Source of the DNA: an uncultured Planctomycetales bacterium
Lineage (GTDB): Bacteria; 4484-113
Length of the DNA stretch: 64,000 nucleotides
Direction: 5' to 3'
NCBI GenBank assembly: GCA_964554185.1
Contig: CAZKNJ010000003.1
Location: 2,968 to 66,967 of the forward strand
Shown here: one piece after another, positions 1 to 64,000 of the stretch
How the letters are laid out: each line of letters opens with the position of its first letter
How positions within the stretch are numbered: the stretch's first letter is position 1
Notes under the pieces: model-generated
Databases searched by the model: none
Told to the model about the DNA's origin: nothing
Seen by the model: the letters and a program-made list of their open reading frames with translations, nothing else
Made by a program: the position numbers and the translations under genes

Positions 1-149
1 TAACATGATTTCACTTCCGATATTCATCGCAGTTGCCGCCGCTGCAGGCTACTTGGCCCTGAGCCGTTGAGCTAGAATCCCGGCACAATCGCGTGGACCT
101 CGACCTCCACCAGCGCATCGGGGAGGGCGAGGGCAACCAGGTCACGCGG

Positions 150-860
150 CTACGGCCGCCACAAGTTGAGGGCCTCCCTGCGGGCGGCGGCTTGAGCCGA
201 GCGGAAGCGCTCCACATACTTCACATTCGGCGGGATGGTCAGAAGCTGCGCGTAGCCCCAGCGCAGAAGTTGCGCGTTGGCGAACACCGGCGCGCCGTCC
301 TGTTCGCCCTGCGTCCACAAATACGCCAGCAGGCGGCCGTAGCGGTCACGCTCCTCTACGCCGGGCTCCAGCGCGAGCCGCCGGTTCGCCAGCATCGCCG
401 CCAGAAACTCCTTCGCCGCCTCGCCGAACGGCTCGTTCTTGCCGCGGGTGATCTCTGGCGTGTCAACGCCGATGAGCCTCACCGCTTCCTCGCGCCCTTG
501 AACCAGCACCCGGATGGTGTCGCCGTCAATGATGCGCACTAGCGTGGCCGGCAGCAGCCGCTCGGGCTCCGGGGCAGCGGGCGGAACGCGTGGCTCATTC
601 TCGCCAAGTAGCGGCGGCGAGCACCGCTGGCACGGGCGCAGGCCGCGCGCAGCCGCCTCGGCAAGCGACAGTGGAATCGCTGAGTGTTGCAGCGACGGGC
701 AGCCCTCAACGTGATAGCACGCACCGGTTCTGGTCGCGTAAACGGTGATTGCGTCCGCTGTGGGTGATGCAGCGCCGCTGCCATGGGTCGCGGGCAGCAC
801 CACTGCGGCGGCAGCCAGCGCGCACGCCAGGCCGAGTAATATTGTCCTTCGCATACACAC
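150..860 (-). CDS. secreted thermonuclease (SNase fold) with N-terminal Cys/His metal-binding segment
   Basis: 236-aa ORF. N-terminal hydrophobic signal LLGLACALAAAAVVLPA. SNase signature RIIDGDTIRV...GVDTPE. Upstream CYHVEGC...CQRC segment. An alternative start MRR lies a few codons in. Confidence 0.7.
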   Translation of the reverse strand: MCMRRTILLGLACALAAAAVVLPATHGSGAASPTADAITVYATRTGACYHVEGCPSLQHSAIPLSLAEAAARGLRPCQRCSPPLLGENEPRVPPAAPEPERLLPATLVRIIDGDTIRVLVQGREEAVRLIGVDTPEITRGKNEPFGEAAKEFLAAMLANRRLALEPGVEERDRYGRLLAYLWTQGEQDGAPVFANAQLLRWGYAQLLTIPPNVKYVERFRSAQAAARREALNLWRP

Positions 861-939
861 CTCCCTGGGGGCGCTTTCTGCGCCCCGCCTCTACTCTCGC
901 TCCTGGCTCCCCACCTAGATTATACCTGAGTCCACCAGC

Positions 940-1890
940 TTAAGGCTGGCCGGGCCTTCCTGAGAACTGCGGCTGGTGCGGCTTTCGCCCCGCAACAAGC
1001 ACAAGCGGAATCTCCGACGCTAGGATTAGCTTGTCCTCCGTCAGTAATTCAAGTTGCTTCTCGGTGCTCTCCCGCATGAAGCGGGCGAACCACCTGAGGT
1101 CACGTTTCCCCACCGCAGCGATTAGCCACTCCGGCGGCTTTGTGTCTCCAACGCCCTCCAGCGCCGCCAGCCGCTGCTCCAGTTCGGCCTTCAGCGCATC
1201 CTTGCGCCGCTGCATCTGCTCGCTCTGTTCTCCCGGCAGGATAAGCGAAACCGTTTCCGCGCGCCGGGCGACAATGTCGGTGAAGCCGGCGTCCACGAAC
1301 ATCTGCACCAGCCGGCGGCCGATAAGATAGTCCCCCTCGTCCCGCTCTCGCGTCGCCTCCCAGCAGCGGAAGTAGTACTGCGAGTAGCGCTCCCAGCTGC
1401 GGTCGTCCTCCAGCCCGGCGTTATCGTAGATGGAACGGAAGGCGTTCTGCGGCTCAATGCACGCCACCAAGCCGCCCGGACGGCACACGCGCACCATTTC
1501 CGCCAGCCCCGCCTCCGGCTGCGGCAGATGCTGCAGCAGTGTCTGGCACATCACGCGGTCAAAGGATCCGTCGCCGAAGGGTAGCGCTTCCGCCGAGGCC
1601 TGCCGGAAGGTCAGGTGCTCCTTCACGCCCAGCTTCTCGGCGCGGTAGCGCGCGGAGGCGAGCAGTTTGCGGCTGACATCCACTCCTACAAACGTCCCGC
1701 CGGGCAGGACGTGCTTCATGAGGCTGAATAGCAGGTAGCCTAGGCCGGTGCCCACATCCAGGCACTTGAAGCCGGGGCGCAGCCGGAAGTGATGCTTTGC
1801 CAGATACTCCATATACTCAGGCGTGAACAGCCCTTCACGCCCCGCGCCCAGCATTCGTCGGCACTTGCTCCAATCTGGTTGAGCTTTCAT
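940..1890 (-). CDS. class I SAM-dependent methyltransferase
   Basis: 316 aa. SAM-binding motif LDVGTGLGYL and the methyltransf_11-like core FDRVMCQTLLQHLP...GGLV. Confidence 0.75.
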   Translation of the reverse strand: MKAQPDWSKCRRMLGAGREGLFTPEYMEYLAKHHFRLRPGFKCLDVGTGLGYLLFSLMKHVLPGGTFVGVDVSRKLLASARYRAEKLGVKEHLTFRQASAEALPFGDGSFDRVMCQTLLQHLPQPEAGLAEMVRVCRPGGLVACIEPQNAFRSIYDNAGLEDDRSWERYSQYYFRCWEATRERDEGDYLIGRRLVQMFVDAGFTDIVARRAETVSLILPGEQSEQMQRRKDALKAELEQRLAALEGVGDTKPPEWLIAAVGKRDLRWFARFMRESTEKQLELLTEDKLILASEIPLVLVAGRKPHQPQFSGRPGQP

Positions 1891-1914
1891 ATTATCCCCT
1901 TGTATCCGCTCGGG

Positions 1915-2925
1915 TCACGGTTCGGTGCCCGGCGACAGCAACTCGTTGCGCCGTACGAAGGCCGCAAGGAACCGGTCCAGCGCCTTGAGCTGGCTCTTGT
2001 AGGCCCGCAGCGCCTGCGACTTAAGCTTGACCGCCTGGTCGTCCAAGTCGACCTTCTGCCATATCAGGCTTTTACCCCGGGGCGGCGGCTCCAGCGGCAG
2101 CTTGGAATGCCACCCCTTGGGCGTCGGCCACTCCAGGCCGCCGTGCACAATCCACGACCGCAGGGCGCTGAGCTTGCCCCCGCGCGCGAGTAACAGCTCC
2201 ACCAGGTGCGCAGTGGCCCGGTGGTCGGGATGGGCGTCGTGGGTGGAGGGCGCAAGCACGACCGTGGGCGCCACTTCGTCCAACACCTTGTTGAAGTCAC
2301 TCTCCAGGTTCTGCGCGGTGTACGCATTGCCTGGAGTGACGGCCTGATCGTACGGCACGGCGCTGACGCGTGTGTGCCGCGAAGTAAGGGGATTATCACC
2401 GCGCTGCTCCAACAGCCGCGACAGGTCGCCGTCGGGATAGCCCAGGAAGTGCAGATTCTCTGCAGGAACGCCCAGAATCGCCACCGCCCGCTGCGATTCT
2501 TCCATCCGGCGTTGCCCGAGCTCCAACATCCGCACGTGGCCGGGGTCCGGCGTATGCGACAAGAGGATTTCGTCCCACTCAAACCCATCGCCCGAAGTCA
2601 CCCAGACGATGTGCACCCGCGCACCCGCCTTCAGCGCTTGCAGGATGCTGCCGGCGCAGGCGACCACCTCGTCGTCGGGGTGGGGTGCTACCACCAGCAA
2701 TGTATCGGCGGCTGACCACGCGGGCGCATCCTCCAGCACCGCGACCCGCGCGCTGTAGTAGGCCAGGTAGCCGAGCGACAGCAATCCGGGGGCGTTGATG
2801 ACAAGCGCGGCCAAAAGGACGATGGCGGCGGTAATCTGGAACGAGCGTTGCCTCGCCAGTTTCAGGGCCTTGGCGGCGAGGGAGGCGCCGGCTTTGTGGT
2901 TTGCCTGCAAAGTTGCCAATATCAT
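1915..2925 (-). CDS. PIG-L/LmbE family N-acetylglucosaminyl deacetylase (membrane anchored)
   Basis: 336 aa. N-terminal TM segment, then LLVVAPHPDDEVVACAGSI, the diagnostic PIG-L motif. Confidence 0.7.
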   Translation of the reverse strand: MILATLQANHKAGASLAAKALKLARQRSFQITAAIVLLAALVINAPGLLSLGYLAYYSARVAVLEDAPAWSAADTLLVVAPHPDDEVVACAGSILQALKAGARVHIVWVTSGDGFEWDEILLSHTPDPGHVRMLELGQRRMEESQRAVAILGVPAENLHFLGYPDGDLSRLLEQRGDNPLTSRHTRVSAVPYDQAVTPGNAYTAQNLESDFNKVLDEVAPTVVLAPSTHDAHPDHRATAHLVELLLARGGKLSALRSWIVHGGLEWPTPKGWHSKLPLEPPPRGKSLIWQKVDLDDQAVKLKSQALRAYKSQLKALDRFLAAFVRRNELLSPGTEP

Positions 2926-3014
2926 AGCCGCTGCCCGCCGCCGGGCTCAAGCCTATCTGGTGGTGGTGCAGGGACGGCCCCCCGGTGCTAGCCCCGGCCT
3001 CGCCCAGGTGCTAG

Positions 3015-3020
3015 TATAAT
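3015..3020 (+). promoter_or_regulatory. candidate -10 hexamer TATAAT upstream of the enoyl-CoA hydratase gene
   Basis: gctagTATAATcc lies 22 nt before the ATG at 3043. No convincing -35. Confidence 0.3.
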
Positions 3021-3042
3021 CCATCCACCAGGGGGCAAACGT

Positions 3043-3837
3043 ATGGATGTAACCCGATTCTTCACCGTTGATTTTGACGAGCCCGACGGCATCGTCACCA
3101 TCACGCTCGACCGCCAGGACGACAAGTACAACACCTTTGGCATGGCTTTCGCCCTGGCGTTGCAGGATGTCCTTACGCACTACCAGCAGAATCCCACGAT
3201 TCGGGCGATGGTGCTGACCGCCACTGGCACCAAGGTCTTTTCCACCGGCGCGGACATTGTCGGCCAGTTCACCGACCTGGACAGCATGGCGGCGCGCGAT
3301 TTCTCCTATCTGGGTCACAAGGTCTTCGCCATGCTGGAGGATGCGCCGTACATCACTCTCGCAGCCATCAACGGCTTCGCGCTGGGCGGCGGGCTGGAGA
3401 TTGCGCTGGCGTGCAACTTCCGCGTGGCCAGCAAGCGCGCCCGTCTGGGCCTGCCGGAGATCAACCTCGGAGTATTGCCGGGGTGGGGTGGCACCCAGCG
3501 GCTGCAGCGCATCGTTGGCCAGTCGCGGGCGCTGCAGATGATCCTCTCCGGCGACCCCATCAGCGCGGGGACTGCGCTCGAATGGGGGCTGGTGTCGGCG
3601 GTATTCCCGCCGGAAGAGCTGGTGGAGGGCGCCAAGAAGTTCCTGCGCCAGTTCACCTCCAAGAGCGGCGACGCCGTGCGCGTGGCCAAGCGCACCGTGG
3701 TGAATGGCGCCAAGATGCACCTGGAAGACGCGCTGAAGCTGGAAAGCGAGGGCTTCGGCCTGCTGTGGAGCGGTCCCGACCGCGAGGAGGGCGTGAAGGC
3801 CTTCCTGGAGAAGCGCAAGCCCAAGTTCACCACCTGA
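3043..3837 (+). CDS. enoyl-CoA hydratase/isomerase (crotonase family)
   Basis: 264 aa. Crotonase motifs AAINGFALGGGLEIALACNFRVA and GLPEINLGVLPGWGGTQRL. Confidence 0.85.
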   Translation: MDVTRFFTVDFDEPDGIVTITLDRQDDKYNTFGMAFALALQDVLTHYQQNPTIRAMVLTATGTKVFSTGADIVGQFTDLDSMAARDFSYLGHKVFAMLEDAPYITLAAINGFALGGGLEIALACNFRVASKRARLGLPEINLGVLPGWGGTQRLQRIVGQSRALQMILSGDPISAGTALEWGLVSAVFPPEELVEGAKKFLRQFTSKSGDAVRVAKRTVVNGAKMHLEDALKLESEGFGLLWSGPDREEGVKAFLEKRKPKFTT

Positions 3838-3840
3838 GCG

Positions 3841-4821
3841 ATGCCCACCTGTCTCATAATCGGCAAGGACGAACTGCTCATACGCGAGGAGGTGCGCAAG
3901 CTCGCGCGCAAGGTTGAGGTGGATGTTTTCCACACGGACGACGTCAAGCTGGACGCCTTCACGCAGCACGCAACCACTTCCGACCTCTTTTCCAGCGAGC
4001 GCGTGCTCTGGCTGAAGGACGTGGCGTCGCTGCCCCGCTCCAAGAAGACCGCCGATGCGCTCATTGCGCTCTGCGGGCGGGTGCCGGCGCATACGACGGT
4101 GGTGTTCTCGCAGAACATTGACTTTGGCGATGACTACCGCAAGGCGTCGGCCTTCCGCAGCAGCGCGGTGACCAAAGCGCTGGAGAAATCGGTTGACCGG
4201 ACGATTGAGCCCAAGCTCGTGGGGCGGCAGTTTCGGCGCTGGGTGCTGGCGCACGCGGAGAAAGCCTACGGCCTGCGGCTGGAGGAGCGGCAGGCCGAAG
4301 AACTGGCGCAGCTCGCGGACGAGCGTCCCGCTCTGGTGGATATGGAGCTGCGCAAGCTCTCGCTGCTGAAGAAGCCGGACGCCACCGCCAATGTGCGCGA
4401 GCCGGTTTTTCGTGCCGTAGTCTCGCGCGCCATCGGTGGCCGCATGCGCCAGCTGGTGGATGCGGCGCTGGAACGCGACAATCAGGCGTTCAACCTGGCA
4501 ATGGACGCCTCGCGCACCGAATCGCTGGGGCACGACTTCTACCGCGACTTCTACCGCGGGCTGCAACGCTTGCTGGCTATCCGCACCGATCCGCAGTTCC
4601 GCTCCCGGCCTGAGTTCAAGTCCTTGCCGCAGTTTCTAGTGGAGAAACTGCGGGCCGCCGCCCCGAAGTGGTCCACTCAGTCGCTGCTGGAAGCGCTGGC
4701 GCTGGTTACCCGCGCGGAGTTCCGGATGCGCACCGGCCGGGTGGCGGGCAAGAGCCCCCAGGCAGCGGAGTTGAATCTGCTGTTGCTGCTGTTGAAGCAA
4801 GTGTTTGCGAGTCCGTCTTAA
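3841..4821 (+). CDS. holA: DNA polymerase III delta subunit-like protein
   Basis: 326 aa, the right size for HolA. Its N-terminus (LIIGKDELLIREEV...LFSSERVLWLKD) and C-terminal helical region resemble HolA. Assigned by recall only. Confidence 0.5.
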   Translation: MPTCLIIGKDELLIREEVRKLARKVEVDVFHTDDVKLDAFTQHATTSDLFSSERVLWLKDVASLPRSKKTADALIALCGRVPAHTTVVFSQNIDFGDDYRKASAFRSSAVTKALEKSVDRTIEPKLVGRQFRRWVLAHAEKAYGLRLEERQAEELAQLADERPALVDMELRKLSLLKKPDATANVREPVFRAVVSRAIGGRMRQLVDAALERDNQAFNLAMDASRTESLGHDFYRDFYRGLQRLLAIRTDPQFRSRPEFKSLPQFLVEKLRAAAPKWSTQSLLEALALVTRAEFRMRTGRVAGKSPQAAELNLLLLLLKQVFASPS

Positions 4822-4850
4822 GCGTTACAATGGTTGGCGAGGTGAAACAT

Positions 4851-5756
4851 ATGCTCAATCGCGCGTTACTTCTGGTCCTGCTGGCGGCGCTGGCGGTGTT
4901 GCTGCTGTCCTGCAACCGAGTGCAATCCGAAGGCAAGTCCTACTCCTCAGCCGGGAAGAAGCCCGGCTCCGGCACGGTGACGGTGGCGCCGGGCACCGTG
5001 GCCGGCGGCGAGGAGCAATCCACCGATGCCACCGGAGAAGCTGCGCCGGAGGCCGGAACCGCCGTGACCGATGGCGAGACTGCCCCCGAAGCCGGCGGCG
5101 AAACCACAGAGGACACTGACGCAACGAAAGACGATGGCGCGGCGCAGGACGGTGAGCAAGCCAAGGAGGCTGAAGATAAGGGTGAAGACAGCGGAGAGGA
5201 CAAGAAAGCCGCCGATGAGGGCGAGAAGAAGCCGGAGAAGATTCCGGCCAATCAGTTGCCCTCCAGGATGCGCCAGGTGACACGCGCGATGTTCGAAACC
5301 GACAAGGGCAATTTCATTGTTGCTATTTACCCGGAGATAGCCCCCATTTCTGCGCCCCATTTCATCAACCTGATTCAAGCTGGCTTCTACGACGGCATTG
5401 TGATTCACCGCTACGACCCCGGCTATGTTGTGCAGATGGGGCTGGTTTTCGGCCCGGATGGCTCGCCGCTGTATCCCGACAGCCCGCGCAAAGCCGAACT
5501 GGCTAACGAGACCATTCCCGATGAGCCCTGCCTGTCGGAGAACACCGACATGACCGTCTCGTTCGCCAAGCCTGACATGGCCAACGGGGCGTCCTGCCAG
5601 TTCTTCGTCAATCTGAGCGACAACCGCAAGCTGGACGATTACAGCCACGGATTCACCGTCATGGGGCAGGTGATACACGGGTCCGACGCCGTGCGCAAGC
5701 TGCGCGTGGGCGACAAGATACTCCGCGCCTATGTTCTACGGGAAGGCAGCTACTAG
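4851..5756 (+). CDS. lipoprotein cyclophilin-type peptidyl-prolyl cis-trans isomerase with acidic low-complexity linker
   Basis: Signal plus lipobox MLNRALLLVLLAALAVLLLSC. E/G/T/D/A-rich linker. C-terminal cyclophilin core FETDKGNFIVAIYPEIAPISAPHFINLIQAGFYDGIVIHRY...CQFFVNL. RBS GAGGTG before the ATG at 4851. The track ORF extends upstream to 4668 in the same frame, overlapping the holA-like gene; this is probably an artefact. Confidence 0.8.
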   Translation: MLNRALLLVLLAALAVLLLSCNRVQSEGKSYSSAGKKPGSGTVTVAPGTVAGGEEQSTDATGEAAPEAGTAVTDGETAPEAGGETTEDTDATKDDGAAQDGEQAKEAEDKGEDSGEDKKAADEGEKKPEKIPANQLPSRMRQVTRAMFETDKGNFIVAIYPEIAPISAPHFINLIQAGFYDGIVIHRYDPGYVVQMGLVFGPDGSPLYPDSPRKAELANETIPDEPCLSENTDMTVSFAKPDMANGASCQFFVNLSDNRKLDDYSHGFTVMGQVIHGSDAVRKLRVGDKILRAYVLREGSY

Positions 5757-5770
5757 GTCATATCAAAGCC

Positions 5771-6817
5771 ATGGCTAAAGGAACGATGAGCGAAGGAGAG
5801 TTGCTGGGGCTGTTCCGGCGCGAGCTGGGGCTGGAGAAGCCTCACGCGCTGAATCTTGCGGGGAACACTGACGACGCGGCGCTGCTTCCCCTGGCGGCGG
5901 TGCGCAGCGGCAGCCGCTGGAGCACTGATGACTGCCTAGTGCTCACCCAGGACGGTATGGTGGAGGGCGTGCACTTCCGGCTGGACTATTTCTCTCCCGC
6001 GCAGGTGGCCTGGAAGTGCGCCGCGGTCAACCTCTCCGATATTGCCGCGATGGGGGGGGTGCCGCTGGGCGCACTGGTCTATCTCGGACTGCCGGCGAAG
6101 CATGCGGCCGAGGACTTCGCCCGCGGGTTGGCTCAAGGGCTGAAACGCTCCATGCGGCGCTTCAACTACACCATCTTCGGTGGCGATGTCACTGCTGCCC
6201 GCGACCTGACGCTCTCCATCGCGATGGCCGGGAAAGTGCGGCGCAGCCGTGCGCTCATGCGCAGCGGTGCGCAGCCTGGAGACAGTGTCCTTGTGTCGGG
6301 GCGGCTGGGGCTTGCATCGCTGGGGCTGAAGCTGTTGGAGCGCAAGCGTGAAGGTGGCAAGGGCGCGGCGGACGTCCTGATGGGCTTTCCCCAGGCGGTG
6401 AAGCGGCAGTTGGAGCCCATGCCCCGGCTCAACCTGGTTGAACTCCTCTCAATGAAGGGCTTCGCGACCAGTTGCATTGACCTCTCCGACTCGCTCGCGA
6501 AGTCGTTGCGGCTGCTGGCGGAGGAATCCCGTGTCGGCATTGAAGTTGAACTCTCAGAGAGCGTGCTGCATCCGGAGGTGCGGCACTTCTACGGAGCCAC
6601 AAGGCGTGCAGATGCCCCCCGGCTCGCGCTGGCGGCAGAAGAGGATTTTGAACTGCTGTTCACCGTTCCTTCGGAACACATCTCACGCTTCAGAAAGCTG
6701 ATGCGGCGAGGCACTATCGAGCTGGGAAGGGTAGTGGAGCAGCCCGGCGTGTGGAGCCTCGACCGTGGTAAGCGGACACCGGTAGAAGAACTCGGCTTTG
6801 AGCACTTCGGGCGCTGA
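5771..6817 (+). CDS. thiL: thiamine-monophosphate kinase (AIR synthase-related fold)
   Basis: 348 aa. ThiL-like N-terminus DDAALLP...DCLVLTQDGMVEGVHF and the GGDVTAARDLTLSIAMAG motif. Confidence 0.7.
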   Translation: MAKGTMSEGELLGLFRRELGLEKPHALNLAGNTDDAALLPLAAVRSGSRWSTDDCLVLTQDGMVEGVHFRLDYFSPAQVAWKCAAVNLSDIAAMGGVPLGALVYLGLPAKHAAEDFARGLAQGLKRSMRRFNYTIFGGDVTAARDLTLSIAMAGKVRRSRALMRSGAQPGDSVLVSGRLGLASLGLKLLERKREGGKGAADVLMGFPQAVKRQLEPMPRLNLVELLSMKGFATSCIDLSDSLAKSLRLLAEESRVGIEVELSESVLHPEVRHFYGATRRADAPRLALAAEEDFELLFTVPSEHISRFRKLMRRGTIELGRVVEQPGVWSLDRGKRTPVEELGFEHFGR

Positions 6818-6879
6818 GCGGAGTCAGCCGGCGGAGCGCACGAAACGCCCCGCCGGCGATGAGTATGCCTGCGTAGCTG

Positions 6880-7803
6880 CTACTTGATGCGGTAACGTGC
6901 GACCGCGGGATTCACGTAAGGATCTTTGTCCTTCTCGTAAATATAGAAGCCCTTGCCGCTCTTCATTCCCAGGTAGCCCGCCTCCACCAGCCGCTTGAGC
7001 AGCGCCGTCGCCTTGTACGGGCTGCCGAACTCGGCTTCCAGCACGTCGCAGACGGCAACGCATACATCCAGCCCCACGTAGTCCATCGTGGTGATGGGGC
7101 CCATGCGGTGGCCCAGGCAGAGCGTGGTCTTGTCCGCGTCCTCCACGCTCATAATGCCCTCTTCCACCACGCGCGCCGCCTCGTTCACGAACGGGATGAA
7201 CATGCGGTTGATGCCGAAGCCGGCCTTGTCTTCAGCGGGAATCGGCGTCTTGCCCATGTCTCCGCACAACGCGACGATGGTGTTGTACATCTCGTCGCCG
7301 GTGAGCAGGCCGCGGATAATTTCCACTCCCACCTGGATGGGCACGGGATTCATGAAGTGCATACCCATAAAGCGCGTGGGGTCATGGTAGTTGCTGGCCA
7401 GGCGCGTGATGGAGATGGAGCTTGTATTGGTGGCAATCTTGCCGTCGAAGCCCTTCTTCTCCAACTCCTGCAGTATCTTGGCCTTAACGTCGTAGTCCTC
7501 GAATACTGCTTCAATGATGATGTCGCGGTCGAGCAGCTCGTCCACCTTGGAGCTGCCCTTCAAGCGCGCGGCGGACTCGTCGCGGTGCTCCTGGGTGATG
7601 CCGCGTTTGCCCTCGGACTTCTCGTAGGAAGCGACCAGCTTGTCCAGGCTTTTGTGAATGCGGGCCAGCCCCTTGTTGACGACCTCCTCGTTTACATCAA
7701 CCACAATCGTGTCAAAGCCAGATGTGGCGGAGACCTGCGCGATGCCCGACCCCATGGTGCCGATGCCGAGTACGCCGATCTTCTCAATACCGGATGACGA
7801 CAT
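6880..7803 (-). CDS. 3-hydroxybutyryl-CoA/3-hydroxyacyl-CoA dehydrogenase
   Basis: NAD-binding motif IGVLGIGTMGSGIAQV and a C-terminal 3HCDH domain. ATG at 7803 is preceded by AAGGAGG. The track ORF runs on to 7884 but lacks an RBS there. Confidence 0.85.
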   Translation of the reverse strand: MSSSGIEKIGVLGIGTMGSGIAQVSATSGFDTIVVDVNEEVVNKGLARIHKSLDKLVASYEKSEGKRGITQEHRDESAARLKGSSKVDELLDRDIIIEAVFEDYDVKAKILQELEKKGFDGKIATNTSSISITRLASNYHDPTRFMGMHFMNPVPIQVGVEIIRGLLTGDEMYNTIVALCGDMGKTPIPAEDKAGFGINRMFIPFVNEAARVVEEGIMSVEDADKTTLCLGHRMGPITTMDYVGLDVCVAVCDVLEAEFGSPYKATALLKRLVEAGYLGMKSGKGFYIYEKDKDPYVNPAVARYRIK

Positions 7804-8003
7804 AGTACCCCTCCTTACCGGTTTGGGTTTTAAGGCGATTATAGCATGTGAAAACAATCGCAAGTAGCAAGCACACAAACGCAAATGACCTTTTCCAAGC
7901 GGGTATCACATATTCGTCACGCCGCATACCAAGAATCTAAATCGGTGGTAAAATACAACATCGCAGCGGCCTCCAGGGAGAGGCCATACAGGAGGTAGAT
8001 CAC

Positions 8004-10778
8004 ATGAGATTCTGGGCGACGCTATTTGGGCTTATAGCCCTGTTCGTCGTTCTATCAGCCTGCGGTGGAGGTGGGGGCGGCTCCAAGGCCCTGATCACTC
8101 CGCCGGTAGGGACAGACCAGAACAGCGGCAACAACCCGTTGCCGCCTGCTTTCGAGTCTGTCGACGTTGAGGTTCCGCTTGAAGCTGAGGAGGCGGGTGA
8201 GATCGGGGGCGTCGTGGCCGATTACCTAGGCAACACCGTTCCCGACCTGGAGGTATACCTCAACAGCCCAGACAACCTTGTCTCCAGCACGGATGAAGAC
8301 GGCAAGTTCGTGGTAGCCGGGGTTGTTGCGGGCGAACACGAGCTGATGATCGGGATTGAGGGCACGGTCGTCGCGTCCTATACGCTCAACTACGACGACA
8401 CTACCCCGATGAACCTTGCGCTCTCGCCATCAGGCTTGCGCACGGTTTCCGAGTTTGAACGCTTTGGCGCATTGGCAGGAAGGGTGACCAATGAGCAGGA
8501 GAATCCCGTTCCAGGCGTACGTGTGCTTATCTTCAACGGCCAGGGCTTCTTCCTGGTCAAGCGCACGAATGAGAACGGCGTGTACGAGTTCCCCCGCGTG
8601 CCGGTGGGCGAATACCACCTGCTGGGCTATAAGCGCGGCTACCGCACGCACGTTGGACAAGTGGCGATAAACGCCGATGAGCTAACCCACTATGACTTCG
8701 TTATGCGCGGCTTCCCGGTCGGCCGGGTGGTCGGCACTGTTGGCGACGAGGAGGGGCGCGCGCTGCCGCGTGTTCATGTGTTCCTGCTCTATCGTGAGGG
8801 GGACGGCGACCGTCCGCCTCTTTCTTTTCACGCGATGACGAATGAGCATGGCGAGTACGCGTTTTACGAGGTGCCTGCGGGTCTGGCCGATATGCTTGCC
8901 TTCAAGCCTGGGTACGAGCCGGAAGATGCAGTGGTGACGGTCCCGCCGCAGGGGCAGGTCGTACAGAACTTCGTTCTGCACCAGACCGGGCCGCCGCCTC
9001 CGCCCCCGCCGCCGGATGTTGCTTCCCTCTCCGGGCACGTGTTCGGCGGGGAGGACCATCCACTCGGAGGCGCGCTGGTTGAGCTGTTCCGCGGCGATGA
9101 TCTGTACTTCTCGGCCACCACCGGCGATGAAGGCGTATACCACTTCGAGGAGATTCCGGTGGGGCATTACGTCTTCGAGGTCTCGGCCGAAGGATACGGG
9201 GCCATTCGCGGCGAGCTCGTGCTCCAGCCGGGGCAGAACCACCGCGACTTCTACCTGCCGCCCAATCCGCCTCCATTCGGCTCGATTGAAGGCACCGTCT
9301 TCTGGGGCGAGTCCGAGGAGCGCGTGGTCGGCGCGCGGGTGGAGCTGTGGGTGCCCGGTGAGGGCGGCGAGCTGCACAAGATCCGCGAAACGCAGACCAA
9401 TGAGAATGGCCGCTTCTGCTTCGGAGAAGTTCCGCCTGGCCCCGGCCTGGTTAAAGCCTTCAAAGAAGACCATGCGGGCGCAGCGGAGTACTTCCTGGAG
9501 CCCGGCCAGAACATTGAAGTGACCTTGGGCATCTTCCCCTCGCAAGAGTGGAGCGGGAAGATAATCGGTCGTACCCGCATCGTCGATCCCGAGCACCCCG
9601 ACCAGTTCATCAATATCCCCGGCGTGGAAGTGAAGCTATTCTACGGCCCGCCGGGTGAAGACAATCCGCCGCTGGCCGTTACTTACAGCGGAGATGGCGG
9701 CTTGTACCAGTTCCTGAACCTACCGCCCACCGAGCCTGACAGGCAGTACGTCCTGGTGGCGCACAAGCAGATGGAAGGCCAGATGTGGGTCGGCATGGAA
9801 GACACACCTCTGGGCGAAAACCAGGTGGTGGAGCTTCATATCACGCTCCATCCCGAAGGGCCGCCGCCTGGAGCCATTTTCGGATTCGTCTTTAAGGGCG
9901 AGACTGATGCAAAGGTGCCCGGCGCGCACGCACTGCTCTTCCACGGTGAGCCCGGCGAAGAGAATCCACCGATAAGAGACACATGGAGCACGGATGGCGG
10001 AGCTTACCACTTCGGTGAGCTTCCTCCCAGCGGTGATCTGCCTTACGTAATTGTGGCTGAAAAGGAGATTGAAGGGCAGCTCTGGCGCGGCGCTGCAGAC
10101 ACGCATCTGGAACAAGGGCAGGAGAAGCGCGTAGACGTTCACATCTTCCCCGCCCCGCCGCCCAACAGCGTGCTGTTCGGCAAGGTGTTGCGTCCCGACC
10201 CGGAGAATCCCGATCACCTGATCCCGGTCCCCGGCGCGGTCGTGAAGCTCTGGCACGGTGCACCTGGTGGTCCGCCGCTGCGCACGGCAGAGACCGGCCC
10301 TGAGGGCTGGTTTGAGTTTGGTGAGCTTCTGCCCAGCGGCGAAGTGCCCTACACGCTCTTTGCCGAAAGGTGGATTGAGGAAGTTCACTTCGCTGGTTGG
10401 GCTGACGGCATCTGGCTACCGCCGGGCCAGGAGGTCCGGGTGGACGTCGTTGTCCACGCAGAGGGGCCACCTCCGCTGGCCGACATCCGTGGCTTCATCT
10501 TCCGCGAGGACCCGGAGAATCCCGATGGCCACATCCCGGTTCCCGGTGCAGTGGTGAAGCTGTATCACGGCGACCCGGAAGGCCAGGAACCTCTGCGCAC
10601 GATAGAGAGCAATGGTGAAGGCCATTACGCCTTTGAGGAGCTGGAACCCAGTGGAGACGTTCCGTATTTCGTGGTCGCCAGCAAGTGGATAGAAGAGGTG
10701 TTCTTCACTGGTTTGGAGGACACCCACCTGGGACAGGACGACGTGGAGCTAAACGTCTGGATCTGGCCGGAGGACTAG
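8004..10778 (+). CDS. secreted or lipoprotein surface protein built of ~9 tandem CarboxypepD_reg/Cna-B-like beta-sandwich repeats with Pro-rich linkers
   Basis: 924 aa. Signal and lipobox LFVVLSACGGGGGG. Repeated units ending in GPPPP-type linkers. A PPPPPPPP run occurs. The last four units are clearly paralogous, for example PENPDHLIPVPGAVVKLWHG versus PENPDGHIPVPGAVVKLYHG. Confidence 0.7.
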   Translation: MRFWATLFGLIALFVVLSACGGGGGGSKALITPPVGTDQNSGNNPLPPAFESVDVEVPLEAEEAGEIGGVVADYLGNTVPDLEVYLNSPDNLVSSTDEDGKFVVAGVVAGEHELMIGIEGTVVASYTLNYDDTTPMNLALSPSGLRTVSEFERFGALAGRVTNEQENPVPGVRVLIFNGQGFFLVKRTNENGVYEFPRVPVGEYHLLGYKRGYRTHVGQVAINADELTHYDFVMRGFPVGRVVGTVGDEEGRALPRVHVFLLYREGDGDRPPLSFHAMTNEHGEYAFYEVPAGLADMLAFKPGYEPEDAVVTVPPQGQVVQNFVLHQTGPPPPPPPPDVASLSGHVFGGEDHPLGGALVELFRGDDLYFSATTGDEGVYHFEEIPVGHYVFEVSAEGYGAIRGELVLQPGQNHRDFYLPPNPPPFGSIEGTVFWGESEERVVGARVELWVPGEGGELHKIRETQTNENGRFCFGEVPPGPGLVKAFKEDHAGAAEYFLEPGQNIEVTLGIFPSQEWSGKIIGRTRIVDPEHPDQFINIPGVEVKLFYGPPGEDNPPLAVTYSGDGGLYQFLNLPPTEPDRQYVLVAHKQMEGQMWVGMEDTPLGENQVVELHITLHPEGPPPGAIFGFVFKGETDAKVPGAHALLFHGEPGEENPPIRDTWSTDGGAYHFGELPPSGDLPYVIVAEKEIEGQLWRGAADTHLEQGQEKRVDVHIFPAPPPNSVLFGKVLRPDPENPDHLIPVPGAVVKLWHGAPGGPPLRTAETGPEGWFEFGELLPSGEVPYTLFAERWIEEVHFAGWADGIWLPPGQEVRVDVVVHAEGPPPLADIRGFIFREDPENPDGHIPVPGAVVKLYHGDPEGQEPLRTIESNGEGHYAFEELEPSGDVPYFVVASKWIEEVFFTGLEDTHLGQDDVELNVWIWPED
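9596..10778 (+). repeat. intragenic tandem repeat of ~100-aa units (four closely related copies) at the 3' end of the surface-protein gene
   Basis: Similarity is visible at nucleotide level, for example cccggagaatcccgat near 10196 and near 10511. The protein units are alignable. Confidence 0.6.
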
Positions 10779-10805
10779 ACACCGAATACGCTCGCTGACT
10801 GACGC

Positions 10806-10833
10806 AGAAGGGCCCGCCCCGGCGGGCCCTTCT
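10806..10833 (+). terminator. hairpin, candidate intrinsic terminator after the surface-protein gene
   Basis: agaagggcccgcc-cc-ggcgggcccttct forms a perfect 13-bp stem, followed by gattctc. Confidence 0.5.
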
Positions 10834-10876
10834 GATTCTCGGTTGGAGGCAGCGTAGGCGAACTGCAATAAACGTG

Positions 10877-10885
10877 TGCTAAAAT
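10877..10885 (+). promoter_or_regulatory. extended -10 TGcTAAAAT upstream of doxX
   Basis: Lies 35 nt upstream of the ATG at 10921, which is preceded by TAGGAGGGG. Confidence 0.35.
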
Positions 10886-10920
10886 ACCTCAACTCTGGGA
10901 CTTCGCTAGGAGGGGTACTT

Positions 10921-11451
10921 ATGAAAGAGGATGGGCGTATCATCGCCTTCAGTTCGGGCGTGTTCATTATGCGCCTGGTTATCGGGCTTGCTCTTGTCCT
11001 GCACGGCGGCCAGATTATGTTCCAGTGGTGGAGCGGCCTGGGAATGCAGGACTACGCCAACTACCTGGAACTTCAGGGCCTGGACTTCTTCATCGGCCCC
11101 CTTGGTTGGGCCTGGGTGATTGCGCTGGCGCAGTTCGTTGGCGGCATTCTCCTGGTCTTCGGCCTGCTCACGCGCCTAACCGCCTTCGTGAACGCCGTAG
11201 TTCTCGTTCTCATCTTCAGCATTATTGAGATGGAGGCGGGTTTCTTCATCAGCATGCCGGGCCTGAGCGATACCGGCGACGTGGTGATGAACTATCTGGG
11301 CGGCGGAGAGTATTCGCTAGTACTAGCGGGAGTGCTGGCTGGCTTGTTCCTTACCGGCGCCGGAAAGTACTCGCTGGATTCCGGCTTTGCGGTCAAGCCC
11401 CGCAAGCCCAAGGCCGAGGCCAAACCAGCCGAACCACCTAAGACGGAGTAG
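10921..11451 (+). CDS. DoxX family membrane protein
   Basis: Hydrophobic segments LVIGLALVLHGG...WAWVIALAQFVGGILLVFGLLTRL typical of DoxX. The ATG at 10921 has a strong RBS. The track ORF starts at a GTG at 10876. Confidence 0.65.
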   Translation: MKEDGRIIAFSSGVFIMRLVIGLALVLHGGQIMFQWWSGLGMQDYANYLELQGLDFFIGPLGWAWVIALAQFVGGILLVFGLLTRLTAFVNAVVLVLIFSIIEMEAGFFISMPGLSDTGDVVMNYLGGGEYSLVLAGVLAGLFLTGAGKYSLDSGFAVKPRKPKAEAKPAEPPKTE

Positions 11452-11457
11452 CGCGGG

Positions 11458-12285
11458 TTAGGGATACCGCGCCGCAATTGCCTGCACGAGCTTGGCGTTG
11501 AGCTTGTGGCCGCTCTTGACGCCGAGGATGTGGGCGTTCAGCCTGCGTCCGAGAACGTGCATATCACCCATCATATCCAGTATCTTGTGCCGGGCGAACT
11601 CGCCGGGCATTCGCAGCTCCGGTTTCGTGCCCGCCCGTACGACGAGCCCCATGCTCTCGTCAGTTGCCCCGATCAGGCCCTTCTCCTGGGCAATTCGGGC
11701 TTCCTCCTCCATAATGAATGACCTTGCCGGCAGCACGGTATCGGCCAGATTCTCCGCGTCCAGATCAACGCTTACGTACTCCACGCCGATTTCCTGATAC
11801 TGGCTGTAGTCCAACACGAATGAGAACCGCCGCTGCTCGTCCGGCAACACCACCACCACTGCGCCGTTGTCACCGTGCACTGCGAGAGGCCGGTGGAAGC
11901 GGATTTCTCTCAGGGGCGCATCCTGTTCCACCACGCCCACTGAACTCAGTTGCTCCGAGTAGACCTTTGCGCTGCCGTCAAACGCCGGAAGCTCCGGCCC
12001 GTCAAGCTCCACTTCCAGGTTCGCAATCCCGAAAGCGGAGCAGGCGGCCAGCAAGTGCTCCACCACCTCAACCGAGATATTACCTGACGTGATGCTGGAG
12101 CAGTTAGGGCGTGGTTGCTGTGTCTTGGGAGATACGGCAAGCCTTGCTCCAGACAAGTCGGTGCGGACGAGTACAATGCCCGAATCGGGCTCCGCGGGAA
12201 GCAGCCGCACGGTTGTCTGCCGGTTGTGGATGAAGCCCTTCCCCTGCAGCTCAACGGGCTTCTTGATTGTTTTCTGAAGGGCCAT
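11458..12285 (-). CDS. lpxC: UDP-3-O-acyl-N-acetylglucosamine deacetylase
   Basis: 275 aa. LpxC N-terminus MALQKTIKKPVELQGKGFIHNRQTTVRL...EHLLAAC and C-terminus HKLNAKLVQAI. Confidence 0.9.
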   Translation of the reverse strand: MALQKTIKKPVELQGKGFIHNRQTTVRLLPAEPDSGIVLVRTDLSGARLAVSPKTQQPRPNCSSITSGNISVEVVEHLLAACSAFGIANLEVELDGPELPAFDGSAKVYSEQLSSVGVVEQDAPLREIRFHRPLAVHGDNGAVVVVLPDEQRRFSFVLDYSQYQEIGVEYVSVDLDAENLADTVLPARSFIMEEEARIAQEKGLIGATDESMGLVVRAGTKPELRMPGEFARHKILDMMGDMHVLGRRLNAHILGVKSGHKLNAKLVQAIAARYP

Positions 12286-12357
12286 CGGCCAGCGGTAACT
12301 TTAGCACATCGCCGTCGCTGGCGGCCGCCTCAATGTGGGCGCAGGTCGCGAACATCA

Positions 12358-12386
12358 TTGCCGCGCGCCCGTCTGTATAGTATAAT
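12358..12386 (+). promoter_or_regulatory. sigma70-type promoter (-35 TTGCCG, 17-nt spacer, -10 TATAAT) for hpf
   Basis: TATAAT at 12381-12386 and TTGCCG at 12358-12363. AAAGGAGG RBS before the ATG at 12429. Confidence 0.5.
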
Positions 12387-12428
12387 ATCCCTGAAGGCAA
12401 GTTCCTTGAAAGGAGGCACCCCATACCG

Positions 12429-12974
12429 ATGCAAGTGACGATAAAGGGGAAGAACTTTGACGTATCCGACCGCCTCAAGGAGTACGCTGACCGCAAGGTG
12501 GGCAAGCTGAGCAAGTACTTCAACCACATCCTCTCAGCCACCATCGAGTTCGCCGACGAAGCCGGCGGCAAGAAGCAGAACGCCCGTAAGGCCGAGATAA
12601 CGCTCAATGCGGCCGGGCAAATTCTGCGGGCTGAGGTGGTTGGAAGCTCGTTTTACACGAGCCTTGACTCAGCTGCCGACAAGCTCGAGCGGCAACTGCG
12701 CAAGTTCAAGACCCGCCTGATTGACAGCCGCCGGGGCAACGGCGAGGATGAGCTTGAAGCTGCCGCTGCGGCGGCCGGTCGACCGGATCCGGAGGATGAG
12801 CTGGTGCGAATCAAGCGGTTCAGCCTGAAACCGATGACGCCGGAAGAGGCGGTGCTCCAGATGGAACTCTCAAACCACGACTTCTACCTGTTCCGCGTGC
12901 CGGATTCCAATCAAGTAGCGGCCGTGTACCGCCGCAAGTCCGGCGGTTTCGGCATGCTGGTTCCTGACGAGTAA
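12429..12974 (+). CDS. hpf: ribosome hibernation promoting factor (long form)
   Basis: 181 aa. MQVTIKGKNFDVSDRLKEYADRKVGKLSKYF, and a C-terminal dimerisation domain RIKRFSLKPMTPEEAVLQMELSNHDFYLF. Confidence 0.9.
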   Translation: MQVTIKGKNFDVSDRLKEYADRKVGKLSKYFNHILSATIEFADEAGGKKQNARKAEITLNAAGQILRAEVVGSSFYTSLDSAADKLERQLRKFKTRLIDSRRGNGEDELEAAAAAAGRPDPEDELVRIKRFSLKPMTPEEAVLQMELSNHDFYLFRVPDSNQVAAVYRRKSGGFGMLVPDE

Positions 12975-12978
12975 CCCG

Positions 12979-14109
12979 TCACGGGCAACTGGTGAAGGTG
13001 AAAGCGAAGCCCTCCAGCCCGGGGGTGAGCCATACCAGCTCAAGCTGGTGGCGCCCAACGCCCTGATTGCGCGCCAGGTTGTACATTCTGGGCGTGTCCA
13101 CTATCACGATGCTGCGCCCGTCCTTATAACTCACTTGCTCGCCCGCCACGGCCTTATCCAGCGATGCACCGTCCTGCGCGATGATGAGTTTGCCGGGACC
13201 GTCCGCTGGCGGATGCAGCACCAGGTTCAGCTCCATCCCCTCGTAGTCCAGCAGCAGCCGCCCGGGTTTGGCCTCGTCACCCGTGAACTTGACGCTCCAG
13301 GAGGTGGCTTCAAACGGGCCCTCCAAATAGACTGTGTGGGGTTCTAACTTCTCTGGCAAAACGTAATCGGCGCTCGCGTTATGGATATGCCCGCCACGGT
13401 TGCCCAGGCGCCCCCGGGCGTACCCGAGATACAGCTCCGGGGTCACGGGCAGCGCGCAGAACTCTCCCTCGCTTCCGGTTGGCGTGCGCGGCACCTCCGG
13501 CAGCTGCACGTCCGGGTCAATCTCTCGCAGCAGCGCCTGAATGCCGCGCTCGCTTTCCTCATATCCGCCCTCGCCGAAGTGCCAGCTTCGCAGCCGCAGG
13601 TTGCGGTCAAAGAAGTACTTGGCCGGCCAGTAGCTGTTGCCCAGGCTCTGCCAGATGGCGAAGTCGTTATCCAGCACTATCGGGTATTCCAGCCCGAATG
13701 CTTCCACTGCCCGCCGCACGTTCGCCACCTCGGTGGCAAAGGGAAACTCCGGCGCGTGCACGCCGATGATTACCAGCCCCTTGTCCTTGTAGCGTTCGTG
13801 CCACTGCTTGATGTAGGGTAGGGTGCGGATGCAATTCACGCATGTGTAGTCCCAGATGTCCAGCAGCACTGCCTTTCCCTCAAGATCCTCCGCTTTCAGA
13901 GGCTTGGAGTTCAGCCAGGCCGCGCCCTTCAGTTCGGGTAACCGCATTCCGATTCTCCTGTCAGTTTCGCTTGAGGCCGCTCGCTTTTGGAAAGCCGCCA
14001 ACTCGCTCCCGCCGACTGCGGTGCTCTCCTGAGCTGATTCTGGTTTCACGCAGGCGGTGCCGGCGGCCAGCAGCAGCAGCGCAATCACAAGTGTAAGTTG
14101 TCTTACCAT
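12979..14109 (-). CDS. secreted thioredoxin-fold (TlpA/redoxin-like, CVNC active site) protein with ~170-aa C-terminal extension
   Basis: Signal peptide. Redoxin core LLDIWDYTCVNCIRTLPYI...GVHAPEF...YPIVLDND. The C-terminal domain is unassigned. Confidence 0.65.
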   Translation of the reverse strand: MVRQLTLVIALLLLAAGTACVKPESAQESTAVGGSELAAFQKRAASSETDRRIGMRLPELKGAAWLNSKPLKAEDLEGKAVLLDIWDYTCVNCIRTLPYIKQWHERYKDKGLVIIGVHAPEFPFATEVANVRRAVEAFGLEYPIVLDNDFAIWQSLGNSYWPAKYFFDRNLRLRSWHFGEGGYEESERGIQALLREIDPDVQLPEVPRTPTGSEGEFCALPVTPELYLGYARGRLGNRGGHIHNASADYVLPEKLEPHTVYLEGPFEATSWSVKFTGDEAKPGRLLLDYEGMELNLVLHPPADGPGKLIIAQDGASLDKAVAGEQVSYKDGRSIVIVDTPRMYNLARNQGVGRHQLELVWLTPGLEGFAFTFTSCP

Positions 14110-14195
14110 TGGCTAGTCTAGTACCTGATTAACCGCGTATGTATTGTGCTCCAGTGCATCCCGGCTGGGGTGCGGCATCGGTAATCGCCCCTTGG

Positions 14196-14204
14196 TGGTA
14201 TAAT
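14196..14204 (+). promoter_or_regulatory. extended -10 TGgTATAAT only 9 nt upstream of the clpX ATG (near-leaderless)
   Basis: cttgGTGgTATAATtgtctatct then ATG at 14214. No SD sequence between them. Confidence 0.45.
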
Positions 14205-14213
14205 TGTCTATCT

Positions 14214-15605
14214 ATGAGCGGTCGCGGTGACGACAGCGGAACCTACGCCGGCAACCCGCGCTGCAGCTTCTGCGGCGAAGAGCAGGCCTCACGTAACGTG
14301 CGGATGATCAAGGGGCCCGGCATTTACATCTGCGAGGAATGCGTCAACATCTGCAAGGAGCTGCTGGACGGCCCCAAGTTCCAGGCCACGCCCAAGGTCG
14401 CGCTGGGGGAGATTCCCACCCCCCAGGAAGTAGTACGCTACCTTGACGAGTACGTTATCCGCCAGGGCCACGCCAAGAAGGTCATCGCCGTAGCGGTCTA
14501 CAACCACTACAAGCGCATCAACGCGCTCACCAGCCCCAACATCGAGTTGCAGAAGAGCAATATCCTGCTCATCGGCCCCACGGGCGTGGGCAAGACGCTG
14601 CTGGCGCAGAAGATAGCCAACATCCTTGATGTCCCCTTCGCCATCGCCGACGCGACCACGCTCACCGAGGCCGGCTACGTCGGCGAAGACGTGGAGAACA
14701 TCCTCCTGCGCCTGTACCAGGTCGCCCAGGCCCAGTCGCCCAACGCCAACGCCGCCGAGGTCCTGGCCCGCACCGAGCGCGGCATCATCTACATTGACGA
14801 GCTTGACAAGATCGCCCGCAAGAGCGAGAACCCGTCCATCACCCGTGATGTCTCCGGCGAGGGCGTGCAGCAGGCGCTGCTGAAGATACTCGAGGGCACG
14901 GTGGCGAATGTCCCACCCCACGGCGGCCGCAAGCATCCGCAGGACGAGTTCCTGCAGGTCTGCACCAACAACATCCTGTTCATCTGCGGCGGCACCTTTG
15001 ACGGCCTGGAGAAGATAGTGGAGCGGCGGCTGGGGCAGCGCACCATCGGCTTCCGTTCCCAGGAGAGCGCTGCCAAGGGCGCTGATAAGAGCCGCTACGA
15101 CATCCTCCAGCATGTGGAGCCGGACGACTTCATGAAGTACGGCCTGATACCCGAGCTGGTGGGCCGCCTGCCAGTCGCCGCCGCGCTGGAGGACCTGGAC
15201 GTGGACGCGCTGGTGGAGATCCTCTACAAGCCCGCCAACGCGCTGGTGAAGCAGTACCAGTACATCTTCCGCGAAGACGGGGTGGAGCTGCGCTTCACCC
15301 GCGGGGCGCTGCGGCGCATCGCGCGGCTGGCCAAGAAGCTGGGAACCGGCGCGCGCGGGCTGCGAAGCATCACCGAGAAGCTGCTGCTGGACTTCATGTA
15401 CGACCTGCCGAACCGCAAGCAGGAAGGCACGCTCACGATAGACGCCAAGGACGTGAACAAAGTGTTCGCCGGCAGTATTGTCCCGTTTGAAACATCTGAC
15501 GAGGAAGACGAGTCTGATGAAGCGGTGGCCGCGCCGGCGCCGCGCCCGAGGCGGAAGGAAGGCCAGTTGCAGTTGCCCCCGGCCGAACCCGAAGTTGCGG
15601 GCTAG
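14214..15605 (+). CDS. clpX: ATP-dependent Clp protease ATP-binding subunit ClpX
   Basis: Zinc-binding CSFCGEEQ...ICEECV. Walker [12 protein letters not shown]-like loop. A C-terminal acidic Pro-rich tail is extra. The start at MSGRGDD matches the ClpX N-terminus; the track ORF begins at 14139. Confidence 0.95.
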
Positions 15606-15637
15606 GCTGCTGGTCTTTCAGTTCTGAGGAGGGAAAC

Positions 15638-16702
15638 ATGCGTACTTCACGCATTCTGCTGACCATCACCAGCGCATTGACAGTGCTGCTGTATACCCAG
15701 TCGATCTTGGCCGATCTTGAACCTGGAACCGAAATACCACCAGTTGACTGGGCGGAGGTTGCGACCGAAGTGCAGGACTGCCGCTTGGGCGCGGACGAGC
15801 TTGGCGGTTACGTTGCGCTGGAAGAGCTGCAATTCAGCAAGGGGCTGTACTGGTTTGCCTCGCCCGAGGAATGCCGCCTCAAGCTGCTTCCGTTCTACTT
15901 AGATGACCGCTTCGCCGGGGAGCTTCCGCTGGACCTGGTTTATGATGTAATCCAGCGTGGGGACATCCCGCTGACCAGAGAGCTGGCTCAACTAATTGGC
16001 GTCAAGCGCAACGCCCTGCCGGACTGGAAGGAACTCACGCGCACCGAGCGCTTGCAGCTTTTCGCCTCCTTCCCCGCACCGGAGCGCAACATGCCGCTGC
16101 CGATGGCGCACCCGCCCTTCGCGCTGACGCTGCCGGGCGCGATGGCAGCGCAAGAGCTTGGCGCCGTTGACGGGCTGGGCGGCTTCTTGGCTGTGGCCTT
16201 CGCCGACCCGGAAAGCACCGTCAGGTTCGATGCCGACCACCGCATGTATTCGGGCGGACGCTGGCTGCCTCGATTCACGAAGCGCTACCTGCGCCTCATT
16301 GCTAACCAGCAGACCGGCGGCTTTTTTGAGCCGTGGCACGAGAACTTCTCGCCGGGGAACGGCTACTTCATCAGGATTGACCGACCGGAAGCGATTGATG
16401 CACTGGTGGACTACTGCGCGGTTGCCGACCGCGACCTGCTGCTGCGCCGGATAGCCGTCCATCCGCCCTCGAGGGCCATAAAGGAGCCCATGGGCGGTAC
16501 TGCCGGAACCATGCTGTGGCTGCGTTCGGTGGACCCGGTCAAGGTAGTCCGCGACGCCCTTGAGACGGGTCAACTTCAGGAGTATGTCTCGTTCTACTAC
16601 TTCCGGATGTACGGCAGCGAGCGGGTGATCGCCGAGGGCATTGTCCTCGCGCCGACCGAGCAGGCGCTGACCACCGCCGCCGAGAGCAGCGTTCGCGGCT
16701 GA
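15638..16702 (+). CDS. secreted protein, EPWH-GNGY module family, paralog A
   Basis: Signal peptide MRTSRILLTITSALTVLLYTQSILA. GGAGG RBS. Contains LTRTERLQLF, then FFEPWHENFSPGNGYFIRI, then FYYFRMYGSERVIAEGIV. Confidence 0.65.
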   Translation: MRTSRILLTITSALTVLLYTQSILADLEPGTEIPPVDWAEVATEVQDCRLGADELGGYVALEELQFSKGLYWFASPEECRLKLLPFYLDDRFAGELPLDLVYDVIQRGDIPLTRELAQLIGVKRNALPDWKELTRTERLQLFASFPAPERNMPLPMAHPPFALTLPGAMAAQELGAVDGLGGFLAVAFADPESTVRFDADHRMYSGGRWLPRFTKRYLRLIANQQTGGFFEPWHENFSPGNGYFIRIDRPEAIDALVDYCAVADRDLLLRRIAVHPPSRAIKEPMGGTAGTMLWLRSVDPVKVVRDALETGQLQEYVSFYYFRMYGSERVIAEGIVLAPTEQALTTAAESSVRG

Positions 16703-16766
16703 ACAGTGCACACGCTTGGTGCGTCATACCTGCATCCAGTAACAAACACTTCCGAGGAGGGGGACG

Positions 16767-17609
16767 ATGAAACGCATACTACTTGTAGCCGTGCTGGTCC
16801 TGCTGGCCACCGCTTTCTCCGGCTACGCGCGCGCCGAGGATAAGACGGTGGTGAAAAGCATGGCTTTCACTATCAAGCTTGCCGGAGATGAAGCCGCGGC
16901 GAGCGATATGGCTAACGCCATGCTCTTCATCCACGCGCTCAAAGCGGTGGGCGGCGAGATCCACTTTGAAGGCGACAACGTGGTCATCAAGCTCGACCTT
17001 ACGCCGGAGAAGGTGGAGGCTCTGCGCCTGGCGCTGGAGCAGGGCGGCTTGCCCGTGGGGCTGATGCCCGGAGTGGTCCTGAAGAAGGGGGACATGCCCG
17101 AAGGTATGGAAGACTTCATCTGTCCTCCTCGCAAGTCTGGCAGCCACGAGCGTTTCCTGCTGGGTAATAAAGACGAAAAGGGTAAAGGCTACTCCGAAAG
17201 CTACACCTCACGCGGGCTACCCGAGATGCCCGAGATCAAGTGCCCCCATTGCGGCAAGACCTTCCGCCCGGACATGCCGAAGATGATGATGCCGCATCCG
17301 CCGATGCCCCCGATGCCGCCGTCTGGCGGCGAGTTCAAACCGGAGATGCCCCACGGGCCGATGCCTTACGGCGGAATGATACCCGGCATGGGCCCGATGC
17401 ACGAGGATGCAATGAAGCAGCTTCAAAGTCTGCGCGAGCAAATGGAGCAGATGCGCGCGGAGCAGGGCGAGCTCTGGCGGGCGCTGGAGGAGTTGCATAT
17501 GCAACTGGGCCAGGTGCACAAGATGGACCGCGCGAAGTGCGAGGACCTGGACGCCCTCTGGCGCGCCCTAGATAAGCTCTATGCCGAGCTGGACGAGGAG
17601 GACGACTAG
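16767..17609 (+). CDS. secreted Met/Pro-rich protein with CxxC and C-terminal coiled coil (possible Cu/metal-binding periplasmic protein)
   Basis: Signal peptide. KCPHCGK. A Met-rich tract MPKMMMPHPPMPPMPP...MPHGPMPYGGMIPGMGPM. An acidic coiled-coil tail. GAGGAGGGG RBS. Confidence 0.6.
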   Translation: MKRILLVAVLVLLATAFSGYARAEDKTVVKSMAFTIKLAGDEAAASDMANAMLFIHALKAVGGEIHFEGDNVVIKLDLTPEKVEALRLALEQGGLPVGLMPGVVLKKGDMPEGMEDFICPPRKSGSHERFLLGNKDEKGKGYSESYTSRGLPEMPEIKCPHCGKTFRPDMPKMMMPHPPMPPMPPSGGEFKPEMPHGPMPYGGMIPGMGPMHEDAMKQLQSLREQMEQMRAEQGELWRALEELHMQLGQVHKMDRAKCEDLDALWRALDKLYAELDEEDD

Positions 17610-17660
17610 CCCGCTGCGGTAGAATAGTAAGGAGAAGTCTCTCAGGACAGGAGGCGCCAT

Positions 17661-19367
17661 GTGAAAACCGGGTGGCTGATGGTGGTGCTGGTGGCGCTTG
17701 TGTGCGCTGCCGGAGGGTGTGTCAACGCCAAGGCCCAGAACGATCAGGCTGAAGCGGATATGGATCGTGAGCAGCTACTGGACGAGTACACCCAGTTCCT
17801 GAAGGAAGTGAAGTGGGACACCCCGATTGACTTCACTCAGGACTTCTTCCGGCCCGACGAAGGCTTTCGCCCTCCAGATGTGCCTCAGGGGCTGGGAGAC
17901 TATCGGACACTGCCTCTGCTGCTGGACCTATTCGGCATCAATGAGCTGCCCATACCGAGCGGCGCGACCTTCGCTGGGATCAAGTTGACCGGCGAAGTGG
18001 AGCCACTGGACGAACTATCGCTGGCGGAGCAGAACACGCTGATGCTTCGCTTCCGCACGTCGGGTAACCTGGGGAACATCTATAACGCCATGACGCAGCT
18101 GCGTCTAGCTCCCATGATGGCGTTGAGCGGGCAGAGTGAGCTGAGCTCCATCCGGGATATTGTGGAGTGCGAGCGGGGCAAGCAGCCGCTAGTAACGGTA
18201 ACTGATTACGTCGGTTGGGTCCGGTCGCAGCGGAGGCAGCTCCCCACCAGCGATTACCAGGAATGGTTCCGCCAGAACGTGCTCCCCTACTATGCGAACT
18301 GGGTGACGGGCGGCCTGTTTGAGCCCTGGCATGAGGAATTCTCGCCGGGTAACGGCATCATCCGCGAAATAACCGATGAAGCCGATCGGGCTCAGCTCCA
18401 CGAGCTGGCGGTGAAGCAGGCAAGTGAAAAGGGCGACGAATACGATACGGGCTTTCTAGAAGAGAACCCGGATGACGTAGCGTATTTCGTCTATCGCCTG
18501 TACGGGGAAGATAAGGTCATCAAAGAGTGTGTAGCGTGGTGCTTGCGGAGCCGCGCTTCGTGGGGCGAACCTCTTCGCCGGGAGCACGATGAAGTGATAG
18601 CTATTCTGGCGCGGAGACTCGAGGAGAATGTCCTCACAGACGAAGGTCTTGAGCAATATGCAAAGATCACAGACAGATGGGAGTGGGCTAAACACAATCC
18701 TTATGCTGAATGGTGCGAGAACTGCGCTGAAGGGATTGACGAGCGTTATGAAGAGATGATGGACGAGCTGCAAGTGGCTCAACACGGCGAGTTTCCCGAG
18801 ATAGGGGAAGACTGGAGTCTCTCAGACTTACCGCTCAATGATAGCCTGGTCTACTGGGAGAACCTGACTGACGGAGAAGAGCGGACGCTGGCCTTTCGTG
18901 AGAACATCAGTTCGTCGTTCACTGATTACTTGCAGGACCTGGCTGGTTCCGACTATGAGGCAGTTACTTCATGGGAGCAACTTGCCGAGGTCGTACTGCA
19001 AGATCTGATCAGATTCCGTGACGAAACCTGGATTCAGACGGTTTCCTCAAAACGCAGTCAACGGAGTATTGACTGCTGGCTCAGCCCCATCACCCGCCGC
19101 ACCTTCGAACCCTGGCACCGGGAATGGAGCCGAGGAAATGGATACATTATCCAGATAGCCGAGGAGGATATGCTGGCCCGGCTCATTAAGCTATACGAAA
19201 AGGCGATTGAGGAAGAAGTCGTTCCTACAAGGCTTCACCCCTTTTATTACGAGCGCTACCCACATCGTCTGCGCTTCTATTACGTGCGCCTCTATGGTGA
19301 GGAGGAAGGTTCCATCATCTCCGAGGGCATCTGGTCGGCCTGGCCGCTGAATCCCATGCTGGACTAG
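17661..19367 (+). CDS. secreted protein, EPWH-GNGY module family, paralog B (two tandem modules)
   Basis: GTG start at 17661, 6 nt after AGGAGG. Signal peptide MKTGWLMVVLVALVCAAGGCVNA. Module 1 is LFEPWHEEFSPGNGIIREI...YFVYRLYGEDKVIKE. Module 2 is FEPWHREWSRGNGYIIQI...RFYYVRLYGEEEGSIISEGI. The 3' half has lower GC. Confidence 0.6.
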   Translation: MKTGWLMVVLVALVCAAGGCVNAKAQNDQAEADMDREQLLDEYTQFLKEVKWDTPIDFTQDFFRPDEGFRPPDVPQGLGDYRTLPLLLDLFGINELPIPSGATFAGIKLTGEVEPLDELSLAEQNTLMLRFRTSGNLGNIYNAMTQLRLAPMMALSGQSELSSIRDIVECERGKQPLVTVTDYVGWVRSQRRQLPTSDYQEWFRQNVLPYYANWVTGGLFEPWHEEFSPGNGIIREITDEADRAQLHELAVKQASEKGDEYDTGFLEENPDDVAYFVYRLYGEDKVIKECVAWCLRSRASWGEPLRREHDEVIAILARRLEENVLTDEGLEQYAKITDRWEWAKHNPYAEWCENCAEGIDERYEEMMDELQVAQHGEFPEIGEDWSLSDLPLNDSLVYWENLTDGEERTLAFRENISSSFTDYLQDLAGSDYEAVTSWEQLAEVVLQDLIRFRDETWIQTVSSKRSQRSIDCWLSPITRRTFEPWHREWSRGNGYIIQIAEEDMLARLIKLYEKAIEEEVVPTRLHPFYYERYPHRLRFYYVRLYGEEEGSIISEGIWSAWPLNPMLD

Positions 19368-19437
19368 CAGCCGCTCCCATAGCTGCATCCCCCGGGAGAA
19401 TCGGGTAGACTAATTGCGCCCCGGCGGGCGCAGGCTG

Positions 19438-21321
19438 ATGGCTCCCGACACCCGATACAACGCCGGCGTTTCCCTTTCCGAGGTCTACGAGACCGTGCGG
19501 ATTCCCGCATTCGGCCATTGGTGGAAGCGGCTGCTGGCATTCATGGGCCCCGCGTACCTGGTCTCCGTCGGCTACATGGACCCGGGCAACTGGGCCACCG
19601 ACCTGGAGGGTGGGGCGCGTTTCGGCTACCAGCTCATCTGGGTCGTCCTGATGAGCAACCTCATGGCGGTGCTCCTCCAGGTGCTCTCCGCCCGGCTGGG
19701 CATCGTCCGCCGCCGCGACCTGGCGCAGGCTTGCCGTGAAGCCTACCCGCCCATCGTGTCCTACCCCCTATGGATACTCTGCGAGCTTGCCATCGCCGCC
19801 ACCGACCTGGCGGAAGTGCTGGGAACGGCCATCGGCCTGAACCTCCTGTTCCATATCCCGCTGCTCATCGGCGTGATTATCACCGCGTTTGACACCGTCC
19901 TGGTGCTTTACCTCCAACGCCTGGGGATGCGGCGGCTGGAGGCTTTCATCGTGAGCCTGGTAGCCATCGTGGGCGGCTGCTTCCTGGTGGAGATCTTCCT
20001 CGCCAAGCCCGACTTCGGGCAGGTCGCCGGCGGCTTCATCCCGAAGATAAACGCCAGCAGCCTCTACATCGCCCTGGGCATAATCGGCGCCACGGTTATG
20101 CCGCACAACCTGTATCTCCATTCCGCGCTGGTGCAGAGCCGGGCGGTTGACCGCAGCGAGCAGGGCGTGCGCACGGCCAACCGGTTTAACCTGATTGACA
20201 CTGTTATCGCCCTCCAGTTCGCCTTCCTGATTAACGCCGCCATCCTGGTGCTGGCCGCAGCGGTGTTCTTTCAGAAGGGAATAGTGGTTACCGAGATACA
20301 GCAGGCGCACGAACTGCTGGCGCCGCTGCTGGGCACCGGTCTGGCGTCCATAGCATTCGCCGTGGCCCTGCTGGCGGCGGGTCAGTCCTCCACGCTGACA
20401 GGCACCCTCGCCGGGCAGATAGTGATGGAGGGCTTCATCCGGGTGAAGATGCAGCCTTGGGCGCGTCGGCTCATCTCGCGGCTGCTCGCGGTTATCCCGG
20501 CGGTAATCGTGGTCGCTCATGCCGGCAGCGAAGGGACTTACAAGCTGCTAATCCTCAGCCAGGTGATTCTGTCGCTGCAACTGCCGTTCGCCATCGTTCC
20601 GCTCATCAACTTCACCAACGACCGCGAGCGCATGGGCAAGTTCGCCAATCCAGTCTGGGTGCGCCTGCTGGCGTGGCTAACCGCCATCGTGGTCATCGGC
20701 CTGAACGCCTGGCTGGCGGGTCAGATGTTCCAGGAGTGGCGCCAGGCTTCCGTGTGGGCGGACATTATCGGGATTCCGTTGGGGATAGCGCTGGTGCTAC
20801 TATTAGCCTACATGGTATTCCGCCCCTGGCTCAAGCACCTGTTCACGGCCAAGCCGCACAAGCCGGTCGCGCCCGCGCTGCCCGAGTTCCCCACCGGGCA
20901 CCTGTATCACAAGGTCGGCGTGGCGCTGGAGGTCAAGGACACCGATGTGAAGATCCTTAAGCACGCGCTGCCCTACGCCGAGCAGTGCGACGCGAAAATG
21001 GTGCTGATTCATATCGTGGAAAGCGCCACCGCGCAGGTCTATCCCGGAACCGCAGAGGACCAGGAGCGGATTGAGGATGAGGAGTACCTGAACGGGCTGG
21101 CGGCAAAGCTGCGCGAGCGCGGTGTCACCGCTTCGGTGCGTATGGGCTACGGCAACGCCGCTAAAGGCGTAGTGCGGATAGCGCGCGAAGAGAAGCTGGA
21201 CCTGCTCGTCCTCGGCAGCCACGGCCACAAGGCCATCGCCGACTGGGTGTTCGGCTCCACCGTCGCCGTGGTGCAACACGACATCGGCGACATCCCCATC
21301 CTGGTTGTCAAGGGCACCTGA
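19438..21321 (+). CDS. Nramp/MntH-family divalent metal transporter fused to a C-terminal universal stress protein (UspA) domain
   Basis: Nramp signature GPAYLVSVGYMDPGNWATDLEGGA and about 11 TM segments. C-terminal roughly 140 aa: VALEVKDTDVKILKHALPYAEQCDAKMVLIHIVES...VLGSHGH...ILVV is Usp-like. The ATG at 19438 was chosen by alignment to the MntH N-terminus. Confidence 0.75.
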   Translation: MAPDTRYNAGVSLSEVYETVRIPAFGHWWKRLLAFMGPAYLVSVGYMDPGNWATDLEGGARFGYQLIWVVLMSNLMAVLLQVLSARLGIVRRRDLAQACREAYPPIVSYPLWILCELAIAATDLAEVLGTAIGLNLLFHIPLLIGVIITAFDTVLVLYLQRLGMRRLEAFIVSLVAIVGGCFLVEIFLAKPDFGQVAGGFIPKINASSLYIALGIIGATVMPHNLYLHSALVQSRAVDRSEQGVRTANRFNLIDTVIALQFAFLINAAILVLAAAVFFQKGIVVTEIQQAHELLAPLLGTGLASIAFAVALLAAGQSSTLTGTLAGQIVMEGFIRVKMQPWARRLISRLLAVIPAVIVVAHAGSEGTYKLLILSQVILSLQLPFAIVPLINFTNDRERMGKFANPVWVRLLAWLTAIVVIGLNAWLAGQMFQEWRQASVWADIIGIPLGIALVLLLAYMVFRPWLKHLFTAKPHKPVAPALPEFPTGHLYHKVGVALEVKDTDVKILKHALPYAEQCDAKMVLIHIVESATAQVYPGTAEDQERIEDEEYLNGLAAKLRERGVTASVRMGYGNAAKGVVRIAREEKLDLLVLGSHGHKAIADWVFGSTVAVVQHDIGDIPILVVKGT

Positions 21322-21335
21322 GCCCGGGCGCGGCT

Positions 21336-24300
21336 TTACCACTCCTCCTTGGGGACGCCTGCGCCACTGCGGTCGGGATACTTCGGCTTGGGTGTATCAT
21401 GCCAGGCGTGCGTCTTCAACTCCTCCAGCACCTCCTGGATGGCGCGTTCCAGCTGTGGGTCAATCCCCTTGGCCAGCAGCGTGGGGTCGTCAATGACCTC
21501 AATGTCGGGATCCACCCCGTGCCCTTCAATCGCCCAGGTGCCGTCGAGTTCGTAGATGCCGAAGCTCGGCACCGACACATAGCCGCCGTCAATGAGGCCG
21601 GGGTTGCCGGTCAGGCCCACCAATCCGCCCCAGGTGCGGGTGCCGATGAGCTTGCCCAGCCCGGCCTTGCGGAAGTAATAGGGGAAAGCGTCGCCGCCGG
21701 AGCCGGCAGACTCGTTGATCATCATTACCTGCGGGCCCGGATGCGTGCGGTAGGGCGTGCGCCAGCTCATGCCGTCGTGTAGCGCCCAGTAGTTGAGCAC
21801 CGGCCGGTTGAGCAACTCAATGAAACGGTCGGGCAGCATCCCGCCGCCGTTCCAGCGTTCATCAATGATGAGCCCGTCCAGGTTGTGTTGCCCGAGGAAC
21901 TGCCGCTGCAGGTCGATAAGGCCGCTCCAGGACGTGTTGCGTACGTAGATGTAGCCGATGCGCCCGTCACTGCGGTCAAAGACATGCTGGCGGTTGGTTT
22001 CTATCCAGGCGCGTAGCCGCAACTCGTAGTCGCTGCCCGCCGGCTGCAACAGCACCTGCCGGGAGTCATCGTCCGCGACCGCTTTCGTGCTCACGGTCAG
22101 CTCGGTGGTTTTCTCCGCCGTCCCCGCTAGCGCGGCGTATGGCGACTTGTCCTCCGCCAGCGGTATGCCGTTCACCGCTAGCAGGAAATCGCCCTCGTGC
22201 ACGTCCACTCCCGGGTGGCACAGCGGTCCGCGCACATCCAGCTCCCAGTCCGCGCCGTCGTAGATCTTCTTGATGCGGTAGCCCCAGTTGCCGTCCGCGT
22301 CCTGTGCGCGTTCAAAGTCGCAGCCCAGCAGGCCCACAGACATGGAGCGTGTCTCTTCCGTGGGCCAGCTCCAGACGTAGGCGTGGCCCACGTTCAGTTC
22401 GCCCACCATTTCGCCCAGCACGTAGGACACGTCGTCCCGGTTGGCGGCGTGCTTCACCAGCTCCAGCGCCTGGTCGCGCGCGGCTCCCCAATCCACGCCG
22501 TGCATATTGGGGTCGTAGAAGAAGTCGCGGTAGAGGCGCCAGGTCTCGTAGATGATCTGCCGCCACTCTTTGCGCGGATCAATCCGCATCGTGAGCCCGT
22601 CGGTGTTCACCTGCTTGTCCAGCGAAGCCCCGGGGCCGGCCTGGGTAATGAAGTAGCCGCCGCGGGCCGAGACCAGCATCTTCTTGGCGTCCGGTGTCAG
22701 CGCGAAGCCGGAGGCGCCCAATATCAACGTTTGCTCTTTCTGATCCGCCAGGTCATACATGGAAAGGCCGCCTTCGCCACCGCCGCGGCGGCGGCCATAT
22801 CCGCTCAGGTAGAACACGCGCTTTTCGCCCGCCTGCAGGCCGTAGTAGGAACCGGCGGAAACCGGCAGCAGTTCCGCCCGCTCTTCCAAGCCCTCCAGGT
22901 CTATCTTCAACGGCTCCACCTCTTTATCCTTGCCATCGCCCTTCTTAGCAGTCTCGGCACCTTCATCCTCGGCTGCCTTCTCGGCGTTTTCGCCGGAATC
23001 GTCCGCGTCCACGGCCGCTTCCTCCGGCTCCGCCTTAGTATCTTCCTCCTCCTTGATTTCCTCCTCATCGTTCTTCGGAGCGAAGGGAGAGGCGATGTCG
23101 TTACGCAGCGGCACCACCGCCAGTTGCGTCGCGTCGGTGAAGACGAAGGTGCCCTGGTCAAAGCTGCTGAAGGTTGGGCTGAAGCTCCGGTCGGTGGCGA
23201 AGTACAGGTACTCGCCGCTCAAGTCAAACGCCGGGTCGCGGCTGGAGAACATGTCCGAGGTCACTTGGTGGGAGCGGCGGTTGGCCAGGTCGTAGAGCTT
23301 GATGACGCTGTTGCTGTTGCGTTCGCTGGCGACGGTGTAAGCCAGCCAGTTGCTGTCCTGCGCCCAGGCGGCGGTGAGCCCCTGGCCGTCCCACGGGTCG
23401 CGGTCAATGAAGATGGTTTCGCCGCCATCAATATCGTGAACGTAGTACGCGCCGGTCTTATCGGAGAAGGCGATCTTCTTGGAATCGGGCGACCACACCG
23501 GGTAGTAGCGGAAGGCGTTCCCGTTGCGGGTCAGCTGTTCTTCCGCGCCGCTGCCGTCTGATTTCTGACGGCAAAGCTCGTATTCGCCGGTCTTGTCGCT
23601 GAAGTAGGCGATCCACTGGCCGTCGGGCGACCACGCCGGATAGCGCTCGGCTATGCCGTCGGTGCGGTTCAGGTCGCGCGGGAAGCCGTTCTCCGCCGGC
23701 AGCGTCCAGATGTCGCAATGTGCGTTTGCCACCAGACGCTTGGCCTGTGGCGAGATACCCACCTGGGACACGCTGCCGGACACGTCCACCGTCTGCAGAC
23801 GCACGTGCGGATGGTCGCCGGGCACGTTCACCTGCACCTGCTCGGTTTTATGGTCGGACAGGTGCAGCAGCAGCAGCCGGTCGCCGTACTGAAACACGAG
23901 GTCGTCAGGCCCGATGGACGGCCACTTCACGTCGTAGCGGGTGAACCTGGTCACTTGCTCGCGCTGGGCGCTCTTGGTGTCGTAGACCCAGATGTTGAGG
24001 CGGTGTTCGGGGCCGGCGTCGGACAGGAAATAGATCTTGTCGCCGTGGAACATCGGCAGGTCGTCGGTGCCGGGGAACAGGGTGATGCGGTGCGACTCGT
24101 AGGTCTTGAGGTTGAACAGCCAGAGGTCGGTCGCCCGCCCGCCCTGGTAGCGCTTCCAGGTGCGGAACTCGCGGGTCCACGGCGTGTAGGCCAGCCAGAC
24201 GCCGTCGTCGCTGATGGACGCATTGGCGCCGTAGGCCACCGGCAGCGCTTCCGGCAGCGCGCCCGTGGGCGAGGCGAAGTACAGCCGCAATCCCGCGGGG

Positions 24301-24707
24301 CAGGTCGGCTCCCGCGCGGAGCTGAAGATGACGCGCCCGTCGGGGCTGTAATCCACCACCAGGTCGGTGGCAGGATGGTAGGTCAGGCGCTGCGGAATGC
24401 CGCCCGCCACCGGCATGGTGTAGACGTCCTCGTTGCCGTCGTAGTTGGCGGTGAAAGCGATGGCCTTGCCGTCGGGGCTGAACTTGGGCAGCATCTCCTG
24501 CCCCGGGGGCGAACTCAGGGGGACGGCGGTGCCGCCCGCCTTGGGCACTATCCACACGTCGTTGTCGTAGACGAAGACGACTTTGTCGGCGCTGACGTCG
24601 GGATAGCGCAGCATTACCGCGCTGACCTCCTCCGCGGCGCGCGCGCTGAAGTAAAAGGTGGCAACGGCAAGAATGAGTACGAGCAAAGCGAGAATCAATC
24701 TCCGCAT
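21336..24707 (-). CDS. secreted tricorn protease homologue (beta-propellers, PDZ and S41 peptidase)
   Basis: 1123 aa. Signal peptide. TolB-like WD repeats (SPDGKAIAF, SPDGRVIF, SPDGQWIAY). Acidic insert. C-terminal S41 tail-specific-protease-like region. GGAGG RBS. Confidence 0.75.
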   Translation of the reverse strand: MRRLILALLVLILAVATFYFSARAAEEVSAVMLRYPDVSADKVVFVYDNDVWIVPKAGGTAVPLSSPPGQEMLPKFSPDGKAIAFTANYDGNEDVYTMPVAGGIPQRLTYHPATDLVVDYSPDGRVIFSSAREPTCPAGLRLYFASPTGALPEALPVAYGANASISDDGVWLAYTPWTREFRTWKRYQGGRATDLWLFNLKTYESHRITLFPGTDDLPMFHGDKIYFLSDAGPEHRLNIWVYDTKSAQREQVTRFTRYDVKWPSIGPDDLVFQYGDRLLLLHLSDHKTEQVQVNVPGDHPHVRLQTVDVSGSVSQVGISPQAKRLVANAHCDIWTLPAENGFPRDLNRTDGIAERYPAWSPDGQWIAYFSDKTGEYELCRQKSDGSGAEEQLTRNGNAFRYYPVWSPDSKKIAFSDKTGAYYVHDIDGGETIFIDRDPWDGQGLTAAWAQDSNWLAYTVASERNSNSVIKLYDLANRRSHQVTSDMFSSRDPAFDLSGEYLYFATDRSFSPTFSSFDQGTFVFTDATQLAVVPLRNDIASPFAPKNDEEEIKEEEDTKAEPEEAAVDADDSGENAEKAAEDEGAETAKKGDGKDKEVEPLKIDLEGLEERAELLPVSAGSYYGLQAGEKRVFYLSGYGRRRGGGEGGLSMYDLADQKEQTLILGASGFALTPDAKKMLVSARGGYFITQAGPGASLDKQVNTDGLTMRIDPRKEWRQIIYETWRLYRDFFYDPNMHGVDWGAARDQALELVKHAANRDDVSYVLGEMVGELNVGHAYVWSWPTEETRSMSVGLLGCDFERAQDADGNWGYRIKKIYDGADWELDVRGPLCHPGVDVHEGDFLLAVNGIPLAEDKSPYAALAGTAEKTTELTVSTKAVADDDSRQVLLQPAGSDYELRLRAWIETNRQHVFDRSDGRIGYIYVRNTSWSGLIDLQRQFLGQHNLDGLIIDERWNGGGMLPDRFIELLNRPVLNYWALHDGMSWRTPYRTHPGPQVMMINESAGSGGDAFPYYFRKAGLGKLIGTRTWGGLVGLTGNPGLIDGGYVSVPSFGIYELDGTWAIEGHGVDPDIEVIDDPTLLAKGIDPQLERAIQEVLEELKTHAWHDTPKPKYPDRSGAGVPKEEW

Positions 24708-24847
24708 GAGTGGTTCCTCCTGGTTGGAAGATGCCGGGGCGGCTCTGAACTCACCGATTTTACCATGCGGCGAAGATGCGGGGATTGAAACCTCAGCCCG
24801 CCCGTGTAACCTCTCCGGCGCCCCGCGTGTCTTATTATTGGTAATAC

Positions 24848-25393
24848 ATGGCCCGCAGAACCGACGAATGGCCCCCGGAACTGGAAGCGCTGCTCCGCGA
24901 GCACTTCACCGCCGCCGCCGGCTTCTGCCGCTTTCTCGCCGGCAGCGAAGAAGCGGCGAAGGAGTTGCTGGCGGAGGCCGTGGCGTTGGCAGCTATGCGC
25001 TTCCGCCAGTTGCGCGACCGCGGCAAGTTCCGCCCCTGGCTCTACGCCATCATCCGCAACCGCTGGCGCAACACCTACAAGCGCAGGCGACGGGATGCCG
25101 TGATGGCGGAGCTGGAGCGCCTGTCCGCCTCGGCGAACCCGTCCAGGGAAGACTACGACCACAGGCTGGTGGATTACGCCCTGGCGCGGCTGCGTCCGGC
25201 GGAGCGCGAAGCCTTCGTGCTCTTCCACCTGGAAGACCTCTCGCTGAAGGAGGCTGGGGCAGTGCTGGGCGTCCGGCCCGGTGCCGTGAAGGTGCGCCTC
25301 CACCGCGCGCGCAGGCGGCTGGCGGCAGCGCTGGAAGGCGCCTTAGGGTACGCTGAAGAGAAGCTCGGGCCAAAGGAGAAAGAAGATGAGTGA
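24848..25393 (+). CDS. ECF-subfamily RNA polymerase sigma-70 factor
   Basis: 181 aa. Region 2 FRPWLYAIIRNRWRN and region 4 LSLKEAGAVLGVRPGAVKVRLHRARRRL. Confidence 0.85.
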   Translation: MARRTDEWPPELEALLREHFTAAAGFCRFLAGSEEAAKELLAEAVALAAMRFRQLRDRGKFRPWLYAIIRNRWRNTYKRRRRDAVMAELERLSASANPSREDYDHRLVDYALARLRPAEREAFVLFHLEDLSLKEAGAVLGVRPGAVKVRLHRARRRLAAALEGALGYAEEKLGPKEKEDE

Positions 25394-27281
25394 GCTCAAT
25401 CCCGCTGTCCTGGACGCATGGGTGGAGAATACCCGCCAATTTCGGCAAGGCTACCAGCCGGGCTACTCGCTCGACGAGGTGAAAGAATCTGCGTACTTCG
25501 CCAGACGAAAGCTGAGCGCATTTTCGCGGAGGCGCAACCTTGCCATTGCCGCCGTCGCTGCAGTATTACTGGCTGGCGTCTGGATCATCGGCGCGCTTTC
25601 CGAGAGCAACGAGACTCCCGCTCCCGGAAGCTTCTGGGACCGTGCGGGTGGTGGTTTCACCAGTGGTTATGCTGCAATCGGCAATTGGTTCGGTGCCGCG
25701 CTGGAAGTCGGTCAGAAGGAGTATGAGAAGCGCGTAACCGAGGTCTTCCTCAACAAACTCATGACGATGGTCCTGCCGGATGATATCGCAGATAGCATCG
25801 GCAGCTTCGTGGATGAGATAACTGAACCGCTTGACTTGGGGCGCGCCCGTGGGATGGTTGGTGGATTTTCGCAGCAGCCGGGAATTACGGAATACTACCA
25901 GGATATGGTTCAGTTTGGCTGGAGGCCCATCCGCAGCCAGTTGAAGAGCATTGAGGGCTTGCCGCTGGATTCACCGGTGAAGCCTTATGAGCAACTGACT
26001 TCGCGTGAGCGGGCGTTGCTGAGCCCCACTTACACCTATCAACGCTATATGGGCGACAACGGCTCACCGGGCTCCGATATGCTCCCCTTCCGGTTGGCGT
26101 TTCTGTGCACCAACGACCAGCGGGTGGATGAGCGCCTGGACGAACTGGATGCACGCGCTTATGCGCGCAGGCTAATTGGCTCCGAAGGATACTTGGGAAT
26201 GATAGAGGCGCGGCGGGCCTTCTCCCGGGAGGAGGGCGACCGCTGGTTGGCGAAGAATTTCCTGGTGCGGGTAGCCTCTCCCGTCAGCGGCCGGGTCTTT
26301 GAGCCCGACCACCCTGAGTTTTCGCGCGGCAACGGCTACATCAAACGCATAACTGACCAATCTTCAGTACAGCAGCTGGAGAAGGCGGTGATGGATGCCG
26401 GCGTAGTGGAGCTGGATAATATTTACGTGCAGGCGTCCCCCGGCCACGATTGGTCGGCGCTAAAGCAGATTGAGTGGTTCTACTTCAGGGTATTCGGCGA
26501 GGATAGTGTCATAGCGGAAGGTATCATCCCGGTGGACAGCGTGAGCTTCCCCGCTAGCGCTCTGCACACGGAGGATTTCTCCGAGAGGACATTACGCCGC
26601 TTTCGGGAGAGACTTGCCGAGGCGCGCAAACCCGCGTTGGATTATGAGGAGTGGCTGCACGCGCAGACGACTGCCGAGCTGGGGGTCTATGCGGCTGGGC
26701 TCTTGCGGAACACCAGGCTGAACGACGCGCTGAGGATTCCCCTGGACACCTCCGGCGCCAGCAACGATGAGCTGAACGCCGTCAGACGCGGCAATGTGCG
26801 CGGCCTCAAGTCCGATAGCATCTCTGGGCTTCCGCTGGACGACCCGCTGCCTGCGCCGTCAGACTTGATGCAGGACGAGCGCGTGCTGATCGCGACCGCC
26901 TTGAACGGCGACAACTCGGCGCTTAGCTGGTTCAGAGCCACAGGCGCCACAGCCATTTCATCAGTTGCGGACTGGATGCCATACTCCTTCAGTCGCGACC
27001 AGCTAAGGCAGCTGCTGAGGTCTGACAGCGTACAGGGGGGGGGATCGCTGAAGGAATACCTGAGGAAGATCCCGCCGCCTTACGCCTCCGGCACGCCTTA
27101 CGACTTCTTCCTCCCCATCTACCGCGACTTTGAGCCCTACCAGGGGTATTTTGAGCGCATCGTGGAGCCGGAGGCGTTCGCCAAGGTGGAGCGGGCCGCC
27201 GGGCACCCGGTGAAGGACGCTATCTACTTCCGCCTCTACGGCGCCGAGCGCGTCATCGCCGAAGGCGTCTGGGCGGAGTAG
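25386..27281 (+). CDS. membrane-anchored EPWH-GNGY module protein (paralog C); putative cognate anti-sigma factor
   Basis: Its start overlaps the sigma-factor stop (ATGAGTGA). About 50-aa cytoplasmic N-terminus, one TM (LAIAAVAAVLLAGVWIIGAL), then a 560-aa outside domain. Module 1 is VFEPDHPEFSRGNGYIKRI...WFYFRVFGEDSVIAEGI. Degenerate module 2 is FEPYQGYFERI...IYFRLYGAERVIAEGV. Confidence 0.6.
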   Translation: MSELNPAVLDAWVENTRQFRQGYQPGYSLDEVKESAYFARRKLSAFSRRRNLAIAAVAAVLLAGVWIIGALSESNETPAPGSFWDRAGGGFTSGYAAIGNWFGAALEVGQKEYEKRVTEVFLNKLMTMVLPDDIADSIGSFVDEITEPLDLGRARGMVGGFSQQPGITEYYQDMVQFGWRPIRSQLKSIEGLPLDSPVKPYEQLTSRERALLSPTYTYQRYMGDNGSPGSDMLPFRLAFLCTNDQRVDERLDELDARAYARRLIGSEGYLGMIEARRAFSREEGDRWLAKNFLVRVASPVSGRVFEPDHPEFSRGNGYIKRITDQSSVQQLEKAVMDAGVVELDNIYVQASPGHDWSALKQIEWFYFRVFGEDSVIAEGIIPVDSVSFPASALHTEDFSERTLRRFRERLAEARKPALDYEEWLHAQTTAELGVYAAGLLRNTRLNDALRIPLDTSGASNDELNAVRRGNVRGLKSDSISGLPLDDPLPAPSDLMQDERVLIATALNGDNSALSWFRATGATAISSVADWMPYSFSRDQLRQLLRSDSVQGGGSLKEYLRKIPPPYASGTPYDFFLPIYRDFEPYQGYFERIVEPEAFAKVERAAGHPVKDAIYFRLYGAERVIAEGVWAE

Positions 27282-27311
27282 GGTGCCATCCAGCCGCCGC
27301 CAGCCCTAATC

Positions 27312-27320
27312 TGGTAGAAT
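27312..27320 (+). promoter_or_regulatory. extended -10 TGgTAGAAT 12 nt upstream of the phoH-like TTG start (near-leaderless)
   Basis: cTGgTAGAATcatagttcacgc then TTG at 27333. No SD. Confidence 0.4.
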
Positions 27321-27332
27321 CATAGTTCACGC

Positions 27333-28349
27333 TTGGTAGCCGATGACTTCGACAACCGGGAAGCGCGCGAGGAGGGCCTCGCGAGCGAAACCATCAGCCT
27401 GCGGGGCAACCGGGAGCTGAAGGAGCTCCTGGGGGACTTTGATTGCCACCTGCGCCGCCTGCGCTCGGATCTGGGCGTCAAGCTCTACACCAAGGGCCAG
27501 GCGGTTCACATTGTGGGCGCGCCCGAGGACGTGCGCCGCGCCTACAGCGTCATCCACGACCTGCTGCGCATTGTGCGCCGCGAGGGGGAACTGAAGGAAC
27601 AGGACGTTGACGAACGGCTGGCGCAGGAGATGGAGGAGATGCAGCAGGGCGTGCCGGTCAAGGGCAACGAGCTGCTGCCGATGGTGCCCAACGTCAATCC
27701 GCGCACCCCCGGCCAGGAAGAGTACCTTCGCGCCATCGCCGAAAACGACGTGACGCTGTGCTTCGGCCCGGCCGGCACCGGCAAGACCTTCCTCAGCGTC
27801 GCCGCCGCCATTTCGCACTTCAAGCGCGGAATGGTGAACCGGCTGGTGCTCACGCGGCCGGCGGTGGAGGCGGGCGAATCGCTGGGCTTCCTGCCCGGCA
27901 CGCTGGTGGAGAAGGTCAATCCTTACCTCGTCCCGCTGTTTGACGCGCTCAACGACATCCTCGGCTTTGACCGCGCGCGCAAGATGATTGAGCGCGGGGT
28001 GGTGGAAGTCGCGCCGCTGGCGTTCATGCGTGGCCGCAGCCTCAACCACAGCTTCATCATCCTGGACGAGGCGCAGAACACCACTTATCCCCAGATGAAG
28101 ATGTTCCTCACGCGCATGGGGCGGGGGAGCCGCGCGGTGGTCACCGGCGACATCACCCAGATTGACCTGGCGAAGCGCGAGGATTCGGGCTTCGTCTCGG
28201 CGCTGCGCGTGCTGAAGGAGTTCGGCCCCGGCGTCACTACGATTGAGCTGAAGCACTCCGATGTGGTGCGCAACCCGATAGTGCAGCGCATCATTAACGC
28301 CTACGACTGCTTTGAAGGGAAGGAGCGCGACCCGGGAGGCGCGGAGTGA
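27333..28349 (+). CDS. PhoH-like ATPase (YbeZ type)
   Basis: Full-length alignment to the YbeZ architecture. Walker A GPAGTGKTFLSVAAA. LTRPAVEAGESLGFLPG. FIILDEAQNTT. The start must be TTG because no in-frame ATG exists for about 100 codons. Confidence 0.85.
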   Translation: MVADDFDNREAREEGLASETISLRGNRELKELLGDFDCHLRRLRSDLGVKLYTKGQAVHIVGAPEDVRRAYSVIHDLLRIVRREGELKEQDVDERLAQEMEEMQQGVPVKGNELLPMVPNVNPRTPGQEEYLRAIAENDVTLCFGPAGTGKTFLSVAAAISHFKRGMVNRLVLTRPAVEAGESLGFLPGTLVEKVNPYLVPLFDALNDILGFDRARKMIERGVVEVAPLAFMRGRSLNHSFIILDEAQNTTYPQMKMFLTRMGRGSRAVVTGDITQIDLAKREDSGFVSALRVLKEFGPGVTTIELKHSDVVRNPIVQRIINAYDCFEGKERDPGGAE

Positions 28350-30397
28350 TGGCGGAGGAACGCAACAATCGGGCCGGCCGCCGCAAGTGGAAGCCGCCTT
28401 TGGCGCTGACGCAGCTTGCGGGCGCGCTGGTCTTCTTCGCTTTCACCCTCGGCCTGCTGTACGTGCACATGATCCTGTTCCCCGTGCGCCTGGTGCCGGG
28501 GCAGGTGGTTGCTTTTGACATCAAGTCGCCGATGGACACCACCTATGTGGACTCCGCCGAGCTGTCCGCCCTGCGCAAGGGCGGCAAGGCCAGCATCCTG
28601 GATCCCAGCGTGGCCGAGCGGGCGTTGCTGAATATGAGCAACTTCTTCGCCGGCCTGCACCGGGCGCGGCTGGCGGGCGGCGACGCCAACCAGCAGGTGG
28701 AGAAGCTCTCCGGGGACTATGGAGTCCCATCGCAGTTTGTGGCGGAGCTCATCACCTTCTCGGAAGATGAGCTGGACGACGTGCAGAACTACGCGCGTGA
28801 AGTGCTCACCAGCTTCATGCAGACCACGCTGGCGAAAGACGAAATCAGCCAGCTTCAGAACTCCTCAATGGAGTCCATGTCGCTGACCATGCCGGAGAAG
28901 GTGGCGGTGTTCTTCCTGGAGCAGAACATCGTTGAAGCGCCTGATATTCCCGAGGTGGAGAAGCACATCAAGAAGCTGGTCACGCACTCGATTGCTAAGG
29001 GAGAGATAATCCTCGCGGCCGGCGGGATGGTTGACAGCGTGGTGCTGGACAAGCTGGAGGCGGTGGAAAGCGGCCTGTACAAGCAGCGCCACTACAACTT
29101 TGCGGGAATGGCAGTGCTGCTGCTGCTGCTGATGTTGGTATGGTACGCCCACCTACGCTACTACAAGCAACAGATATTCCGCAATCCCGCGCTGTGGGGC
29201 CAGCTCACAGCGATTTTCTTTGTCAGCCTGCTGCTGTCGCTGGCGGTTGGCCGGATGCCGTTCCGTTACGTGTACTATTGCGTGCCTCTCGCAATTGCCG
29301 CCGCGGTGATTGTGCTGGTAACGATGTACGACGCTATCCTGGCGCTGTACTTTGGCATCGGTCTGGCGCTGATAGCCTCCCTGGCGCTCAATTTCAACAG
29401 CAATCTCGCAGCCTACCTGCTGGTCTCCAGCACCTATCCCGTGGTTTTCCTTCATCGCCGATCCACGCCGCGCCATCTAGCGGTTTTCGGCTTCAACCTC
29501 GGGCTGGCGAACCTGGCGCTGGTGCTGGTGGTGATACTTGTATCGGTGGAGACTTTCTCCTGGTGGGCGATTGGATATGCTTTCTTCACCGGCGTGGCGG
29601 CGGCGGTGCTAGCGCTGGGCATCACCCCCATTCTGGAGATGCTCTCGGCGCAATTGACGCCGAGCAAGCTTCAGGCGCTGCTCAACCCGGAGAATCCGAT
29701 GCTCAAGCGGCTGCTGGAGGAGGCTCCCGGCACCTACTTCCACTCAATGGTAATGGCGTCAATGGCGGAGGAGGCCTGCAACGAAATCGGTGCCAACGGC
29801 CTGCTGGCGAAAGTGGGCTGTATGTACCACGACATCGGCAAGCTCAAGCGCCCGGGCTTCTTCGCCGAGAACATCAGTGACCTCAGCAAGAATCCGCACC
29901 AGCACTTGCCGCCGGAGAGCAGCTTCAACATCATCGCCCAGCACATCACCGATGGCCTGGAGCTTGGCCGCAAGGCCGGCCTGCCGTCAGAGGTGCTCGC
30001 ATTCATCCCCGAGCATCACGGCACAACCATCGTGAAGTACTTTTACGAGGAGGCGCGGAAGCGGGCCGAGGCGGACGGCGCATCAGTGGATGAGGATGAT
30101 TTCCGCTACCACGGGCCCAATCCACATGGGCGCGAGACGGCGGTGGTGATGCTGGCGGACACCTGCGAGGCTAAGGTGCGGGCGATGGAGTCTTTCACCG
30201 AACAGGAAGTCTCCGAGACCGTGATGGAGGTGGTTGATTCCAAGGTGAAAGGCGGATACTTGAATGAATCCGGCCTGACCGTTGGCGACATCAACCGGAT
30301 TGCGGGAGCGTTTACGCGCGTCTTGGTGAACCTGCACCACGCCCGGCTGAAATATCCCGAGCAGAACGACACCGGGGTGGCCTCCGTCAGTGATTAG
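28346..30397 (+). CDS. 7TM receptor with intracellular HD hydrolase domain (PgpH/YqfF-like)
   Basis: 683 aa. Extracellular N-terminal domain, a 7-TM block, and HD domain HSMVMASMAEE...YHDIGKLKRP...HHGTT. Overlaps the phoH-like stop. Confidence 0.8.
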   Translation: MMAEERNNRAGRRKWKPPLALTQLAGALVFFAFTLGLLYVHMILFPVRLVPGQVVAFDIKSPMDTTYVDSAELSALRKGGKASILDPSVAERALLNMSNFFAGLHRARLAGGDANQQVEKLSGDYGVPSQFVAELITFSEDELDDVQNYAREVLTSFMQTTLAKDEISQLQNSSMESMSLTMPEKVAVFFLEQNIVEAPDIPEVEKHIKKLVTHSIAKGEIILAAGGMVDSVVLDKLEAVESGLYKQRHYNFAGMAVLLLLLMLVWYAHLRYYKQQIFRNPALWGQLTAIFFVSLLLSLAVGRMPFRYVYYCVPLAIAAAVIVLVTMYDAILALYFGIGLALIASLALNFNSNLAAYLLVSSTYPVVFLHRRSTPRHLAVFGFNLGLANLALVLVVILVSVETFSWWAIGYAFFTGVAAAVLALGITPILEMLSAQLTPSKLQALLNPENPMLKRLLEEAPGTYFHSMVMASMAEEACNEIGANGLLAKVGCMYHDIGKLKRPGFFAENISDLSKNPHQHLPPESSFNIIAQHITDGLELGRKAGLPSEVLAFIPEHHGTTIVKYFYEEARKRAEADGASVDEDDFRYHGPNPHGRETAVVMLADTCEAKVRAMESFTEQEVSETVMEVVDSKVKGGYLNESGLTVGDINRIAGAFTRVLVNLHHARLKYPEQNDTGVASVSD

Positions 30398-30469
30398 CGG
30401 CTCGCGCGGAATGGTTTTCCGGTTTATTGGAACTTACGCCGCATCCCGAAGTCTGTATTAACACCTGAA

Positions 30470-31519
30470 ATGGTTGCGCCCCGCCAAAACAAGCGCAAGG
30501 AGCCCAAGGCCAAGCCCTCGGTGCTGGTCGGGCTGATTTCGCTCGCAGCTGTCGTCGGCATCGCTGCAGCCGTGTCGGCGTTGCTGACCGGCGGCATGAG
30601 CGATATCCCGGGCCAGGCGCAAACCGCCGTGCAGGATGCGAGTGCGGCAGTTGAGGCTGGCGGCAAAGGCGGGGAACGCAAGCTAAACCGGCAGGCGGTT
30701 ATTGCCGCCAGGGTGTCCTCCATGCTGTCGGAGCTCACGCTTGAACGTGAGCGTCTGGCGGAGTTCAGCACGATGGAGGAAGTCAGCCGCGCGATGCCGA
30801 CCAAGTTCTACCCCTCGCGGGAACGAATCAGGACAGCTCAGCGCGGCTTCTATGAGGGAGTTGCCCAGAGACTCGGGCACATCGCCGGCGAGCCGCTTAC
30901 TGACCCCGTGAAGCCCTATTCGGAGCTGTCGCGGCGGGAGAAGCTGCTTCTTTTCTCCGACTGGGCGGGGACCGACTACATTGACCAGCCGGTGTACGTG
31001 GCATTGATGGCGCGCATGAATATGGCAGACATCAGCTTCGTGCCGGACTTCCATACCTTTGCCTCGCTCTGGACCGAAGCCGATCTGGAGAACCTGGCAG
31101 CCATCCGTGAAGCCTCCGGGGGCGACCACGGCAAGATGCAGATGTTGATTGCCGATGAATGGCTGCCGCTGTTCGTAAGCCCGGTGTCGTATACCTGCTT
31201 TGAGCCCTGGCACAGCGAGTGGGCCGCCGGCCACGGCTTCATCGTAGAGATTGCTGACAAGGGAGAGCGCCAGCGGCTGGTGGAGGCAATCGTCTCAACT
31301 CAGATTGAGATGAGGAGTGCCGCCATTGGCCCGAGTGACGTGGACCGTATGCTGAAAGGGGAGAGTACTGCCAGCCCCGGACCGCAGGAGAGCAGCTATA
31401 ACTATGCGAAGTTCTACTACTACCGCATATACGGCGAGCATGAAGGCTCAGTCATCGCCGAGGGAATCTACCAGATGGACAGCTACGACTGGGTGCAGCG
31501 CCGCTGGACCCGCAACTAG
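30470..31519 (+). CDS. membrane-anchored EPWH-GNGY module protein, paralog D
   Basis: Single N-terminal TM VLVGLISLAAVVGIAAAVSALL. Contains PVKPYSELSRREKLLLF, then CFEPWHSEWAAGHGFIVEI, then FYYYRIYGEHEGSVIAEGI. Confidence 0.6.
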   Translation: MVAPRQNKRKEPKAKPSVLVGLISLAAVVGIAAAVSALLTGGMSDIPGQAQTAVQDASAAVEAGGKGGERKLNRQAVIAARVSSMLSELTLERERLAEFSTMEEVSRAMPTKFYPSRERIRTAQRGFYEGVAQRLGHIAGEPLTDPVKPYSELSRREKLLLFSDWAGTDYIDQPVYVALMARMNMADISFVPDFHTFASLWTEADLENLAAIREASGGDHGKMQMLIADEWLPLFVSPVSYTCFEPWHSEWAAGHGFIVEIADKGERQRLVEAIVSTQIEMRSAAIGPSDVDRMLKGESTASPGPQESSYNYAKFYYYRIYGEHEGSVIAEGIYQMDSYDWVQRRWTRN

Positions 31520-32133
31520 CCCGCCTCCTCGGGATTCCATTTCCACCTTTCTGTGGTCTCAAGGCCGCAGTGCTGCATGATTCGTTCAACCAGCGCGTCG
31601 TTCACATCTTCCAGAGTCCGAGGCTTGTAGTAGTAGCCGATCACCGGTGGCAGCACTACCGCTCCCGCATGCGTGACCCGCAGCATGTTCTCCAGGTGAA
31701 TCGTCGACAGCGGCGTCTCCCGCGCTGCGAGAACGAGCTTGCGCCTTTCCTTCAGTGCAACATCGGCGCACCGCGTTATAAGGCAGTTTGAGTATCCTGC
31801 CGCAATACGCGCGAGCATCCCCATGGAGCAGGGGCAGACAACCATCGCGTCCCAGCTGCAACTGCCGGAGGCGATGAGGCCGAACAGGTCGCCGGGCTCA
31901 TACTGGTGAACCTCCGCGGCCAGAGCGGTTCCCGCGGACTGCATGTCGGCGATCACCGCTTCCAGGCGCGGCTCAACGCCGGTTTCCTGGCGAAAGATCC
32001 TTGAGCCGGTGGGAGAGAACACGAGGTGCAGCGTCAAGTCGCAGGTAAACAGCCGGTGCAGCAGCCGTAGCGCGAGCGGGCCGCAGCTTGCGCCACTCAC
32101 GGCGCAAACAACCGCATGCTTGCCACTTTGCAT
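31516..32133 (-). CDS. ubiX: UbiX/Pad1-family flavin prenyltransferase
   Basis: 205 aa. Aligns along its length with E. coli UbiX (AVSGASCGPLALRLL...VVCPCSMGMLARIA...ADVALKERRKLVLAARETPL). Confidence 0.85.
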   Translation of the reverse strand: MQSGKHAVVCAVSGASCGPLALRLLHRLFTCDLTLHLVFSPTGSRIFRQETGVEPRLEAVIADMQSAGTALAAEVHQYEPGDLFGLIASGSCSWDAMVVCPCSMGMLARIAAGYSNCLITRCADVALKERRKLVLAARETPLSTIHLENMLRVTHAGAVVLPPVIGYYYKPRTLEDVNDALVERIMQHCGLETTERWKWNPEEAG

Positions 32134-32134
32134 C

Positions 32135-35014
32135 CTATGCGCTGGCGCCGGTTATCTGCTTGAACTTCGGGTCCATGTGCAAGCGCTCAAACTCCGGCGC
32201 GTATTTGATAGTTTCGGCCAGGCTGGGCTGGGTCTCCACCGCCTGCTGCAAGTACTCGAGCGCTTTCTCATTCTCGCGCATCAGCACCTGCAAGTGCGCC
32301 ATGCCCATCAACAGCTGCCCGTTCTGCGGGAAGCGCTTCAGGCCATCGTCGTAAGCCTTGCGGGCGCGCTCGTATTCCTTGAGCTGGACCAGCGAGTACG
32401 ACTTGTTCTCGTAAGCAGTCTCGTACTCCGGGTCAAGCTCAACGGCGCGGTCAAAGTGCTCCACCGCTTTGGCGAACTGCTCCAGCTGCGCCAGAATGAC
32501 ACCCTTGTTGAGCCAGGCCTTCTTGTGTGAGGAGTCTAGCTTCACGCACTGGTCAAACGAGTTAATGGCCTTGAGCTGCTCGCCTAGATCGACCTCCGCC
32601 AGCGCGCGCTGGTACCAGACCTCGGGCATCTGCGTGTCAATGTGGAAGATGCGCTCGGTGGCGTCAACCGCCTGCTCGGCCTCATGCAGCATGTTGTGCG
32701 CCGTGGCCTTGCGCAGCAGGAAGTCGGTGTTGGTGGGGTCAACCTTCAGCGCGGCGTCGTATGCGCGGATGGATTGCTTCCAGTGGCTCAGCTCGTCCTC
32801 TGCGCTGCCGAGCTGGAACCAGGCCTTGGCGTCCTCCGGGTTTTCCGATAGGTACTTGGTCAGCCACTCCACCTTGCCCTCATAGTCGCCCAGCTCGCCC
32901 AGCAGCAGCGCCTTGCGGTACCACACGAGGTCGAAGTTCGGATTGATGCTGATGCTGCGGTCAAAGCACTCCAGCGCTTCCGGGCGCATCTCCTTGGCCC
33001 ACTGCACCAGAGCCTTGTTGTACCAGACGCGCGGGTCTTCGGGATTCTTCTCAATGTACAAGTCAATGTACTTGAGCGCTTCATCCTCTTCTTTGAGCCC
33101 GTGCAGCGCGACGGCGAAGTTGTTCCACGTCTCGGTGTCGTCGGGTTCCACTTCCAGGAAGTACTCGTATGTCTCCCTGGCACGCTCATAGCTGCGGGTC
33201 ATCACTTCGGCCACGCCGCGGTTCTTGAAGGCAAAGTCGTCTTCTTCGTTCAGCTCAATCGCCTTATCAAAGAAGGTCATGGCGCGGTGGTCCTGGCCCA
33301 GCTTGCCCAGCAGAATGCCGTTGTTGTACCAGGCTTTGAACAGCTTCGCGTTGGATTCGCGGGCGTTAGTGAAGCACCTTTGGGCCTGCAATTTGCGTCC
33401 TTGTTCGTACAGCACTATTCCGAGGTTGTACCAGGCAGTGCTCAGGTTGGGGGAGGCGGCCAGGCACCGCTCGTAGGCCTCGCGCTCCTTCTCCAGGTTG
33501 TTGATCTTGCTGCAGGTGACGCCCAGATTGTAGAGGACGGTCTCCATTTCCGGCTTGAGCTCCAGCGCCTTTCCCATCGCCTCTACTTCGGCCTGCCAGT
33601 TCTCCTGTTCACGGTATATCAGCCCCTTGAGGATAAAGTACCCGTGGTCCTTCTCCTTCAGGCTAATCGCCTTGTCCACGGCCTTCACCGCTTCGCTGAA
33701 GTTGCCCATCTTGTAGTGCGCCCAGGCCAGCCCGTAGTAGCAGTCGTTGTTCTCCGGGAACATCCCGACAAGCTTGGTGAACTTATTGATCGCGTCCTCG
33801 TAGCTGCCCTTCTTCAGGTCATTGTATGTATGGTTGACCAGCTTGCGCTCCGCCTCCTTGGCGGCCCGCTCCTTGTCTTCCTTCTTCCTGAACATCCCCT
33901 TGGTTTCTTTCTGCCACTGCTCAATGATCACTTCGTAATTCGCGACCAGGAATCCCTCGTCCAGCAGGTCGCGGTGCACCAGCTCCTTAAGCTCAATTGG
34001 GCGATAGCCTTCACGGCGGCGGATGTCGCCGTAAGGGATGATGTTAAACCGCTGGAAGGAGAAGGCTAGCTCCTCCTCAGTTGAGGGAAGCTCCAGGTCG
34101 GCCGCAAGCTGTTCAAACAGGTAATCGCTATCGTCAAGCTCAAAGAGCTTGAAGTCCTTGTTCTTCTCCATTCCGACTCCGAGAAGGTCGGAAATGGACT
34201 CGGGCACCTGCTTGATGTTTCCCTTGTAGGCCCAGAGCAGGCCGCCCTTGAGGACGTCCGGATAATCATGTGTGAGTTCGATCAGCGTGTTCATCACCGA
34301 GTACTCCATGCCGGAGTACCCGATTACGAACAGCCTGTTATTGGCCAGCGATTTTCGCAAGAAGGCCTTCATATCATCGTGGTGCTTAGCCATCCCCTCA
34401 CGGATGTACCGCACGTCATACTTGTCGTAGTCGCCGTGTATCTTGACAACATAGCGCCCTTCGTCCAGGCTCACGAACTTAAGCTCGTCAATGGCGCGAA
34501 TGGTGATGCAGTTGGTGCCGCGCAGGATGTAGTAAGCATCCTCCGCGAGGGTGTCCCAGTTGGTGGTGTACAGCAGAGGGTGGAACTTGCCCGTCTTCAC
34601 GCCGATTACGTACATGAGGTGGCTGGGAGAAGGCTGCTTGCCCTTCAACATTTCCTTGAAGAGCTCCGTGCGCAGGAATACGCTCGGATACTCCTTCTCC
34701 AGCGTGCTCACGTACTTGTACGCCGGGTTGAACCATTTCTGGCGCGATACCCAATCCTGCAGCTCCTCCGCCGTCATTTGCCCGCGCTTCGCCGGGTTGC
34801 TCTTCTCAAAGACCTTGACGACGATGCTGTCCACCATGTCCTGAGCGGTGGGCAGCCCGGCCGAGACGGACACTCCCGCGCCAAAGAACATCTGGTAGTC
34901 CCGGATGTTCTCTAATAGCTTGGTGTACGCCTCTTCAAAGGGTATGACGCATTCGGCTAGGACTTCTTTGCGGTCCCGTTGTTCAACGGCTTTGATTCTG
35001 CGCCTGATTGACAT
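32135..35014 (-). CDS. SIR2_2-like domain fused to ~16 TPR repeats
   Basis: N-terminal roughly 300 aa has SIR2_2 hallmarks: FFGAGVSVSAGLPT, TTNWD and VKIHGDYD. The remainder is canonical 34-aa TPRs (W/Y-N-x-G...). ATG at 35014 with GGAGG 12 nt upstream. The track ORF extends to 35086. Confidence 0.7.
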   Translation of the reverse strand: MSIRRRIKAVEQRDRKEVLAECVIPFEEAYTKLLENIRDYQMFFGAGVSVSAGLPTAQDMVDSIVVKVFEKSNPAKRGQMTAEELQDWVSRQKWFNPAYKYVSTLEKEYPSVFLRTELFKEMLKGKQPSPSHLMYVIGVKTGKFHPLLYTTNWDTLAEDAYYILRGTNCITIRAIDELKFVSLDEGRYVVKIHGDYDKYDVRYIREGMAKHHDDMKAFLRKSLANNRLFVIGYSGMEYSVMNTLIELTHDYPDVLKGGLLWAYKGNIKQVPESISDLLGVGMEKNKDFKLFELDDSDYLFEQLAADLELPSTEEELAFSFQRFNIIPYGDIRRREGYRPIELKELVHRDLLDEGFLVANYEVIIEQWQKETKGMFRKKEDKERAAKEAERKLVNHTYNDLKKGSYEDAINKFTKLVGMFPENNDCYYGLAWAHYKMGNFSEAVKAVDKAISLKEKDHGYFILKGLIYREQENWQAEVEAMGKALELKPEMETVLYNLGVTCSKINNLEKEREAYERCLAASPNLSTAWYNLGIVLYEQGRKLQAQRCFTNARESNAKLFKAWYNNGILLGKLGQDHRAMTFFDKAIELNEEDDFAFKNRGVAEVMTRSYERARETYEYFLEVEPDDTETWNNFAVALHGLKEEDEALKYIDLYIEKNPEDPRVWYNKALVQWAKEMRPEALECFDRSISINPNFDLVWYRKALLLGELGDYEGKVEWLTKYLSENPEDAKAWFQLGSAEDELSHWKQSIRAYDAALKVDPTNTDFLLRKATAHNMLHEAEQAVDATERIFHIDTQMPEVWYQRALAEVDLGEQLKAINSFDQCVKLDSSHKKAWLNKGVILAQLEQFAKAVEHFDRAVELDPEYETAYENKSYSLVQLKEYERARKAYDDGLKRFPQNGQLLMGMAHLQVLMRENEKALEYLQQAVETQPSLAETIKYAPEFERLHMDPKFKQITGASA

Positions 35015-35087
35015 TGGAAGCAGTAACCTCCGTCCCCAAGATGGTAAGACCGGCCGAAATGGCGAGCCTGACACCTGATTATACACT

Positions 35088-35095
35088 TTGCGGGC
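35088..35095 (-). promoter_or_regulatory. candidate -10 (TGTATAAT on minus strand) for the SIR2-TPR gene
   Basis: Forward attataca is the reverse complement of TGTATAAT. Lies 74 nt upstream of the ATG at 35014, in the divergent intergenic region shared with the DUF885 gene. Confidence 0.35.
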
Positions 35096-35200
35096 ACGGG
35101 CGGCAATATGCGCGGAATCGCCCGTTCAGATACGCGCCTCGGCATACAACACGGGCTGGGTACGCGGTTTAAAGCTTCTGCGAGCCTGGCGCGCGCCCTA

Positions 35201-35209
35201 TGTTAGAAT
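35201..35209 (+). promoter_or_regulatory. extended -10 TGtTAGAAT for the DUF885-family gene
   Basis: Followed by GGGAGGGAG RBS and the ATG at 35245. Confidence 0.4.
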
Positions 35210-35244
35210 AGCAGCTGAATCGCCTGTGATATGGGAGGGAGAAC

Positions 35245-36885
35245 ATGGCTGATAGGGCTTTTGATCGCTTCCGGAACGACGTCTTCGCCTTCGTTCTCGG
35301 CGAATACCCCACTTGGGGCACCTGGATGGGGCTGCACCAGTACGACGGCAAATTTGCCAAGTACGACCCCGCTTCCATAAGAAACCGCCGGCGGCGCATG
35401 GCCGCACTTCTCAAGCGTGCGGGGAAGTTCAAGCTTGCCAATTTGGAGGGCGACGACCGGGTGGATGCGGAGCTGGCGCGGCGCGAGCTGGCCTACTGGC
35501 TGTACTGGATGGAGCGCCTGCCGGACCACCAGCGCGAGCCTTCCGCTTACGTAAACGAGATTCTCTTCGGTCTCTACGTGCTCATTCAGCGGGGCGCGCA
35601 GCCCAAAGACAAGCGTGCACGCAACCTGCTGCGCCGTATGCGCCAGGTGCCGCGCGTGTTGCGAGAAGCCATGGTTAATCTGGAAAACCCGCCAAAGGAG
35701 TTTACCGAGAGCGCCATTCTGGAGGCTCAGGGCGCGCTGGGCTTCTTGCAGGCCACGGTGCCCGCCTTCATCGCCAGCCTGCGTGGCGCCGAGTACCGGA
35801 AGCTGCGGGACGACCTGAGGGGCGCCACCGAAAGGGCGGAGAAGGTCTTTGCACGTTTCATCGCGTTCCTTCAGGACGACCTGCTGCCGCGCAGCCAAGG
35901 CAAGTTCGCCGTGGGCAAGCCGATGTTCAATTACATCCTCAAGAACCACCATCATGTGGACGAGGATGCCGACTCGCTGCTGAGGCTCGGGCGCAAGTAC
36001 TTACGCGAGACCAAGGCGGAGCTGGCGAAGGTGGCGCGCCAGCTCAGCCGGACCAAAAGCTGGGAGCGGCTGGTGAACGAGATCAAGCGCAACCATCCGT
36101 CCAACGCGCAGCTCGTCAACTACTATGCGAAGGAAATGAAGCGCGCACGCGATTTCGTGCGCCAGCACAAGTTGGTCACCATTCCCAGGGGCGAGAAGCT
36201 TCGCGTAGTGCCGACCCCCGCATTCGCCGCGCCCGTTATCCCCTACGCGGCCTACCTGTCGCCTGCTACCTACGAAGCGAAGAAGGAGGGCTTCTTCTGG
36301 GTCACCCAGGTGCCCGCCGGAACCCCGCGCGGCCGCGCCAAGGAGCAGCTGGAAGGCCACCCCAGGGCCGGCATCGTGGTAACCGCGCTGCATGAGGCCT
36401 ATCCGGGCCACCACCTCCAGATAACCACCGCAACCTACCACCCCGACAAGCTGCGCCACCTGTTCGGCACCAGCGTGTTCGTTGAGGGCTGGGCGCTTTA
36501 CTGCGAAGAGATGATGTGGGAGCAGGGCTTCTACTCCGACCCACGCAGCCGCCTGCTGCAGCTCAAGGACACGCTCTGGCGCGCCTGCCGCGTCATCATT
36601 GACGTGAGCCTGCACACGGGCAAGATGTCCTTTGATCAGGCGGTGAAATTCTTGGTCAAAGAGGCCAAACTGGAGGAGGTCAACGCGATTGCCGAGGTGC
36701 GCCGCTACTGCCAGACCCCGACGCAGCCCATGAGCTACCTGATGGGCAAGAAGCTGATACTGGAGCTGCGCCGCGACTACGAGCAGCGCGCGGGCAAGAA
36801 GTTCAACCTGCGCCGCTTCCACGACCAGCTCCTGTCCCACGGCTCCATCCCGGTGAAGTACGTGCGCGAGCTGATGAGGATGTAA
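35245..36885 (+). CDS. DUF885-family putative Zn-metallopeptidase-like protein
   Basis: 546 aa. Diagnostic LHEAYPGHHLQ motif (HExxPGHHxQ). Confidence 0.65.
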   Translation: MADRAFDRFRNDVFAFVLGEYPTWGTWMGLHQYDGKFAKYDPASIRNRRRRMAALLKRAGKFKLANLEGDDRVDAELARRELAYWLYWMERLPDHQREPSAYVNEILFGLYVLIQRGAQPKDKRARNLLRRMRQVPRVLREAMVNLENPPKEFTESAILEAQGALGFLQATVPAFIASLRGAEYRKLRDDLRGATERAEKVFARFIAFLQDDLLPRSQGKFAVGKPMFNYILKNHHHVDEDADSLLRLGRKYLRETKAELAKVARQLSRTKSWERLVNEIKRNHPSNAQLVNYYAKEMKRARDFVRQHKLVTIPRGEKLRVVPTPAFAAPVIPYAAYLSPATYEAKKEGFFWVTQVPAGTPRGRAKEQLEGHPRAGIVVTALHEAYPGHHLQITTATYHPDKLRHLFGTSVFVEGWALYCEEMMWEQGFYSDPRSRLLQLKDTLWRACRVIIDVSLHTGKMSFDQAVKFLVKEAKLEEVNAIAEVRRYCQTPTQPMSYLMGKKLILELRRDYEQRAGKKFNLRRFHDQLLSHGSIPVKYVRELMRM

Positions 36886-36893
36886 GCTCTCAT

Positions 36894-39800
36894 CTAATCG
36901 GCGAATGCGAATAGCTTGTAGTCCATGGTGACATACAGAGTGCCGTCTTCAGCGATAGCTTGGCCACCGTAGGTGGAGCGCATATTCGCTTCGTATACCC
37001 ACTTCGTCGTTCCGTCAGGGTTAATGGCGTAAATGTTAGTGTCCATACTGCCGAGGTAAAGGACACCGTCGGCGCCAACAGCAGGAGGATTGTAAATGGG
37101 GCTGTACTGATCAACTCCTACGAACTTGCTCCACTTGAAGTGCCCTTCGCTGTCCATGGCAAACAACGTTCCGTCTCTGGTTATCAGATAGACGCTCCCA
37201 TCCGGGCCAAGCGAGCAGCTAGTCCATGGAATCTTGTTGATTGGGAATGTATACTCCCATGCCAGAGAACCATCCGAATTCAACGAGTAGAGAGACTTAG
37301 AGTGGTCTGAAATGTAGAGCGTACTGTTGTTGCTAACCACAACACCTGGTATGTACGTGCCAGAAGTCTGATATTCCCATAGAAGCTCGCCTTCAACATT
37401 AAAGGCGTACGCCGAGGGATTGGATGTAGTACTGCGGCCACTGACGTATATATCTCCGTTATCTCCTATTGCGGGACTTGTCGGGGCGATATTGCCTATC
37501 GGGTAATACCACTTCTGCATACCAAAGGAGTTCAGAGCATATAGACCAGCATAGCGCGCTTGATAGTAGATGGTACCGTTCGGGCTAACTGCAATATCTC
37601 CCCATGAGCCTGGAGATGTGAAATCCCACTTCCTCGTGCCATCGCAGCTAAACGCAAGAACTTTGGAGCGTATGCTAGCGTAAACCGTACCGTTACCGCC
37701 TAATGCTGGAGCAGTATTGTCACCATCCTCGTTCCGGGCTTTCCATTTCAGCGTGCCATCAGGATTGATGGCACACATGAACGTCTCACCACTACTGCCT
37801 GTAGTCTGGAAGTAGATTGTGCCGTCAGCATCAAGCACAGGCGGGCTGAAGAATCCAATAGGATCACGGTATTCCCACTTGAGAGTAGCCGTCTGTGGAC
37901 CGATGTATGGACTTAGATGCTGGTGTCGCTGGTCTCGTCCATATGTCCACCAGTCGCCTCTACCGGCGGGCAGAACCTGAGCAAAATCCCCATTCCCAGT
38001 ATCCATTACATCCACCGTGATTATTTGCTCGCCAGGAGTGAATACATACCCATTCTTGGACGCCCTTACCGTGTAGCTTCCAGGTTGCATTGCTGACAAG
38101 AGGTAATATCCGTCCGCATCAGTTCTCGAGCTCTTTCCCGAAGGGCTAGCGGTTATGTAAACGTCTGGGAGTCCCGCTCCGTCTGTACCTAAAACCTGGC
38201 CGGAGATGGAGAAGGATTCGTTTGCCGTCTGGAAGGCAAACAGCCACCCATCGTTGTTGCCTACGTACACTGTTCCATCCGGTCCTATGGAAGCATTCCC
38301 GCGGATTGGTGCTCCCGTATCGTAGAACCACTTCAGTTCGCCCGCTGGGCTCAGCGCATAAAACATCCCCGAGTAGTCTCCAAAGTAGACTGTCCCGTCT
38401 CCTCCAATTGTAGGATCGCTTCGGAATTCTTCCTTACAATCAAAACGCCACTTCAGATCACCCGATGATGTCAGTGCAGAAATTGAGTACCCGCTGTTAA
38501 TATAGACGGTTCCGTCTGCAGCAATTGCAGGGGTGAAGTTGACGCCAAAGCTCGTAGGGTACTGCCAATCGAGCGAGCCATCGGGGGAAAGAGCATATAC
38601 ATATGTGTCGCGGCTAGCTATGTAAATTGCGCCATCTGAGGCTATGGAAGGCGCATCACCAATTTCGTACCCGGTTTCGAACATCCACATAACTGAACCG
38701 CTTGGGCTCACCGCATAGAGGTTGTGGTCTCTGCTTCCTACGTATATTTCACCGCTCGGGCCGATTGCAGGACTAGAATATTCACTCATGTTAGAGGTGC
38801 CAACCTGAATGCTCCAAATGAGGTTGCCGTCCACATCTAGCTTCGATAGTACTCCTTCAGAGCTGTAGACGATGATGAAGCCATCACTATTCATAACTGG
38901 CGAGGCGTAGAGATTTCCCACTTCCTGGGATTCCCATCTCAGGAATCCATCTGGACTGATAGCGCATAGGGTAGGACCTGCATTGCTCGTGGCAACATAT
39001 ATTGTACCGTCTGTTCCCACCATTGGGATTGCTGGGGAGTAACCCAGATGGTGCTCCCATAAGGGCATTCCATCTGCATCAAGCGCGTACAGCACATCAT
39101 TGTCACTAGAGAAGTACACTCGTCCCTTTGAGTCTATGACTGGAGTCCCGGCTATTCCGTAAGTGGATCCAATAGGTGGTTCCGCGCAGAACTTCCATTT
39201 CACTGCCCCATTCTGGGCGCCGACGATGGAGCTTCTACCCGTGTGAGCAGCGTCGTGCATATACATCCACCAGTCGCCTTGTCCGGGCGGAATCGGCACC
39301 TGCACGACATTGCTTTCCGCACCCGGCTCACCGACGGCATCCACCGGCTGAACTCTAATCCAGTCGCCGGGATTCAGCGGCAGTGTGAGCTCGAACCGCT
39401 TTCTCCCTTCTCCCCCGGCGGAGGAAAAAGCCACGGTCTCCACCATGGATGGTTCTCCTTCCTGCTCCTCTGAGGCAAGTACTGCGTAGCTTGCTACTTC
39501 ACGCAGTAGATTCGCAGCGATCGCGGTGATGTCCTGAATGTTGATAGTGCCGTCGCCGCTACCATCTATCCACTCGTTGGATTCGTCGGCTTCCTCGCCG
39601 AAGTGAACCGCGAGCGGCGAGATGTCCGCAATCTCCACCATGCCGCTCTGGTCGTAATCACCTGTATTCCGGTACGACCAGGTGAGCGTGTACGTGCCGT
39701 CGCCATTATCAACTATGGCCAGGTCGTCGATGCGATTGCCTTCCCCGCTGGGTGGCTTTGAGGTGATTCTGTGCGCTGGAAGCGTTTCTCCTACCGACCC

Positions 39801-40052
39801 AGCGGAGCTAGCCAGCGCTTCCCGCAGCGCTTCCTTGAGCTGGGTGAAGAGCGCTTTGTCCACCCATACCGGCACCGCCAGCGCCTGCAGCTCCGCTTGG
39901 GCTTCGTCAAGCGACATGGTTTGCTGCACTTGGTTTGACCCGTGCGGCCCTACTTCCGGCAGTTGTCCTACCGGTGCCTTCCTTCCGCCGCACGCGCATA
40001 GCAGCAAAGCAGTCATTGCGGCGATGCATATTGCCCATGTGGGATTCCTCAT
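36894..40052 (-). CDS. secreted lipoprotein with dockerin-like Ca-binding repeat and many PQQ/BamB-type beta-propeller blades
   Basis: 1052 aa. Signal and lipobox LLLCACGG. Dockerin-like segment DGSGDGTINIQDITAIAANLL. More than 20 repeats of the type DGT(V/I)Y(V/F)G..D..LYA(L/V)..DG. A CarboxypepD_reg-like insert. GGAGG RBS. GC is markedly lower than the flanks. Confidence 0.7.
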   Translation of the reverse strand: MRNPTWAICIAAMTALLLCACGGRKAPVGQLPEVGPHGSNQVQQTMSLDEAQAELQALAVPVWVDKALFTQLKEALREALASSAGSVGETLPAHRITSKPPSGEGNRIDDLAIVDNGDGTYTLTWSYRNTGDYDQSGMVEIADISPLAVHFGEEADESNEWIDGSGDGTINIQDITAIAANLLREVASYAVLASEEQEGEPSMVETVAFSSAGGEGRKRFELTLPLNPGDWIRVQPVDAVGEPGAESNVVQVPIPPGQGDWWMYMHDAAHTGRSSIVGAQNGAVKWKFCAEPPIGSTYGIAGTPVIDSKGRVYFSSDNDVLYALDADGMPLWEHHLGYSPAIPMVGTDGTIYVATSNAGPTLCAISPDGFLRWESQEVGNLYASPVMNSDGFIIVYSSEGVLSKLDVDGNLIWSIQVGTSNMSEYSSPAIGPSGEIYVGSRDHNLYAVSPSGSVMWMFETGYEIGDAPSIASDGAIYIASRDTYVYALSPDGSLDWQYPTSFGVNFTPAIAADGTVYINSGYSISALTSSGDLKWRFDCKEEFRSDPTIGGDGTVYFGDYSGMFYALSPAGELKWFYDTGAPIRGNASIGPDGTVYVGNNDGWLFAFQTANESFSISGQVLGTDGAGLPDVYITASPSGKSSRTDADGYYLLSAMQPGSYTVRASKNGYVFTPGEQIITVDVMDTGNGDFAQVLPAGRGDWWTYGRDQRHQHLSPYIGPQTATLKWEYRDPIGFFSPPVLDADGTIYFQTTGSSGETFMCAINPDGTLKWKARNEDGDNTAPALGGNGTVYASIRSKVLAFSCDGTRKWDFTSPGSWGDIAVSPNGTIYYQARYAGLYALNSFGMQKWYYPIGNIAPTSPAIGDNGDIYVSGRSTTSNPSAYAFNVEGELLWEYQTSGTYIPGVVVSNNSTLYISDHSKSLYSLNSDGSLAWEYTFPINKIPWTSCSLGPDGSVYLITRDGTLFAMDSEGHFKWSKFVGVDQYSPIYNPPAVGADGVLYLGSMDTNIYAINPDGTTKWVYEANMRSTYGGQAIAEDGTLYVTMDYKLFAFAD

Positions 40053-40165
40053 CTCAACCTCCCCTCTGGGGACCCCGCGGTTTCCCCAAATGTACCATTA
40101 GATTATACCCTCTGCTAGTACTAAATGGTGATGGATTCTGCCGCTGAACCGTCCATCCCCCCAGA

Positions 40166-40174
40166 TGATAGAAT
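40166..40174 (+). promoter_or_regulatory. extended -10 TGaTAGAAT 8 nt upstream of the ATG at 40183 (near-leaderless)
   Basis: gaTGaTAGAATactcgcct then ATG. Confidence 0.4.
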
Positions 40175-40182
40175 ACTCGCCT

Positions 40183-41397
40183 ATGCTAACTGGCCCCAAG
40201 TGGCAGGAGGCGCAGGAGAAGCTGCTTTCGTGGGCGCGTCCGCTGAGCGCGGAAAGCGTCCCGCTGCGCCACGCGCTGTTCAGTTGCGCCGAAACGGCGG
40301 TGTCCGCCGCCCTGCCGTACCCGCCGCACAACCTTGCGCTGGCGCAGGGCTTCGCCGTCAGCTTCAAGGAGCTGCAGCGCCAGGCAGCCCAGGGCGGTCC
40401 ACCGCGCTTCCGCTTCGGCGGCACTCTGGGGGGCGGGCGCACCTACGAACGCAAGGTGCAGGACAACTCTGTGCTGCTGGTGGAGCCGGGAATGCTGCTG
40501 CCGGACGGGCTGGACGCTGTAGTCGCGCCGTCCGCCACCGAGCGGGTGGGCAACGAAGTGGAAATCCGCGAAGTGCCGGATAAGCCGAGCGGAGTGTGGC
40601 TGCGCGGCGTCTTCGCCGGTCAAAACACCGAGCTGGTGCCCCGGGGCGCCTGCCTGGGAGCCGCCTCGTTCGCGGCGCTGCACAGCCAGAGCCTGGAAGA
40701 AGCCCGGGTCGTGCGCCAGCCGCTGGTCGGCTCGCTTATCATCGGCAACGGCCTGGCGGACGCCGCCGCGGCCAAGCCGCCCGACGGCGCCTGCATCGAG
40801 CTGCTCTCGCCGATGCTGCGCGCGGCCTGCGTGCGCGGCCAATGCTCGTTCGTTTCCCAGGGAGTGCAGGAGCAACACCTGACCATCCCCGGCGCCCTCG
40901 CCGATGCGCAGGATCAAGTGGAGGCGCTGGTCGTTTCGGGACTGCTGTCGGACGCCCAATTTGAGGAGCTTCGCCGGACGCTGGAGCAGGATTGGGAACT
41001 GCGCATAGCGGGGCTTGCCCATCCATTGGGTAAGCAAGTGCTGATTGCCGAGCGCAACGGGCGCTGGCTGCTGTTCATTCCCTACCACCCGCCGTTGCTG
41101 TTAGCACTCGCCGCCTTGCTGCTCCAGCCGTTGGTCACGCGCCTCAAGGGGCACAATGGCGACGCTTTCTCCTATGCCGAGTGCGCGGAATCCGCATCCG
41201 GTGACACCGCTGACGATATCTGGCTGGGCCGTGAAGTGGTCCAGAGTGACCGGTTCAAGCCGGCCCGGGTGAAGCTGCTGAAGCAGGTTTCGGCCGCATC
41301 GCTGGCGGATATGGCGCGCGCAACCTGCGTCGCCGTGCCGAGCACCGGGGGCGGTGCAGTGGAGCCGAACACACCTCTAGCCATAGCCCAAGTGTGA
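40183..41397 (+). CDS. MoeA/gephyrin-like fold protein with degenerate catalytic motifs
   Basis: The domain order matches MoeA: N-terminal LAQGFAV; the middle EPGMLLPDGLDAVVAPSATERV resembles TGAxLPxGADAVV; the C-terminal IPYHPP resembles LPGNPVS. Canonical GGVS/TGDEL motifs are absent. The start could also be 40165. Confidence 0.4.
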   Translation: MLTGPKWQEAQEKLLSWARPLSAESVPLRHALFSCAETAVSAALPYPPHNLALAQGFAVSFKELQRQAAQGGPPRFRFGGTLGGGRTYERKVQDNSVLLVEPGMLLPDGLDAVVAPSATERVGNEVEIREVPDKPSGVWLRGVFAGQNTELVPRGACLGAASFAALHSQSLEEARVVRQPLVGSLIIGNGLADAAAAKPPDGACIELLSPMLRAACVRGQCSFVSQGVQEQHLTIPGALADAQDQVEALVVSGLLSDAQFEELRRTLEQDWELRIAGLAHPLGKQVLIAERNGRWLLFIPYHPPLLLALAALLLQPLVTRLKGHNGDAFSYAECAESASGDTADDIWLGREVVQSDRFKPARVKLLKQVSAASLADMARATCVAVPSTGGGAVEPNTPLAIAQV

Positions 41398-41549
41398 AGA
41401 TTGAAGCTGATTGCCCCCGATTCGTCTCCTTATAGGGCTGGTCACGGCCCCATCCGATGCTACAATTACCGTCTCTGCAAATGCCAGGAGGTTTGGGACA
41501 AGCACGCCGCCCCCGCTTTGCGTGCGTTCCTATGAGGGTAGGGGCTTGT

Positions 41550-44156
41550 ATGGGGGGGGCTAACGCTTGCCGCGTTCTCGCGGCTGCGCTCGCGTGCGCG
41601 CTGATTTTCTTCGCGTATACATCCTCCGCCGACGACGCCATTGAAGTACGCACGGGTTCCTCCGGCGAAGCTGCTCCGGCCCAGAGCGTGCAGGCGGAAC
41701 TGGCTCCCGGGGAGGAGGCAGCGCCGCCAGACGAAGCCCCACCTGCTGATGAGACGTCCCCCGAGGCTGCCGCAGAGCCTTCGGGCGATATCACCACACC
41801 GGAAGGTGCGATTGAAGTTGCCACGAAGAAGCAGGTTCCCGAACCCAAGGGCCTGACTTTCCCGGTGGAAGAAGGCGCGATGTACTTGGAGGCCTTTGAT
41901 CGCCTGGAGGTTGACCGCAACAACAAGACCGCGTTGCTGGAAGGCGACGCCCTGGTCGTCCTGGGCGACCTGCAGGTTGAGGCCGACCACATTGAGGTCA
42001 ACGACATTGCGAAGAATGTCTACCTGAAGGGCAAGGTCGCGTTGATGCAGGGCGACGACGTGATCTTTGCCGACGAAGGCTACTACAGCTACGACACTGG
42101 TATGTTCTCGCTGATCAACGTCTCTGGCAATGCCAGCGGCCAGGGCATCAACGGCGCAATCTTCTACAAGGCGGACATCGCCAAGGGACACTTGGGCGAG
42201 TACGACCTGTGGAACGCCTGGATGAGCACCTGCCCGCCGTACTGCAACGTCTACGAGTACGAGCTGCGGGCGGACAAGGCCAAGATCAAGCGCGATGTCA
42301 GCTTGACTTTGTACAACGTTTATATCTACATCCGCGAGCACAAGGTTTTCTGGTTCCCCCAGCTGGCGGTGCCTCTCAGGCGTTCCGAGCCGTTGCGCAA
42401 GACTGAGTCCCCCATTCAGCAGACTTACGGCTATAACCGCTATGAAGGCTTCTTCGCTAAGTTCGCTTACACCTACGCGGACGAGTACGACGACGAGCTT
42501 GGCGCTACGCTGCTGGGCGTCGCGCTGCTAGTGCTAACACAGAAGCAAGGGCCGGGCTTCGGCCTGCGCCAGGACTTCGCGAGCCCTCTGGGCGTCACCA
42601 CGTTGCGTGGCTTCTACCAGCGCCAGTACCAGGGGCAGCTGGACGATGTCACCGGTGTGCGTGGCGAGCCGCAGTCCAACTACGAATTTGAGGTGCTGCA
42701 GGAGCTGGATGTCGCCAGTGACCTGACGGGCAGCGCGCAGGTGAGGCGCACTAACAGCGTGTCGGGATACGGCGCGCGAAATAACAGCTGGCAGAACAAC
42801 TTCAATCTCACTTACCGCCGCCCCAGGGGCAACCTCACGCTTTCCGGCAACCAGGGCATCACCATCTCCGGCGGCCGTCCCACTACTGGTGGCACCAGCA
42901 AGGAAACCAAGCAGGATATCAGCAGCCTTAACTTCAGCTTTGACCACAAGTTCAACAACGTAGCGAGCATGGGCATTACTCACCGCATCAGCTCCAGCAA
43001 GCGCAATGACGGCGTGCCTGCGGACCTCGAGGGCACCTTCGACGCGGACCTCTCTTTCACCCGCCCGGATTATGGGCTGAAGTTCCAACTCAAGGAGCAA
43101 ATTGACTACGACGGCGACCGCAACACCACCGACGACCGGCAGTCGGTTTACAACCTGCGTCCGGGCATCGAGTTCCGGTTGCAGAAATCCGCCTTCGGCA
43201 AGAACTCGTTCATTGACAGCATGACCGTGAATTTGGACAAGGTTGTGGACCGCCGGCGTTACGAAGTGGGCGAGGGCATAGCTACCCGGATGAAGATTGA
43301 CACCAGGATGAGCCGCAGCTACAGCAACGACGAGTGGAGCTTCCGCCCCAACCTGCAGTTCACCCAGTACCTGTACTTCGACGGAAACGCGCAATGGGCG
43401 GCCAAGCCTTCCGCTGATCTCACGTACAACAATCGTGAGTGGTTCAAGTTCAACCTTAACTGGTCGCGCACGGTGCAGCGCGGCATCCAGAATCCTCCGG
43501 TGCGCCGCGACAAGGAGATGGGCCGGCAGGACATCCGCGGTTCCATAGACTTCTGGCACGACCCGTGGTGGGATGTGTCCTTCAGCTCCCGTTACGACAT
43601 GAAGAACGAGCGCTGGAGCACCCTCAACATGAAGTGGGACTGGTACCCGTCGAACGACCTGAGCGTCATCTCCAGTTCCAGCTACGACATTGAGAGCGGG
43701 GAGTTTCGGGACCTTACCACGACCGCGCGCTATTACGCCCCCTCCGGCAACTGGTGGCTCAAGACCTCTGCGACGCTTCCGCTGCAGGGCATCTCGCTGC
43801 AGCACCACCCCTTCCCGTTCAGCCGCTCGGAGATTGTGTATTCGCGCCAGTACAAACGCGGCTGGAGTTTCGGCCTGACGGCGGAACAGCGCTCGGGCGG
43901 CAACGGGCCGCTGGTTGACGATATCCGCATCACTAAGCGCAACACCTGCACCACGGTCAACATGGGCTACGCGGGGCTGAACAACGAGTTTTACATCAAC
44001 TTCTTCATCAACGCGTTCCCCAGCTATCCGGCGGAGTTCAAGGGCTACGAGCAGGCCGATAACGACTGGAAGTTTGAGTTCGCCTTGCCGACGGGATCGC
44101 GCAGTGACATTGAGCGCGGCCTGATGGGTGGGTGGAACTTCCTCGGCGGCTTCTAG
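41550..44156 (+). CDS. LptD/OstA-like outer-membrane LPS-assembly protein
   Basis: Signal peptide MGGANACRVLAAALACALIFFAYTSSA. OstA-N-like region LLEGDALVVLGDLQVEADHIEVND...VYLKGKVALMQGDDVIFADEGYY. Then roughly 650 aa rich in alternating aromatic beta strands, barrel-like. Alternative in-frame starts at 41457, 41481 and 41532. Confidence 0.55.
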   Translation: MGGANACRVLAAALACALIFFAYTSSADDAIEVRTGSSGEAAPAQSVQAELAPGEEAAPPDEAPPADETSPEAAAEPSGDITTPEGAIEVATKKQVPEPKGLTFPVEEGAMYLEAFDRLEVDRNNKTALLEGDALVVLGDLQVEADHIEVNDIAKNVYLKGKVALMQGDDVIFADEGYYSYDTGMFSLINVSGNASGQGINGAIFYKADIAKGHLGEYDLWNAWMSTCPPYCNVYEYELRADKAKIKRDVSLTLYNVYIYIREHKVFWFPQLAVPLRRSEPLRKTESPIQQTYGYNRYEGFFAKFAYTYADEYDDELGATLLGVALLVLTQKQGPGFGLRQDFASPLGVTTLRGFYQRQYQGQLDDVTGVRGEPQSNYEFEVLQELDVASDLTGSAQVRRTNSVSGYGARNNSWQNNFNLTYRRPRGNLTLSGNQGITISGGRPTTGGTSKETKQDISSLNFSFDHKFNNVASMGITHRISSSKRNDGVPADLEGTFDADLSFTRPDYGLKFQLKEQIDYDGDRNTTDDRQSVYNLRPGIEFRLQKSAFGKNSFIDSMTVNLDKVVDRRRYEVGEGIATRMKIDTRMSRSYSNDEWSFRPNLQFTQYLYFDGNAQWAAKPSADLTYNNREWFKFNLNWSRTVQRGIQNPPVRRDKEMGRQDIRGSIDFWHDPWWDVSFSSRYDMKNERWSTLNMKWDWYPSNDLSVISSSSYDIESGEFRDLTTTARYYAPSGNWWLKTSATLPLQGISLQHHPFPFSRSEIVYSRQYKRGWSFGLTAEQRSGGNGPLVDDIRITKRNTCTTVNMGYAGLNNEFYINFFINAFPSYPAEFKGYEQADNDWKFEFALPTGSRSDIERGLMGGWNFLGGF

Positions 44157-45250
44157 GCCTCTGCGTGTTCCTCGGTCTTCGGCGGTTCAGACCGCGGCAG
44201 AATGGATGTCACGATTGCCTTCTGCGTCTCTTGGCGGCTGCGGTACTGGGCAATGAGCGACCGGAAGCGCTCGGCGCTGAAGGCGTGCTGCGCTCGTTCC
44301 AACAGCTCTTCGGCGGTGGCTTCATGCAGCGCGTCGCGCACAAAGCAGGGCATCCCCGCTTCCTTGCAGAAACTCATCAGCTTGGGGTCGTCGCCGATGC
44401 CAATGAACGGGACTTTGGCGGCCAGTGCCGCCACCAGCCCGTGGTAACGCTCGCTGACCAGCAGCTGGCAGCCCGGCAGCCGCCGCGAGAACTCCTGTGC
44501 GGCCATCACATCCACCCGCTCGTGCGGGAAGATTGTGCGCACACGTATCTCGCGGATGAAGTCCAGATCTGAGCTCTGTAGCGCTGCCAGGTAAACCGCG
44601 TGTGTGCGGGGCACGCTGCCAATGATGAACTCCATCGCCTCCTGCGCCAATCCCGCCCGCAGCACAAAGGCAAACACCTTCTTGGGGGTGTCCTTCTCGA
44701 CATCTCCGAACGGCTGCTCGCAGGAGAACACGCCGTCGCTGGAAAGATGCAGCCGGTCGGCGGGCACCGTGTCTCGCACCCACTCCAGCGTCTCCTGGTC
44801 ACGCGCAGTGAACAACGAAAGCTTGCCCAGCGCGGCCTTTGTCGCGCGCACATAGTTGTCGCCGGTAACCGGGCCAATGCCCTGGTTGAGCATCAGCGCG
44901 TGCTTGCCCCGCGCGCCGAAGCGCTTGATGAGCGAAAGATAGAAGGTTAGCGAGCGGTTGCTGGTCTTGTTCTGCAGGAGACTGCCACCAGGGCAAAACA
45001 GATAGCGGTAGCGTGCCAGTACTGGCGAGAACTGCAAGAACGGCGTCATTCGCACCACACCGAGCTGAGGGTACAAGTCCTGCAGCTCGGCAACATAGCC
45101 CTTGCCCACAGGATTTCGCACCGTTACCGCGAGCCGAATTCCCGCCTGCTCCAGCAGTTCGCGGTAGGACCGCAGAAAGCTGCGGAGTATCAGCTCGTCG
45201 CCCCAGTTGTCCGCCCCGAAGTATCCCAACACTAGCGCTTGTCCCGCCAT
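44153..45250 (-). CDS. csaB: polysaccharide pyruvyl transferase (CsaB family)
   Basis: 365 aa. N-terminal LVLGYFGADNWGDELILRSFL, typical of the CsaB/PvgA pyruvyl transferase family. Confidence 0.65.
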   Translation of the reverse strand: MAGQALVLGYFGADNWGDELILRSFLRSYRELLEQAGIRLAVTVRNPVGKGYVAELQDLYPQLGVVRMTPFLQFSPVLARYRYLFCPGGSLLQNKTSNRSLTFYLSLIKRFGARGKHALMLNQGIGPVTGDNYVRATKAALGKLSLFTARDQETLEWVRDTVPADRLHLSSDGVFSCEQPFGDVEKDTPKKVFAFVLRAGLAQEAMEFIIGSVPRTHAVYLAALQSSDLDFIREIRVRTIFPHERVDVMAAQEFSRRLPGCQLLVSERYHGLVAALAAKVPFIGIGDDPKLMSFCKEAGMPCFVRDALHEATAEELLERAQHAFSAERFRSLIAQYRSRQETQKAIVTSILPRSEPPKTEEHAEA

Positions 45251-47251
45251 CTAGCCCCCCCCTTGTCCTCCAAGCTTGATGCTGATAAGCCGGACCAGCC
45301 ACCAGATGAAATAGGTCACCACAAAGGCTGCCAGCCCCAGTATCAGGCCGATTTCGCTGCGGTACATGCTGACGAGCACCGGCGTGTGCAGGTGCGAGAA
45401 GGTGTTCACGACGCTGCACATTCCGAGCATTCCCGCCGCGAGCAGCAACAGCAGGCTGCGATGGCTCCACGGCATCAGCGTGAAGAACCATAGCAGCGCG
45501 AAGTGTCCGGCGATTTCGGTGGTCCGCGGGCGTACGGCAAACAGCCGCTCCAGGTTGCCGCGCACGCTCGATTCCGATTGGCTGACCAAGAAGCCGAACT
45601 CGTTGCCGGCGCGCATCATCGCCAGCGCCAACGCCGCCGCGAGAATGAACACCAGCGCCATATCCAGTGCCGTGAAAGGGTAGGCCATTAGCCGGTTGAT
45701 GCGGGCGTACATGCTGCGGGCCGCGGGCGCCCAGCCCATCGTGTTCAGGTTGAACGCATACGCGAGTATCAAGAGCACCGGCAGGCTGCGCGAGAGGAGC
45801 ACGCCGTGGAAGAACTCGATCTTGGTGAATGCCGCCACGCTGATGATGAGCGACTGCACGATCAGCCCGCCGAGCAGCGCAAAGACGAACGTCACGGCGA
45901 AGGCGGTGACGGCTTGCGTGCCGGGCAGCGTACGGCCATTGCGCCTAAGCAACATTGTGTAACCGAAGGCGTATCCTATCCCCACCAGCGGGAAAGCCAG
46001 CGCCGCCGCCAGCGCCGCCAGCCCTCGAAGCTGGTCCGATGCGGCCACAACGAAGCTCGCAGGAATCGCCGCCAGCATCGTTGCGGGATGGTGGAAGAAC
46101 GTCTCCAGCCGCCCGCCCGGCAGGAAGATGAGCACGAACCACATCACTCCCAGATAAACCAGCAGCACCACCGGCGCGCGCAGGAACAACGGTGGGTCCG
46201 CCGAGGGGTTGGCGGGCTCCAGCGAAACCTCGTACTTGAGCTCATCGCGGATGCTCTGCGCTAACCCGTCCAGAAACTCCTGGTTCGCCCGCGCTGCCGC
46301 AATCCCTAGGGTCTCAGCGGGCTGGATTGCCAGCGACGGTGTAATGGGATGCAAATACAACACCCGCGGATTGCGCTCGCGCAGCGCCCGCAAGTACCTT
46401 TCCTTCATCGCGAGCGGGCTCAACGGCGGCATCTCTTCTTGTGGGATGGAATGCACCCAGTAGATTGATGAGGGTTTCAGGCGCGCGGCCAGCCCGCGGT
46501 CGCCGTCGGTCTTGGAGAACTCCACGAGGCCCAGCTCGCCCGTGAAAAGCTCCGCGGTGTCCGCTAGCCCGCCGGGGAATCCTGGCACCTGCGTGCCGGA
46601 GAAGATGACCAGCGACGAGGCATGCGGATGGTCCGGTATCCACGAGAACTTCTCCTCCAGCCCCGCACGGTCGTACAGCCCGTTGCCGTTGGGGCGGAAG
46701 ACATACGCATAGGACTCCGGCAGCGGGAAGCTGGGCTGCACATAGAAACCAAGCGCCAGAGCGTTCGTTTGCTCCTCGGGCAGCGGCGGCAACACCAGCG
46801 ATACACGGAAGCTGGGAGTGCCAACCATCCCGAAGTTCTCTGCCACCTGCACATCAAACCCATCGGTTAGCTGGTAGCTCAGGCTGCGCTGGATCCGCGC
46901 CGCCAGCTTCTCACCGTTCAGCCGCCCCCGGTCAAACAGCAGCGTGCTGGGAATGCTGGCAAGAAACACATCCCCCGTGCCCGGCGCGGAGGCCACGCGG
47001 GTCATGTATCCCAGTTCCCGCAGGCTGCGCACTGTGGCTTCATTCACGCCGATGGCGGCGGGTGAGGGTAGGCTCAGCGTCACGCCGTCCCGCGCCAGCC
47101 GGCCGTAGGTTGTGGCGTCAAACACCAGCATCACCTTGCGGTATTCCGCGTCCCATCCGGTGCGCATCACGAGAATGCCGATGAGCGCCAGTGTACCCAC
47201 AGCCAGGTACAGCGCGGTAAGCCAGTTCCGTATGCCCCAGTTTCGCGTCAT
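45251..47251 (-). CDS. large polytopic membrane protein (DUF5693-like), cotranscribed with csaB
   Basis: 666 aa. One N-terminal TM, then a roughly 330-aa extracytoplasmic domain, then about 9 C-terminal TM helices. Its stop abuts the csaB start. Confidence 0.5.
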   Translation of the reverse strand: MTRNWGIRNWLTALYLAVGTLALIGILVMRTGWDAEYRKVMLVFDATTYGRLARDGVTLSLPSPAAIGVNEATVRSLRELGYMTRVASAPGTGDVFLASIPSTLLFDRGRLNGEKLAARIQRSLSYQLTDGFDVQVAENFGMVGTPSFRVSLVLPPLPEEQTNALALGFYVQPSFPLPESYAYVFRPNGNGLYDRAGLEEKFSWIPDHPHASSLVIFSGTQVPGFPGGLADTAELFTGELGLVEFSKTDGDRGLAARLKPSSIYWVHSIPQEEMPPLSPLAMKERYLRALRERNPRVLYLHPITPSLAIQPAETLGIAAARANQEFLDGLAQSIRDELKYEVSLEPANPSADPPLFLRAPVVLLVYLGVMWFVLIFLPGGRLETFFHHPATMLAAIPASFVVAASDQLRGLAALAAALAFPLVGIGYAFGYTMLLRRNGRTLPGTQAVTAFAVTFVFALLGGLIVQSLIISVAAFTKIEFFHGVLLSRSLPVLLILAYAFNLNTMGWAPAARSMYARINRLMAYPFTALDMALVFILAAALALAMMRAGNEFGFLVSQSESSVRGNLERLFAVRPRTTEIAGHFALLWFFTLMPWSHRSLLLLLAAGMLGMCSVVNTFSHLHTPVLVSMYRSEIGLILGLAAFVVTYFIWWLVRLISIKLGGQGGG

Positions 47252-47255
47252 AGAG

Positions 47256-47663
47256 CTACTCAGGTTTCAGCCCACGGGCCATTATCACAGCTTTGGCGCC
47301 GAAGGTGATTCTAACTTCTTCCCCCGGACCCACCAGGTAATGGTGCCCCACGGCAAGTGAAGCGCCTTCCGCGTTGCGGCCTTCGGTGAGGTCAATCAGC
47401 ATCGCGCGGTCAAAGTTGGCCTCGCGCAGCGGCAGCGCTCCGCCGTCCGCGCCCGCCACCACGAGTTCCACACCGGTGGGCAGCTTCATAAACGCGCCTG
47501 CCTCCACCGTGCGCTCAACCCAGGTTGCGCGCCAGTCCACATAGCTGCGCGTGACGATGGGGTCGCCTTCGCTGCCGGGAGGAGGGGACTTCGCCAGCAC
47601 GATGCCCGCCAGCACCAGCACCAGCAAAACAGACGCGAGCGTAATTCGCGGAAGCAGTTTCAT
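47256..47663 (-). CDS. small secreted hypothetical protein
   Basis: 135 aa. Signal peptide. GAGGAG RBS. No recognisable domain. Confidence 0.45.
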   Translation of the reverse strand: MKLLPRITLASVLLVLVLAGIVLAKSPPPGSEGDPIVTRSYVDWRATWVERTVEAGAFMKLPTGVELVVAGADGGALPLREANFDRAMLIDLTEGRNAEGASLAVGHHYLVGPGEEVRITFGAKAVIMARGLKPE

Positions 47664-47666
47664 ATA

Positions 47667-48449
47667 TTACTCCTCGGGTTTCGGCTGTGTGCCTTCCTCC
47701 AGGACGGCCACGCCCTTGGTGTGCGCCTGCACATGCAGCTTGCCGTCCGCCACATAGAAGTCGTCAATGTACAAATCGCCCTGCATGTCGCCAATTTCCA
47801 GGCGCGGCGCCAGGCGCACGAACACGCTTTCCAGCAAGTCGCGCCCGATGCTGAGCATCCCCAGGTCAAAGTCGTTCACCCGGAAGGCAATCTCGCGCCG
47901 GTCAATAAGCTTGAAGTAGCCGTTCACCCGCAGCTCAAACTCCCGCCCCAGCAGCTCCGTCCTGGCCGTGACCTCAACCAGCGGAAGCTCGTCGCCTTCA
48001 GCGTCCTTGAACTTCACCTCAAGATCACTGACGCCGAAACGGCCGGCGCGTTCCGCCCAGGCCGCCGCCAGGTCTTCCGGCCGTATAGCGAAGGACACCG
48101 CGGCGTAGTCCACTTCCTTCAGCACCGGGTTCTTGCGGGTCACCAGGTTGAGAATGTCAAAGGACAGGCGCTCGGCCTCAAACTCCACGTTCTCCACCCG
48201 GATGCCCGAGATGGATGCTTCGGGCGAGGAAAGGTGGATGGAATCCACTTCTCCGTTCAGTGTGTCCATTATGTCGCCGGGCTCGATCGTCACCACCGAG
48301 CTGGGAGGCAGCATGAACTTGCGCCGGAGCGCATCCGCCAGCTCCGTGTGCATAGTCTGCAGCAGCAGGTAATAGCCCCCCGCTGCGAGGAGCAACACGA
48401 CAACGATCAGCGTGAAGACAAACTGGACAAGCCGGCGGAGGCAACCCAC
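47667..48449 (-). CDS. LmeA-like (DUF2993) envelope lipid-binding protein
   Basis: 260 aa. N-terminal TM, then the elongated beta-rich architecture typical of DUF2993. GTG start immediately after the FG-GAP gene stop. Confidence 0.45.
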   Translation of the reverse strand: MGCLRRLVQFVFTLIVVVLLLAAGGYYLLLQTMHTELADALRRKFMLPPSSVVTIEPGDIMDTLNGEVDSIHLSSPEASISGIRVENVEFEAERLSFDILNLVTRKNPVLKEVDYAAVSFAIRPEDLAAAWAERAGRFGVSDLEVKFKDAEGDELPLVEVTARTELLGREFELRVNGYFKLIDRREIAFRVNDFDLGMLSIGRDLLESVFVRLAPRLEIGDMQGDLYIDDFYVADGKLHVQAHTKGVAVLEEGTQPKPEE

Positions 48450-50243
48450 TCAGTTGACCTCCACCCGCCAGTTCACGATATCCGCCTCGTCCGGCGGATC
48501 CACTGCCACATTCTCTTGCCCCTGCGGCTCATATTGGTACTCGGCTTCGTCGGCCTCGAATCCGACAGTCTCTTTCACCACTATAGGTTTCAATAGGTAG
48601 TCATACACAATGCCCTGGTTATCTGGGTTAGTGTAGATATCAATGCCCGTATCAAACACCATGAAGTCCACCAGGAAATCGTCCGGAATCGCGCCGTTCA
48701 GGTCGGTGAACAACACTGGATCCAGCCGCACGGAAAAGGAGTTGCGGCCAATGGTTATCCCCTGATCCCAGTTAACTGTGTTGATATTCTCCGGTAACTC
48801 GTCCGTCCAGTGGGAAATGACGCCTTCAAGTGTGCCCGCAGCCGTACCGCGCAATAGCGCAACCGAGTTGCCGTCAATGCCATCGTACGAATTGGCTACC
48901 GCCAGATCCTGGTTGCCGTCTCCGTTGAAATCAACGCTGACGCCGGCCCAGGGGTGCCTTCCGACCGTCACGCGCTGCGCTGTGACAAAGCCGCCGTCTT
49001 CGTTTTGCAGCATTAGCCGCACCTGATTACCCTGCTCGGCGTCCGCGCTCTCTACTACCACGATATCAAGCGCGGTGTCATCGTTATAGTGGCCGATTAT
49101 CGCGTCGGTGGGGCTGGCGCCGACCTTCAGCAGCTCCGGTGCGCCATACCCGCCGCTGCCATCGCTGAGGACGATCATTATCGTGTTCCCGGGGTCGGCG
49201 TTCATGGTGGAAGTGACCACGAAATCGTCCGCTTCGTCACCGTTAAGGTCGCCCACCGCGAGGCCCAGCGGAGCCGGATCCGTGTCAAACGAGTAAGCCT
49301 CGGTGAAGGTGCCGTCGCCGTTGCCCGCCAGCAGCATCAGGCTGTTGCCCCCGTCGCCGTTGAAGCTGTTCACCACCGCCAGGTCAACATGCTCATCGCC
49401 GTTGATGTCGGCGGTCTTGATAGTCGTGGGATTGACCCCCACCAGCGTGAAAACGGGGTCGCCCAATCCCGCTTCCTCCTTGGGAATAACGGCTATGCAG
49501 TTGCCCTCATCGCTGTCGGTGAAGAGCGCGACCGCAATATCATCCACTCCGTCGCCGGTGAAGTCTGCCACCGCCAGCCCGTAAGGCTGCGCCGGTAATG
49601 GAAGCGTCGTGGCTGCGTTGAAGGTTCCGTCGCCCTTGCCGCGCAGAAAGGACAGCGAGTTGCCTTCCTCGGTATCGGCATGGTTGCTGACCACGATATC
49701 CACGTTCTCGTCCGCGTCCAGCATGAACGGCGCGAGGGCGATCGGCTCGTCGCCGGCGGCATACTCCGTGTGGCTGCCAAAGGTCCCGTTCAGGCCTCCC
49801 AACAGGACGCTTATGTTGTCCGATAAGGAGTTGGCGGTCACCAGATCCAGTAACTCATCGCCGTTCAGGTCAACTGCGACGATGGCCTTCGGGCCCGTCC
49901 CCACCGTGTTGAACGCCGCGGATTCGGCCTTGGAAAGAGTGGTTACTACTCTCTCGCCGGCCTCGTTAATGTGCATCATTATGTAGCGCTCCCAGTTCTT
50001 GCCGCGCTCATCGCCGGAGACCTCCCAGTTAGGGCGAGCCTGATCCGTAGTGCTGGGGCTGTTGGTGAAGTTGAAAACCATGAAATAATAGAACTGGTCC
50101 GTGAACTCGCCTTGGGTATAGAAGGTGAGAATTATTTCAATGGGCTCGGCTGTAGAGGGAGCGCCAGCCGTCTTGTCCCTTGCGCAGGTCGCAATCAAGC
50201 AGCATGCAGCTGCCGCTACCGCTAGTAAGCTGAAGTATCTCAC
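48450..50243 (-). CDS. secreted FG-GAP/VCBS repeat protein (integrin-alpha-like beta-propeller)
   Basis: 597 aa. Repeated DLNGDELLDLVTAN, DFTGDGVDDIAVA, DINGDEHVDLAVVN, DLNGDEADDFVVT and DFNGDGNQDLAVAN. Signal peptide. GTG start. Confidence 0.75.
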   Translation of the reverse strand: MRYFSLLAVAAAACCLIATCARDKTAGAPSTAEPIEIILTFYTQGEFTDQFYYFMVFNFTNSPSTTDQARPNWEVSGDERGKNWERYIMMHINEAGERVVTTLSKAESAAFNTVGTGPKAIVAVDLNGDELLDLVTANSLSDNISVLLGGLNGTFGSHTEYAAGDEPIALAPFMLDADENVDIVVSNHADTEEGNSLSFLRGKGDGTFNAATTLPLPAQPYGLAVADFTGDGVDDIAVALFTDSDEGNCIAVIPKEEAGLGDPVFTLVGVNPTTIKTADINGDEHVDLAVVNSFNGDGGNSLMLLAGNGDGTFTEAYSFDTDPAPLGLAVGDLNGDEADDFVVTSTMNADPGNTIMIVLSDGSGGYGAPELLKVGASPTDAIIGHYNDDTALDIVVVESADAEQGNQVRLMLQNEDGGFVTAQRVTVGRHPWAGVSVDFNGDGNQDLAVANSYDGIDGNSVALLRGTAAGTLEGVISHWTDELPENINTVNWDQGITIGRNSFSVRLDPVLFTDLNGAIPDDFLVDFMVFDTGIDIYTNPDNQGIVYDYLLKPIVVKETVGFEADEAEYQYEPQGQENVAVDPPDEADIVNWRVEVN

Positions 50244-50288
50244 GACCTAGATTATAGCAGCGAGCACATATCCGTCGGCCCGAGGCTG

Positions 50289-50816
50289 CTACTCAAACTC
50301 AATCAGTTCTTGGTCCAAGGCGACCGTGTCGCCGGGCTTGACCTTCAGAGCTTTCACCACGCCGTCCACGGTGGAGGTGATCTCGTTCTCCATTTTCATC
50401 GCTTCCAGGACGGCGACCACATTCCCCAGCTCCACCTTGTCGCCCGGCTTAACGTACAGCTCCAGTATCTTCCCGGGCATGGGCGCTGGGATGGATTTCA
50501 GCGCGCTGGGTCCTGCTCCTTCCTTGGCGAACTTCGCAAGGAGGTGTTCAAGCTGCTCTTGCTGGGGGGTCTTGATCTGCACTTCGTAGCTCTGATATCC
50601 CAGGTTGACTTCGGCCAACCGCCCGCGCACGCGCGAGTACTCGTAGAAGCCGATGCGGTTGCTGATACCCATGGTGATGGACGTGGGCTTCAGCTCCACC
50701 ACCTCGGTAGACACCTCTTCGCCGTCCACCGTAAGAATGAAAATGCCTTCATGCTCCGAGTCGGGCTCAATCACGATGTTGTAGGGCTTGCCCTGCACGA
50801 CACTGACGAACTTCAT
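50289..50816 (-). CDS. biotin carboxyl carrier protein / biotin-lipoyl attachment domain protein
   Basis: C-terminal GNVVAVLEAMKMENEITS biotinylation motif (EAMKM). Confidence 0.75.
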   Translation of the reverse strand: MKFVSVVQGKPYNIVIEPDSEHEGIFILTVDGEEVSTEVVELKPTSITMGISNRIGFYEYSRVRGRLAEVNLGYQSYEVQIKTPQQEQLEHLLAKFAKEGAGPSALKSIPAPMPGKILELYVKPGDKVELGNVVAVLEAMKMENEITSTVDGVVKALKVKPGDTVALDQELIEFE

Positions 50817-52348
50817 CGGTTGCTCCTTGCGCGCGTTACCCAGGCGTCCGGCCTGGCGGACTGGGGAGCGGCAGCTTGGGTGTCAGGGTGGGCGCGCTCG
50901 CGTGCGAGATAAGCTATCAGCGCGGAGGCGATTGCCACATCGCGCATGTCTTCTTCCGCGCCCTTTCCCGTGATGAACTCCTTGATCTTCTCCGGCGTGA
51001 AGTTGCGGTCAACAAAACTGGTGGAGAACTTGCCGGAAACGAAATCGGGGTGCGACATCACGTAGATATGGAACGGTATAGTCGTCTTAACGCCGGTGAT
51101 GATGAACTCGCGCAGCGCCCGCTGCATCTTGCGGATGGCGGTTAGGCGGTCGGAGCCGTAGGTTATCAGTTTGCCCACCAGCGAGTCGTAGTGCATCGGT
51201 ATGGTGTAGCCCTCATAGGCGGACGAATCCAGCCTCACGCCATTGCCCATCGGCGGGATGTACCGGTTGATTCTCCCCAGCGCCGGCAGGAAGTCGCGCA
51301 GCGGATCCTCCGCATTGATGCGCGTCTCAATGGAGTGGCCGCGCACCACAATGTCCTTCTGCTTGAAGGACTGCTTCCTGCCCTCGGCCACCAGTATCTG
51401 CTCGCGCACGAGGTCGGTTCCCGTCACCTGTTCGGTTACCGGGTGCTCCACCTGCAGGCGCGTGTTCATCTCAATGAAATAAAACTCGCCGCTGCGGTCC
51501 ATCAGGAACTCCACAGTCCCCGCGCCCGCATAGTTGCCGCTTTTGGCGACCTTCACTGCCGCTTCGCCGAGCGAGTGGCGCATCTCCTCGGTCACCACCG
51601 CGCTGGGCGCTTCCTCAAGGAGCTTCTGGTGCCGCCGCTGGATGGAGCACTCGCGCTCGCCGAAGTGCACGATATTGCCGTGGGTGTCGCCCATTATCTG
51701 CACTTCAATGTGGCGCGGCTCCTCAATGTACTTCTCCAGAAACACCTTGTCGCTGGCGAACGCGCCCATGCTCTCGCTCTGCGCAGAGTGGAAAGCCCTG
51801 GCGAAGTCGTCCTTGTCGCGGACCACTCGCATCCCGCGGCCGCCGCCGCCCGCAGCAGCCTTGATGATGACCGGGAGCTTTATTTCGTCCAGCGCCTTCA
51901 GCCCGTCCTCCATCTTGGAGACAGGCTTCAGTGTGCCCGGCACCCCGCGCACGCCCGCCTTTTCGGCCATATTCTTGGCGATAAGTTTGTCGCCGAAATC
52001 ATGGATGCATTTGGAGGTCGGCCCCACGAAGATGATGTTTTCGTCCTCCAGCGCCTTGGCGAAATCGGCGTTTTCGGCCAGGAAGCCGTAGCCCGGATGA
52101 ACCGCGTCAATGTGGTTGCGCTTGCAGATGTCCACAATGAGCGGGATGTTGAGATAGGTTTCCTGCGGAGTATTGCCCGGCAGCCGGTAGCTGCTGCGCG
52201 CTTGCACAATGTGCAGCGCGTTCCGGTCGGCGTCAGAATACAGCGCATCGGGTTCGATGCTCATCTCGCGGCAGGTGCGGATGACGCGCAGCGCGATTTC
52301 GCCCCGGTTGGCGACGAGCAGCCGTTTGATCCTTCTAGGTTTTGGCAT
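50813..52348 (-). CDS. accC: biotin carboxylase subunit of an acyl-CoA carboxylase
   Basis: 511 aa. ATP-grasp biotin carboxylase (RLLVANRGEIALRVIR...). About 55-aa C-terminal extension. Overlaps the BCCP gene start by 4 nt. Confidence 0.85.
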   Translation of the reverse strand: MPKPRRIKRLLVANRGEIALRVIRTCREMSIEPDALYSDADRNALHIVQARSSYRLPGNTPQETYLNIPLIVDICKRNHIDAVHPGYGFLAENADFAKALEDENIIFVGPTSKCIHDFGDKLIAKNMAEKAGVRGVPGTLKPVSKMEDGLKALDEIKLPVIIKAAAGGGGRGMRVVRDKDDFARAFHSAQSESMGAFASDKVFLEKYIEEPRHIEVQIMGDTHGNIVHFGERECSIQRRHQKLLEEAPSAVVTEEMRHSLGEAAVKVAKSGNYAGAGTVEFLMDRSGEFYFIEMNTRLQVEHPVTEQVTGTDLVREQILVAEGRKQSFKQKDIVVRGHSIETRINAEDPLRDFLPALGRINRYIPPMGNGVRLDSSAYEGYTIPMHYDSLVGKLITYGSDRLTAIRKMQRALREFIITGVKTTIPFHIYVMSHPDFVSGKFSTSFVDRNFTPEKIKEFITGKGAEEDMRDVAIASALIAYLARERAHPDTQAAAPQSARPDAWVTRARSNR

Positions 52349-53327
52349 CGGTGATGTCCTCAGCGAGTGAGCGCATAATCATAGCGCATACCGCGTCCGC
52401 CGCGGCGTAAGTGTCCAGTTCCCGGCTCTCCACCTTGGCGGCCAGTTCGCGCAGCGATGCTTTGTGTCGCGCGTCTTCCAGCATGTAGCCTTTGATGCGG
52501 CTTTCCACCAGGAAGCGGATTTCATTGGCAAGCTGGCGTCGCCGCTTGTCCGCCACTAGCCCGTGCTCAGTGAGAAATGATAGGTGCTCGGAGAAGTACC
52601 CGAGAATTTCGCACACGCCGGTGTCGTCCACCGCGCTCATGGTTAGAACTGGCGGCACCCACTGCAGCCTGCCGTCCACCATCCCCAGCAGCGACTTGAT
52701 CTCGGTCGCCAGTCCGTCGGCGCCCGGCCGGTCGGCCTTGTTCACTGCGTAGATGTCCGCGACTTCCATAACTCCGGCCTTCATTGTCTGGACGCCGTCG
52801 CCGCTCTCCGGCGAGAGGATAAGCACTACCGTGTCCGCGATGTCCACGATATCAAAGCCCGTCTGCCCCATGCCTACGGTTTCAATGATCACGGTGTCCA
52901 CCCCGAACGTTTCCAGCACCCGCACGATGTTGGCGGTGGCCGCCGACAGACCGCCGAGCGAGCCGCGGCTGCCCAGGCTGCGGATGTACACTTGCGGGTC
53001 GTTCTGCACCCCCACCATGCGCACGCGGTCGCCCAAGATCGCGCCGCCGGAGAAAGGAGAGGTGGGATCTACCGCCACCACGCCCACGCGCTGGTCTTGC
53101 GCCCGCAGCTCTTGCACCAGCCGGTTCGCCACCGTGCTTTTGCCCACGCCGGGGCTGCCGGTGATGCCCAGGCGCGGTTTCTTCTCGTAGTAAGGCGTCA
53201 GGGCGGGAATGAACTGCGGGGCGAAGGACGGGTCGTCCTCCAGCGCGCTCATCGCTTTGGCCACTGCGCGGATGTCGCGTTCGCGAATGCGGTTGACGAG
53301 CGCCTGATGGTCGGTGAGATCAATCAC
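52335..53327 (-). CDS. meaB: methylmalonyl-CoA mutase-associated G-protein chaperone (MeaB/ArgK)
   Basis: P-loop GITGSPGVGKST. VAVDPTSPFSGGAILGDRVRM. Confidence 0.8.
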   Translation of the reverse strand: MIDLTDHQALVNRIRERDIRAVAKAMSALEDDPSFAPQFIPALTPYYEKKPRLGITGSPGVGKSTVANRLVQELRAQDQRVGVVAVDPTSPFSGGAILGDRVRMVGVQNDPQVYIRSLGSRGSLGGLSAATANIVRVLETFGVDTVIIETVGMGQTGFDIVDIADTVVLILSPESGDGVQTMKAGVMEVADIYAVNKADRPGADGLATEIKSLLGMVDGRLQWVPPVLTMSAVDDTGVCEILGYFSEHLSFLTEHGLVADKRRRQLANEIRFLVESRIKGYMLEDARHKASLRELAAKVESRELDTYAAADAVCAMIMRSLAEDITDAKT

Positions 53328-54574
53328 GCTTGGCCGCCGCTGGATTCCCGGTGGGTTTCCTCTTGCTGCTGGCGCTCATGCTCCAGCACGAGGTCGCGCG
53401 GGCCGTAGGCGAATACGCGGTTGCTGGATAGCTCGGAGACGAAGACGAAACCTTCCGGGCTGGTGCATACGTAGGTCGGGACGCGCAGTTCCGGGTGCTC
53501 CAGCCGGTAAAGCGGCTCAAACTTGGCGGAGAACGCCCACACGCCGGGGCTGGGGTCGTACAGGTCCGAGACGTAAATGACGTCGTCGTCCTTCGCTACC
53601 GCGATGTCAACCGGCTCGCCGAACTTCATTGCGCGGCCCAGCCCGCTCCCCTCCACCGAGTCCAGATAGCCGCCCTTGTCGGTGTAAATCTGGATGCGGA
53701 CATTGTTGTGGTCAACCACCAGCACCTTGTCCCGGTAGAACGCAATGCCATTGGGATAGTCAAACTGGTTCGTCCCTGAACCGCTCTGTATCCACTCAAA
53801 CTTGCGGCGCGCCTGCTGCTCCGGGTTGGGCACGGCGTACACCTGCGAGAGGTAGGCACGCAGGTTCTGGTTGAAACTCTTGCCGTTGCCGAAGACGAAT
53901 CGCTCCTGCTCCAGATCGTATACTTGAAAGCCGCTGTTCATGAAGTCGGTCACCGCCGCCCAGCCCCTTTTCTCGTCAATGTCCACAAAACCGGGAAGCA
54001 GCGCGGCGAGATCGTATTTACGGACGTACTTGCCCTCCGGCGTGAAGCGTATCAGCTCCGGCGTCATCATCGCCGCATCGGTGTCGGCGCGTGAATGAAA
54101 GGCGTTGAGCACCATTACATCGCCTTGGTATAGCGCCACATCCAGCGCGCGGAAGAACTGGCGGTCGGCGATGGCCTGTACTACGGCGGGATCCATCAAC
54201 TCGGACTCGGGCGCATCCATATTCTGCGCCAGCTTCGCCTCGGTTACGCCGAAGTAGTCCACGTCCAGCCCGCTGCCGAAGGACCCGAGGTACTTGCCGT
54301 AGTAGTCAAAAATCTGCACTCGCGCCAGCTGCTGGTCGCAGACGTACAGCCGGCCGCCCGCCGCCGCCAGGCCGCCGATGCGCTTGAACTCGCCCTCGCC
54401 GGCGCCGGGCCCGCCGAACGCGCCGATGAAAGCGAGCCGCGAAGGCGCGTTGGCAGTTTCCATTGGCAGCTTTCCCGACATCAGCTTGGCCTGGTCGGGG
54501 CTGACCGGGCACGACGCCAGGCTCGCGGATGCTGCCGCTGTGATGAGTATTAGGAGTAATCGTGTGAATCTCAT
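53324..54574 (-). CDS. NHL-repeat beta-propeller lipoprotein
   Basis: Lipoprotein signal MRFTRLLLILITAAASASLASC. NHL-like repeats (RLYVCDQQLARVQIFDYYGKYLGSFG...). The start was chosen at 54574, 5 nt after the ribBA stop. The track ORF runs on to 54628. Confidence 0.55.
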   Translation of the reverse strand: MRFTRLLLILITAAASASLASCPVSPDQAKLMSGKLPMETANAPSRLAFIGAFGGPGAGEGEFKRIGGLAAAGGRLYVCDQQLARVQIFDYYGKYLGSFGSGLDVDYFGVTEAKLAQNMDAPESELMDPAVVQAIADRQFFRALDVALYQGDVMVLNAFHSRADTDAAMMTPELIRFTPEGKYVRKYDLAALLPGFVDIDEKRGWAAVTDFMNSGFQVYDLEQERFVFGNGKSFNQNLRAYLSQVYAVPNPEQQARRKFEWIQSGSGTNQFDYPNGIAFYRDKVLVVDHNNVRIQIYTDKGGYLDSVEGSGLGRAMKFGEPVDIAVAKDDDVIYVSDLYDPSPGVWAFSAKFEPLYRLEHPELRVPTYVCTSPEGFVFVSELSSNRVFAYGPRDLVLEHERQQQEETHRESSGGQA

Positions 54575-54578
54575 ATCG

Positions 54579-55811
54579 CTACTCGTCGGCACTGAAGATG
54601 TGCCCCATCTTCGTGCGTTTCGTTTCAATGTAGTCTTTGTTCTCCGCCGTGAGCATGTCCTCCACCGGAATGGATATCCGCTCCACGATGCTGATGCCGT
54701 AGGCTTCCAGGCCCACCAGTTTCAGCGGGTTGTTGGTCATCACGCGAATCTGCTGCGCTCCGAGATCGCGCAGTATCTGCGCACCCACGCCGTAGTCGCG
54801 CTTGTCGGGCGGGAAGCCCAGTTGGACATTAGCCTCCACCGTGTCCAAGCCGTCGTCCTGCAGGTGGTATGCCCGTATCTTGTTGAGCAGGCCGATGCCG
54901 CGCCCCTCCTGGCGCAGGTAAACCACGATCCCGCTCCCGGCTTCGGAGATGCGCTGCATTGCGTAGTGCAGCTGCGGGCCGCAGTCGCAGCGCAGGCTGC
55001 CGAACACGTCGCCGGTCAGGCACTCGGAATGCACCCGCACCAGCACCGGCTCGTCCGGCTTGATCTCGCCGTACACCAGCGCCACATGGTGCTCGCCGGT
55101 AACCGGCACACCGTAGCCGATGACCTTGAAGTCGCCGAAGATGGTCGGCATGCGCGCAATGTCCACGCGCTCCACCAGCGTTTCGTTGCGCAACCGGTAG
55201 CGCACTATATCCTGCACGTGTAGTAGCTTGAGCCCGTGCTTCTCGGCGAATTCCTGAAGCTGCGGCAGCCGCGCCATTGAGCCGTCCTCATTCATTATTT
55301 CGCAGATAACGGCCGCCGGTTTGAGCCCGGCGAGCCGGCAGAGGTCAACGCTGCCTTCAGTCTGCCCCACGCGCCGCAGCACTCCGCCCTCCACCGCCCG
55401 CAGCGGGAACACATGCCCCGGCCGCCGTAGATCTTCCGGCTTCGCACTCTGGTCCGCCAGCACCTGAACGGTTCTCGCGCGGTCGGCGGCGGAGATGCCG
55501 GTGGTAGTGCCCACTCTCGCGTCCACGCTCACCGTGAACGCCGTGCCGTGCGCCTCGGTGTTGTCCGGCGTCATCAGCGGCAGGTTCAGCGCCTGCAGCC
55601 GCTCCAGGGCCATGGGCACACAGACCAGTCCGCGCCCCTGGGTTGCCATAAAGTTGATGGCTTCGGGCGTGGCCAATTCGGCGGCCATTATCAGGTCGCC
55701 TTCGTTCTCGCGGTCATGGTCGTCCATCAGGATGACCATCCGCCCGGCGCGCAACTCGGCGAGCGCCTGCTCCACGTGCCGCGCAAACTCGTTATCGTGT
55801 TCCATAACCAA
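54579..55811 (-). CDS. ribBA: bifunctional 3,4-dihydroxy-2-butanone-4-phosphate synthase / GTP cyclohydrolase II
   Basis: RibB motif [17 protein letters not shown] and the GCH-II C-terminal half. Confidence 0.9.
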
Positions 55812-56442
55812 AACGGGCGAGGTCCTCCAGCGTCAACTCGCGCCCCTCGCCCAGATGCGCGAGCGCATAATAGACACTCTTCACAATCAGGTCAACTTCC
55901 AAATTTACCCGGTCGCTGGGCTTCAGCGTCCCCAGATTCGTGTCCTCCAGCGTGGCCGGAATCAGGTTCACCGCTAACATTCCGGCCTCCGCCGACCGCA
56001 CGGTCAGGCTCACCCCGTTCAGCCCCACGCTGGCGCCGGGAAACACCATCGCGGCCAACTCCTCTGGCAGCTCGCACGTAAGCATCCAGTCCCCACTGCC
56101 GGCAGCGCCGTTCGCCGTGACCGCTACCGCGCAATCCACGTGCCCCTGCAGGAAGTGGCCGCCGATTTCGTCGCCCGCCTTGAGCGCCGGCTCCAGGTTC
56201 ACCCGGTCGCTCTTGGCCAGCCCTCCCAGGTTGGTGGCGTCCAGCGTGGCCTGTAGGATGGAGGCGGTAAAACCATCTTGCGTCACCTCCTCGCAGGTCA
56301 GGCAAGCGCCGTTCACCGCTACGGAATCGCCGTGCGACAGGGCAGGGGCGGTCTTAGGGCAGCGCACGGTCAGGCGGCTGCCGCTGCGCCCGCGCACAAG
56401 CGAAACAGCCTCTCCAACCTCCCGAACCAGCCCGGTGAACAT
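55792..56442 (-). CDS. ribE: riboflavin synthase alpha chain
   Basis: MFTGLV N-terminus and the internally duplicated lumazine-binding repeats. Confidence 0.85.
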
Positions 56443-56571
56443 AGGAGGACTATTGTATCAGAGGGTGAAGCTCTGAGCGGAATGATGCTTTCTGCCTTGA
56501 AGCAGAGGCCCACATAGAAAGTGTCGGTACCCGCGAGCGACAGCAGTAAATCGCAGAGCGACTGAAAGCAC

Positions 56572-56967
56572 TTACAGCCCTGATCCCTCTTGGATTATTA
56601 GGATCAGTATTACCAAAGGCACAAGGAGTACTGCCAGTCCGATCGGTACCCAACACCATATAAGCGCGGTCCTGGCTGAAGTGTATGCACGGGCATAGTC
56701 TCCCCGATCTGCTTTCTTGCTGGCTTGTAGAGAGTAGGCTATGGCTGGTATTCCAAAGATCGCTAATGGCAACGCGAATAGCGCAGTAATAAGGGTGACG
56801 ATAACAGCGAACGACAAGTAGTTGGGAATCCTAATCGGAGGTTTTGACCGGGACGAAGGCGTTGGCTGTTTAGCGACAAGGTCACTTACTTCAGACAGGC
56901 CAAGCCCGCAGCGAAGGCAGAAATTAGTCTTTTTCTCGTAACGCGCACCGCATTTTGGACAATACAT
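56572..56967 (-). CDS. zinc-ribbon plus two-TM small membrane protein
   Basis: N-terminal CPKCG...CLRCG zinc ribbon, then two hydrophobic helices. Confidence 0.5.
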   Translation of the reverse strand: MYCPKCGARYEKKTNFCLRCGLGLSEVSDLVAKQPTPSSRSKPPIRIPNYLSFAVIVTLITALFALPLAIFGIPAIAYSLQASKKADRGDYARAYTSARTALIWCWVPIGLAVLLVPLVILILIIQEGSGL

Positions 56968-57244
56968 GTCGTCGTCACCAGCTGCGGCAACTGCCTGATT
57001 AAGGCTAAATGCGCGCCAGCAGCTAGGATTTAGATTACACTCTGCTGAAGTGCTATGTCAAGAGAGCGAAAAGAGCGTTCTACAGCCCCTTAATCACCAG
57101 CTTCATCGTTGCTTGCACGTCGATCTCGCATAGCACCCCGGACCCCTCAGGTCTCAGTGCGGTCTTGACGCGCTCCACCGCCTCCGCGAAACTGCAATCC
57201 AGTTTCTTGGTGAAGTATTAACTCATGTATCTCCCCGCCTCGCC

Positions 57245-57733
57245 TTACGGCTGAACGTAACCGGGCACGCTGGCCAGGTCGCCGAAGAAGATCTTGCGGT
57301 CTTCCTCGCCAGCGATAGCCTCTCCCGCCTTCTGCGCGAGCTGCAAGTGCTTATCGCGTTCACCCTCGTTACTCCCAACCGCATGCGCCCGCGCCAACGC
57401 CTCATACGCGAAGGCGATATCGAAGTCCGCGATGCCGTTGGCCTCGCAAATCTCCAGGCACCGCTTTGCGTAATGCAGCGCCGGATCTGCCTTGCCCAAG
57501 ACCGCGTACACCCGCGAGATGAGCCAGACGCCCCTTGCGTGGTTCACCGGCGTTCCGGCCTGCAGCCAGTGGTAGCACGAGGCGTGCGCCGCGTGCAGCA
57601 TCTGCTCGTCTTCTTCCGGCGTTCGGTCTGGCTTATCCATCATTGTCCAGACCAGGTTGTTCAGCTCAATGCCGAAGCGCTTGTGCAAACCAAGGTTCCC
57701 CGTTTGCTCCTTTTCAGCCATAGACCCCTCCAT
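57245..57733 (-). CDS. hypothetical protein
   Basis: 162-aa ORF with a coding-like codon pattern. No recognisable motif. Confidence 0.4.
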   Translation of the reverse strand: MEGSMAEKEQTGNLGLHKRFGIELNNLVWTMMDKPDRTPEEDEQMLHAAHASCYHWLQAGTPVNHARGVWLISRVYAVLGKADPALHYAKRCLEICEANGIADFDIAFAYEALARAHAVGSNEGERDKHLQLAQKAGEAIAGEEDRKIFFGDLASVPGYVQP

Positions 57734-57796
57734 AAAGTCAGAAACTCCGCGTCCAGTTTACCATTTTCCCACCGGGATTGCCCACTGCTAAATCCC

Positions 57797-58024
57797 TCAG
57801 CCGCCGCCCTGCCAGCCCCGGGTCACCTTGCCGTCATCCTCTACGATGACCGGCACAATCCGCTTGCCCGTGAGTTTCACTATCTCCGGAATGCGCCTGG
57901 ACTCCACACTGAGGTTGACCTCTATGAACTCCACACCCTTGGAAACATGGTACTCCTTCGCTGCGGCACAATAGGGGCAACCGGTCTTCGTATAGATGAT
58001 AACCATAGGCGGCGATTTTAGCAT
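57797..58024 (-). CDS. glutaredoxin-family small redox protein
   Basis: VIIYTKTGCPYCAAAKEY (CPYC active site). The start may be the internal Met near 58006. Confidence 0.7.
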   Translation of the reverse strand: MLKSPPMVIIYTKTGCPYCAAAKEYHVSKGVEFIEVNLSVESRRIPEIVKLTGKRIVPVIVEDDGKVTRGWQGGG

Positions 58025-58068
58025 AGGGCAAACCCCCCTTCATCCCCAAGACTTATGTGGCTTAACTG

Positions 58069-58077
58069 TGGTAGAAT
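58069..58077 (+). promoter_or_regulatory. extended -10 TGgTAGAAT upstream of the beta-eliminating lyase gene
   Basis: About 80 nt before the ATG at 58159, which has a GGAGG RBS. Confidence 0.4.
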
Positions 58078-58158
58078 GGCGGTAAGAAGGACTCCAGTCC
58101 AAGAACGAAGTTCCAGCCCAGTCCTCCGCCAAGTGAAGGAACTATCAATGGAGGAACT

Positions 58159-59577
58159 ATGGGCTCAAAAAACCGCGTTGAATGGAGGCCGCCTGCGAAA
58201 GCCTCGGACCTTAAGGTCCCCGAACCTTACAAGATTAAGTCCACGGAGCCAATCAGGCTGAATACGCGCGCTCAACGCAAAACGATACTGGAGCGCGCAG
58301 CCTACAACCTGTTCAACATCAGCAGCCGGGACATCTACCTGGACTTCCTCACCGATTCGGGCACCGGGGCGATGAGCCACCACCAGTGGGCCGCGCTCAC
58401 CGAGGGCGACGAATCATACGCCGGCAGTACGTCTTTTGACCTGTTGAAGGCCACCGTGCGCGACCTTTTCGGCTTCCAGTACGTGCTGCCGTCGCACCAG
58501 GGGCGCAGCGCCGAGCTGGTGCTGATGAGCCACTTCCTGCCGCGCAAAGGGCTGGTGGTCCCGGGGAACATCCACTTTGACACGACCGGCGCCCACATTG
58601 AGTACCGCAGCGGCGTCATCCGCAACTTCCCCGACCCGCGCATCTACGACCTGGACGATCTGACGATGTTTAAGGGGAATGTGGATCTGCCGAAGCTCTC
58701 GGCCTTCCTTTCGCGCAACGAAAGCAAGGTTCCGCTGGTCATCGTCACCGCCACCTGTAACAGCGGCGGGGGCCAGCCAGTGTCGCTGGAGAACATAGCG
58801 GGCGTCGCGCAGCTTTGCCGCAAGCACCGGATACCCGTATTCGTAGATTCGGCACGGGTGATTGAGAACGCTTATTTCATCAAAACCTACGAGCCGGGGC
58901 AATCCCGCAAGTCCATCAAGTCAATCCTGCGCGAATTCATGTCCCACGCGGATGGCATGATAATGAGCGCCAAGAAGGACGGGTTGGTCAACATCGGCGG
59001 CTTCATCGGCACCAACAACGAAAACATCTACGATGCGCTGAGGCCCTACACTATCCTGTTTGACGGCTTCGTCACCTATGGCGGGCTTGCCGGGCGTGAC
59101 CTGGCGGCGATGGCGGTTGGCCTGCGCGAGGCTACCGACCTGGACTACCTGAAGCACCGCGCCAGCCAGGCGGCCTACCTTGCGGTGTCGCTGCGCGAGC
59201 AGGGCGTGCGGGTGGTGATGCCGCCCGGCGGGCATGCGGTGTACCTTGACGCGAGGGATTTCTGCCCTCACCTTCGATTGGACAAGTACCCGGGGCATGC
59301 GCTGGCCATCGCGCTGTATCTGGAGGCGGGAATCAGAAGCTGCGAGATCGGCACCCTTCTGCGGGGCCGCGACCCGCGCACGCGCAAAGACCGGACCGAC
59401 GGGATGGACTTGCTGCGGTTGGCTATCCCGCGCCGGGTTTACAGCTACAACCAGCTTGACTACACCATTGAGGCGGTGCTTGCCCTCAAGCGCAAAGCTC
59501 ACACCATCCGCGGCGTAAAATTCGCCCGGGAAGCCGCATTCCTGCGGCACTTCACAAGTGAGTTCGCTCTGGTATAG
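58159..59577 (+). CDS. tryptophanase / tyrosine phenol-lyase family (beta-eliminating lyase)
   Basis: 472 aa. Aligns over its full length with E. coli TnaA (DFLTDSGTGAMS...SMSAKKD PLP-lysine region). Confidence 0.85.
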   Translation: MGSKNRVEWRPPAKASDLKVPEPYKIKSTEPIRLNTRAQRKTILERAAYNLFNISSRDIYLDFLTDSGTGAMSHHQWAALTEGDESYAGSTSFDLLKATVRDLFGFQYVLPSHQGRSAELVLMSHFLPRKGLVVPGNIHFDTTGAHIEYRSGVIRNFPDPRIYDLDDLTMFKGNVDLPKLSAFLSRNESKVPLVIVTATCNSGGGQPVSLENIAGVAQLCRKHRIPVFVDSARVIENAYFIKTYEPGQSRKSIKSILREFMSHADGMIMSAKKDGLVNIGGFIGTNNENIYDALRPYTILFDGFVTYGGLAGRDLAAMAVGLREATDLDYLKHRASQAAYLAVSLREQGVRVVMPPGGHAVYLDARDFCPHLRLDKYPGHALAIALYLEAGIRSCEIGTLLRGRDPRTRKDRTDGMDLLRLAIPRRVYSYNQLDYTIEAVLALKRKAHTIRGVKFAREAAFLRHFTSEFALV

Positions 59578-59616
59578 TAGAGCTAACATACTCGCACTGG
59601 TAATTGCGGAGGCGAA

Positions 59617-60936
59617 ATGGAACCACGCAAGGTGATATTAATCGGCGCCGCCGGGCGCGATTTTCATAACTTCAACACGGTCTTCCGGGACAACCCGGAC
59701 TACCGGGTGGCGGCTTTCACCGCCACGCAGATTCCTTCGATTGACGACCGCATGTACCCTCCCGAGCTTGCGGGCAAGCTCTATCCAGAGGGCATTAACA
59801 TTGAGCCGATGGACGAGCTCGAGGAGTTGATTCAGCGGCTGGAAGTGGACGTCTGCTATTTCTCCTACAGCGACATCTCCTACGACAATCTCGGCCAACT
59901 GGGATCACGCGTGCAACTGGCAGGCGCTGAGTTTGCCTTCCTGCCGCCGCTGGCGACTATGATCAAGAGCTCCAAGCCGGTCATTTCGGTCGTGGCGGTG
60001 CGCACCGGCTGCGGCAAGAGCCAGACCACGCGCTATCTGGCGGCCATTCTCAAGAAGATTGGCCTGCGGGCGGCGGTGGTGCGCCACCCGATGCCCTACG
60101 GCAACCTGGTGGAGCAGCGGGTGCAGAAGTTTGAAACCCTGGACGACCTCAAGCAGCATAACTGCACGATAGAGGAAATCGAGGAGTACGAACCCCATAT
60201 CAATGAGGGCAATATCGTCTTCGCCGGAGTGGACTACGCCGACATCCTGCGCGAGGCCGAGGCCTCCGCCGATGTGGTGCTGTGGGATGGCGGCAACAAC
60301 GACGCCACCTTTTTCCAGAGCGACCTGATGATAACCGTGACCGACCCGCACCGCGCGGGTGACGAGCTGCGGTACTATCCCAGCGAATTCAACCTGCGCG
60401 CGGCCGACGTGATAGTGGTCAACAAGGTGAGCACCGCCGAGCCGAAGAAGGTGGAAACGCTGCTGAGCAACATCAGGAGCCGGAATGCAGCGGCCGAAGT
60501 CGTGATGTGCGACTCGCCGGTCAGCGTGCTGGAACCCGAAGCGATTCGGGGAAAGCGGGCGCTGCTGGTGGAAGACGGCCCCACCGTCACTCACGGCGAG
60601 ATGAACATCGGCGCCGCCTACATCGCCGCCATCCAGTTTGGCGCGGCCAGGATCGTGGATCCCCGGCCCTCCGCGCGCGGCTCCATCGCCGAGGCCTACC
60701 GCAAGTACCCGCACCTTACCCAGGTGCTGCCGGCGCTCGGGTATTTCCCCGAGCAGCTAAAGGAGCTGGAAGACACCATCGCGGCGGTTGACTGCGATGT
60801 GGTGGTGGTTGGCACTCCGATTGACCTTACGCGCATCGTGAAGATTCCGCAAAAGGCGGTGCGGGTGAAGTACCAACTGGAGGAGAAATCGCCGGGACAA
60901 CTGGAGAAGGCCGTGCGCAAGGTGGTCGGGGCTTAG
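59617..60936 (+). CDS. P-loop protein resembling cyclic 2,3-diphosphoglycerate synthetase family
   Basis: 439 aa. N-terminus VILIGAAGRDFHNFNTVFRDNPDYRVAAFTATQIP and a Walker-A-like TGCGKSQT. Family assignment is by recall only. Confidence 0.4.
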   Translation: MEPRKVILIGAAGRDFHNFNTVFRDNPDYRVAAFTATQIPSIDDRMYPPELAGKLYPEGINIEPMDELEELIQRLEVDVCYFSYSDISYDNLGQLGSRVQLAGAEFAFLPPLATMIKSSKPVISVVAVRTGCGKSQTTRYLAAILKKIGLRAAVVRHPMPYGNLVEQRVQKFETLDDLKQHNCTIEEIEEYEPHINEGNIVFAGVDYADILREAEASADVVLWDGGNNDATFFQSDLMITVTDPHRAGDELRYYPSEFNLRAADVIVVNKVSTAEPKKVETLLSNIRSRNAAAEVVMCDSPVSVLEPEAIRGKRALLVEDGPTVTHGEMNIGAAYIAAIQFGAARIVDPRPSARGSIAEAYRKYPHLTQVLPALGYFPEQLKELEDTIAAVDCDVVVVGTPIDLTRIVKIPQKAVRVKYQLEEKSPGQLEKAVRKVVGA

Positions 60937-60971
60937 GCGCCCGGCGCAATACTTGGACTGCTTAAACGAAG

Positions 60972-60994
60972 AGGGGTGGCCCCAGGCCACCCCT
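60972..60994. terminator. perfect 10-bp hairpin between convergent genes (bidirectional terminator candidate)
   Basis: aggggtggcc-cca-ggccacccct, between the P-loop gene (+) and the HU gene (-). Confidence 0.45.
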
Positions 60995-61013
60995 GCTTCA
61001 TTCGTCGTGGAAC

Positions 61014-61304
61014 TTACTTCTTGCCGACGACGTCTTTGAGGCTCTTCCCCGCAACGAACTTGGGAACCCTGCGCTGAGGAATGGTGATCTTGGCGCCCGT
61101 CTGCGGGTTCACGCCCGTGCGCTTCTTGCGGCTCGCCACTGAGAACGTGCCGAAACCGGTGAGCTGCACCTTGCCGCCCTTCTTCAGGGCGGAAGTGATG
61201 ACGTCAATGGTTGCGTCAACCGCCGCCTTCGCCTTAGTCTTCTCAATCTTGGCGGTTTTGGCGACCTCGTTTACCAGGTCTGTTTTACCCAAAATCTTGG
61301 TCAT
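61014..61304 (-). CDS. hup: HU-family DNA-binding protein
   Basis: 96 aa. VQLTGFGTFSVASRKKRTGVNPQTGAKITIP. RBS GAGGGGA. Confidence 0.9.
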   Translation of the reverse strand: MTKILGKTDLVNEVAKTAKIEKTKAKAAVDATIDVITSALKKGGKVQLTGFGTFSVASRKKRTGVNPQTGAKITIPQRRVPKFVAGKSLKDVVGKK

Positions 61305-61334
61305 GGCCTTCCCCTCGTTAATTGAGATAGCCGC

Positions 61335-61343
61335 ATTATATCA
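61335..61343 (-). promoter_or_regulatory. extended -10 (TGaTATAAT on minus strand) for the HU gene
   Basis: Forward attatatca is the reverse complement of TGATATAAT. Lies about 30 nt upstream of the HU ATG. Confidence 0.45.
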
Positions 61344-61462
61344 CAGCGCGTCCGCCTCCGCAAGCCTTTAAGCCAGTCACAATGCGGATTCCCGCAGATT
61401 CTCGGTATCGCTATTCCCTAGGGAAGCGCACTCCTGGGTTGCATGTTAGACTCATCCCCTCA

Positions 61463-62056
61463 ATGGAAGCCACGCACGCAACCGGCGCCGAGCAACTTGA
61501 CCCGCGCGATGTCGCGGGCCGCAGCGTGCTGCTGCACGTATGCTGCGCGCCGGACGCAACCGTGCCGCTGCAGTTGCTCATGCCGTTGGCGAAGAAGGTG
61601 GTGGCCTATTTCCACAACCCCAACGTCTACCCGCCGGAGGAATATGCGCGCCGGCTTGGGGCGATGCGCACCGTGGCTTCCGAGTACGGTTGCGAGTTGG
61701 TGGAGGGGGATTACGGGGAAGCGCCGAAGTACGCCACGTTGTTCAGCATGTACGCCGCCGAGCCTGAGGGCGGTGAACGCTGCCATCTCTGCTACGCGAT
61801 GCGGCTGGAATCGTCTGCCCGCATGGCCGCTGACCTCGGCCTGGACTGCTTTGCCACCACTCTCACGATCAGCCCCCATAAGAACCACCGCACCATCAAC
61901 TCTCTGGGCGAGGCAGCCGCGGGTAGGTGGGGCGTGGGCTATGTCGCGTCCAATTTCAAGAAGCGAGAAGGCTTCAAGGAGAGCGTGAGGCTGGCCAACG
62001 AGCTGGGATTGTACCGCCAGAACTACTGCGGCTGCGCCTGGTCACGGCGCGACTAA
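61463..62056 (+). CDS. queH: epoxyqueuosine reductase QueH (DUF208)
   Basis: VLLHVCCAPDAT...CHLCY...YCGCAWS cysteine pattern of QueH. A TGtTAGACT -10-like element lies 10 nt before the ATG at 61463. The track ORF starts at 61382. Confidence 0.75.
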   Translation: MEATHATGAEQLDPRDVAGRSVLLHVCCAPDATVPLQLLMPLAKKVVAYFHNPNVYPPEEYARRLGAMRTVASEYGCELVEGDYGEAPKYATLFSMYAAEPEGGERCHLCYAMRLESSARMAADLGLDCFATTLTISPHKNHRTINSLGEAAAGRWGVGYVASNFKKREGFKESVRLANELGLYRQNYCGCAWSRRD

Positions 62057-63939
62057 AGCAACTTGATCTTAGTATCGCCCAGCGCGATGATGTCGCCCGC
62101 GCCGGCGGCTTCCGGTTGGTGCGGCGTGAGCTTGCGCCCATTCAGCTCCGTGCCGTTGGTGCTTCCCAAGTCCTCCACCTCAACGCTGTCACCCACGCGC
62201 CGGATAACCAGATGCTGTCGGCTCACCTGCCGATCTTCGGGCAACAGGATGATGCCTTCTTTGCGGCCCACCACCAGCTCCGCCTTCAGTTCAAACGACA
62301 TTCCGCTGTGGGGGCCGGTAACCACCATCGCGCTGGTAGCGGGCTTGCGCACTTCGGCGGACGGCTCCGGCAGTCCTAGCTCGGCGCGCCGCTGCCGCTC
62401 ATCCATATCCACCTGTTCCATCAAGTAGTCAATGTCTATTTCGCCCTGCTCCTTGCGCACTCGCCGCTCGCGGAACACCACTCGCGTGCTGCCGATGATG
62501 AACTCGTCGCCGTCCTGCAGCCGCGCCGTGCGCACCGGCATTCCCCGATGCAGGGGCGGATTGTCTTCGTCCAGCGCCGCGAGCACAAACCCGTCGCTGC
62601 CCAGCTGCACCAGCGCGTGCTGCGCCAGCACGTCCGGGTCGTGCCGAATCTGGATGTTGCACTCCTCGCCCCGGCCGATGAGGTTCTCATCCCGCAGGGC
62701 GAAGTCCTTGCCCTCCAGCGGCGCAACCATTACCGTCACCCACGCCGCGCGCAGCAGCTTCACCAGCGTGAGCACCACCAGCGTGATGAATGCAATCACC
62801 ATCAGTATCACGCCGGGCCAGAGCATCCGCGCCAACGCCGAGCCGAGGCCGGGCGAGCGGAAGGTGAAGTCGGTCGTGGCGGTGCGCGACTCCCAGTTCA
62901 CCATCAGCGTCCCGTCCACAATCGCGCCCTGCCGTTTCTCGGCTGAGTCGTACTCGATTACATACTCGTTGAGTATCTGCTCCAGAATCGTCTGATAGAT
63001 TTCCTTTAGGTCGTACGCCGTGGGCGAGAGGAAGAACCGCCCGCCAGTGCTGTCAGCTATGTAGCTCAGTCCGTTTACGTCAATCTGGTCGCCCAGGCCC
63101 AGAGTGAACACCGAGAAGCTCTCGTTCTGGGCGAGAATCTCGAGGCGGAAGTACTCAACCAGCGTGTCCGGCGTCTCGGTGCTGGCGTTGTCCATCCCGT
63201 CGGACAGCACGATTACCGCCCGGCGGTAGCCCTGAGTAAAACGCGTCAGGTTCATTCCCTGGCGCACCGCGTCGTAAAGCCGCGTCTGGCCAAATGCACG
63301 CAGATGGTCCAGCGCGTCCGTTACCAACTCCTTGTCAGCAGTGAAATCCTGCACCGTCACCACTGCGTCGGCGAACTTGATGAGCGCAACTTGGTCGTCG
63401 CTCTCGAGTTGGTGGATGAACCCCTTCACCGCCTCAATCTCCAGCTCCAGCGGCGTCGGCTCGTCCTGTTGCACCCCATGCAGTGGAATGGAGCGCAGTG
63501 CCTGCGGAGGGATATCGCCCTGCATGGAGCCGCTGACGTCAATCACAAAGCAGATGGCCAGCGGCAGGTCAAAGACCTCAGGGTTGGCGAATCTTAGCTC
63601 CGGCACCTCCGACCCGTTTTCGGTCAGCGCGAAGTTGGTGATGTCCAGGTTCTTGATAGGCAGGCCACGCGTGTCGGTGACCGAGGCGAACAGCCTCACC
63701 AGGGGAAAAGCGCTCAGATCAAACTGCGAAATGCGCAGGTCGCGCTTGATCGGCGCAACCGGTGACTGGGGTGGGGCGGCAGCGGTGGGAATCCCAGCTT
63801 GCCCGCTGCCGGGCGGCTGGGCGGCGGGCGGCCCCTGCGGAGGCGGTCCGGGAGCCTGTGCGCTGGCAATGTAGACCAACATACCCACCAGCGCCAGGGC
63901 GAAGGGCAGCCGGGAAAGGGCTTTGAGGCAGGTTAGCAC
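62053..63939 (-). CDS. membrane protein with periplasmic VWA domain and two cytoplasmic FHA domains
   Basis: Signal peptide. VWA MIDAS motif VIDVSGSM. One TM. FHA signatures GRGEECNIQIRHDPDVLAQHALV and GRKEGIILLPEDRQVSRQHLVI...STNGTELNG. Confidence 0.75.
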   Translation of the reverse strand: MLTCLKALSRLPFALALVGMLVYIASAQAPGPPPQGPPAAQPPGSGQAGIPTAAAPPQSPVAPIKRDLRISQFDLSAFPLVRLFASVTDTRGLPIKNLDITNFALTENGSEVPELRFANPEVFDLPLAICFVIDVSGSMQGDIPPQALRSIPLHGVQQDEPTPLELEIEAVKGFIHQLESDDQVALIKFADAVVTVQDFTADKELVTDALDHLRAFGQTRLYDAVRQGMNLTRFTQGYRRAVIVLSDGMDNASTETPDTLVEYFRLEILAQNESFSVFTLGLGDQIDVNGLSYIADSTGGRFFLSPTAYDLKEIYQTILEQILNEYVIEYDSAEKRQGAIVDGTLMVNWESRTATTDFTFRSPGLGSALARMLWPGVILMVIAFITLVVLTLVKLLRAAWVTVMVAPLEGKDFALRDENLIGRGEECNIQIRHDPDVLAQHALVQLGSDGFVLAALDEDNPPLHRGMPVRTARLQDGDEFIIGSTRVVFRERRVRKEQGEIDIDYLMEQVDMDERQRRAELGLPEPSAEVRKPATSAMVVTGPHSGMSFELKAELVVGRKEGIILLPEDRQVSRQHLVIRRVGDSVEVEDLGSTNGTELNGRKLTPHQPEAAGAGDIIALGDTKIKLL

Positions 63940-64000
63940 CGCTTGTATTCTACCGCAGGATGGCGCGGCCGCATGGTTTCCGGCTTCCGCGATTTGGGAA

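Follow-up and report, generated by a model that had tools for sequence, protein, structure and literature searches.

Extended -10 promoters of E. coli and the Firmicutes carry TGn one base 5′ of the -10 hexamer, and their -35 element is dispensable. For Deinococcus-Thermus (D. deserti and D. radiodurans), the account given in PMC12340547, citing de Groot et al. 2014, places a -10 element directly before open reading frames (ORFs) without a Shine-Dalgarno (SD) sequence in about a third of the genes. In mycobacteria and actinobacteria, many transcription units have neither a 5′ UTR nor a -35 consensus, and a 5′ ATG or GTG is sufficient (PMC3898074, PMC4633059). Leaderless initiation in mycobacteria requires one of these two codons, TTG being poor (PMC4633059). 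The leaderless mRNAs of Caulobacter show a strong preference for AUG, and each nucleotide added to the leader halves leaderless translation (PMC8459731). Genes of this type, termed group C or TA-led, are diagnosed by a Pribnow box ∼6-12 nt before first-in-operon genes, with SD sites elsewhere, in 25-50% of operons (PMC6028130, PMC3160421). Few genomes beyond Actinobacteria and Deinococcus-Thermus belong to group C; the surveys dealt with cultured phyla, without the candidate phylum 4484-113 (PMC6028130, PMC3160421).

The DNA analysed here, called the window, is a stretch of 64,000 nucleotides from an organism for which "Planctomycetales bacterium 4484_113" is the closest relative with a name; that genome is the type MAG for GTDB phylum 4484-113 ("Ca. 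Niteriota"). Extended -10 elements close to starts without an SD sequence probably give rise to leaderless or near-leaderless mRNAs in this organism, beside SD-led genes. The 64-kb window contained 14 copies of the nonamer TGNTANAAT, compared with 1.66 expected, and none of 100 shuffles reached 14. All 14 copies were intergenic, 5′ of an ORF, and in the same orientation as that ORF. Their distance to the start codon was bimodal (7, 8, 8, 9, 9, 12, and 14 nt versus 30, 34, 35, 35, 49, 49, and 81 nt), with no copy between 14 and 30 nt. The seven short-spacing copies (7-14 nt, without SD) preceded clpX, phoH, moeA, ribE, an FG-GAP lipoprotein gene, an LptD-like gene, and possibly a glutaredoxin gene; the seven long-spacing copies (30-81 nt) all stood before genes with GGAGG-type sites. 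The search for this motif near starts that the initial annotation had proposed, run here on the window, thus showed it to be recurrent, and ribE, the FG-GAP and LptD-like genes, lpxC, and the possible glutaredoxin gene were added to the cases listed there. The mixed leadered and leaderless layout put forward in that annotation appears to hold, given the motif enrichment, the exclusivity with SD sites, the fixed N termini, and footprints in up to ten loci.

The hexamer TANNNT was found 4-15 nt 5′ of the start in 11 of the 48 genes of the window, with TGn also present in nine. Non-start NTG triplets served as background (4.7% for TANNNT, 0.13% with TGn) and gave binomial p values of 1e-5 and, with TGn, 1.5e-17. 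An SD-like run, sought 3-13 nt 5′ of the start codon, preceded none of the 11 short-spacing genes compared with 27 of the 37 others (Fisher p = 1.6e-5). The short-spacing genes make up about a quarter of the genes and ∼11 of 30 transcription units; nine start with ATG, one with GTG, and one (phoH) with TTG. Seven of them are divergent from the upstream neighbour, with intergenic gaps of 104-158 nt, and their promoters must therefore lie in those gaps. The last two to three bases of the spacer were mostly pyrimidines (YCT-ATG; 31 of 38 positions). The relaxed pattern TGNTANNNT was not enriched in the window (49 versus 43.7 expected), so the argument for variants such as that of queH is one of position.

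No -35 partner was detectable, the best match at 15-19-bp spacing scoring 2-4 of 6, equal to random positions, and TGNTANAAT was therefore assigned to extended -10 promoters that do without a -35, as their -10 element. At the sequence level, TG one base 5′ of the -10 hexamer was present and a -35 sequence was not recognisable. Scans of the window for classical -35/-10 pairs were not above shuffles and those for intrinsic terminators were at chance level, so neither can delimit transcription units. Rfam and tRNA scans gave no matches, and the short intergenic regions are thus not explained by a riboswitch or RNA gene; an FMN riboswitch was not found at ribE. In a test modelled on the weak 5′ structure of Caulobacter leaderless mRNAs, the candidate mRNAs showed no weaker folding over their initial 25-40 nt than other ORF starts (-5.4 versus -3.6 kcal/mol at 30 nt).

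For clpX (14196-14216, plus strand), TGGTATAAT at 14196-14204 is followed by a 9-nt pyrimidine-rich spacer and ATG 14214, without an SD sequence. The zinc-finger motif CSFCG begins at residue 17 of ClpX with no later in-frame start before it, and public gene calls give the identical start. Ten related metagenomic loci (L001 and L164-L172; GC 43-67%) have TG(G/T)TATAAT at a distance of 6-9 nt from the ATG; in these loci the upstream DNA was otherwise unalignable and the neighbour genes differed. The TGn was kept in these relatives except in L169, where the variant CGGTATAAT with CGG lies 8 nt from the ATG. Among 79 ClpX loci of other phyla, a -10 next to the start was not seen. By the -10 rule, the clpX gene calls are over-extended by 28 codons in L172 and by three codons in L165; these upstream extensions are not conserved, and the -10 box falls inside them. 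Weaker TANNNT hexamers occur further upstream in the clpX intergenic region. The divergent partner of clpX, an AhpC/Redoxin-like gene (14107-14120, minus strand), has TAGACT at 14120-14115, without TGn, 5 nt before ATG 14109. It is a weak candidate for short spacing. A public call of its 376-aa product uses the same start, and an ortholog was absent from the sister loci.

In the phoH-like gene (27312-27335, plus strand), TGGTAGAAT at 27312-27320 lies 12 nt before TTG 27333, without an SD sequence. The -10 contains an in-frame TAG, and no further in-frame start follows until 60 codons downstream, within the conserved protein; TTG 27333 is therefore the only canonical phoH start. The sequence aatcTGGTA(G/A)AAT is conserved in L170-L173, where the start lies 12 (TTG), 12, 14 (ATG), or 31 nt (ATG) from the -10; the 31-nt case, L173, likewise has no SD sequence, and its leader would be ∼24 nt. 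Since the distance varies in this way among relatives, phoH is probably not truly leaderless and is better classed as having a short SD-less leader than as a strictly leaderless transcript. The proposal of the initial annotation that leaderless expression explains the non-ATG starts was not supported: the phoH TTG appears to be short-leadered, TTG is a poor leaderless codon (PMC4633059), and some SD-led genes of the window begin with GTG or TTG as well (17661 and 48449).

Footprints in two relatives each (L170 and L171) were obtained for moeA, lpxC, and the LptD-like gene. The moeA-like gene (40166-40185, plus strand), divergent from its upstream gene, has TGATAGAAT at 40166-40174, 8 nt before ATG 40183, without an SD sequence. 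Positions 3-158 of the Pfam profile MoeA_N correspond to residues 7-168 of its product, the 404-aa form is found in public gene calls, and some relatives are called six codons longer. In both relatives TGCTAGAAT-actcgcct-ATG is kept, and the sequence upstream has diverged. The same was seen for lpxC (12283-12306, minus strand; divergent from hpf), in which the weaker variant TGCTAAAGT at 12306-12298 lies 12 nt before ATG 12285; element and spacing are kept, the upstream sequence has diverged, and positions 1-267 of the LpxC Pfam profile match residues 4-271. The LptD-like outer-membrane gene (41458-41483, plus strand) has TGCTACAAT at 41458-41466, 14 nt before ATG 41481, and no usable SD sequence; the spacing implies a predicted leader of ∼4-8 nt. 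L170 has kept the -10 and the spacer together with ATG 41481. Starts at ATG 41532 or ATG 41550, the latter with an SD-like run, were rejected, both codons being missing in L170.

Two relatives (L174 and L175) provided a footprint for ribE and one (L174) for the FG-GAP gene. In ribE, encoding riboflavin synthase (56440-56460, minus strand), TGATACAAT at 56460-56452 lies 9 nt before ATG 56442. The N terminus MFTGLV is canonical for the family, and the product matches the Pfam family Lum_binding. L175 has TGATACAAT-9-ATG; in L174, TGATATACT-9-GTG restores MFTGIIQEVGE, where the public gene call is truncated by 12 codons. A metagenome scan with RibBA for relatives of the ribE/glutaredoxin/queH region gave only matches from other lineages, with identities ≤63%. 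The FG-GAP repeat lipoprotein gene (50241-50259, minus strand) has TGCTATAAT at 50259-50251, 7 nt before GTG 50243, and at the N terminus of its product is a signal sequence resembling that of a lipoprotein. At the corresponding position of the L174 ortholog stands TGCTATAAT-ctaggca-ATG, whose ATG aligns with the GTG of the window. The product is 597 aa long in the JGI and Logan calls and 582 aa (15 codons shorter) at NCBI.

The remaining cases were more ambiguous. In queH (61444-61465, plus strand), divergent from the HU gene, the weaker variant TGTTAGACT at 61444-61452 lies 10 nt before ATG 61463. The 197-aa product agrees with public calls; its match to the Pfam QueH domain does not start until residue 22, and an alternative start, GTG 61526, has no SD sequence. 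We regard queH as a short-spacing case with medium confidence. The glutaredoxin gene (58004-58023, minus strand) has TGCTAAAAT at 58023-58015, 8 nt before ATG 58006, and an ambiguous start: the public call begins at ATG 58024 (75 aa), overlapping the TG of the motif, with a weak GAAGGGGGG run upstream, and the 69-aa form is not on record among public gene calls. An ECF sigma factor gene (24833-24850, plus strand) with TATTAT at 24833-24838, without TGn, 9 nt before ATG 24848 is a weak candidate; its homolog in L001 is leadered with an SD sequence and therefore lends it no support. Public gene calls agree on the starts of clpX, lpxC, the AhpC-like gene, phoH, ribE, queH, and the ECF sigma gene, and in some records on those of moeA and the FG-GAP gene; they give alternative starts for the glutaredoxin gene, queH, and, in some relatives, moeA.

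A fifth element of the initial annotation, besides those of clpX, phoH, moeA, and queH, was quoted for paralog D (30454-30472, plus strand), with TGTATTAA at 30454-30461, 8 nt before ATG 30470. This element was rejected as a -10: it is not TANNNT, the final T being missing, L170 has TGAATTAAC, and nothing comparable was seen in L172 and L173. Distant homologs of paralog D in L001 (8102) and L164 (11500) are of the leaderless type. The coordinates of all five elements were exact, and none of the five starts has an SD sequence in the 3-13 nt before it. As a common -10, however, the element could be upheld for clpX, phoH, and moeA, with queH as a weaker variant argued from position, and had to be dropped for paralog D.

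The long-spacing copies served as leadered controls. On the plus strand these were TGGTAAAAT (7946-7954), 49 nt from ATG 8004 with AGGAGG; TGCTAAAAT (10877-10885), 35 nt from doxX ATG 10921 with AGGAGGGG; TGTTAGAAT (35201-35209), 35 nt from ATG 35245 of the DUF885 gene with GGGAGGGAG; and TGGTAGAAT (58069-58077), 81 nt from ATG 58159 of a beta-eliminating lyase gene with GGAGG. On the minus strand, TGCTATAAT (7838-7846) lies 34 nt from ATG 7803 of a 3-hydroxyacyl-CoA dehydrogenase gene with AAGGAGGGG, an arrangement kept in L170, TGGTAAAAT (24757-24765) 49 nt from ATG 24707 of a Tricorn-like protease gene with AGGAGG, and TGATATAAT (61335-61343) 30 nt from HU ATG 61304 with GAGGGGAAGG. Of the leadered genes to which the same -10 type had been ascribed, doxX, DUF885, HU, and the lyase gene thus have TGnTAnAAT at 30-81 nt with a GGAGG-type site; hpf has TATAAT without TG.

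The lack of enrichment of the relaxed pattern would be in line with chance A/T-rich 9-mers in a GC-rich genome, but the strict motif stood far above shuffles in the window and was in excess in L001 as well (four matches versus 0.40 expected). Its copies are all intergenic, gene-oriented, and conserved in relatives, so that shuffles and comparative data refute chance, whose probability we consider negligible. Mis-assigned start codons, with the true starts either downstream behind an SD sequence or upstream with the box as coding sequence, would account for the public glutaredoxin start that overlaps the box, the longer moeA calls, the shorter NCBI call of the FG-GAP gene, and the late beginning of the QueH domain. 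In clpX, ribE, lpxC, and moeA, however, no more than a few residues separate the proposed start from the beginning of the conserved protein, the FG-GAP GTG is aligned to an ATG in L174, and the phoH box contains an in-frame stop. The upstream extensions in L165 and L172 are unconserved and enclose the box. Downstream in-frame starts, to which the initial annotation had pointed as the place where SD sites could overturn the reading, were checked and none had one. Mis-assignment is highly improbable on these grounds.

The box also occupies the position of a ribosome-binding site in genes without an SD sequence, as would a non-SD ribosome-binding or translation-enhancer motif of the Bacteroidetes type (GeneMarkS-2 group B) that is not a promoter. 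Group B motifs precede all genes, internal ones included (PMC6028130), whereas the box is missing before the operon-internal genes of the window and does not precede every gene at one short, constant distance. The identical 9-mer lies 30-81 nt before seven genes with strong GGAGG sites of their own, each of its bases agrees with the sigma-70 extended -10 consensus, and in phoH it includes the in-frame stop; this explanation has very little probability. Somewhat less improbable, although still unlikely, is that the main transcripts come from further upstream or by read-through; ribosomes would then initiate internally on a leadered mRNA, independently of SD sites, and the box would be a secondary promoter or incidental. 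Gaps of 45-129 nt separate the phoH, ribE, FG-GAP, and LptD-like genes from upstream genes in the same direction, intrinsic terminators were not above chance in the window, the clpX intergenic region has weaker hexamers further upstream, and L173 phoH, 31 nt from its conserved -10 without an SD sequence, indicates that SD-less leadered initiation exists in the lineage. Against this, the clpX element keeps its 6-9-nt distance in ten loci while the upstream DNA diverges and neighbours change, and in seven of the 11 cases the upstream neighbour is transcribed divergently. The spacing falls into two sharply separated groups, short distances going with the absence of SD sites, and an incidental box would not be conserved.

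In the preferred reading, that of -10 elements feeding leaderless or near-leaderless mRNAs, TGnTAnAAT would act as the -10 of housekeeping sigma-70-type promoters of the extended -10, -35-independent kind, presumably through binding of sigma-A. In roughly a third of the transcription units the element would be placed 5-14 nt before the start codon, most often 7-9 nt. At so short a distance the mRNA would begin at or just before the start codon, on its first purine or a few nucleotides upstream. Such mRNAs would offer no room for an SD sequence, and none is present; they would take the leaderless initiation route, in which the ribosome and initiator tRNA would bind a 5′-terminal or near-terminal AUG or GUG. 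Where promoters of this class lie 30-80 nt upstream, the leaders would be of the usual kind and carry strong GGAGG sites. If the modal E. coli transcription start at position 7 is taken as selection rule (PMC5730371), most transcripts of the window would have leaders of 1-3 nt; the predicted 5′ UTR was 0 nt for a spacing of 6 nt, 0-3 nt for 7-9 nt, and ∼4-8 nt for 12-14 nt (phoH, lpxC, and LptD-like). Spacings of 8-14 nt would imply leaders of 1-7 nt unless initiation is shifted downstream; at 8-12 nt, beyond the canonical 6-7 nt, the 5′ end may be the A of the ATG or lie 1-6 nt before it.

The modal spacing of the window was 8-9 nt, compared with 6-7 nt in Deinococcus and Mycobacterium. In L001, all four perfect motifs lay exactly 6 nt before ATG or GTG. 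It is possible, though doubtful, that the clade of the window moved the -10 from the canonical 6 nt (L001, L164, and L166) to 7-9 nt from the start. Either the polymerase, directed by the pyrimidine tract, would then routinely start 9-10 nt beyond the -10 and produce true 5′-AUG mRNAs, or ribosomes would efficiently translate SD-less leaders of 1-7 nt, including that of phoH with its TTG. If true, the shifted start or the tolerance of short leaders would relax the leaderless rules derived from E. coli, Caulobacter, and mycobacteria.

The leaderless phenomenon itself is textbook knowledge. What would be new is an uncultured lineage with a -35-less extended -10 and about a third of its transcription units of the leaderless type. 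The -10 rule corrects public MAG gene starts for clpX (L172 and L165) and ribE (L174), and ribE, moeA, and queH stand in the window without the riboswitch leaders common elsewhere. The 8-9-nt spacing poses a small puzzle, start-site choice versus tolerance of very short leaders.

The predicted layout matches what is known of leaderless genes in Actinobacteria, Deinococcus-Thermus, and GeneMarkS-2 group C genomes (PMC3160421, PMC6028130, PMC12340547), and would extend it to a hardly described lineage. Boxes near starts, absence of SD sites, AUG or GUG starts, and conservation in relatives were all found, and the window shares the group C diagnostic, with ∼11 of 30 transcription units affected. 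Common to the window and Deinococcus-Thermus are the coexistence with GGAG-led genes and a box that is conserved across relatives and exposes mis-annotated starts. The Deinococcus-Thermus motif is TANNNT with an uninformative middle, 6-7 bp from the ORF, whereas that of the window is TGnTAnAAT with TGn and an informative AAT, mostly 7-9 nt and up to 12-14 nt from the start. The lineage also differs, and lpxC and an LptD-like gene are present. GTG leaderless starts occur in mycobacteria and likewise in the FG-GAP gene and two genes of L001, and the spacing is longer in the window than in mycobacteria. Mycobacterial leaderless mRNAs were mapped experimentally and TTG is non-functional there, whereas the window has a conserved phoH TTG 12 nt from the -10. 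Extended -10 promoters are a minority class in E. coli and the Firmicutes; in the window they seem to be the main promoter type.

The five elements of the initial annotation, and the start codons behind them, lie exactly at the coordinates given there. The exact motif TGNTANAAT occurs in 14 copies on the two strands of the window. In 100 dinucleotide-preserving shuffles the mean was 1.66 and the maximum 6, and none reached 14. All 14 copies precede and face an ORF with coding-type GC3. This enrichment, with the conservation in relatives described below, excludes chance as the source of the matches. The relaxed pattern TGNTANNNT was not enriched in the window (49 versus 43.7), which leaves TGnTAnAAT as the informative consensus. 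No −35-like hexamer ahead of the 14 sites was better than at random positions. Scans of window positions 1-60000 for classical two-hexamer promoters (−35/−10 pairs) and for intrinsic terminators gave counts not above those in shuffled sequence; the organism may use other promoter and termination signals. Because the motif is enriched and faces genes, with no −35 and no excess of classical pairs, the reading that best fits its sequence pattern is a −10 from a class of extended −10 promoters that need no −35. A C-rich stretch (e.g. cccta, ccctc, ccccccaga) often stands ahead of the TG at positions −7 to −3 of the TGNTANAAT sites (C in 8/14 at three of these columns), and five genomes share aatc ahead of the phoH box.

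Counted from the final T of the −10 up to the first plausible start, spacing was bimodal among the 14 copies. The short class comprises an FG-GAP lipoprotein (7 nt, GTG 50243), moeA (8 nt, ATG 40183), a glutaredoxin, grx (8 nt, ATG 58006), clpX (9 nt, ATG 14214), ribE (9 nt, ATG 56442), phoH (12 nt, TTG 27333) and an LptD-like gene (14 nt, ATG 41481). The long class (30-81 nt), in which every gene has a GGAGG-type site, consists of the genes for HU, 3-hydroxyacyl-CoA dehydrogenase, DoxX, a DUF885 protein, a carboxypeptidase-regulatory-domain protein, a Tricorn-like protease and a beta-eliminating lyase. Weaker −10 variants precede lpxC (TGCTAAAGT, 12 nt), queH (TGTTAGACT, 10 nt), an AhpC/Redoxin-like gene (TAGACT, 5 nt) and an ECF sigma gene (TATTAT, 9 nt). 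The initial annotation had listed its short-spacing genes correctly, paralog D apart; its list lacks ribE, lpxC, the genes for the FG-GAP and LptD-like proteins and, possibly, grx. TANNNT lies 4-15 nt from the start in 11 of 48 genes, compared with a rate of 4.7% at other NTG triplets (p = 1e-5), and 9 of these 11 also carry TGn against a background of 0.13% (p = 1.5e-17). A Shine-Dalgarno (SD)-like run was found in none of the 11 short-layout genes but in 27 of the 37 others (Fisher p = 1.6e-5). The 48 genes include about 30 that head transcription units, and on this count the short layout applies to roughly a third of units.

A leader is predicted to be absent at the rib operon (54579-56460, ribE-ribBA...), moeA (40166-41397) and queH (61444-62056). 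No FMN, Moco or preQ1 riboswitch was found at these loci, and neither Rfam families nor tRNAs were detected across the whole 64 kb. The Tricorn-type protease homolog (21336-24707) is large, with PD40, Tricorn C1/PDZ and Peptidase_S41 domains and a leadered TGGTAAAAT promoter. An Nramp transporter (19438-21321) carries a fused C-terminal universal stress protein domain; TAGACT stands 26 nt upstream of this gene without an SD, a layout that may represent a short SD-less leader like that of phoH in the related locus L173. GC content falls to 0.55-0.57 at 36000-40000, over a minus-strand gene of 1052 aa (36894-40052), versus ~0.62 elsewhere; this stretch may be acquired DNA.

Mis-assigned starts are excluded as an explanation for clpX, ribE, moeA, lpxC and the FG-GAP gene. 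ClpX has its zinc-finger CSFCG from residue 17, with no later in-frame start ahead of it, and the RibE N-terminus MFTGLV is canonical for the family. The Pfam profiles LpxC, MoeA_N and Glutaredoxin align from residues 4, 7 and 2 of their respective products. Independent public gene calls yield identical products for clpX, lpxC, the AhpC-like gene, ribE, queH, moeA and the ECF gene, and for phoH in the sister genome (loci L170 and L171). The FG-GAP gene disagrees with public calls in part, the NCBI call being 15 codons shorter; an aligned ATG in locus L174 confirms its GTG. The public call for grx also disagrees (75 aa from ATG 58024, an ATG that overlaps the −10 box), and mis-assignment is possible there; for queH it is less so. 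Two downstream ATGs of the LptD-like gene were rejected as starts because they are missing in L170, where ATG 41481 and its −10 are both kept. A perfect AGGAGG (41485-41490) lies within codons 2-4 of this ORF and is also kept in L170; a single base separates it from a TTG in the window and from an ATG in L170, too near for a normal SD-start pair.

The nearest ClpX in the one-genome-per-species GTDB set is that of "Planctomycetales bacterium 4484_113" (76% identity), compared with at most 62% for all other phyla. This MAG is the namesake of GTDB phylum 4484-113, "Ca. Niteriota," which has 12 genomes with a GC content of 44-64% (PMC11382960). In a protein search the ClpX relatives formed a discrete clade (62-84% identity), and ten of its loci (GC 43-67%) were compared. 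All ten have an extended −10 directly ahead of the clpX ATG without an SD: TGGTATAAT in eight, TGTTATAAT in L168 and CGGTATAAT in L169. Six loci (L165, L167, L168, L170, L171 and L172) have 9 nt between the −10 and the ATG, L169 has 8 nt, and the remaining three (L001, L164 and L166) have 6 nt. Outside the −10 the upstream regions are unalignable, and the upstream neighbor varies (AhpC-like gene, dnaX, tRNA synthetase, others). Among 79 control ClpX loci from other phyla the 9-mer occurred within 140 nt in three, always leadered. The sister genome, which is syntenic and has an 89% identical PhoH, conserves the −10 together with its spacer and start codon at lpxC, moeA, phoH and the LptD-like gene, with diverged sequence upstream. 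For ribE, L175 retains TGATACAAT-9-ATG; in L174 (3940-3980), TGATATACT-9-GTG recovers MFTGIIQEVGE, and the deposited call is 12 codons short. The data show a conserved promoter element too near an SD-less start codon for a conventional leader.

Pooled over the window, L001 and L164-L169, spacings peaked at 6 and 9 nt; further loci contributed cases at 7, 9, 12 and 14 nt. Spacing differs by clade, being nearly always 6 nt in L001, L164 and L166 and 7-9 nt in the window's group (window, L165, L170-L172, L174 and L175) and L167-L169. In L001, 4/4 perfect motifs lie exactly 6 nt ahead of ATG or GTG. A paralogous secreted/lipoprotein family without a Pfam match lies beside clpX (15638-19367) and after an HD-domain gene (30470-31519); three of its four window copies are SD-led, and in the homologs from L001 (8102-9178) and L164 (11500-12459) the start follows a perfect −10 by exactly 6 nt.

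The same motif could be pictured as a non-SD ribosome-binding site next to the start codon. This is excluded, as the identical 9-mer also occurs at a distance of 30-81 nt ahead of SD-led genes and is absent before operon-internal genes. Co-directional genes may be transcribed by read-through or from promoters further upstream and translated by SD-less initiation within the mRNA; this reading leaves the conserved, fixed −10-start spacing unexplained.

Under leaderless or near-leaderless expression, RNA polymerase with the housekeeping sigma factor would recognize TGnTAnAAT without a −35, transcription would begin at the start codon or just upstream, and the ribosome would initiate on a 5'-terminal or near-terminal AUG or GUG. 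Such initiation is established in Deinococcus, mycobacteria and Caulobacter (PMC12340547, PMC3898074, PMC4633059, PMC8459731). E. coli polymerase most commonly starts at the seventh base after the −10, favors a purine after a pyrimidine and, when the discriminator is pyrimidine-rich and non-G, moves to position 9 (PMC5730371). With a start at the seventh base, the 6-nt spacer of the L001 clade would therefore yield a perfect leaderless mRNA. Among the 7-9-nt spacers of the window's clade no discriminator is GGG. Counting orthologous sites that are not independent, pyrimidines occupy 31/38 spacer positions from 7 onward versus 56% at 1-6, and directly precede the start codon in 12/16. This bias is only suggestive for start-site choice; the first favorable purine would thus be the start-codon A/G, at position 8-10. 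With spacers of 7-8 nt, transcription from that base appears plausible; at 9 nt it appears borderline. Judged by their spacings of 12-14 nt, phoH, lpxC and the LptD-like gene are predicted to have SD-less leaders of ~4-8 nt.

The leaderless or near-leaderless reading proposed in the initial annotation is, at its core, supported by sequence and comparative evidence but not proven. Two parts of it fell. Paralog D (ATG 30470), proposed as a fifth case, does not contain TANNNT, and neither L172 nor L173 has a counterpart of it. The suggestion that leaderless expression explains the non-ATG starts runs counter to experimental results: in mycobacteria TTG performs poorly as a leaderless start codon (PMC4633059), and non-AUG codons are strongly disfavored in leaderless initiation in Caulobacter (PMC8459731). 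GTG starts also occur on SD-led window genes (17661 and 48449). In phoH an in-frame TAG lies within the −10 and the next in-frame start is 60 codons downstream, inside the conserved protein, which leaves TTG 27333 as the sole canonical start. It is kept in L170 and L171; past the same conserved promoter the start is ATG in L172 (14 nt) and L173 (31 nt). Because this distance varies, phoH is best classed as a short-leader, SD-independent case.

A practical use of the −10 rule is the correction of gene starts in MAGs. Public clpX calls in L165 and L172 span the −10 box, and the ATG after the box gives the conserved N-terminus; by the rule these calls are 28 codons too long in L172 (256-345) and 3 in L165 (2867-2890). 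The deposited call for a phosphonate-binding lipoprotein in L172 (12590-12680) is probably also too long. A literature search gave no paper that addresses how translation starts in phylum 4484-113. The window layout is the same as that defining TA-led leaderless genes, with a −10 near the start (PMC3160421), and GeneMarkS-2 group C, in which a Pribnow box lies ~6-10 nt from an operon's first gene, SD sites serve the others, and 25-50% of operons are affected (PMC6028130). Group C holds 1028 of 4769 bacteria, mainly Actinobacteria and Deinococcus-Thermus (PMC6028130). In contrast to these systems, a fully informative TGnTAnAAT consensus is used here in a 61% GC genome, with no −35 at all, at a spacing 2-3 nt longer in the window's clade, and in an uncultured lineage that carries lpxC and an LptD-like gene.

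Follow-up and report, generated by a model that had tools for sequence, protein, structure and literature searches.

Pairs of an ECF sigma factor and an anti-sigma factor are one of the major means by which bacteria transmit signals, and most such pairs still lack a known inducer. The class I anti-sigma domains often carry an HxxxCxxC zinc motif. In the class I domain a fourth helix accompanies a three-helix bundle, and the class II domain is a two-helix clamp that embraces the sigma2 and sigma4 domains (PMC6101532). In most ECF groups the gene at position +1 encodes a putative anti-sigma factor, which usually has one transmembrane (TM) helix and as a rule lacks any Pfam anti-sigma domain; the ECF classification 2.0 contains 82 groups with such a one-TM putative anti-sigma factor (PMC7826278).

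Here we describe two neighbouring genes in a 64-kb stretch of DNA (the window), one for an ECF sigma factor and, directly 3′ of it, gene C. It is reasonably likely, in our judgement, that they encode a sigma factor and its cognate single-pass membrane anti-sigma factor, co-transcribed from a promoter that is probably recognised by this sigma factor. We infer the anti-sigma function of C from its context; that C binds sigma, in which direction it regulates and what kind of signal it receives are inferred as well. The layout of the pair is ordinary; it is the short cytoplasmic part and the large outside domain of C that have no counterpart among described families or solved folds.

The sigma factor gene, its overlap with gene C and its upstream motif

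The features of the pair are as follows.

24806..24833, + strand: promoter-like motif of ECF type, GTAACCT-N11-CG-N3-GTCTT, its end lying 15 nt 5′ of the sigma ATG
24848..25393, + strand: ECF (group 4) sigma factor of the sigma-70 family, 181 aa, consisting of sigma2 and sigma4 alone
25374..25378, + strand: Shine-Dalgarno sequence AGGAG for C, read within the end of the sigma gene, 7 nt 5′ of the ATG at 25386
25386..27281, + strand: gene C, 631 aa, single-pass membrane protein
25386..25538, + strand: cytoplasmic N-terminal segment of C (aa 1–51), candidate sigma-binding, class II-like anti-sigma domain
25539..25601, + strand: single TM helix of C (aa 52–72; Kyte-Doolittle scan, peak 2.55)

The upstream gene had been called an ECF sigma factor in a first-pass annotation, and this is borne out by its matches to Pfam Sigma70_r2 (2e-07) and Sigma70_r4_2 (3.4e-15) and to the NCBIfam model TIGR02937, sigma70-ECF (1.5e-21). 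As is typical of ECF factors, it comprises only sigma2 and sigma4, without sigma1.1 or sigma3, in a protein within the range of about 170–200 aa. Its nearest solved proteins in the PDB are Mtb SigE, SigH, SigW and CnrH, and a PhyR_sigma-like Pfam match of the sigma factor itself is weak and below the cutoff.

The sigma stop and the C start share 8 nt (ATGAGTGA, 25386–25393), exactly where the same annotation had placed the overlap, an arrangement that is consistent with translational coupling. Compact bacterial operons often contain overlaps of 4 or 8 nt, which by themselves are no proof of a functional link, so the overlap and the C reading frame could in principle reflect chance or mis-annotation. 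This explanation is hardly credible and is effectively refuted by the retention of the pair in about 10 independent loci, the dN/dS of about 0.15–0.2, the Shine-Dalgarno sequence and the confidently folding domain in C.

In all informative loci (L001, L002/L006, L003, L004/L007, L009, L010, L011 and L016) a C orthologue lies directly 3′ of the sigma gene. The identity of C across related loci is 38–79%, and the pair usually overlaps, as seen also in L001 (GTGACTGA), L003, L010, L011 and L002 (11 nt). The two proteins diverge in parallel, with sigma/C identities of 88/79, 64/43, 49/41 and 39/38%. The members of the sigma orthologue group (P0085–P0095) have identities of 49% or more, followed by a sharp drop; the nearest non-orthologous ECF factor, P0096 (43% identity), has a +1 gene unrelated to C. 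We also looked for an orthologous sigma gene followed by an unrelated anti-sigma gene, the finding that the first-pass annotation had named as counting against the pairing, and no orthologous locus has an unrelated +1 gene. A second candidate sigma/partner pair in L008 (ORFs of 213 and 632 aa with an 8-nt overlap) was rejected, being NuoE/NuoF-like.

ECF promoters typically have an AAC-containing −35 element and a GTC/CGT-containing −10 element at a spacing of about 16–18 nt. The motif search that had been proposed upstream of position 24848 yielded the conserved GTAACCT-N11-CG-N3-GTCTT listed above, with no other exact copy in the window. Its conserved core, GTAACC-N17-GTCT, is a candidate for such a promoter, and transcription would be predicted to start near 24839, about 7 nt beyond GTCT. 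The motif is found 15–16 nt 5′ of the sigma start in four lineages, with the same architecture in L003, L001 and L004/L007, and the intergenic DNA around it is otherwise unalignable between these lineages. The lone match in the window is weak evidence by itself, since at least one exact match occurred in 21 of 100 shuffles. When three mismatches were allowed, the additional matches in the window were at chance level, with none upstream of the paralogues of C (A, B and D, below), so that no copy of their own was found there for A, B or D. In the related loci there is likewise one match per locus, at the sigma gene, except in L008, which has a looser TAACC-N15-19-GTCT pattern; the motif is absent 5′ of the L002/L006 sigma gene. 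On these sequence comparisons, the motif at 24806–24833 is putatively a promoter through which the sigma factor regulates its own gene, and the leader would be very short.

The cytoplasmic N-terminus of C

Kyte-Doolittle analysis found one hydrophobic segment in C, residues 52–72, and the basic stretch RRKLSAFSRRRN on its N-terminal side means that about 51 residues are predicted to lie inside and about 560 outside. This is the topology proposed by the first-pass annotation (a cytoplasmic N-terminus of about 50 aa, one TM and a large outside domain), and the position of the TM is the same in the orthologues P0002, P0004, P0005, P0006 and P0015, all N-in with a single TM. With C at +1, overlapping frames and this orientation, the description of the locus as a classic sigma/anti-sigma layout also holds. 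C thus has the features that operationally define a membrane anti-sigma factor, namely the +1 position, conservation across the group, a TM and a cytoplasmic N-terminus (PMC7826278).

In a fused sigma-C AlphaFold model, two amphipathic helices are predicted in the N-terminus (aa 6–22 and 29–52), with pLDDT values of 61–77, a moderate confidence, in a single-chain fusion whose C part had no alignment depth. The modelled sigma factor adopts a compact form compatible with a clamp, although AlphaFold may yield the compact form without a partner too. Across the seven orthologues compared, Tyr23 and Ala39 are invariant and the pattern is conserved; both residues belong, with L9, W12 and F19, to a conserved hydrophobic face. 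The dN/dS is 0.15–0.22 for C and 0.21–0.23 for its first 50 codons; by this sequence measure the cytoplasmic extension is under purifying selection. An extension of this kind (about 50 aa) is present only in C, and the paralogues A, B and D have none.

Searches by sequence and profile found no similarity of the N-terminus to anti-sigma domains in Pfam, NCBIfam or the PDB; zf-HC2, RskA and RseA_N gave no match to C even at E values up to 10, and inspection of the sequence found no Cys or His motif in the N-terminus. A class I domain does not fit C, because the segment ahead of the TM, with its 51 residues and two predicted helices, is too short for one. In the model, the two helices are of suitable length and recall the two-helix clamp of class II (CnrY, NepR), to which the N-terminus has no sequence similarity.

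This absence of similarity to known anti-sigma domains also suits a different explanation, which we consider rather doubtful: that C is an envelope protein co-transcribed with sigma or belonging to its regulon, with an N-terminus that merely serves membrane insertion or localisation, the sigma factor being under transcriptional control or governed by phosphorylation or an unlinked regulator. The N-terminus is indeed short, and no other soluble part of C evolves as fast (64% identity, against 79–85% for C overall); the outside module occurs mostly in proteins without a cytoplasmic domain, which suggests an envelope function of its own. However, the +1 adjacency is strict, usually with overlapping frames, down to 38% identity; the selectively constrained extension is confined to the sigma-linked paralogue; and the 181-aa sigma factor has no regulatory extension.

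The sign of the regulation is a separate question. An N-terminal fragment of FecR is needed for the activity of FecI, and C could similarly be a positive regulator or pro-sigma partner whose N-terminus is required for sigma activity, perhaps both inhibitory and activating. The conserved overlapping pair and the N-in topology speak for such a partner as they do for an anti-sigma factor, and they do not fix the sign. We nevertheless hold it to be very unlikely, as C has no match to FecR (PF04773) or DUF4880, the best NCBIfam and PDB matches of the sigma factor are not FecI-like, and no TonB-dependent receptor gene was found among the neighbouring genes examined.

The extracytoplasmic module, its paralogues and the neighbourhood

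The outside part of C consists of a helical juxtamembrane stretch and, according to alignments and the HMM envelope, a module of about 200 aa present twice in tandem, the second copy being degenerate. The module copies, the paralogues and the other genes of the neighbourhood are listed below.

25875..26546, + strand: C module 1 (aa 164–387), motifs GLPLD..P..LT..ERALL / SPVSGRVFEPDHPEFSRGNGYI / FYFRVFGE..VIAEG
26748..27278, + strand: C module 2 (aa 455–631), degenerate, YFRLYGA..VIAEG kept
14139–15605: ClpX, directly 5′ of paralogue A
15638..16702, + strand: paralogue A (354 aa), a single module behind a signal-peptide-like N-terminus
17661..19367, + strand: paralogue B (568 aa), two full modules behind a lipoprotein-like N-terminus (…CAAGGC)
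27333–28349, + strand: PhoH-like ATPase (Pfam PhoH, 4.3e-85)
28346–30397, + strand: 7TM-receptor HD hydrolase (Pfam 7TM-7TMR_HD, HD, 7TMR-HDED)
30470..31519, + strand: paralogue D (349 aa), one module behind a TM anchor that follows a short basic N-terminus

The first-pass annotation had named the module EPWH-GNGY, and this name suits A, B and D, which carry a literal EPWH, but not C: module 1 has FEPDH...GNGY, with Asp in place of Trp, and in module 2 the EPxH..GNGY motif is replaced by FEPYQGYF, with no His and no GNG. The nearby paralogues that the annotation had described, A and B as soluble and D as anchored, do exist, and their N-termini are signal-peptide-like (A), lipoprotein-like (B) and TM-anchored (D). 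Its suggestion that they could be ligands, decoys or co-sensors is a hypothesis. Its view of the sensor part as an unrecognised module also stands, because residues 73–631 have no sequence match in Pfam, NCBIfam or the PDB, and the predicted fold has no counterpart in the PDB. The confidently modelled structure suggests a previously undescribed alpha+beta module.

The module family is very rare. An exhaustive profile search of 1.84 billion proteins, from which this family size is taken (a word-index profile search gave few matches), returned 76 clusters at 50% identity, and the family is restricted to uncultured lineages about which little is known. Like A, B and D, about 45 distant members, secreted proteins or lipoproteins, have no cytoplasmic domain; for the distant members P0042 and P0038, on contigs of 1–3 kb, the sole visible context is a tandem paralogue.

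In the window, sigma, C, PhoH, 7TMR_HD and D form a same-strand run with D as the last gene, an order also seen in L003 and L004. No terminator-like site was found between C and PhoH, and the PhoH and 7TMR_HD genes are possibly co-transcribed with C. The wider cluster clpX-A-X-B-sigma-C-...-D is conserved, with clpX inside it in four lineages. No site-1 or site-2 protease conserved beside the pair was found in the loci examined, and a tricorn/S41-PDZ protease adjoins the pair in the window only. There was likewise no PhyR-type response regulator beside the pair in those loci, and no metal-resistance context among the neighbouring genes of the window.

A possible mechanism and comparison with known systems

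By analogy with CnrY/CnrH and NepR/EcfG, we propose the following sequence of events for a sigma factor held by a membrane anti-sigma factor. At rest, the two short amphipathic helices of C would clamp sigma2 and sigma4 and keep the sigma factor at the membrane. The signal would be received by the extracytoplasmic part of about 560 residues, with its helical juxtamembrane stretch and its tandem module, intact and then degenerate. Binding of a ligand or a partner, or proteolysis of the outside part, would release or destroy the clamp, and the freed sigma factor would then amplify its own operon.

A more specific proposal, which we regard as unlikely, is that the module represents a new extracytoplasmic fold belonging to a lineage-restricted envelope system of several paralogues (in the candidate phylum 4484-113 and its relatives), in which C is the receptor with a new kind of minimal anti-sigma clamp, and A, B and D bind the degenerate or the intact module of C homotypically and so set ECF activity; the switch would then be an exchange of paralogues, not a small ligand or proteolysis.

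If the anti-sigma role is confirmed, the C N-terminus would be a minimal two-helix anti-sigma domain that widens class II or founds a new class, and the outside part would be a sensor from a tiny domain family with no solved structural relative, for which the conserved cluster supplies partner hypotheses. Since the logic of the system is that of the textbook, the gain would lie in new parts and not in a new principle.

Among the described systems, the generic category of ECF classification 2.0 (a +1 gene product with one TM and no Pfam domain) accommodates C by its operational criteria, but the sensor part of C comes from a very rare family with a predicted fold that has no PDB counterpart. 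With RseA/sigma-E and RsiW/sigma-W, C has in common the order of sigma followed by anti-sigma, the N-in single TM and the large outside domain; their ECF promoters are autoregulated, and here there is a conserved, putatively promoter-like motif. RseA and RsiW are of class I, and their release is by regulated proteolysis, with ClpXP as its last step; in the present case clpX belongs to the conserved cluster in four lineages, whereas C has room for two helices only. NepR is soluble and acts by partner switching with PhyR, in contrast to the membrane-anchored C, which has no sequence similarity to NepR. In the CnrH/CnrY system (with CnrX) of Cupriavidus metallidurans, an ECF sigma factor is paired with a class II anti-sigma factor, to which C(1–51) has no sequence similarity. 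CnrY is very small and has a short tail in the periplasm, whereas C bears about 560 extracytoplasmic residues of a novel tandem module.

The sigma-C pair and its conservation

The pair consists of an ECF sigma factor and its putative anti-sigma partner, C, encoded in a window of 61% G+C:
24848-25393, + strand: sigma ORF, 181 aa
25374-25378, + strand: AGGAG, 7 nt ahead of the ATG of C
25386-27281, + strand: C ORF, 631 aa

The sigma stop and the C start share ATGAGTGA (25386-25393), in full agreement with the first-pass annotation, whose ECF assignment was also confirmed: the sigma product carries Sigma70_r2 (aa 16-82) and Sigma70_r4_2 (aa 106-158) in Pfam and scores 76.8 bits against the NCBIfam model TIGR02937 (cutoff 42.9). 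The nearest solved structures are those of Mtb SigE, SigH, SigW and CnrH. No Shine-Dalgarno sequence precedes the sigma ATG (region 24833-24850).

Wherever the upstream DNA of a related locus could be read, a sigma orthologue stood directly ahead of C.

Sigma-C junctions in related loci (identities are to C)
L003: C 79% identical; 8-nt overlap with sigma
L001: C 43%; overlap GTGACTGA once the called start is corrected
L010: 8-nt overlap
L016: sigma and C overlap
L009: locus frameshifted
L004/L007 and L011: C about 41%; overlapping sigma
L002/L006: C 38%; 11-nt overlap

The two proteins diverge in parallel (sigma/C identities of 88/79, 64/43, 49/41 and 39/38%). The sigma orthologues form a discrete group (at least 49% identity, E <= 1e-38; next match 43%, E 1e-19), and the first sigma factor outside it, P0096, is followed 165 nt on by an unrelated protein lacking the module of C. 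An orthologous sigma factor with an unrelated anti-sigma gene, which the first-pass annotation had named as the observation that would speak against it, was not found in any readable locus. With the pair recurring in this way, it is extremely improbable that the feature is a chance artefact. The L004/L007 contig (contig_117997) contains many frameshifts, which break up clpX into three gene calls and C into two (498 and 162 aa); these look typical of an uncorrected long-read assembly, so gene lengths from this contig are unreliable.

Ectodomain modules and paralogues

C has one hydrophobic helix (aa 52-72) with RRKLSAFSRRRN just N-terminal to it, so that about 51 residues are predicted to lie inside and about 560 outside, in agreement with the proposed layout of a roughly 50-aa cytoplasmic N-terminus, one TM and a large outside domain. 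The outside domain is indeed unrecognised, since C matched no family in Pfam or NCBIfam. Motif scanning and alignments divide it into two tandem copies of a module of about 180-250 aa (signatures G-PL-D..P..EL..ER.LL, SPV.G..FEPxH.EFS.GNGYI..I and FYYFRxYGE..VIAEG), of which four more copies occur in the window:
aa 164-387 of C: module 1, intact, EPDH instead of EPWH
26748-27278 (aa 455-631 of C): module 2, FEPYQGYF, His and GNG lost
15638-16702: A, one module, signal-peptide-like N-terminus
17661-19367: B, two modules, lipoprotein-like N-terminus
30470-31519: D, one module, TM anchor preceded by about 16 basic residues

The name "EPWH-GNGY" therefore suits C only in part, module 1 being otherwise intact. 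The claim of nearby paralogues stands, and a substantial cytoplasmic segment is peculiar to C among these four proteins. Among orthologues, module 2 is better conserved than module 1 (82-92% versus 82-88% identity in close pairs, alignment A1). The stand-alone module-2 gene calls P0010, P0011 and P0013 were rejected as fragments: P0010 and P0013 stem from frameshifted assemblies, and P0011 begins mid-domain on a 1.3-kb contig. In the 4484_113 lineage (L002 12155-13051, L006 8102-9178; P0025, P0026), a lipobox-bearing paralogue (LGGC or VSSC) with one module lies directly downstream of C, so the nearest paralogue is a lipoprotein there and the TM-anchored D in the window lineage. Paralogue clustering seems to be a trait of the module family, since distant members in a 48% G+C organism (L014 299-2060; 317 aa and 272 aa) are also adjacent in tandem, with overlapping frames.

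The family is rare. Six C-type proteins, one identical to C, were retrieved from 5.8 billion proteins by word-indexed search, and 76 module proteins at E <= 1e-3 (28 at E <= 1e-10) when a profile was run exhaustively against 1.84 billion cluster representatives. The weaker members (200-340 aa) retain SPxTG..IE..H.EFSPGNAY and Y.RxYGE.GVIAEG, their complete N-termini resemble signal peptides or membrane anchors, and the 47 checked share no Pfam family. Three loci turned up among 185,579 species genomes, one in 'Planctomycetales bacterium 4484_113' and the others in two further MAGs; '4484-113' serves as a phylum-level name (PMC11484514), which we infer was taken from that MAG. AlphaFold modelled module 1 from a 43-row alignment (pLDDT 86.4, pTM 0.85); in the model, the N-terminal half is helical and precedes a beta-alpha-beta4 sheet bearing the conserved motifs.

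Promoter, operon and neighbouring genes

ECF promoters such as those of sigma-W, sigma-X and sigma-E combine an AAC-containing -35 with a GTC-containing -10. The 140-bp region upstream of sigma holds GTAACCTCTCCGGCGCCCCGCGTGTCTT at 24806-24833, which fits this pattern with a 17-nt spacing. GTAACCT-N11-CG-N3-GTCTT recurs 15-16 nt ahead of the start codon in four lineages (window, L003, L001 and L004/L007), the flanking DNA being unalignable in the latter three. The argument rests on this conservation rather than on the single exact match in 64 kb, since 21 of 100 shuffles gave at least one. The suggested ECF promoter search thus yielded a motif upstream of 24848, although no second copy lies upstream of another window gene, A, B and D included; none was found elsewhere in the flanks (about ±10 kb) of related loci, nor was the motif present upstream of the L002/L006 sigma. 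Sigma's own putative promoter is therefore the only one assignable to it. The -10-like GTCTT ends a mere 15 nt from the ATG in the four lineages, so that a leader under about 10 nt, and hence a near-leaderless mRNA, is implied. PhoH and 7TMR_HD genes (27333..30397) separate C from D; since no terminator-like site lies between C and PhoH, and L003 and L004 share the order sigma-C-PhoH-7TMR_HD-D, transcription may reach D by read-through.

Other genes surround the pair:
16767-17609, + strand: protein X (L001 6272-7255; L016 1314-2438)
19414-21321, + strand: 635-aa ORF, Nramp/MntH-type metal transporter-like (DPGNWATD motif), C-terminal universal-stress-protein-like domain
21336-24707, - strand: tricorn-like protease, 1123 aa (PD40 repeats, Tricorn_C1, PDZ_Tricorn, Peptidase_S41)
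32135-35086, - strand: 983-aa protein (L004 counterpart 15149-16489)

The cluster clpX-(A)-X-(B)-sigma-C is found in the window (14139-19367), L001 (4724-9783), L004 (79-8489) and L016 (1314-4032); in L002, clpX immediately precedes sigma. A clpX gene, with no adjacent clpP in any locus, belongs to the conserved neighbourhood in four lineages. ClpXP removes cleaved RseA and RsiW, and this clpX may recall that role; it may equally reflect plain synteny within a narrow clade. The tricorn-like protease, with a signal-anchor-like N-terminus, is divergent from and adjacent to the sigma promoter; its absence from the corresponding position in L001, L002 and L004 leaves a role as site-1 protease as speculation. 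Protein X (280-374 aa) belongs to no Pfam family; it combines a signal peptide and a zinc-ribbon-like motif (CPHCG) with a stretch rich in Pro and Met and, at the C-terminus, a coiled coil that ends ...LWRALD.L..EL.E. Its gene is the immediate upstream neighbour of sigma in L001 and L016; in the window it sits between those of A and B. The 635-aa ORF, which compared with L004 is an insertion separating B from the sigma region, reads in translation like a transporter fused to a universal-stress-protein-like domain. Downstream of the cluster, a UbiX-like flavoprotein gene (31516-32133) precedes that of the 983-aa protein, an arrangement kept in L003 and L004; the L004 counterpart contains SIR2_2 and many TPR repeats.

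The cytoplasmic segment of C

The N-terminus of C has invariant Y23 and A39 and a hydrophobic i/i+3/i+4 face (L9, W12, F19, Y23). Its dN/dS of 0.21-0.23 indicates purifying selection, yet it evolves faster than the ectodomain. No similarity to Pfam anti-sigma families was detected even at E up to 10, and a seven-sequence profile found no anti-sigma chain in the PDB. When sigma was fused to C(1-53) and modelled as a single chain by AlphaFold (pLDDT 80.6, pTM 0.71, with alignment depth for the sigma part only), two helices were predicted in C (aa 6-22 and 29-52, pLDDT 61-77). The modelled sigma is compact and superposes best on anti-sigma-bound ECFs; with RNAP-bound ECFs the alignment covers a single domain. 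This agrees with the anti-sigma reading without singling it out.

In the ECF reclassification, putative anti-sigma factors are recognised by position +1, TM helices and conservation; most show no anti-sigma domain known to Pfam, and a single TM is found in 82 groups (PMC7826278). By these operational criteria C ranks as a standard putative anti-sigma factor.

Taken together, the layout and the conservation of the sigma/C pair argue for the anti-sigma reading, in which the N-terminus, despite its lack of sequence similarity to anti-sigma domains, would bind sigma. The interpretation given in the first-pass annotation is supported in part. That C is merely a co-transcribed envelope protein, as this lack of similarity would allow, has a minor share of the probability, and a positive or pro-sigma partner of the FecR-like kind is rather improbable. 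We favour, as the probable mechanism, a resting state in which a minimal two-helix clamp of C would tether and inhibit sigma; the tandem-module ectodomain would receive an envelope signal, and the sigma, freed by proteolysis or by a conformational change, would activate its putative GTAACC-N17-GTCT promoter and so amplify its own operon.

The logic of such a system is ordinary; what is new is its parts, namely the minimal cytoplasmic domain, the ectodomain fold and the clustered paralogue family, all undescribed. Class I anti-sigma domains form a three-helix bundle plus a fourth helix (PMC6101532), which is not possible in the N-terminus of C. Its predicted architecture instead resembles the two-helix clamp of class II, as in CnrY and NepR (PMC6101532).

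Follow-up and report, generated by a model that had tools for sequence, protein, structure and literature searches.

The window, which is the whole 64,000-nt stretch of DNA analysed here, carries on its minus strand a gene for a protein with an N-terminal SIR2 domain and a C-terminal array of tetratricopeptide repeats (TPRs), referred to as SIR2-TPR. It is flanked by ubiX and a gene of the DUF885 family. The features of the locus are summarized in Table 1. The longest open reading frame (32135..35086, minus strand) starts with GTG and encodes 983 aa, and use of an ATG at 35014 yields a protein of 959 aa. All orthologues begin with the common N-terminus MSIRRRIK, and a GGAGG motif is located 12 nt upstream of the ATG. 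The coding sequence was therefore set to begin at this ATG and the GTG start at 35086 was dropped, which confirms the coordinates given in an initial annotation made from the letters alone (the sequence-only reading). Alignment of the protein with 36 full-length orthologues (38-73% identity), to which a genome scan added one more with 89% identity, indicates a real gene and no chance open reading frame. The sequence-only reading had further assigned the gene its own candidate promoter in the divergent intergenic region. Indeed, a promoter-like site is well placed there. However, the scan of this region found one site with 0.9 expected by chance, and the site is therefore compatible with a promoter and is no evidence for one. 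A tRNA scan and an Rfam scan of the window were both empty.

Table 1. Features of the SIR2-TPR locus (positions within the window; residues of SIR2-TPR).
Feature	Position	Strand	Residues	Basis
SIR2-TPR coding sequence	32135..35014	-	959 aa + stop	ORF, orthologue-shared start, domain matches, model (pLDDT 88.7)
Basic N-terminal segment, nearly invariant (MSIRRRIKAVEQRDRKEVLAE...)	34940..35014	-	1-25	37-sequence alignment
SIR2_2 (antiphage-NADase-type) domain	34085..34939	-	26-310	Pfam, PADLOC, phmmer alignment, Foldseek
Predicted catalytic Asn	34559-34561	-	N152	Alignment to GsSir2 N142
Predicted catalytic His	34436-34438	-	H193	Alignment to GsSir2 H186
Linker, mostly extended, then long helix into TPR1	33851..34084	-	311-388	Alignment and model
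16 tandem TPRs, exact 34-residue period, predicted OGT-like superhelix	32219..33850	-	389-932	Model helices, repeat register, Foldseek
C-terminal capping helices and stop codon	32135..32218	-	933-959	Model; NCBIfam 'TPR end-of-group' domain, residues 905-955
Promoter-like -35/-10 pair TTGCCG-17-TATAAT	35078..35106	-		Scan; upstream of the ATG, divergent intergenic region
UbiX-family flavin prenyltransferase gene	31516..32133	-		TIGR00421, 173 bits (cut-off 108.9); 1 nt past SIR2-TPR stop

The SIR2_2 hallmarks on which the sequence-only reading was built were all located, namely FFGAGVSVSAGLPT at residues 43-56, TTNWD at residues 150-154 and VKIHGDYD at residues 190-197. The Pfam family SIR2_2 (PF13289) matched residues 147-253 with 28.4 bits (gathering cut-off 24.5), and the best PADLOC match was the pAgo-associated SIR2 model Aga_SIR2, covering residues 39-311 (E 6e-31). 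In a phmmer alignment, N152 and H193 pair with N142 and H186 of GsSir2 (8in8/8jkz), both of which are catalytic (PMC11452484). The NAD loop corresponds to G45-A46-G47..S49..G53..P55. Within an alignment of 37 sequences G45, G47, S49, P55 and N152 were invariant, and H193 was conserved in 36; conservation of the Asn/His pair, proposed earlier as a check, was thus observed. In the subclade of P0037 the predicted catalytic His193 is replaced by Tyr (VHLYG), and catalysis could therefore be dispensable in some members. The N-terminal segment preceding the domain is also highly conserved (M1, I3, R4, R5, V10, E11, D14, R15, V18, L19 and E21 in at least 90% of the 37 sequences), and its residues 1-10 have low pLDDT in the AlphaFold model.

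Structure prediction of the full-length protein by AlphaFold (pLDDT 88.7, pTM 0.78) placed a Rossmann-type SIR2 fold at about residues 40-306. The SIR2 domain was also modelled alone, since the fold search with the full-length model was dominated by TPR proteins and silent on the overall architecture. The best 50 Foldseek PDB matches of this SIR2-only model (moderate pLDDT of 72) were all SPARSA, DSR2, ThsA, KomC or SIR2-HerA, and no canonical sirtuin was among them. A zinc-binding Cys4 module was not found either, the first 330 residues holding just two cysteines. By sequence comparison and modelled fold, the SIR2 domain groups with the antiphage NADases, being closest to SIR2-APAZ, followed by DSR2, ThsA, KomC and SIR2-HerA. 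The earlier assignment to the NAD-depleting, antiphage type of SIR2 was thereby supported. In the PADLOC check suggested with it, Aga_SIR2 was the best match, and the DSR1, DSR2 and Avs models gave none at E <= 0.1.

The linker between the SIR2 domain and the first TPR contains the invariant residues E315, F320, F323, N324, Y328, D352, G354 and F355. Residues 311-350 reached a pLDDT of ~90 in the full-length model, whereas residues 319-335 remained below 50 in the SIR2-only model, which suggests that the linker may dock on the TPR array. The array itself was recognized by TPR family profiles with E values down to 1e-62, and Foldseek matched it to OGT, SPINDLY and consensus-TPR superhelices. 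Conservation amounts to 0.68 at the concave helix-A positions, 0.55 at the convex helix-B positions and 0.75 in the structural core. The TPR region of the 48% subclade is 11 residues longer than that of the window. A match to MamA (NCBIfam NF040959) with 204.6 bits (cut-off 200) was rejected: it is summed over four separate stretches of the 959-aa protein, the model having 204 positions, and we read it as a repeat artefact of additive scoring and not as orthology. Since the gap between SIR2 domain and TPRs is just 78 residues and a Walker A motif is absent, no NTPase lies in between, and no NTPase family occurs among the 25 Pfam matches listed. Both the approximately 16 repeats and the lack of an intervening NTPase had been correctly recognized in the sequence-only reading. 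SIR2-TPR thus truly joins, within one polypeptide, a SIR2 domain of the antiphage type to a predicted 16-TPR superhelix.

Downstream of SIR2-TPR, ubiX is a probable operon partner, judged from gene order. The adjacency was found in all eight complete loci of the window's subclade (the locus of L029 is cut off) and also in the 37% subclade; in these two subclades, mutually 37% identical, ubiX begins 1 to 17 nt past the SIR2-TPR stop. It is missing from the 48% and 39% subclades, where SIR2-TPR is equally conserved. Flanking genes were conserved within three subclades (8/8, 3/3 and 8/8 complete loci), and both the window and the other loci inspected have housekeeping genes at these positions. 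The sole defence-like flanking gene was an MTase-Mrr fusion in the P0002 clade (L001/L002). PADLOC gave no match for the 10 neighbouring genes in the window, which reveals no defence island. No short pAgo gene adjoins SIR2-TPR, and no TIR gene was found near it.

SIR2-TPR was detected in 21 GTDB species representatives, a count that covers gene-carrying species only, with one match per genome. All of these genomes are MAGs, and we infer that they belong to one candidate lineage, the GTDB phylum 4484-113 ("Ca. Niteriota"). The phylum takes its name from the genome L015 and comprised 12 genomes in November 2023 (PMC11382960). In a profile search of 1.84 billion representative proteins the family formed just 4 clusters at 50% identity, and beyond it the score dropped from 387 to 151 bits. 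This exhaustive search was used in place of a word-index search with the SIR2 domain, which returned 7 matches and missed known orthologues. Relatives of SIR2-TPR were not found on viral contigs, nor were viral or prophage copies, and a literature search for 'SIR2-TPR' found no papers. NCBI MAG assemblies that were reached independently via PgpH also carry SIR2-TPR (5/5). Cluster counts of PgpH and SIR2-TPR are not comparable as a measure of prevalence, as the TPR query fills the limit of 8000 candidates and long genes are often truncated on short contigs; cross-matching of assemblies and pairwise identities were used instead.

In every comparison the identity of SIR2-TPR was higher than that of UbiX, RsmD, a CinA-like protein and PgpH, and the TPR part was more conserved than the neighbouring genes. 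Divergence of SIR2-TPR and PgpH was closely correlated over 15 genome pairs (Pearson r = 0.97), SIR2-TPR being the more conserved protein in all 15. The GC3 of 0.82 is typical of the genome and reflects native codon usage. These sequence comparisons show strong purifying selection on SIR2-TPR. Among the gene-carrying species counted, the signature of patchiness, horizontal transfer or a fast-evolving sensor was not observed; instead, the family is confined to one lineage, with fixed synteny, PgpH congruence and native GC3. SIR2-TPR thus behaves like a strongly conserved core gene that is passed on vertically within one uncultivated phylum, and not like a mobile defence gene. The sequence-only reading had proposed a defence or signalling factor and had itself named a conserved orthologue with fixed synteny as an argument against this proposal. 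Exactly this was found, in 21 species and with a divergence tracking that of PgpH, and PADLOC recognized nothing among the neighbours. The defence part of the proposal was therefore weakened, while signalling stays favoured. Altogether, the anatomy, the catalytic residues and the SIR2 type of the sequence-only reading were supported, and the defence role was not.

Based on the domain composition, the models and the analogy to characterized NADases, we tentatively favour, with slightly less than even confidence, a cytoplasmic, ligand-gated NAD+-consuming enzyme that is now a core, vertically inherited gene of phylum 4484-113. The lumen of the TPR superhelix would be occupied by a conserved protein or peptide, which in the resting state might be the conserved linker of the protein itself. 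A change in occupancy would allow the SIR2 domains to self-associate, as in SPARSA, DSR2 and ThsA, and the associated domains would hydrolyse NAD+ to ADP-ribose and nicotinamide. The resulting fall in NAD+ could slow or arrest growth. Oligomerisation-dependent activation has been described for this type of SIR2 (PMC11452484; PMC12700824). As trigger, an endogenous signal that is itself conserved, such as stress, starvation or proteostasis, appears more likely than a fast-evolving phage protein, because sensor surface and enzyme are more conserved than the housekeeping neighbours and the gene bears no mark of mobility. However, a phage protein can be highly conserved as well; Avs2, for instance, is reported to detect the large terminase (PMC13601566). 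A conserved TPR lumen is therefore no proof of an endogenous ligand. To our knowledge, the SIR2 clade of origin is otherwise known from conflict systems alone, which makes defence the default role by homology.

A more specific version, which we consider possible and rather less than probable, is that an antiphage SIR2 NADase was domesticated into a phylum-wide physiological switch. Here, the ligand monitored by the TPRs would be a conserved protein or peptide of the host, and cleavage of NAD+ would lead to dormancy or another core transition in 'Ca. Niteriota'. Such a switch would correspond, in bacteria, to FAM118 or SARM1 of vertebrates. FAM118A and FAM118B are vertebrate SIR2_2 sirtuins that show the evolutionary pattern which we propose for SIR2-TPR, with an antiphage-type SIR2_2 domain fixed in a lineage-specific clade under vertical inheritance, in which NAD processing and oligomer assembly are retained (PMC12700824). 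They differ from SIR2-TPR in that they lack a TPR array, belong to another domain of life and are not specifically related to it in sequence.

As far as we know, bacterial SIR2_2 NADases are understood almost exclusively as mobile abortive-infection effectors. If fixed throughout the phylum and vertically inherited, SIR2-TPR would depart from this picture. It would represent either a clear bacterial case of immune-module domestication, in which bacterial enzymes of this class would have a role outside immunity, or an immune sensor that a whole phylum has retained in its core genome throughout its history. In both cases, the question is how cells keep NAD-depleting effectors safe and put them to new use, as with FAM118 and SARM1 in animals. 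The compact, NTPase-free design of two modules with a regular TPR sensor would make it easy to search for the ligand and to study how occupancy of a repeat sensor gates a SIR2 domain. Genome scans that rely on architecture alone would wrongly classify this gene as a defence system.

The strongest alternative is a lineage-fixed, single-protein abortive infection system of the DSR2 or Avs5 kind, in which the TPRs would bind a conserved phage structural or replication protein, the SIR2 NADase would be switched on and NAD+ depletion would abort the infection. The sequence and fold of the SIR2 domain, which cluster with antiphage NADases, and the intact predicted catalytic residues speak for it. 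The closest SIR2 is that of the SPARSA protein SIR2-APAZ from Geobacter sulfurreducens (8jkz, 8in8, 8y80; phmmer E 2e-9, PADLOC E 6e-31, TMq 0.62-0.66), with which SIR2-TPR has the NAD loop and the catalytic Asn/His in common. However, the APAZ domain is absent: profile positions 7-287 of 558 match, and the C-terminus consists of TPRs. The overall layout mirrors defence-associated sirtuin 2 (DSR2) of Bacillus subtilis (PMC11850899), with ~1000 aa, an N-terminal SIR2 domain, a long alpha-solenoid and no NTPase. The SIR2 fold matched DSR2 with Foldseek E values of about 1e-8 to 1e-7. In contrast to the regular TPR array, the DSR2 solenoid is composed of MID and a HEAT-like CTD, and DSR2 is described as a phage-triggered defence protein, whereas SIR2-TPR is lineage-fixed and syntenic. 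In Avs5 (AVAST type 5, SIR2-STAND-repeat) a SIR2 effector is likewise combined with a C-terminal TPR-type sensor, and its output is NAD+ hydrolysis (PMC12931631); its central STAND NTPase, which drives oligomerisation, has no equivalent in SIR2-TPR. The PADLOC model of Thoeris ThsA matched residues 148-234 alone (E 7e-5), and neither the SLOG/STALD domain nor the ThsB (TIR) partner was found. Outside the family, the nearest proteins bear modules typical of conflict systems (STAND, Macro, NUDIX-kinase or HEAT/TPR), namely P0106 (SIR2-nSTAND), P0107 (SIR2-HEAT-TPR, which also ends in TPRs), P0108 (SIR2-Macro) and P0113 (SIR2-kinase-NUDIX), with 123-151 bits against the family profile. These unnamed SIR2 fusions and the PADLOC candidate PDC-S65 belong to the SIR2 subclade of SIR2-TPR, but are set apart by the score gap and by other C-terminal modules.

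Several observations stand against such an antiphage system. Besides the missing defence island, the tight packing with ubiX and the silence of the DSR1, DSR2 and Avs models, no viral or prophage copies turned up. Codon usage, synteny and PgpH-congruent divergence give no sign of patchiness or horizontal transfer in a survey that counted only carriers. The sensor also surpasses the housekeeping neighbours in conservation, which immune sensors rarely do. We regard this alternative as less likely than the favoured reading, while taking it seriously.

A SIR2 domain that is no longer a bulk NADase appears quite improbable. It would ADP-ribosylate or deacylate a conserved host client held by the TPRs, or serve as an NAD+- or nucleotide-sensing scaffold. 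A fixed enzyme-substrate pair would fit the finding that both domains and the TPR lumen are extremely conserved. The Tyr at the catalytic His position of one subclade also speaks for this reading. In analogy, OGT and SPINDLY, which are among the best fold matches of the TPR part (Foldseek E about 1e-16, up to 23% identity), have a long, regular TPR superhelix beside a catalytic domain and deliver substrates to it via such arrays. The asparagine ladder of OGT binds extended peptides, and the Asn at TPR position 6 in 9 of the 16 repeats of SIR2-TPR recalls this ladder. OGT and SPINDLY, however, differ in catalytic domain and domain order, which leaves a structural analogy alone. Against client modification, the structural neighbours of the SIR2 domain are all hydrolytic NADases, with no canonical deacylase sirtuin among the best 50, and the Cys content offers no zinc-binding cluster. 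In addition, the closest relative with a solved structure has a blocked acyl-lysine channel (PMC11452484).

A joint function of SIR2-TPR and UbiX, the product of the adjoining gene, is very improbable; SIR2-TPR might, for example, regulate the synthesis of prenyl-FMN or quinone cofactors or act as a scaffold for it. Regarding this reading, the close spacing in two subclades would fit, but SIR2-TPR is just as well conserved in the subclades without it, we know of no biochemical link between SIR2 and UbiX, and inherited gene order alone can explain the adjacency.

The sequence-only reading had proposed that SIR2-TPR, a 959-aa protein, combines an NAD-cleaving SIR2 domain with a long repeat array. 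All three motifs quoted as SIR2_2 hallmarks (FFGAGVSVSAGLPT, TTNWD and VKIHGDYD) are present, and Pfam SIR2_2 scores above its gathering score (28.4 versus 24.5 bits, residues 147-253). The top PADLOC models are Argonaute-associated SIR2 proteins (Aga_SIR2, E 6e-31, residues 39-311); the ThsA model matches marginally, and none of the DSR1, DSR2 and Avs models matches at E <= 0.1. By sequence, the nearest solved structures are SIR2-APAZ chains of Geobacter SPARSA (8jkz, 8in8; E 2e-9), followed by KomC. In the SPARSA alignment, N152 and H193 correspond to N142 and H186, which are catalytic by experiment; A46 and A57 correspond to A26 and A37 in the cofactor loop, where A26L or A37F nearly abolishes NADase activity (PMC11452484). 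A model of the SIR2 part (residues 1-335, pLDDT 72) was compared by fold with the PDB. The 50 best matches comprised only antiphage NADases, namely SPARSA (TMq 0.62-0.66), DSR2, ThsA, KomC and SIR2-HerA, and no canonical deacylase sirtuin.

In an alignment of the window protein with 36 orthologues, G45, G47, S49, P55, T150-T151-N152, D154, E158 and G232-Y233-G235 are invariant, and H193 is kept in 36 of the 37 sequences. The exception, P0037, reads VHLYG at about residues 208-212, with Tyr in place of the catalytic His of K-I-H-G and a His two residues earlier. This variant marks the most divergent subclade (P0037 / L006, L007, L028); every other member, even the distant P0104 and P0105, keeps K.HG. 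Since the HG motif of Avs5 can be replaced by NG with activity kept (PMC12931631), the variant is not interpretable yet. A profile search of 1.84 billion representative proteins resolved the family as four 50%-identity clusters (387-609 bits), beneath which the score drops to 151 bits for the next relatives. In these outsiders SIR2 is fused to an nSTAND NTPase, HEAT plus TPR, Macro, kinase plus NUDIX or unknown C-termini; for all of them the best PADLOC matches are the SIR2 models that also come first for SIR2-TPR. Taken together, the PADLOC, structural and profile-search relatives place the enzyme module by descent in the conflict-system SIR2 clade, with an intact active site. Unrelated SIR2-plus-TPR fusions were also seen (P0107, 1066 aa, SIR2-HEAT-TPR; P0048, 549 aa, SIR2-TPR), indicating that this architecture arose more than once.

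The AlphaFold2 model of the full protein, built on the 37 sequences (pLDDT 88.7, pTM 0.78), consists of a Rossmann-type domain (about residues 40-306), a linker that is mostly extended, a long helix (378-401) and TPR helix pairs. TPR families match with E down to 1e-62 (Pfam). With the register checked, the model contains 16 TPRs of exact 34-residue period from residue 389 to 932, followed by capping helices, in agreement with the roughly 16 repeats counted earlier. The earlier statement that no NTPase lies in between was likewise confirmed: only 78 residues separate the SIR2 domain from the first TPR, and the protein has no Walker A motif. A fold search with the full model returned OGT, SPINDLY, Ctr9, Ski3 and designed consensus-TPR superhelices, so the modelled array is a regular superhelix. 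Conservation, expressed as mean frequency of the commonest residue with all repeats in register over the 37 sequences, was 0.75 in the structural core, 0.68 on the non-structural concave face (helix A positions 2, 5, 6, 9, 12, 13) and 0.55 on the convex face (helix B); 9 of 16 repeats have Asn at position 6. These values show that the lumen is under purifying selection and point to a conserved ligand. Linker residues 311-388 include invariant aromatic/acidic residues (E315, F320, F323, N324, Y328, D352, G354, F355), and linker pLDDT falls from about 90 in the full-length model to below 50 without the TPRs, a hint of docking on the array. In the protein, a conserved linker connects an intact SIR2 active site of the antiphage type with a 16-TPR superhelix that is itself conserved. 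Its source annotation is 'tetratricopeptide repeat protein' only, and a literature search found no paper using the term 'SIR2-TPR'. Identity with MamA (NCBIfam 'equivalog') was rejected, as 204.6 bits against a cut-off of 200 is a sum over four separate TPR stretches; this score illustrates that long TPR arrays risk false positives when annotated automatically.

Scanning 185,579 species, each represented by one genome, revealed orthologues in 21 species representatives, one match per genome and full-length except for one partial at a contig end. All 21 carriers are MAGs, recorded as 'Planctomycetales bacterium', 'bacterium' or UBP7. The orthologue-bearing genome L015 (MVCR01) is 'Planctomycetales bacterium 4484_113', name-giver of the GTDB placeholder phylum 4484-113, 'Ca. 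Niteriota'; L024, of the 48% subclade (subclades are named by identity to the window protein), is a complete genome (CP060262.1). From genome matches rather than phylogenomics, we infer that the whole family lies in this phylum, which counted 12 genomes of up to 4.11 Mb in November 2023, from activated sludge and bioreactors (PMC11382960). No relative was found in IMG/VR viral contigs. Short JGI metagenome contigs carry fragments 100% identical to the window PgpH (P0252) and to part of the SIR2 domain (P0100), so those samples included this organism or one near-identical to it.

SIR2-TPR exceeds its housekeeping neighbours in identity in every comparison, for example 89% versus 77% for UbiX, 72-74% versus 46-52% for neighbours, and 67% versus 41-48% for RsmD, a methyltransferase and a CinA-like protein. 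Its pairwise identities follow those of PgpH, a c-di-AMP phosphodiesterase (r = 0.97 over 15 non-independent pairs from the six genomes where both proteins could be retrieved), and SIR2-TPR is the more conserved in all 15. Five of five NCBI MAG assemblies reached independently via PgpH carry the gene. Its GC3 (0.82) is typical of the window; the lower total GC stems from amino-acid composition. The gene for a UbiX-family flavin prenyltransferase follows by 1 to 17 nt in the 37% subclade and in the window's own (63-89% identity), here in all 8 complete loci (L029 ends at a contig edge). An RsmD-like gene upstream and, one gene downstream, a CinA-N-terminal/COG1058-like gene flank it in all 8 species of the 48% subclade, and QueD/PTPS and a pyridine-nucleotide disulfide oxidoreductase are common to the three loci of the 39% subclade. 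Related loci are flanked by housekeeping genes (such as SRP54, citrate synthase, ETF, HisRS, flagellar genes), and none of the ten genes flanking SIR2-TPR in the window matches a PADLOC model. SIR2-TPR behaves as a core gene passed on by vertical descent, and ubiX is packed closely behind it.

The description of the feature holds in every detail, and the proposal of a defence or signalling factor survives in part. A conserved orthologue in one lineage, with fixed synteny, congruence with PgpH, no defence island and no viral copies, does not support the defence label; fixed synteny of a conserved orthologue is what the sequence-only reading had itself named as refuting it. What is upheld is the biochemical prediction, in which a TPR sensor gates an NAD+-cleaving SIR2. 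The resting protein would be autoinhibited, and changed occupancy of the TPR lumen might permit SIR2 self-association and NAD+ hydrolysis, with loss of NAD+ and arrested growth as the consequence. A change in oligomeric state switches on the solved relatives of this SIR2 type (PMC11452484; PMC12700824). We tentatively favour a conserved endogenous signal as trigger, because the sensor surface matches a housekeeping enzyme in constraint and none of the population-genetic marks of a defence gene are seen. A phage trigger, in line with the descent of the enzyme module, fits both observations less well and is considered somewhat less likely. That the SIR2 domain modifies a client or acts purely as a sensor is improbable, and a functional tie to UbiX, suggested by adjacency, is very improbable, being weakened by two subclades in which SIR2-TPR is no less conserved yet has no ubiX beside it.

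SIR2-TPR would work most like DSR2, which likewise joins SIR2 to a solenoid without an NTPase; matching no DSR1/2 model, SIR2-TPR does not belong to that family. It resembles Avs5 without the STAND module, and having no NTPase is not an Avs5. Its SIR2 domain is closest to that of SPARSA SIR2-APAZ, but APAZ and pAgo are missing, as are the SLOG domain and ThsB of Thoeris, so it is a member of neither system. In evolutionary status it is like vertebrate FAM118, a SIR2_2 clade of antiphage type that has become fixed in a single lineage. SIR2-TPR is a candidate for an abortive-infection effector that has been domesticated, or fixed over the long term, throughout a candidate phylum. The source organism is uncultivated.

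Two starts were considered for the gene. Orthologues share the N-terminal start MSIRRRIK at the position equivalent to an in-frame ATG (35014), which is preceded by a GGAGG at a distance of 12 nt; a promoter-like site has its -10 element within the GTG extension. The GTG start was therefore discarded, and the coding sequence originally proposed is correct. The gene had also been credited with its own candidate promoter; one such site is present, the sole one found, but chance would give about as many (1 seen, 0.9 expected), so it is at most compatible with a promoter role. Residues 1-25 are strongly basic, predicted with low confidence and near-invariant over most of the family; exceptions are the 38-39% subclades, which start with MIEIRR, and P0037, which carries an N-terminal extension. 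Possible roles for this segment are those of a degron, a docking peptide or a contact with nucleic acid.

Coordinates of features in the window and, where a locus is named, in related genomes
Feature	Position	Strand	Remark
SIR2-TPR frame from GTG	32135..35086	-	983 aa
SIR2-TPR coding sequence from ATG	32135..35014	-	959 aa
SIR2-TPR N-terminal segment, residues 1-25	34940..35014	-	MSIRRRIK.VE..DRK.VL.E, alignment
Promoter-like site	35106..35078		TTGCCG-17-TATAAT
PhoH-like ATPase and PgpH-type 7TM-HD genes	27333..30397	+	4-nt overlap
349-aa protein	30470..31519	+	
631-aa protein	25386..27281	+	
PQQ/beta-propeller plus CarboxypepD_reg protein	36894..40052	-	1052 aa
Loci for BshC / methyltransferase-Mrr comparison	L001 11617..13176; L006 11692..13371		
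CinA-N/COG1058-like gene	L005 11703..12410		235 aa; also L018-L024, L027, L004

Several neighbouring genes were noted. The gene order of the 37% subclade is SIR2-TPR, UbiX, BshC (bacillithiol synthesis; TIGR03998, 325 bits). In the 72% subclade, UbiX and BshC are separated by an insertion of a restriction-like N6/N4-methyltransferase-Mrr fusion plus two small ORFs; the fusion is the sole defence-like gene seen near any family member. The COG1058-like protein is named 'nicotinamide mononucleotide deamidase-related' by NCBIfam at a score below cut-off. Among COG1058 enzymes are ADP-ribose pyrophosphatases, whose substrate would be the product of a SIR2 NADase; inherited gene order alone could equally account for its position. 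The PhoH-like/PgpH pair is kept in every related genome looked at. The 349-aa gene, conserved throughout the window's subclade, is convergent with ubiX and shares 4 nt with its end. Neither the 349-aa nor the 631-aa protein has a match in Pfam, NCBIfam or PADLOC. Each shows weak similarity to relatives of the other: the 631-aa protein matches the position of the 349-aa gene in L010, L011 and L017 at 26-30% identity. The PQQ/beta-propeller gene is the clearest compositional outlier of the window (GC3 0.57, GC 0.53, versus GC3 of about 0.75-0.88 in nearly all other genes) and may have been acquired recently. The closest relative, L010, apparently lacks it, along with most of the DUF885 gene, between the SIR2-TPR and MoeA-like genes.
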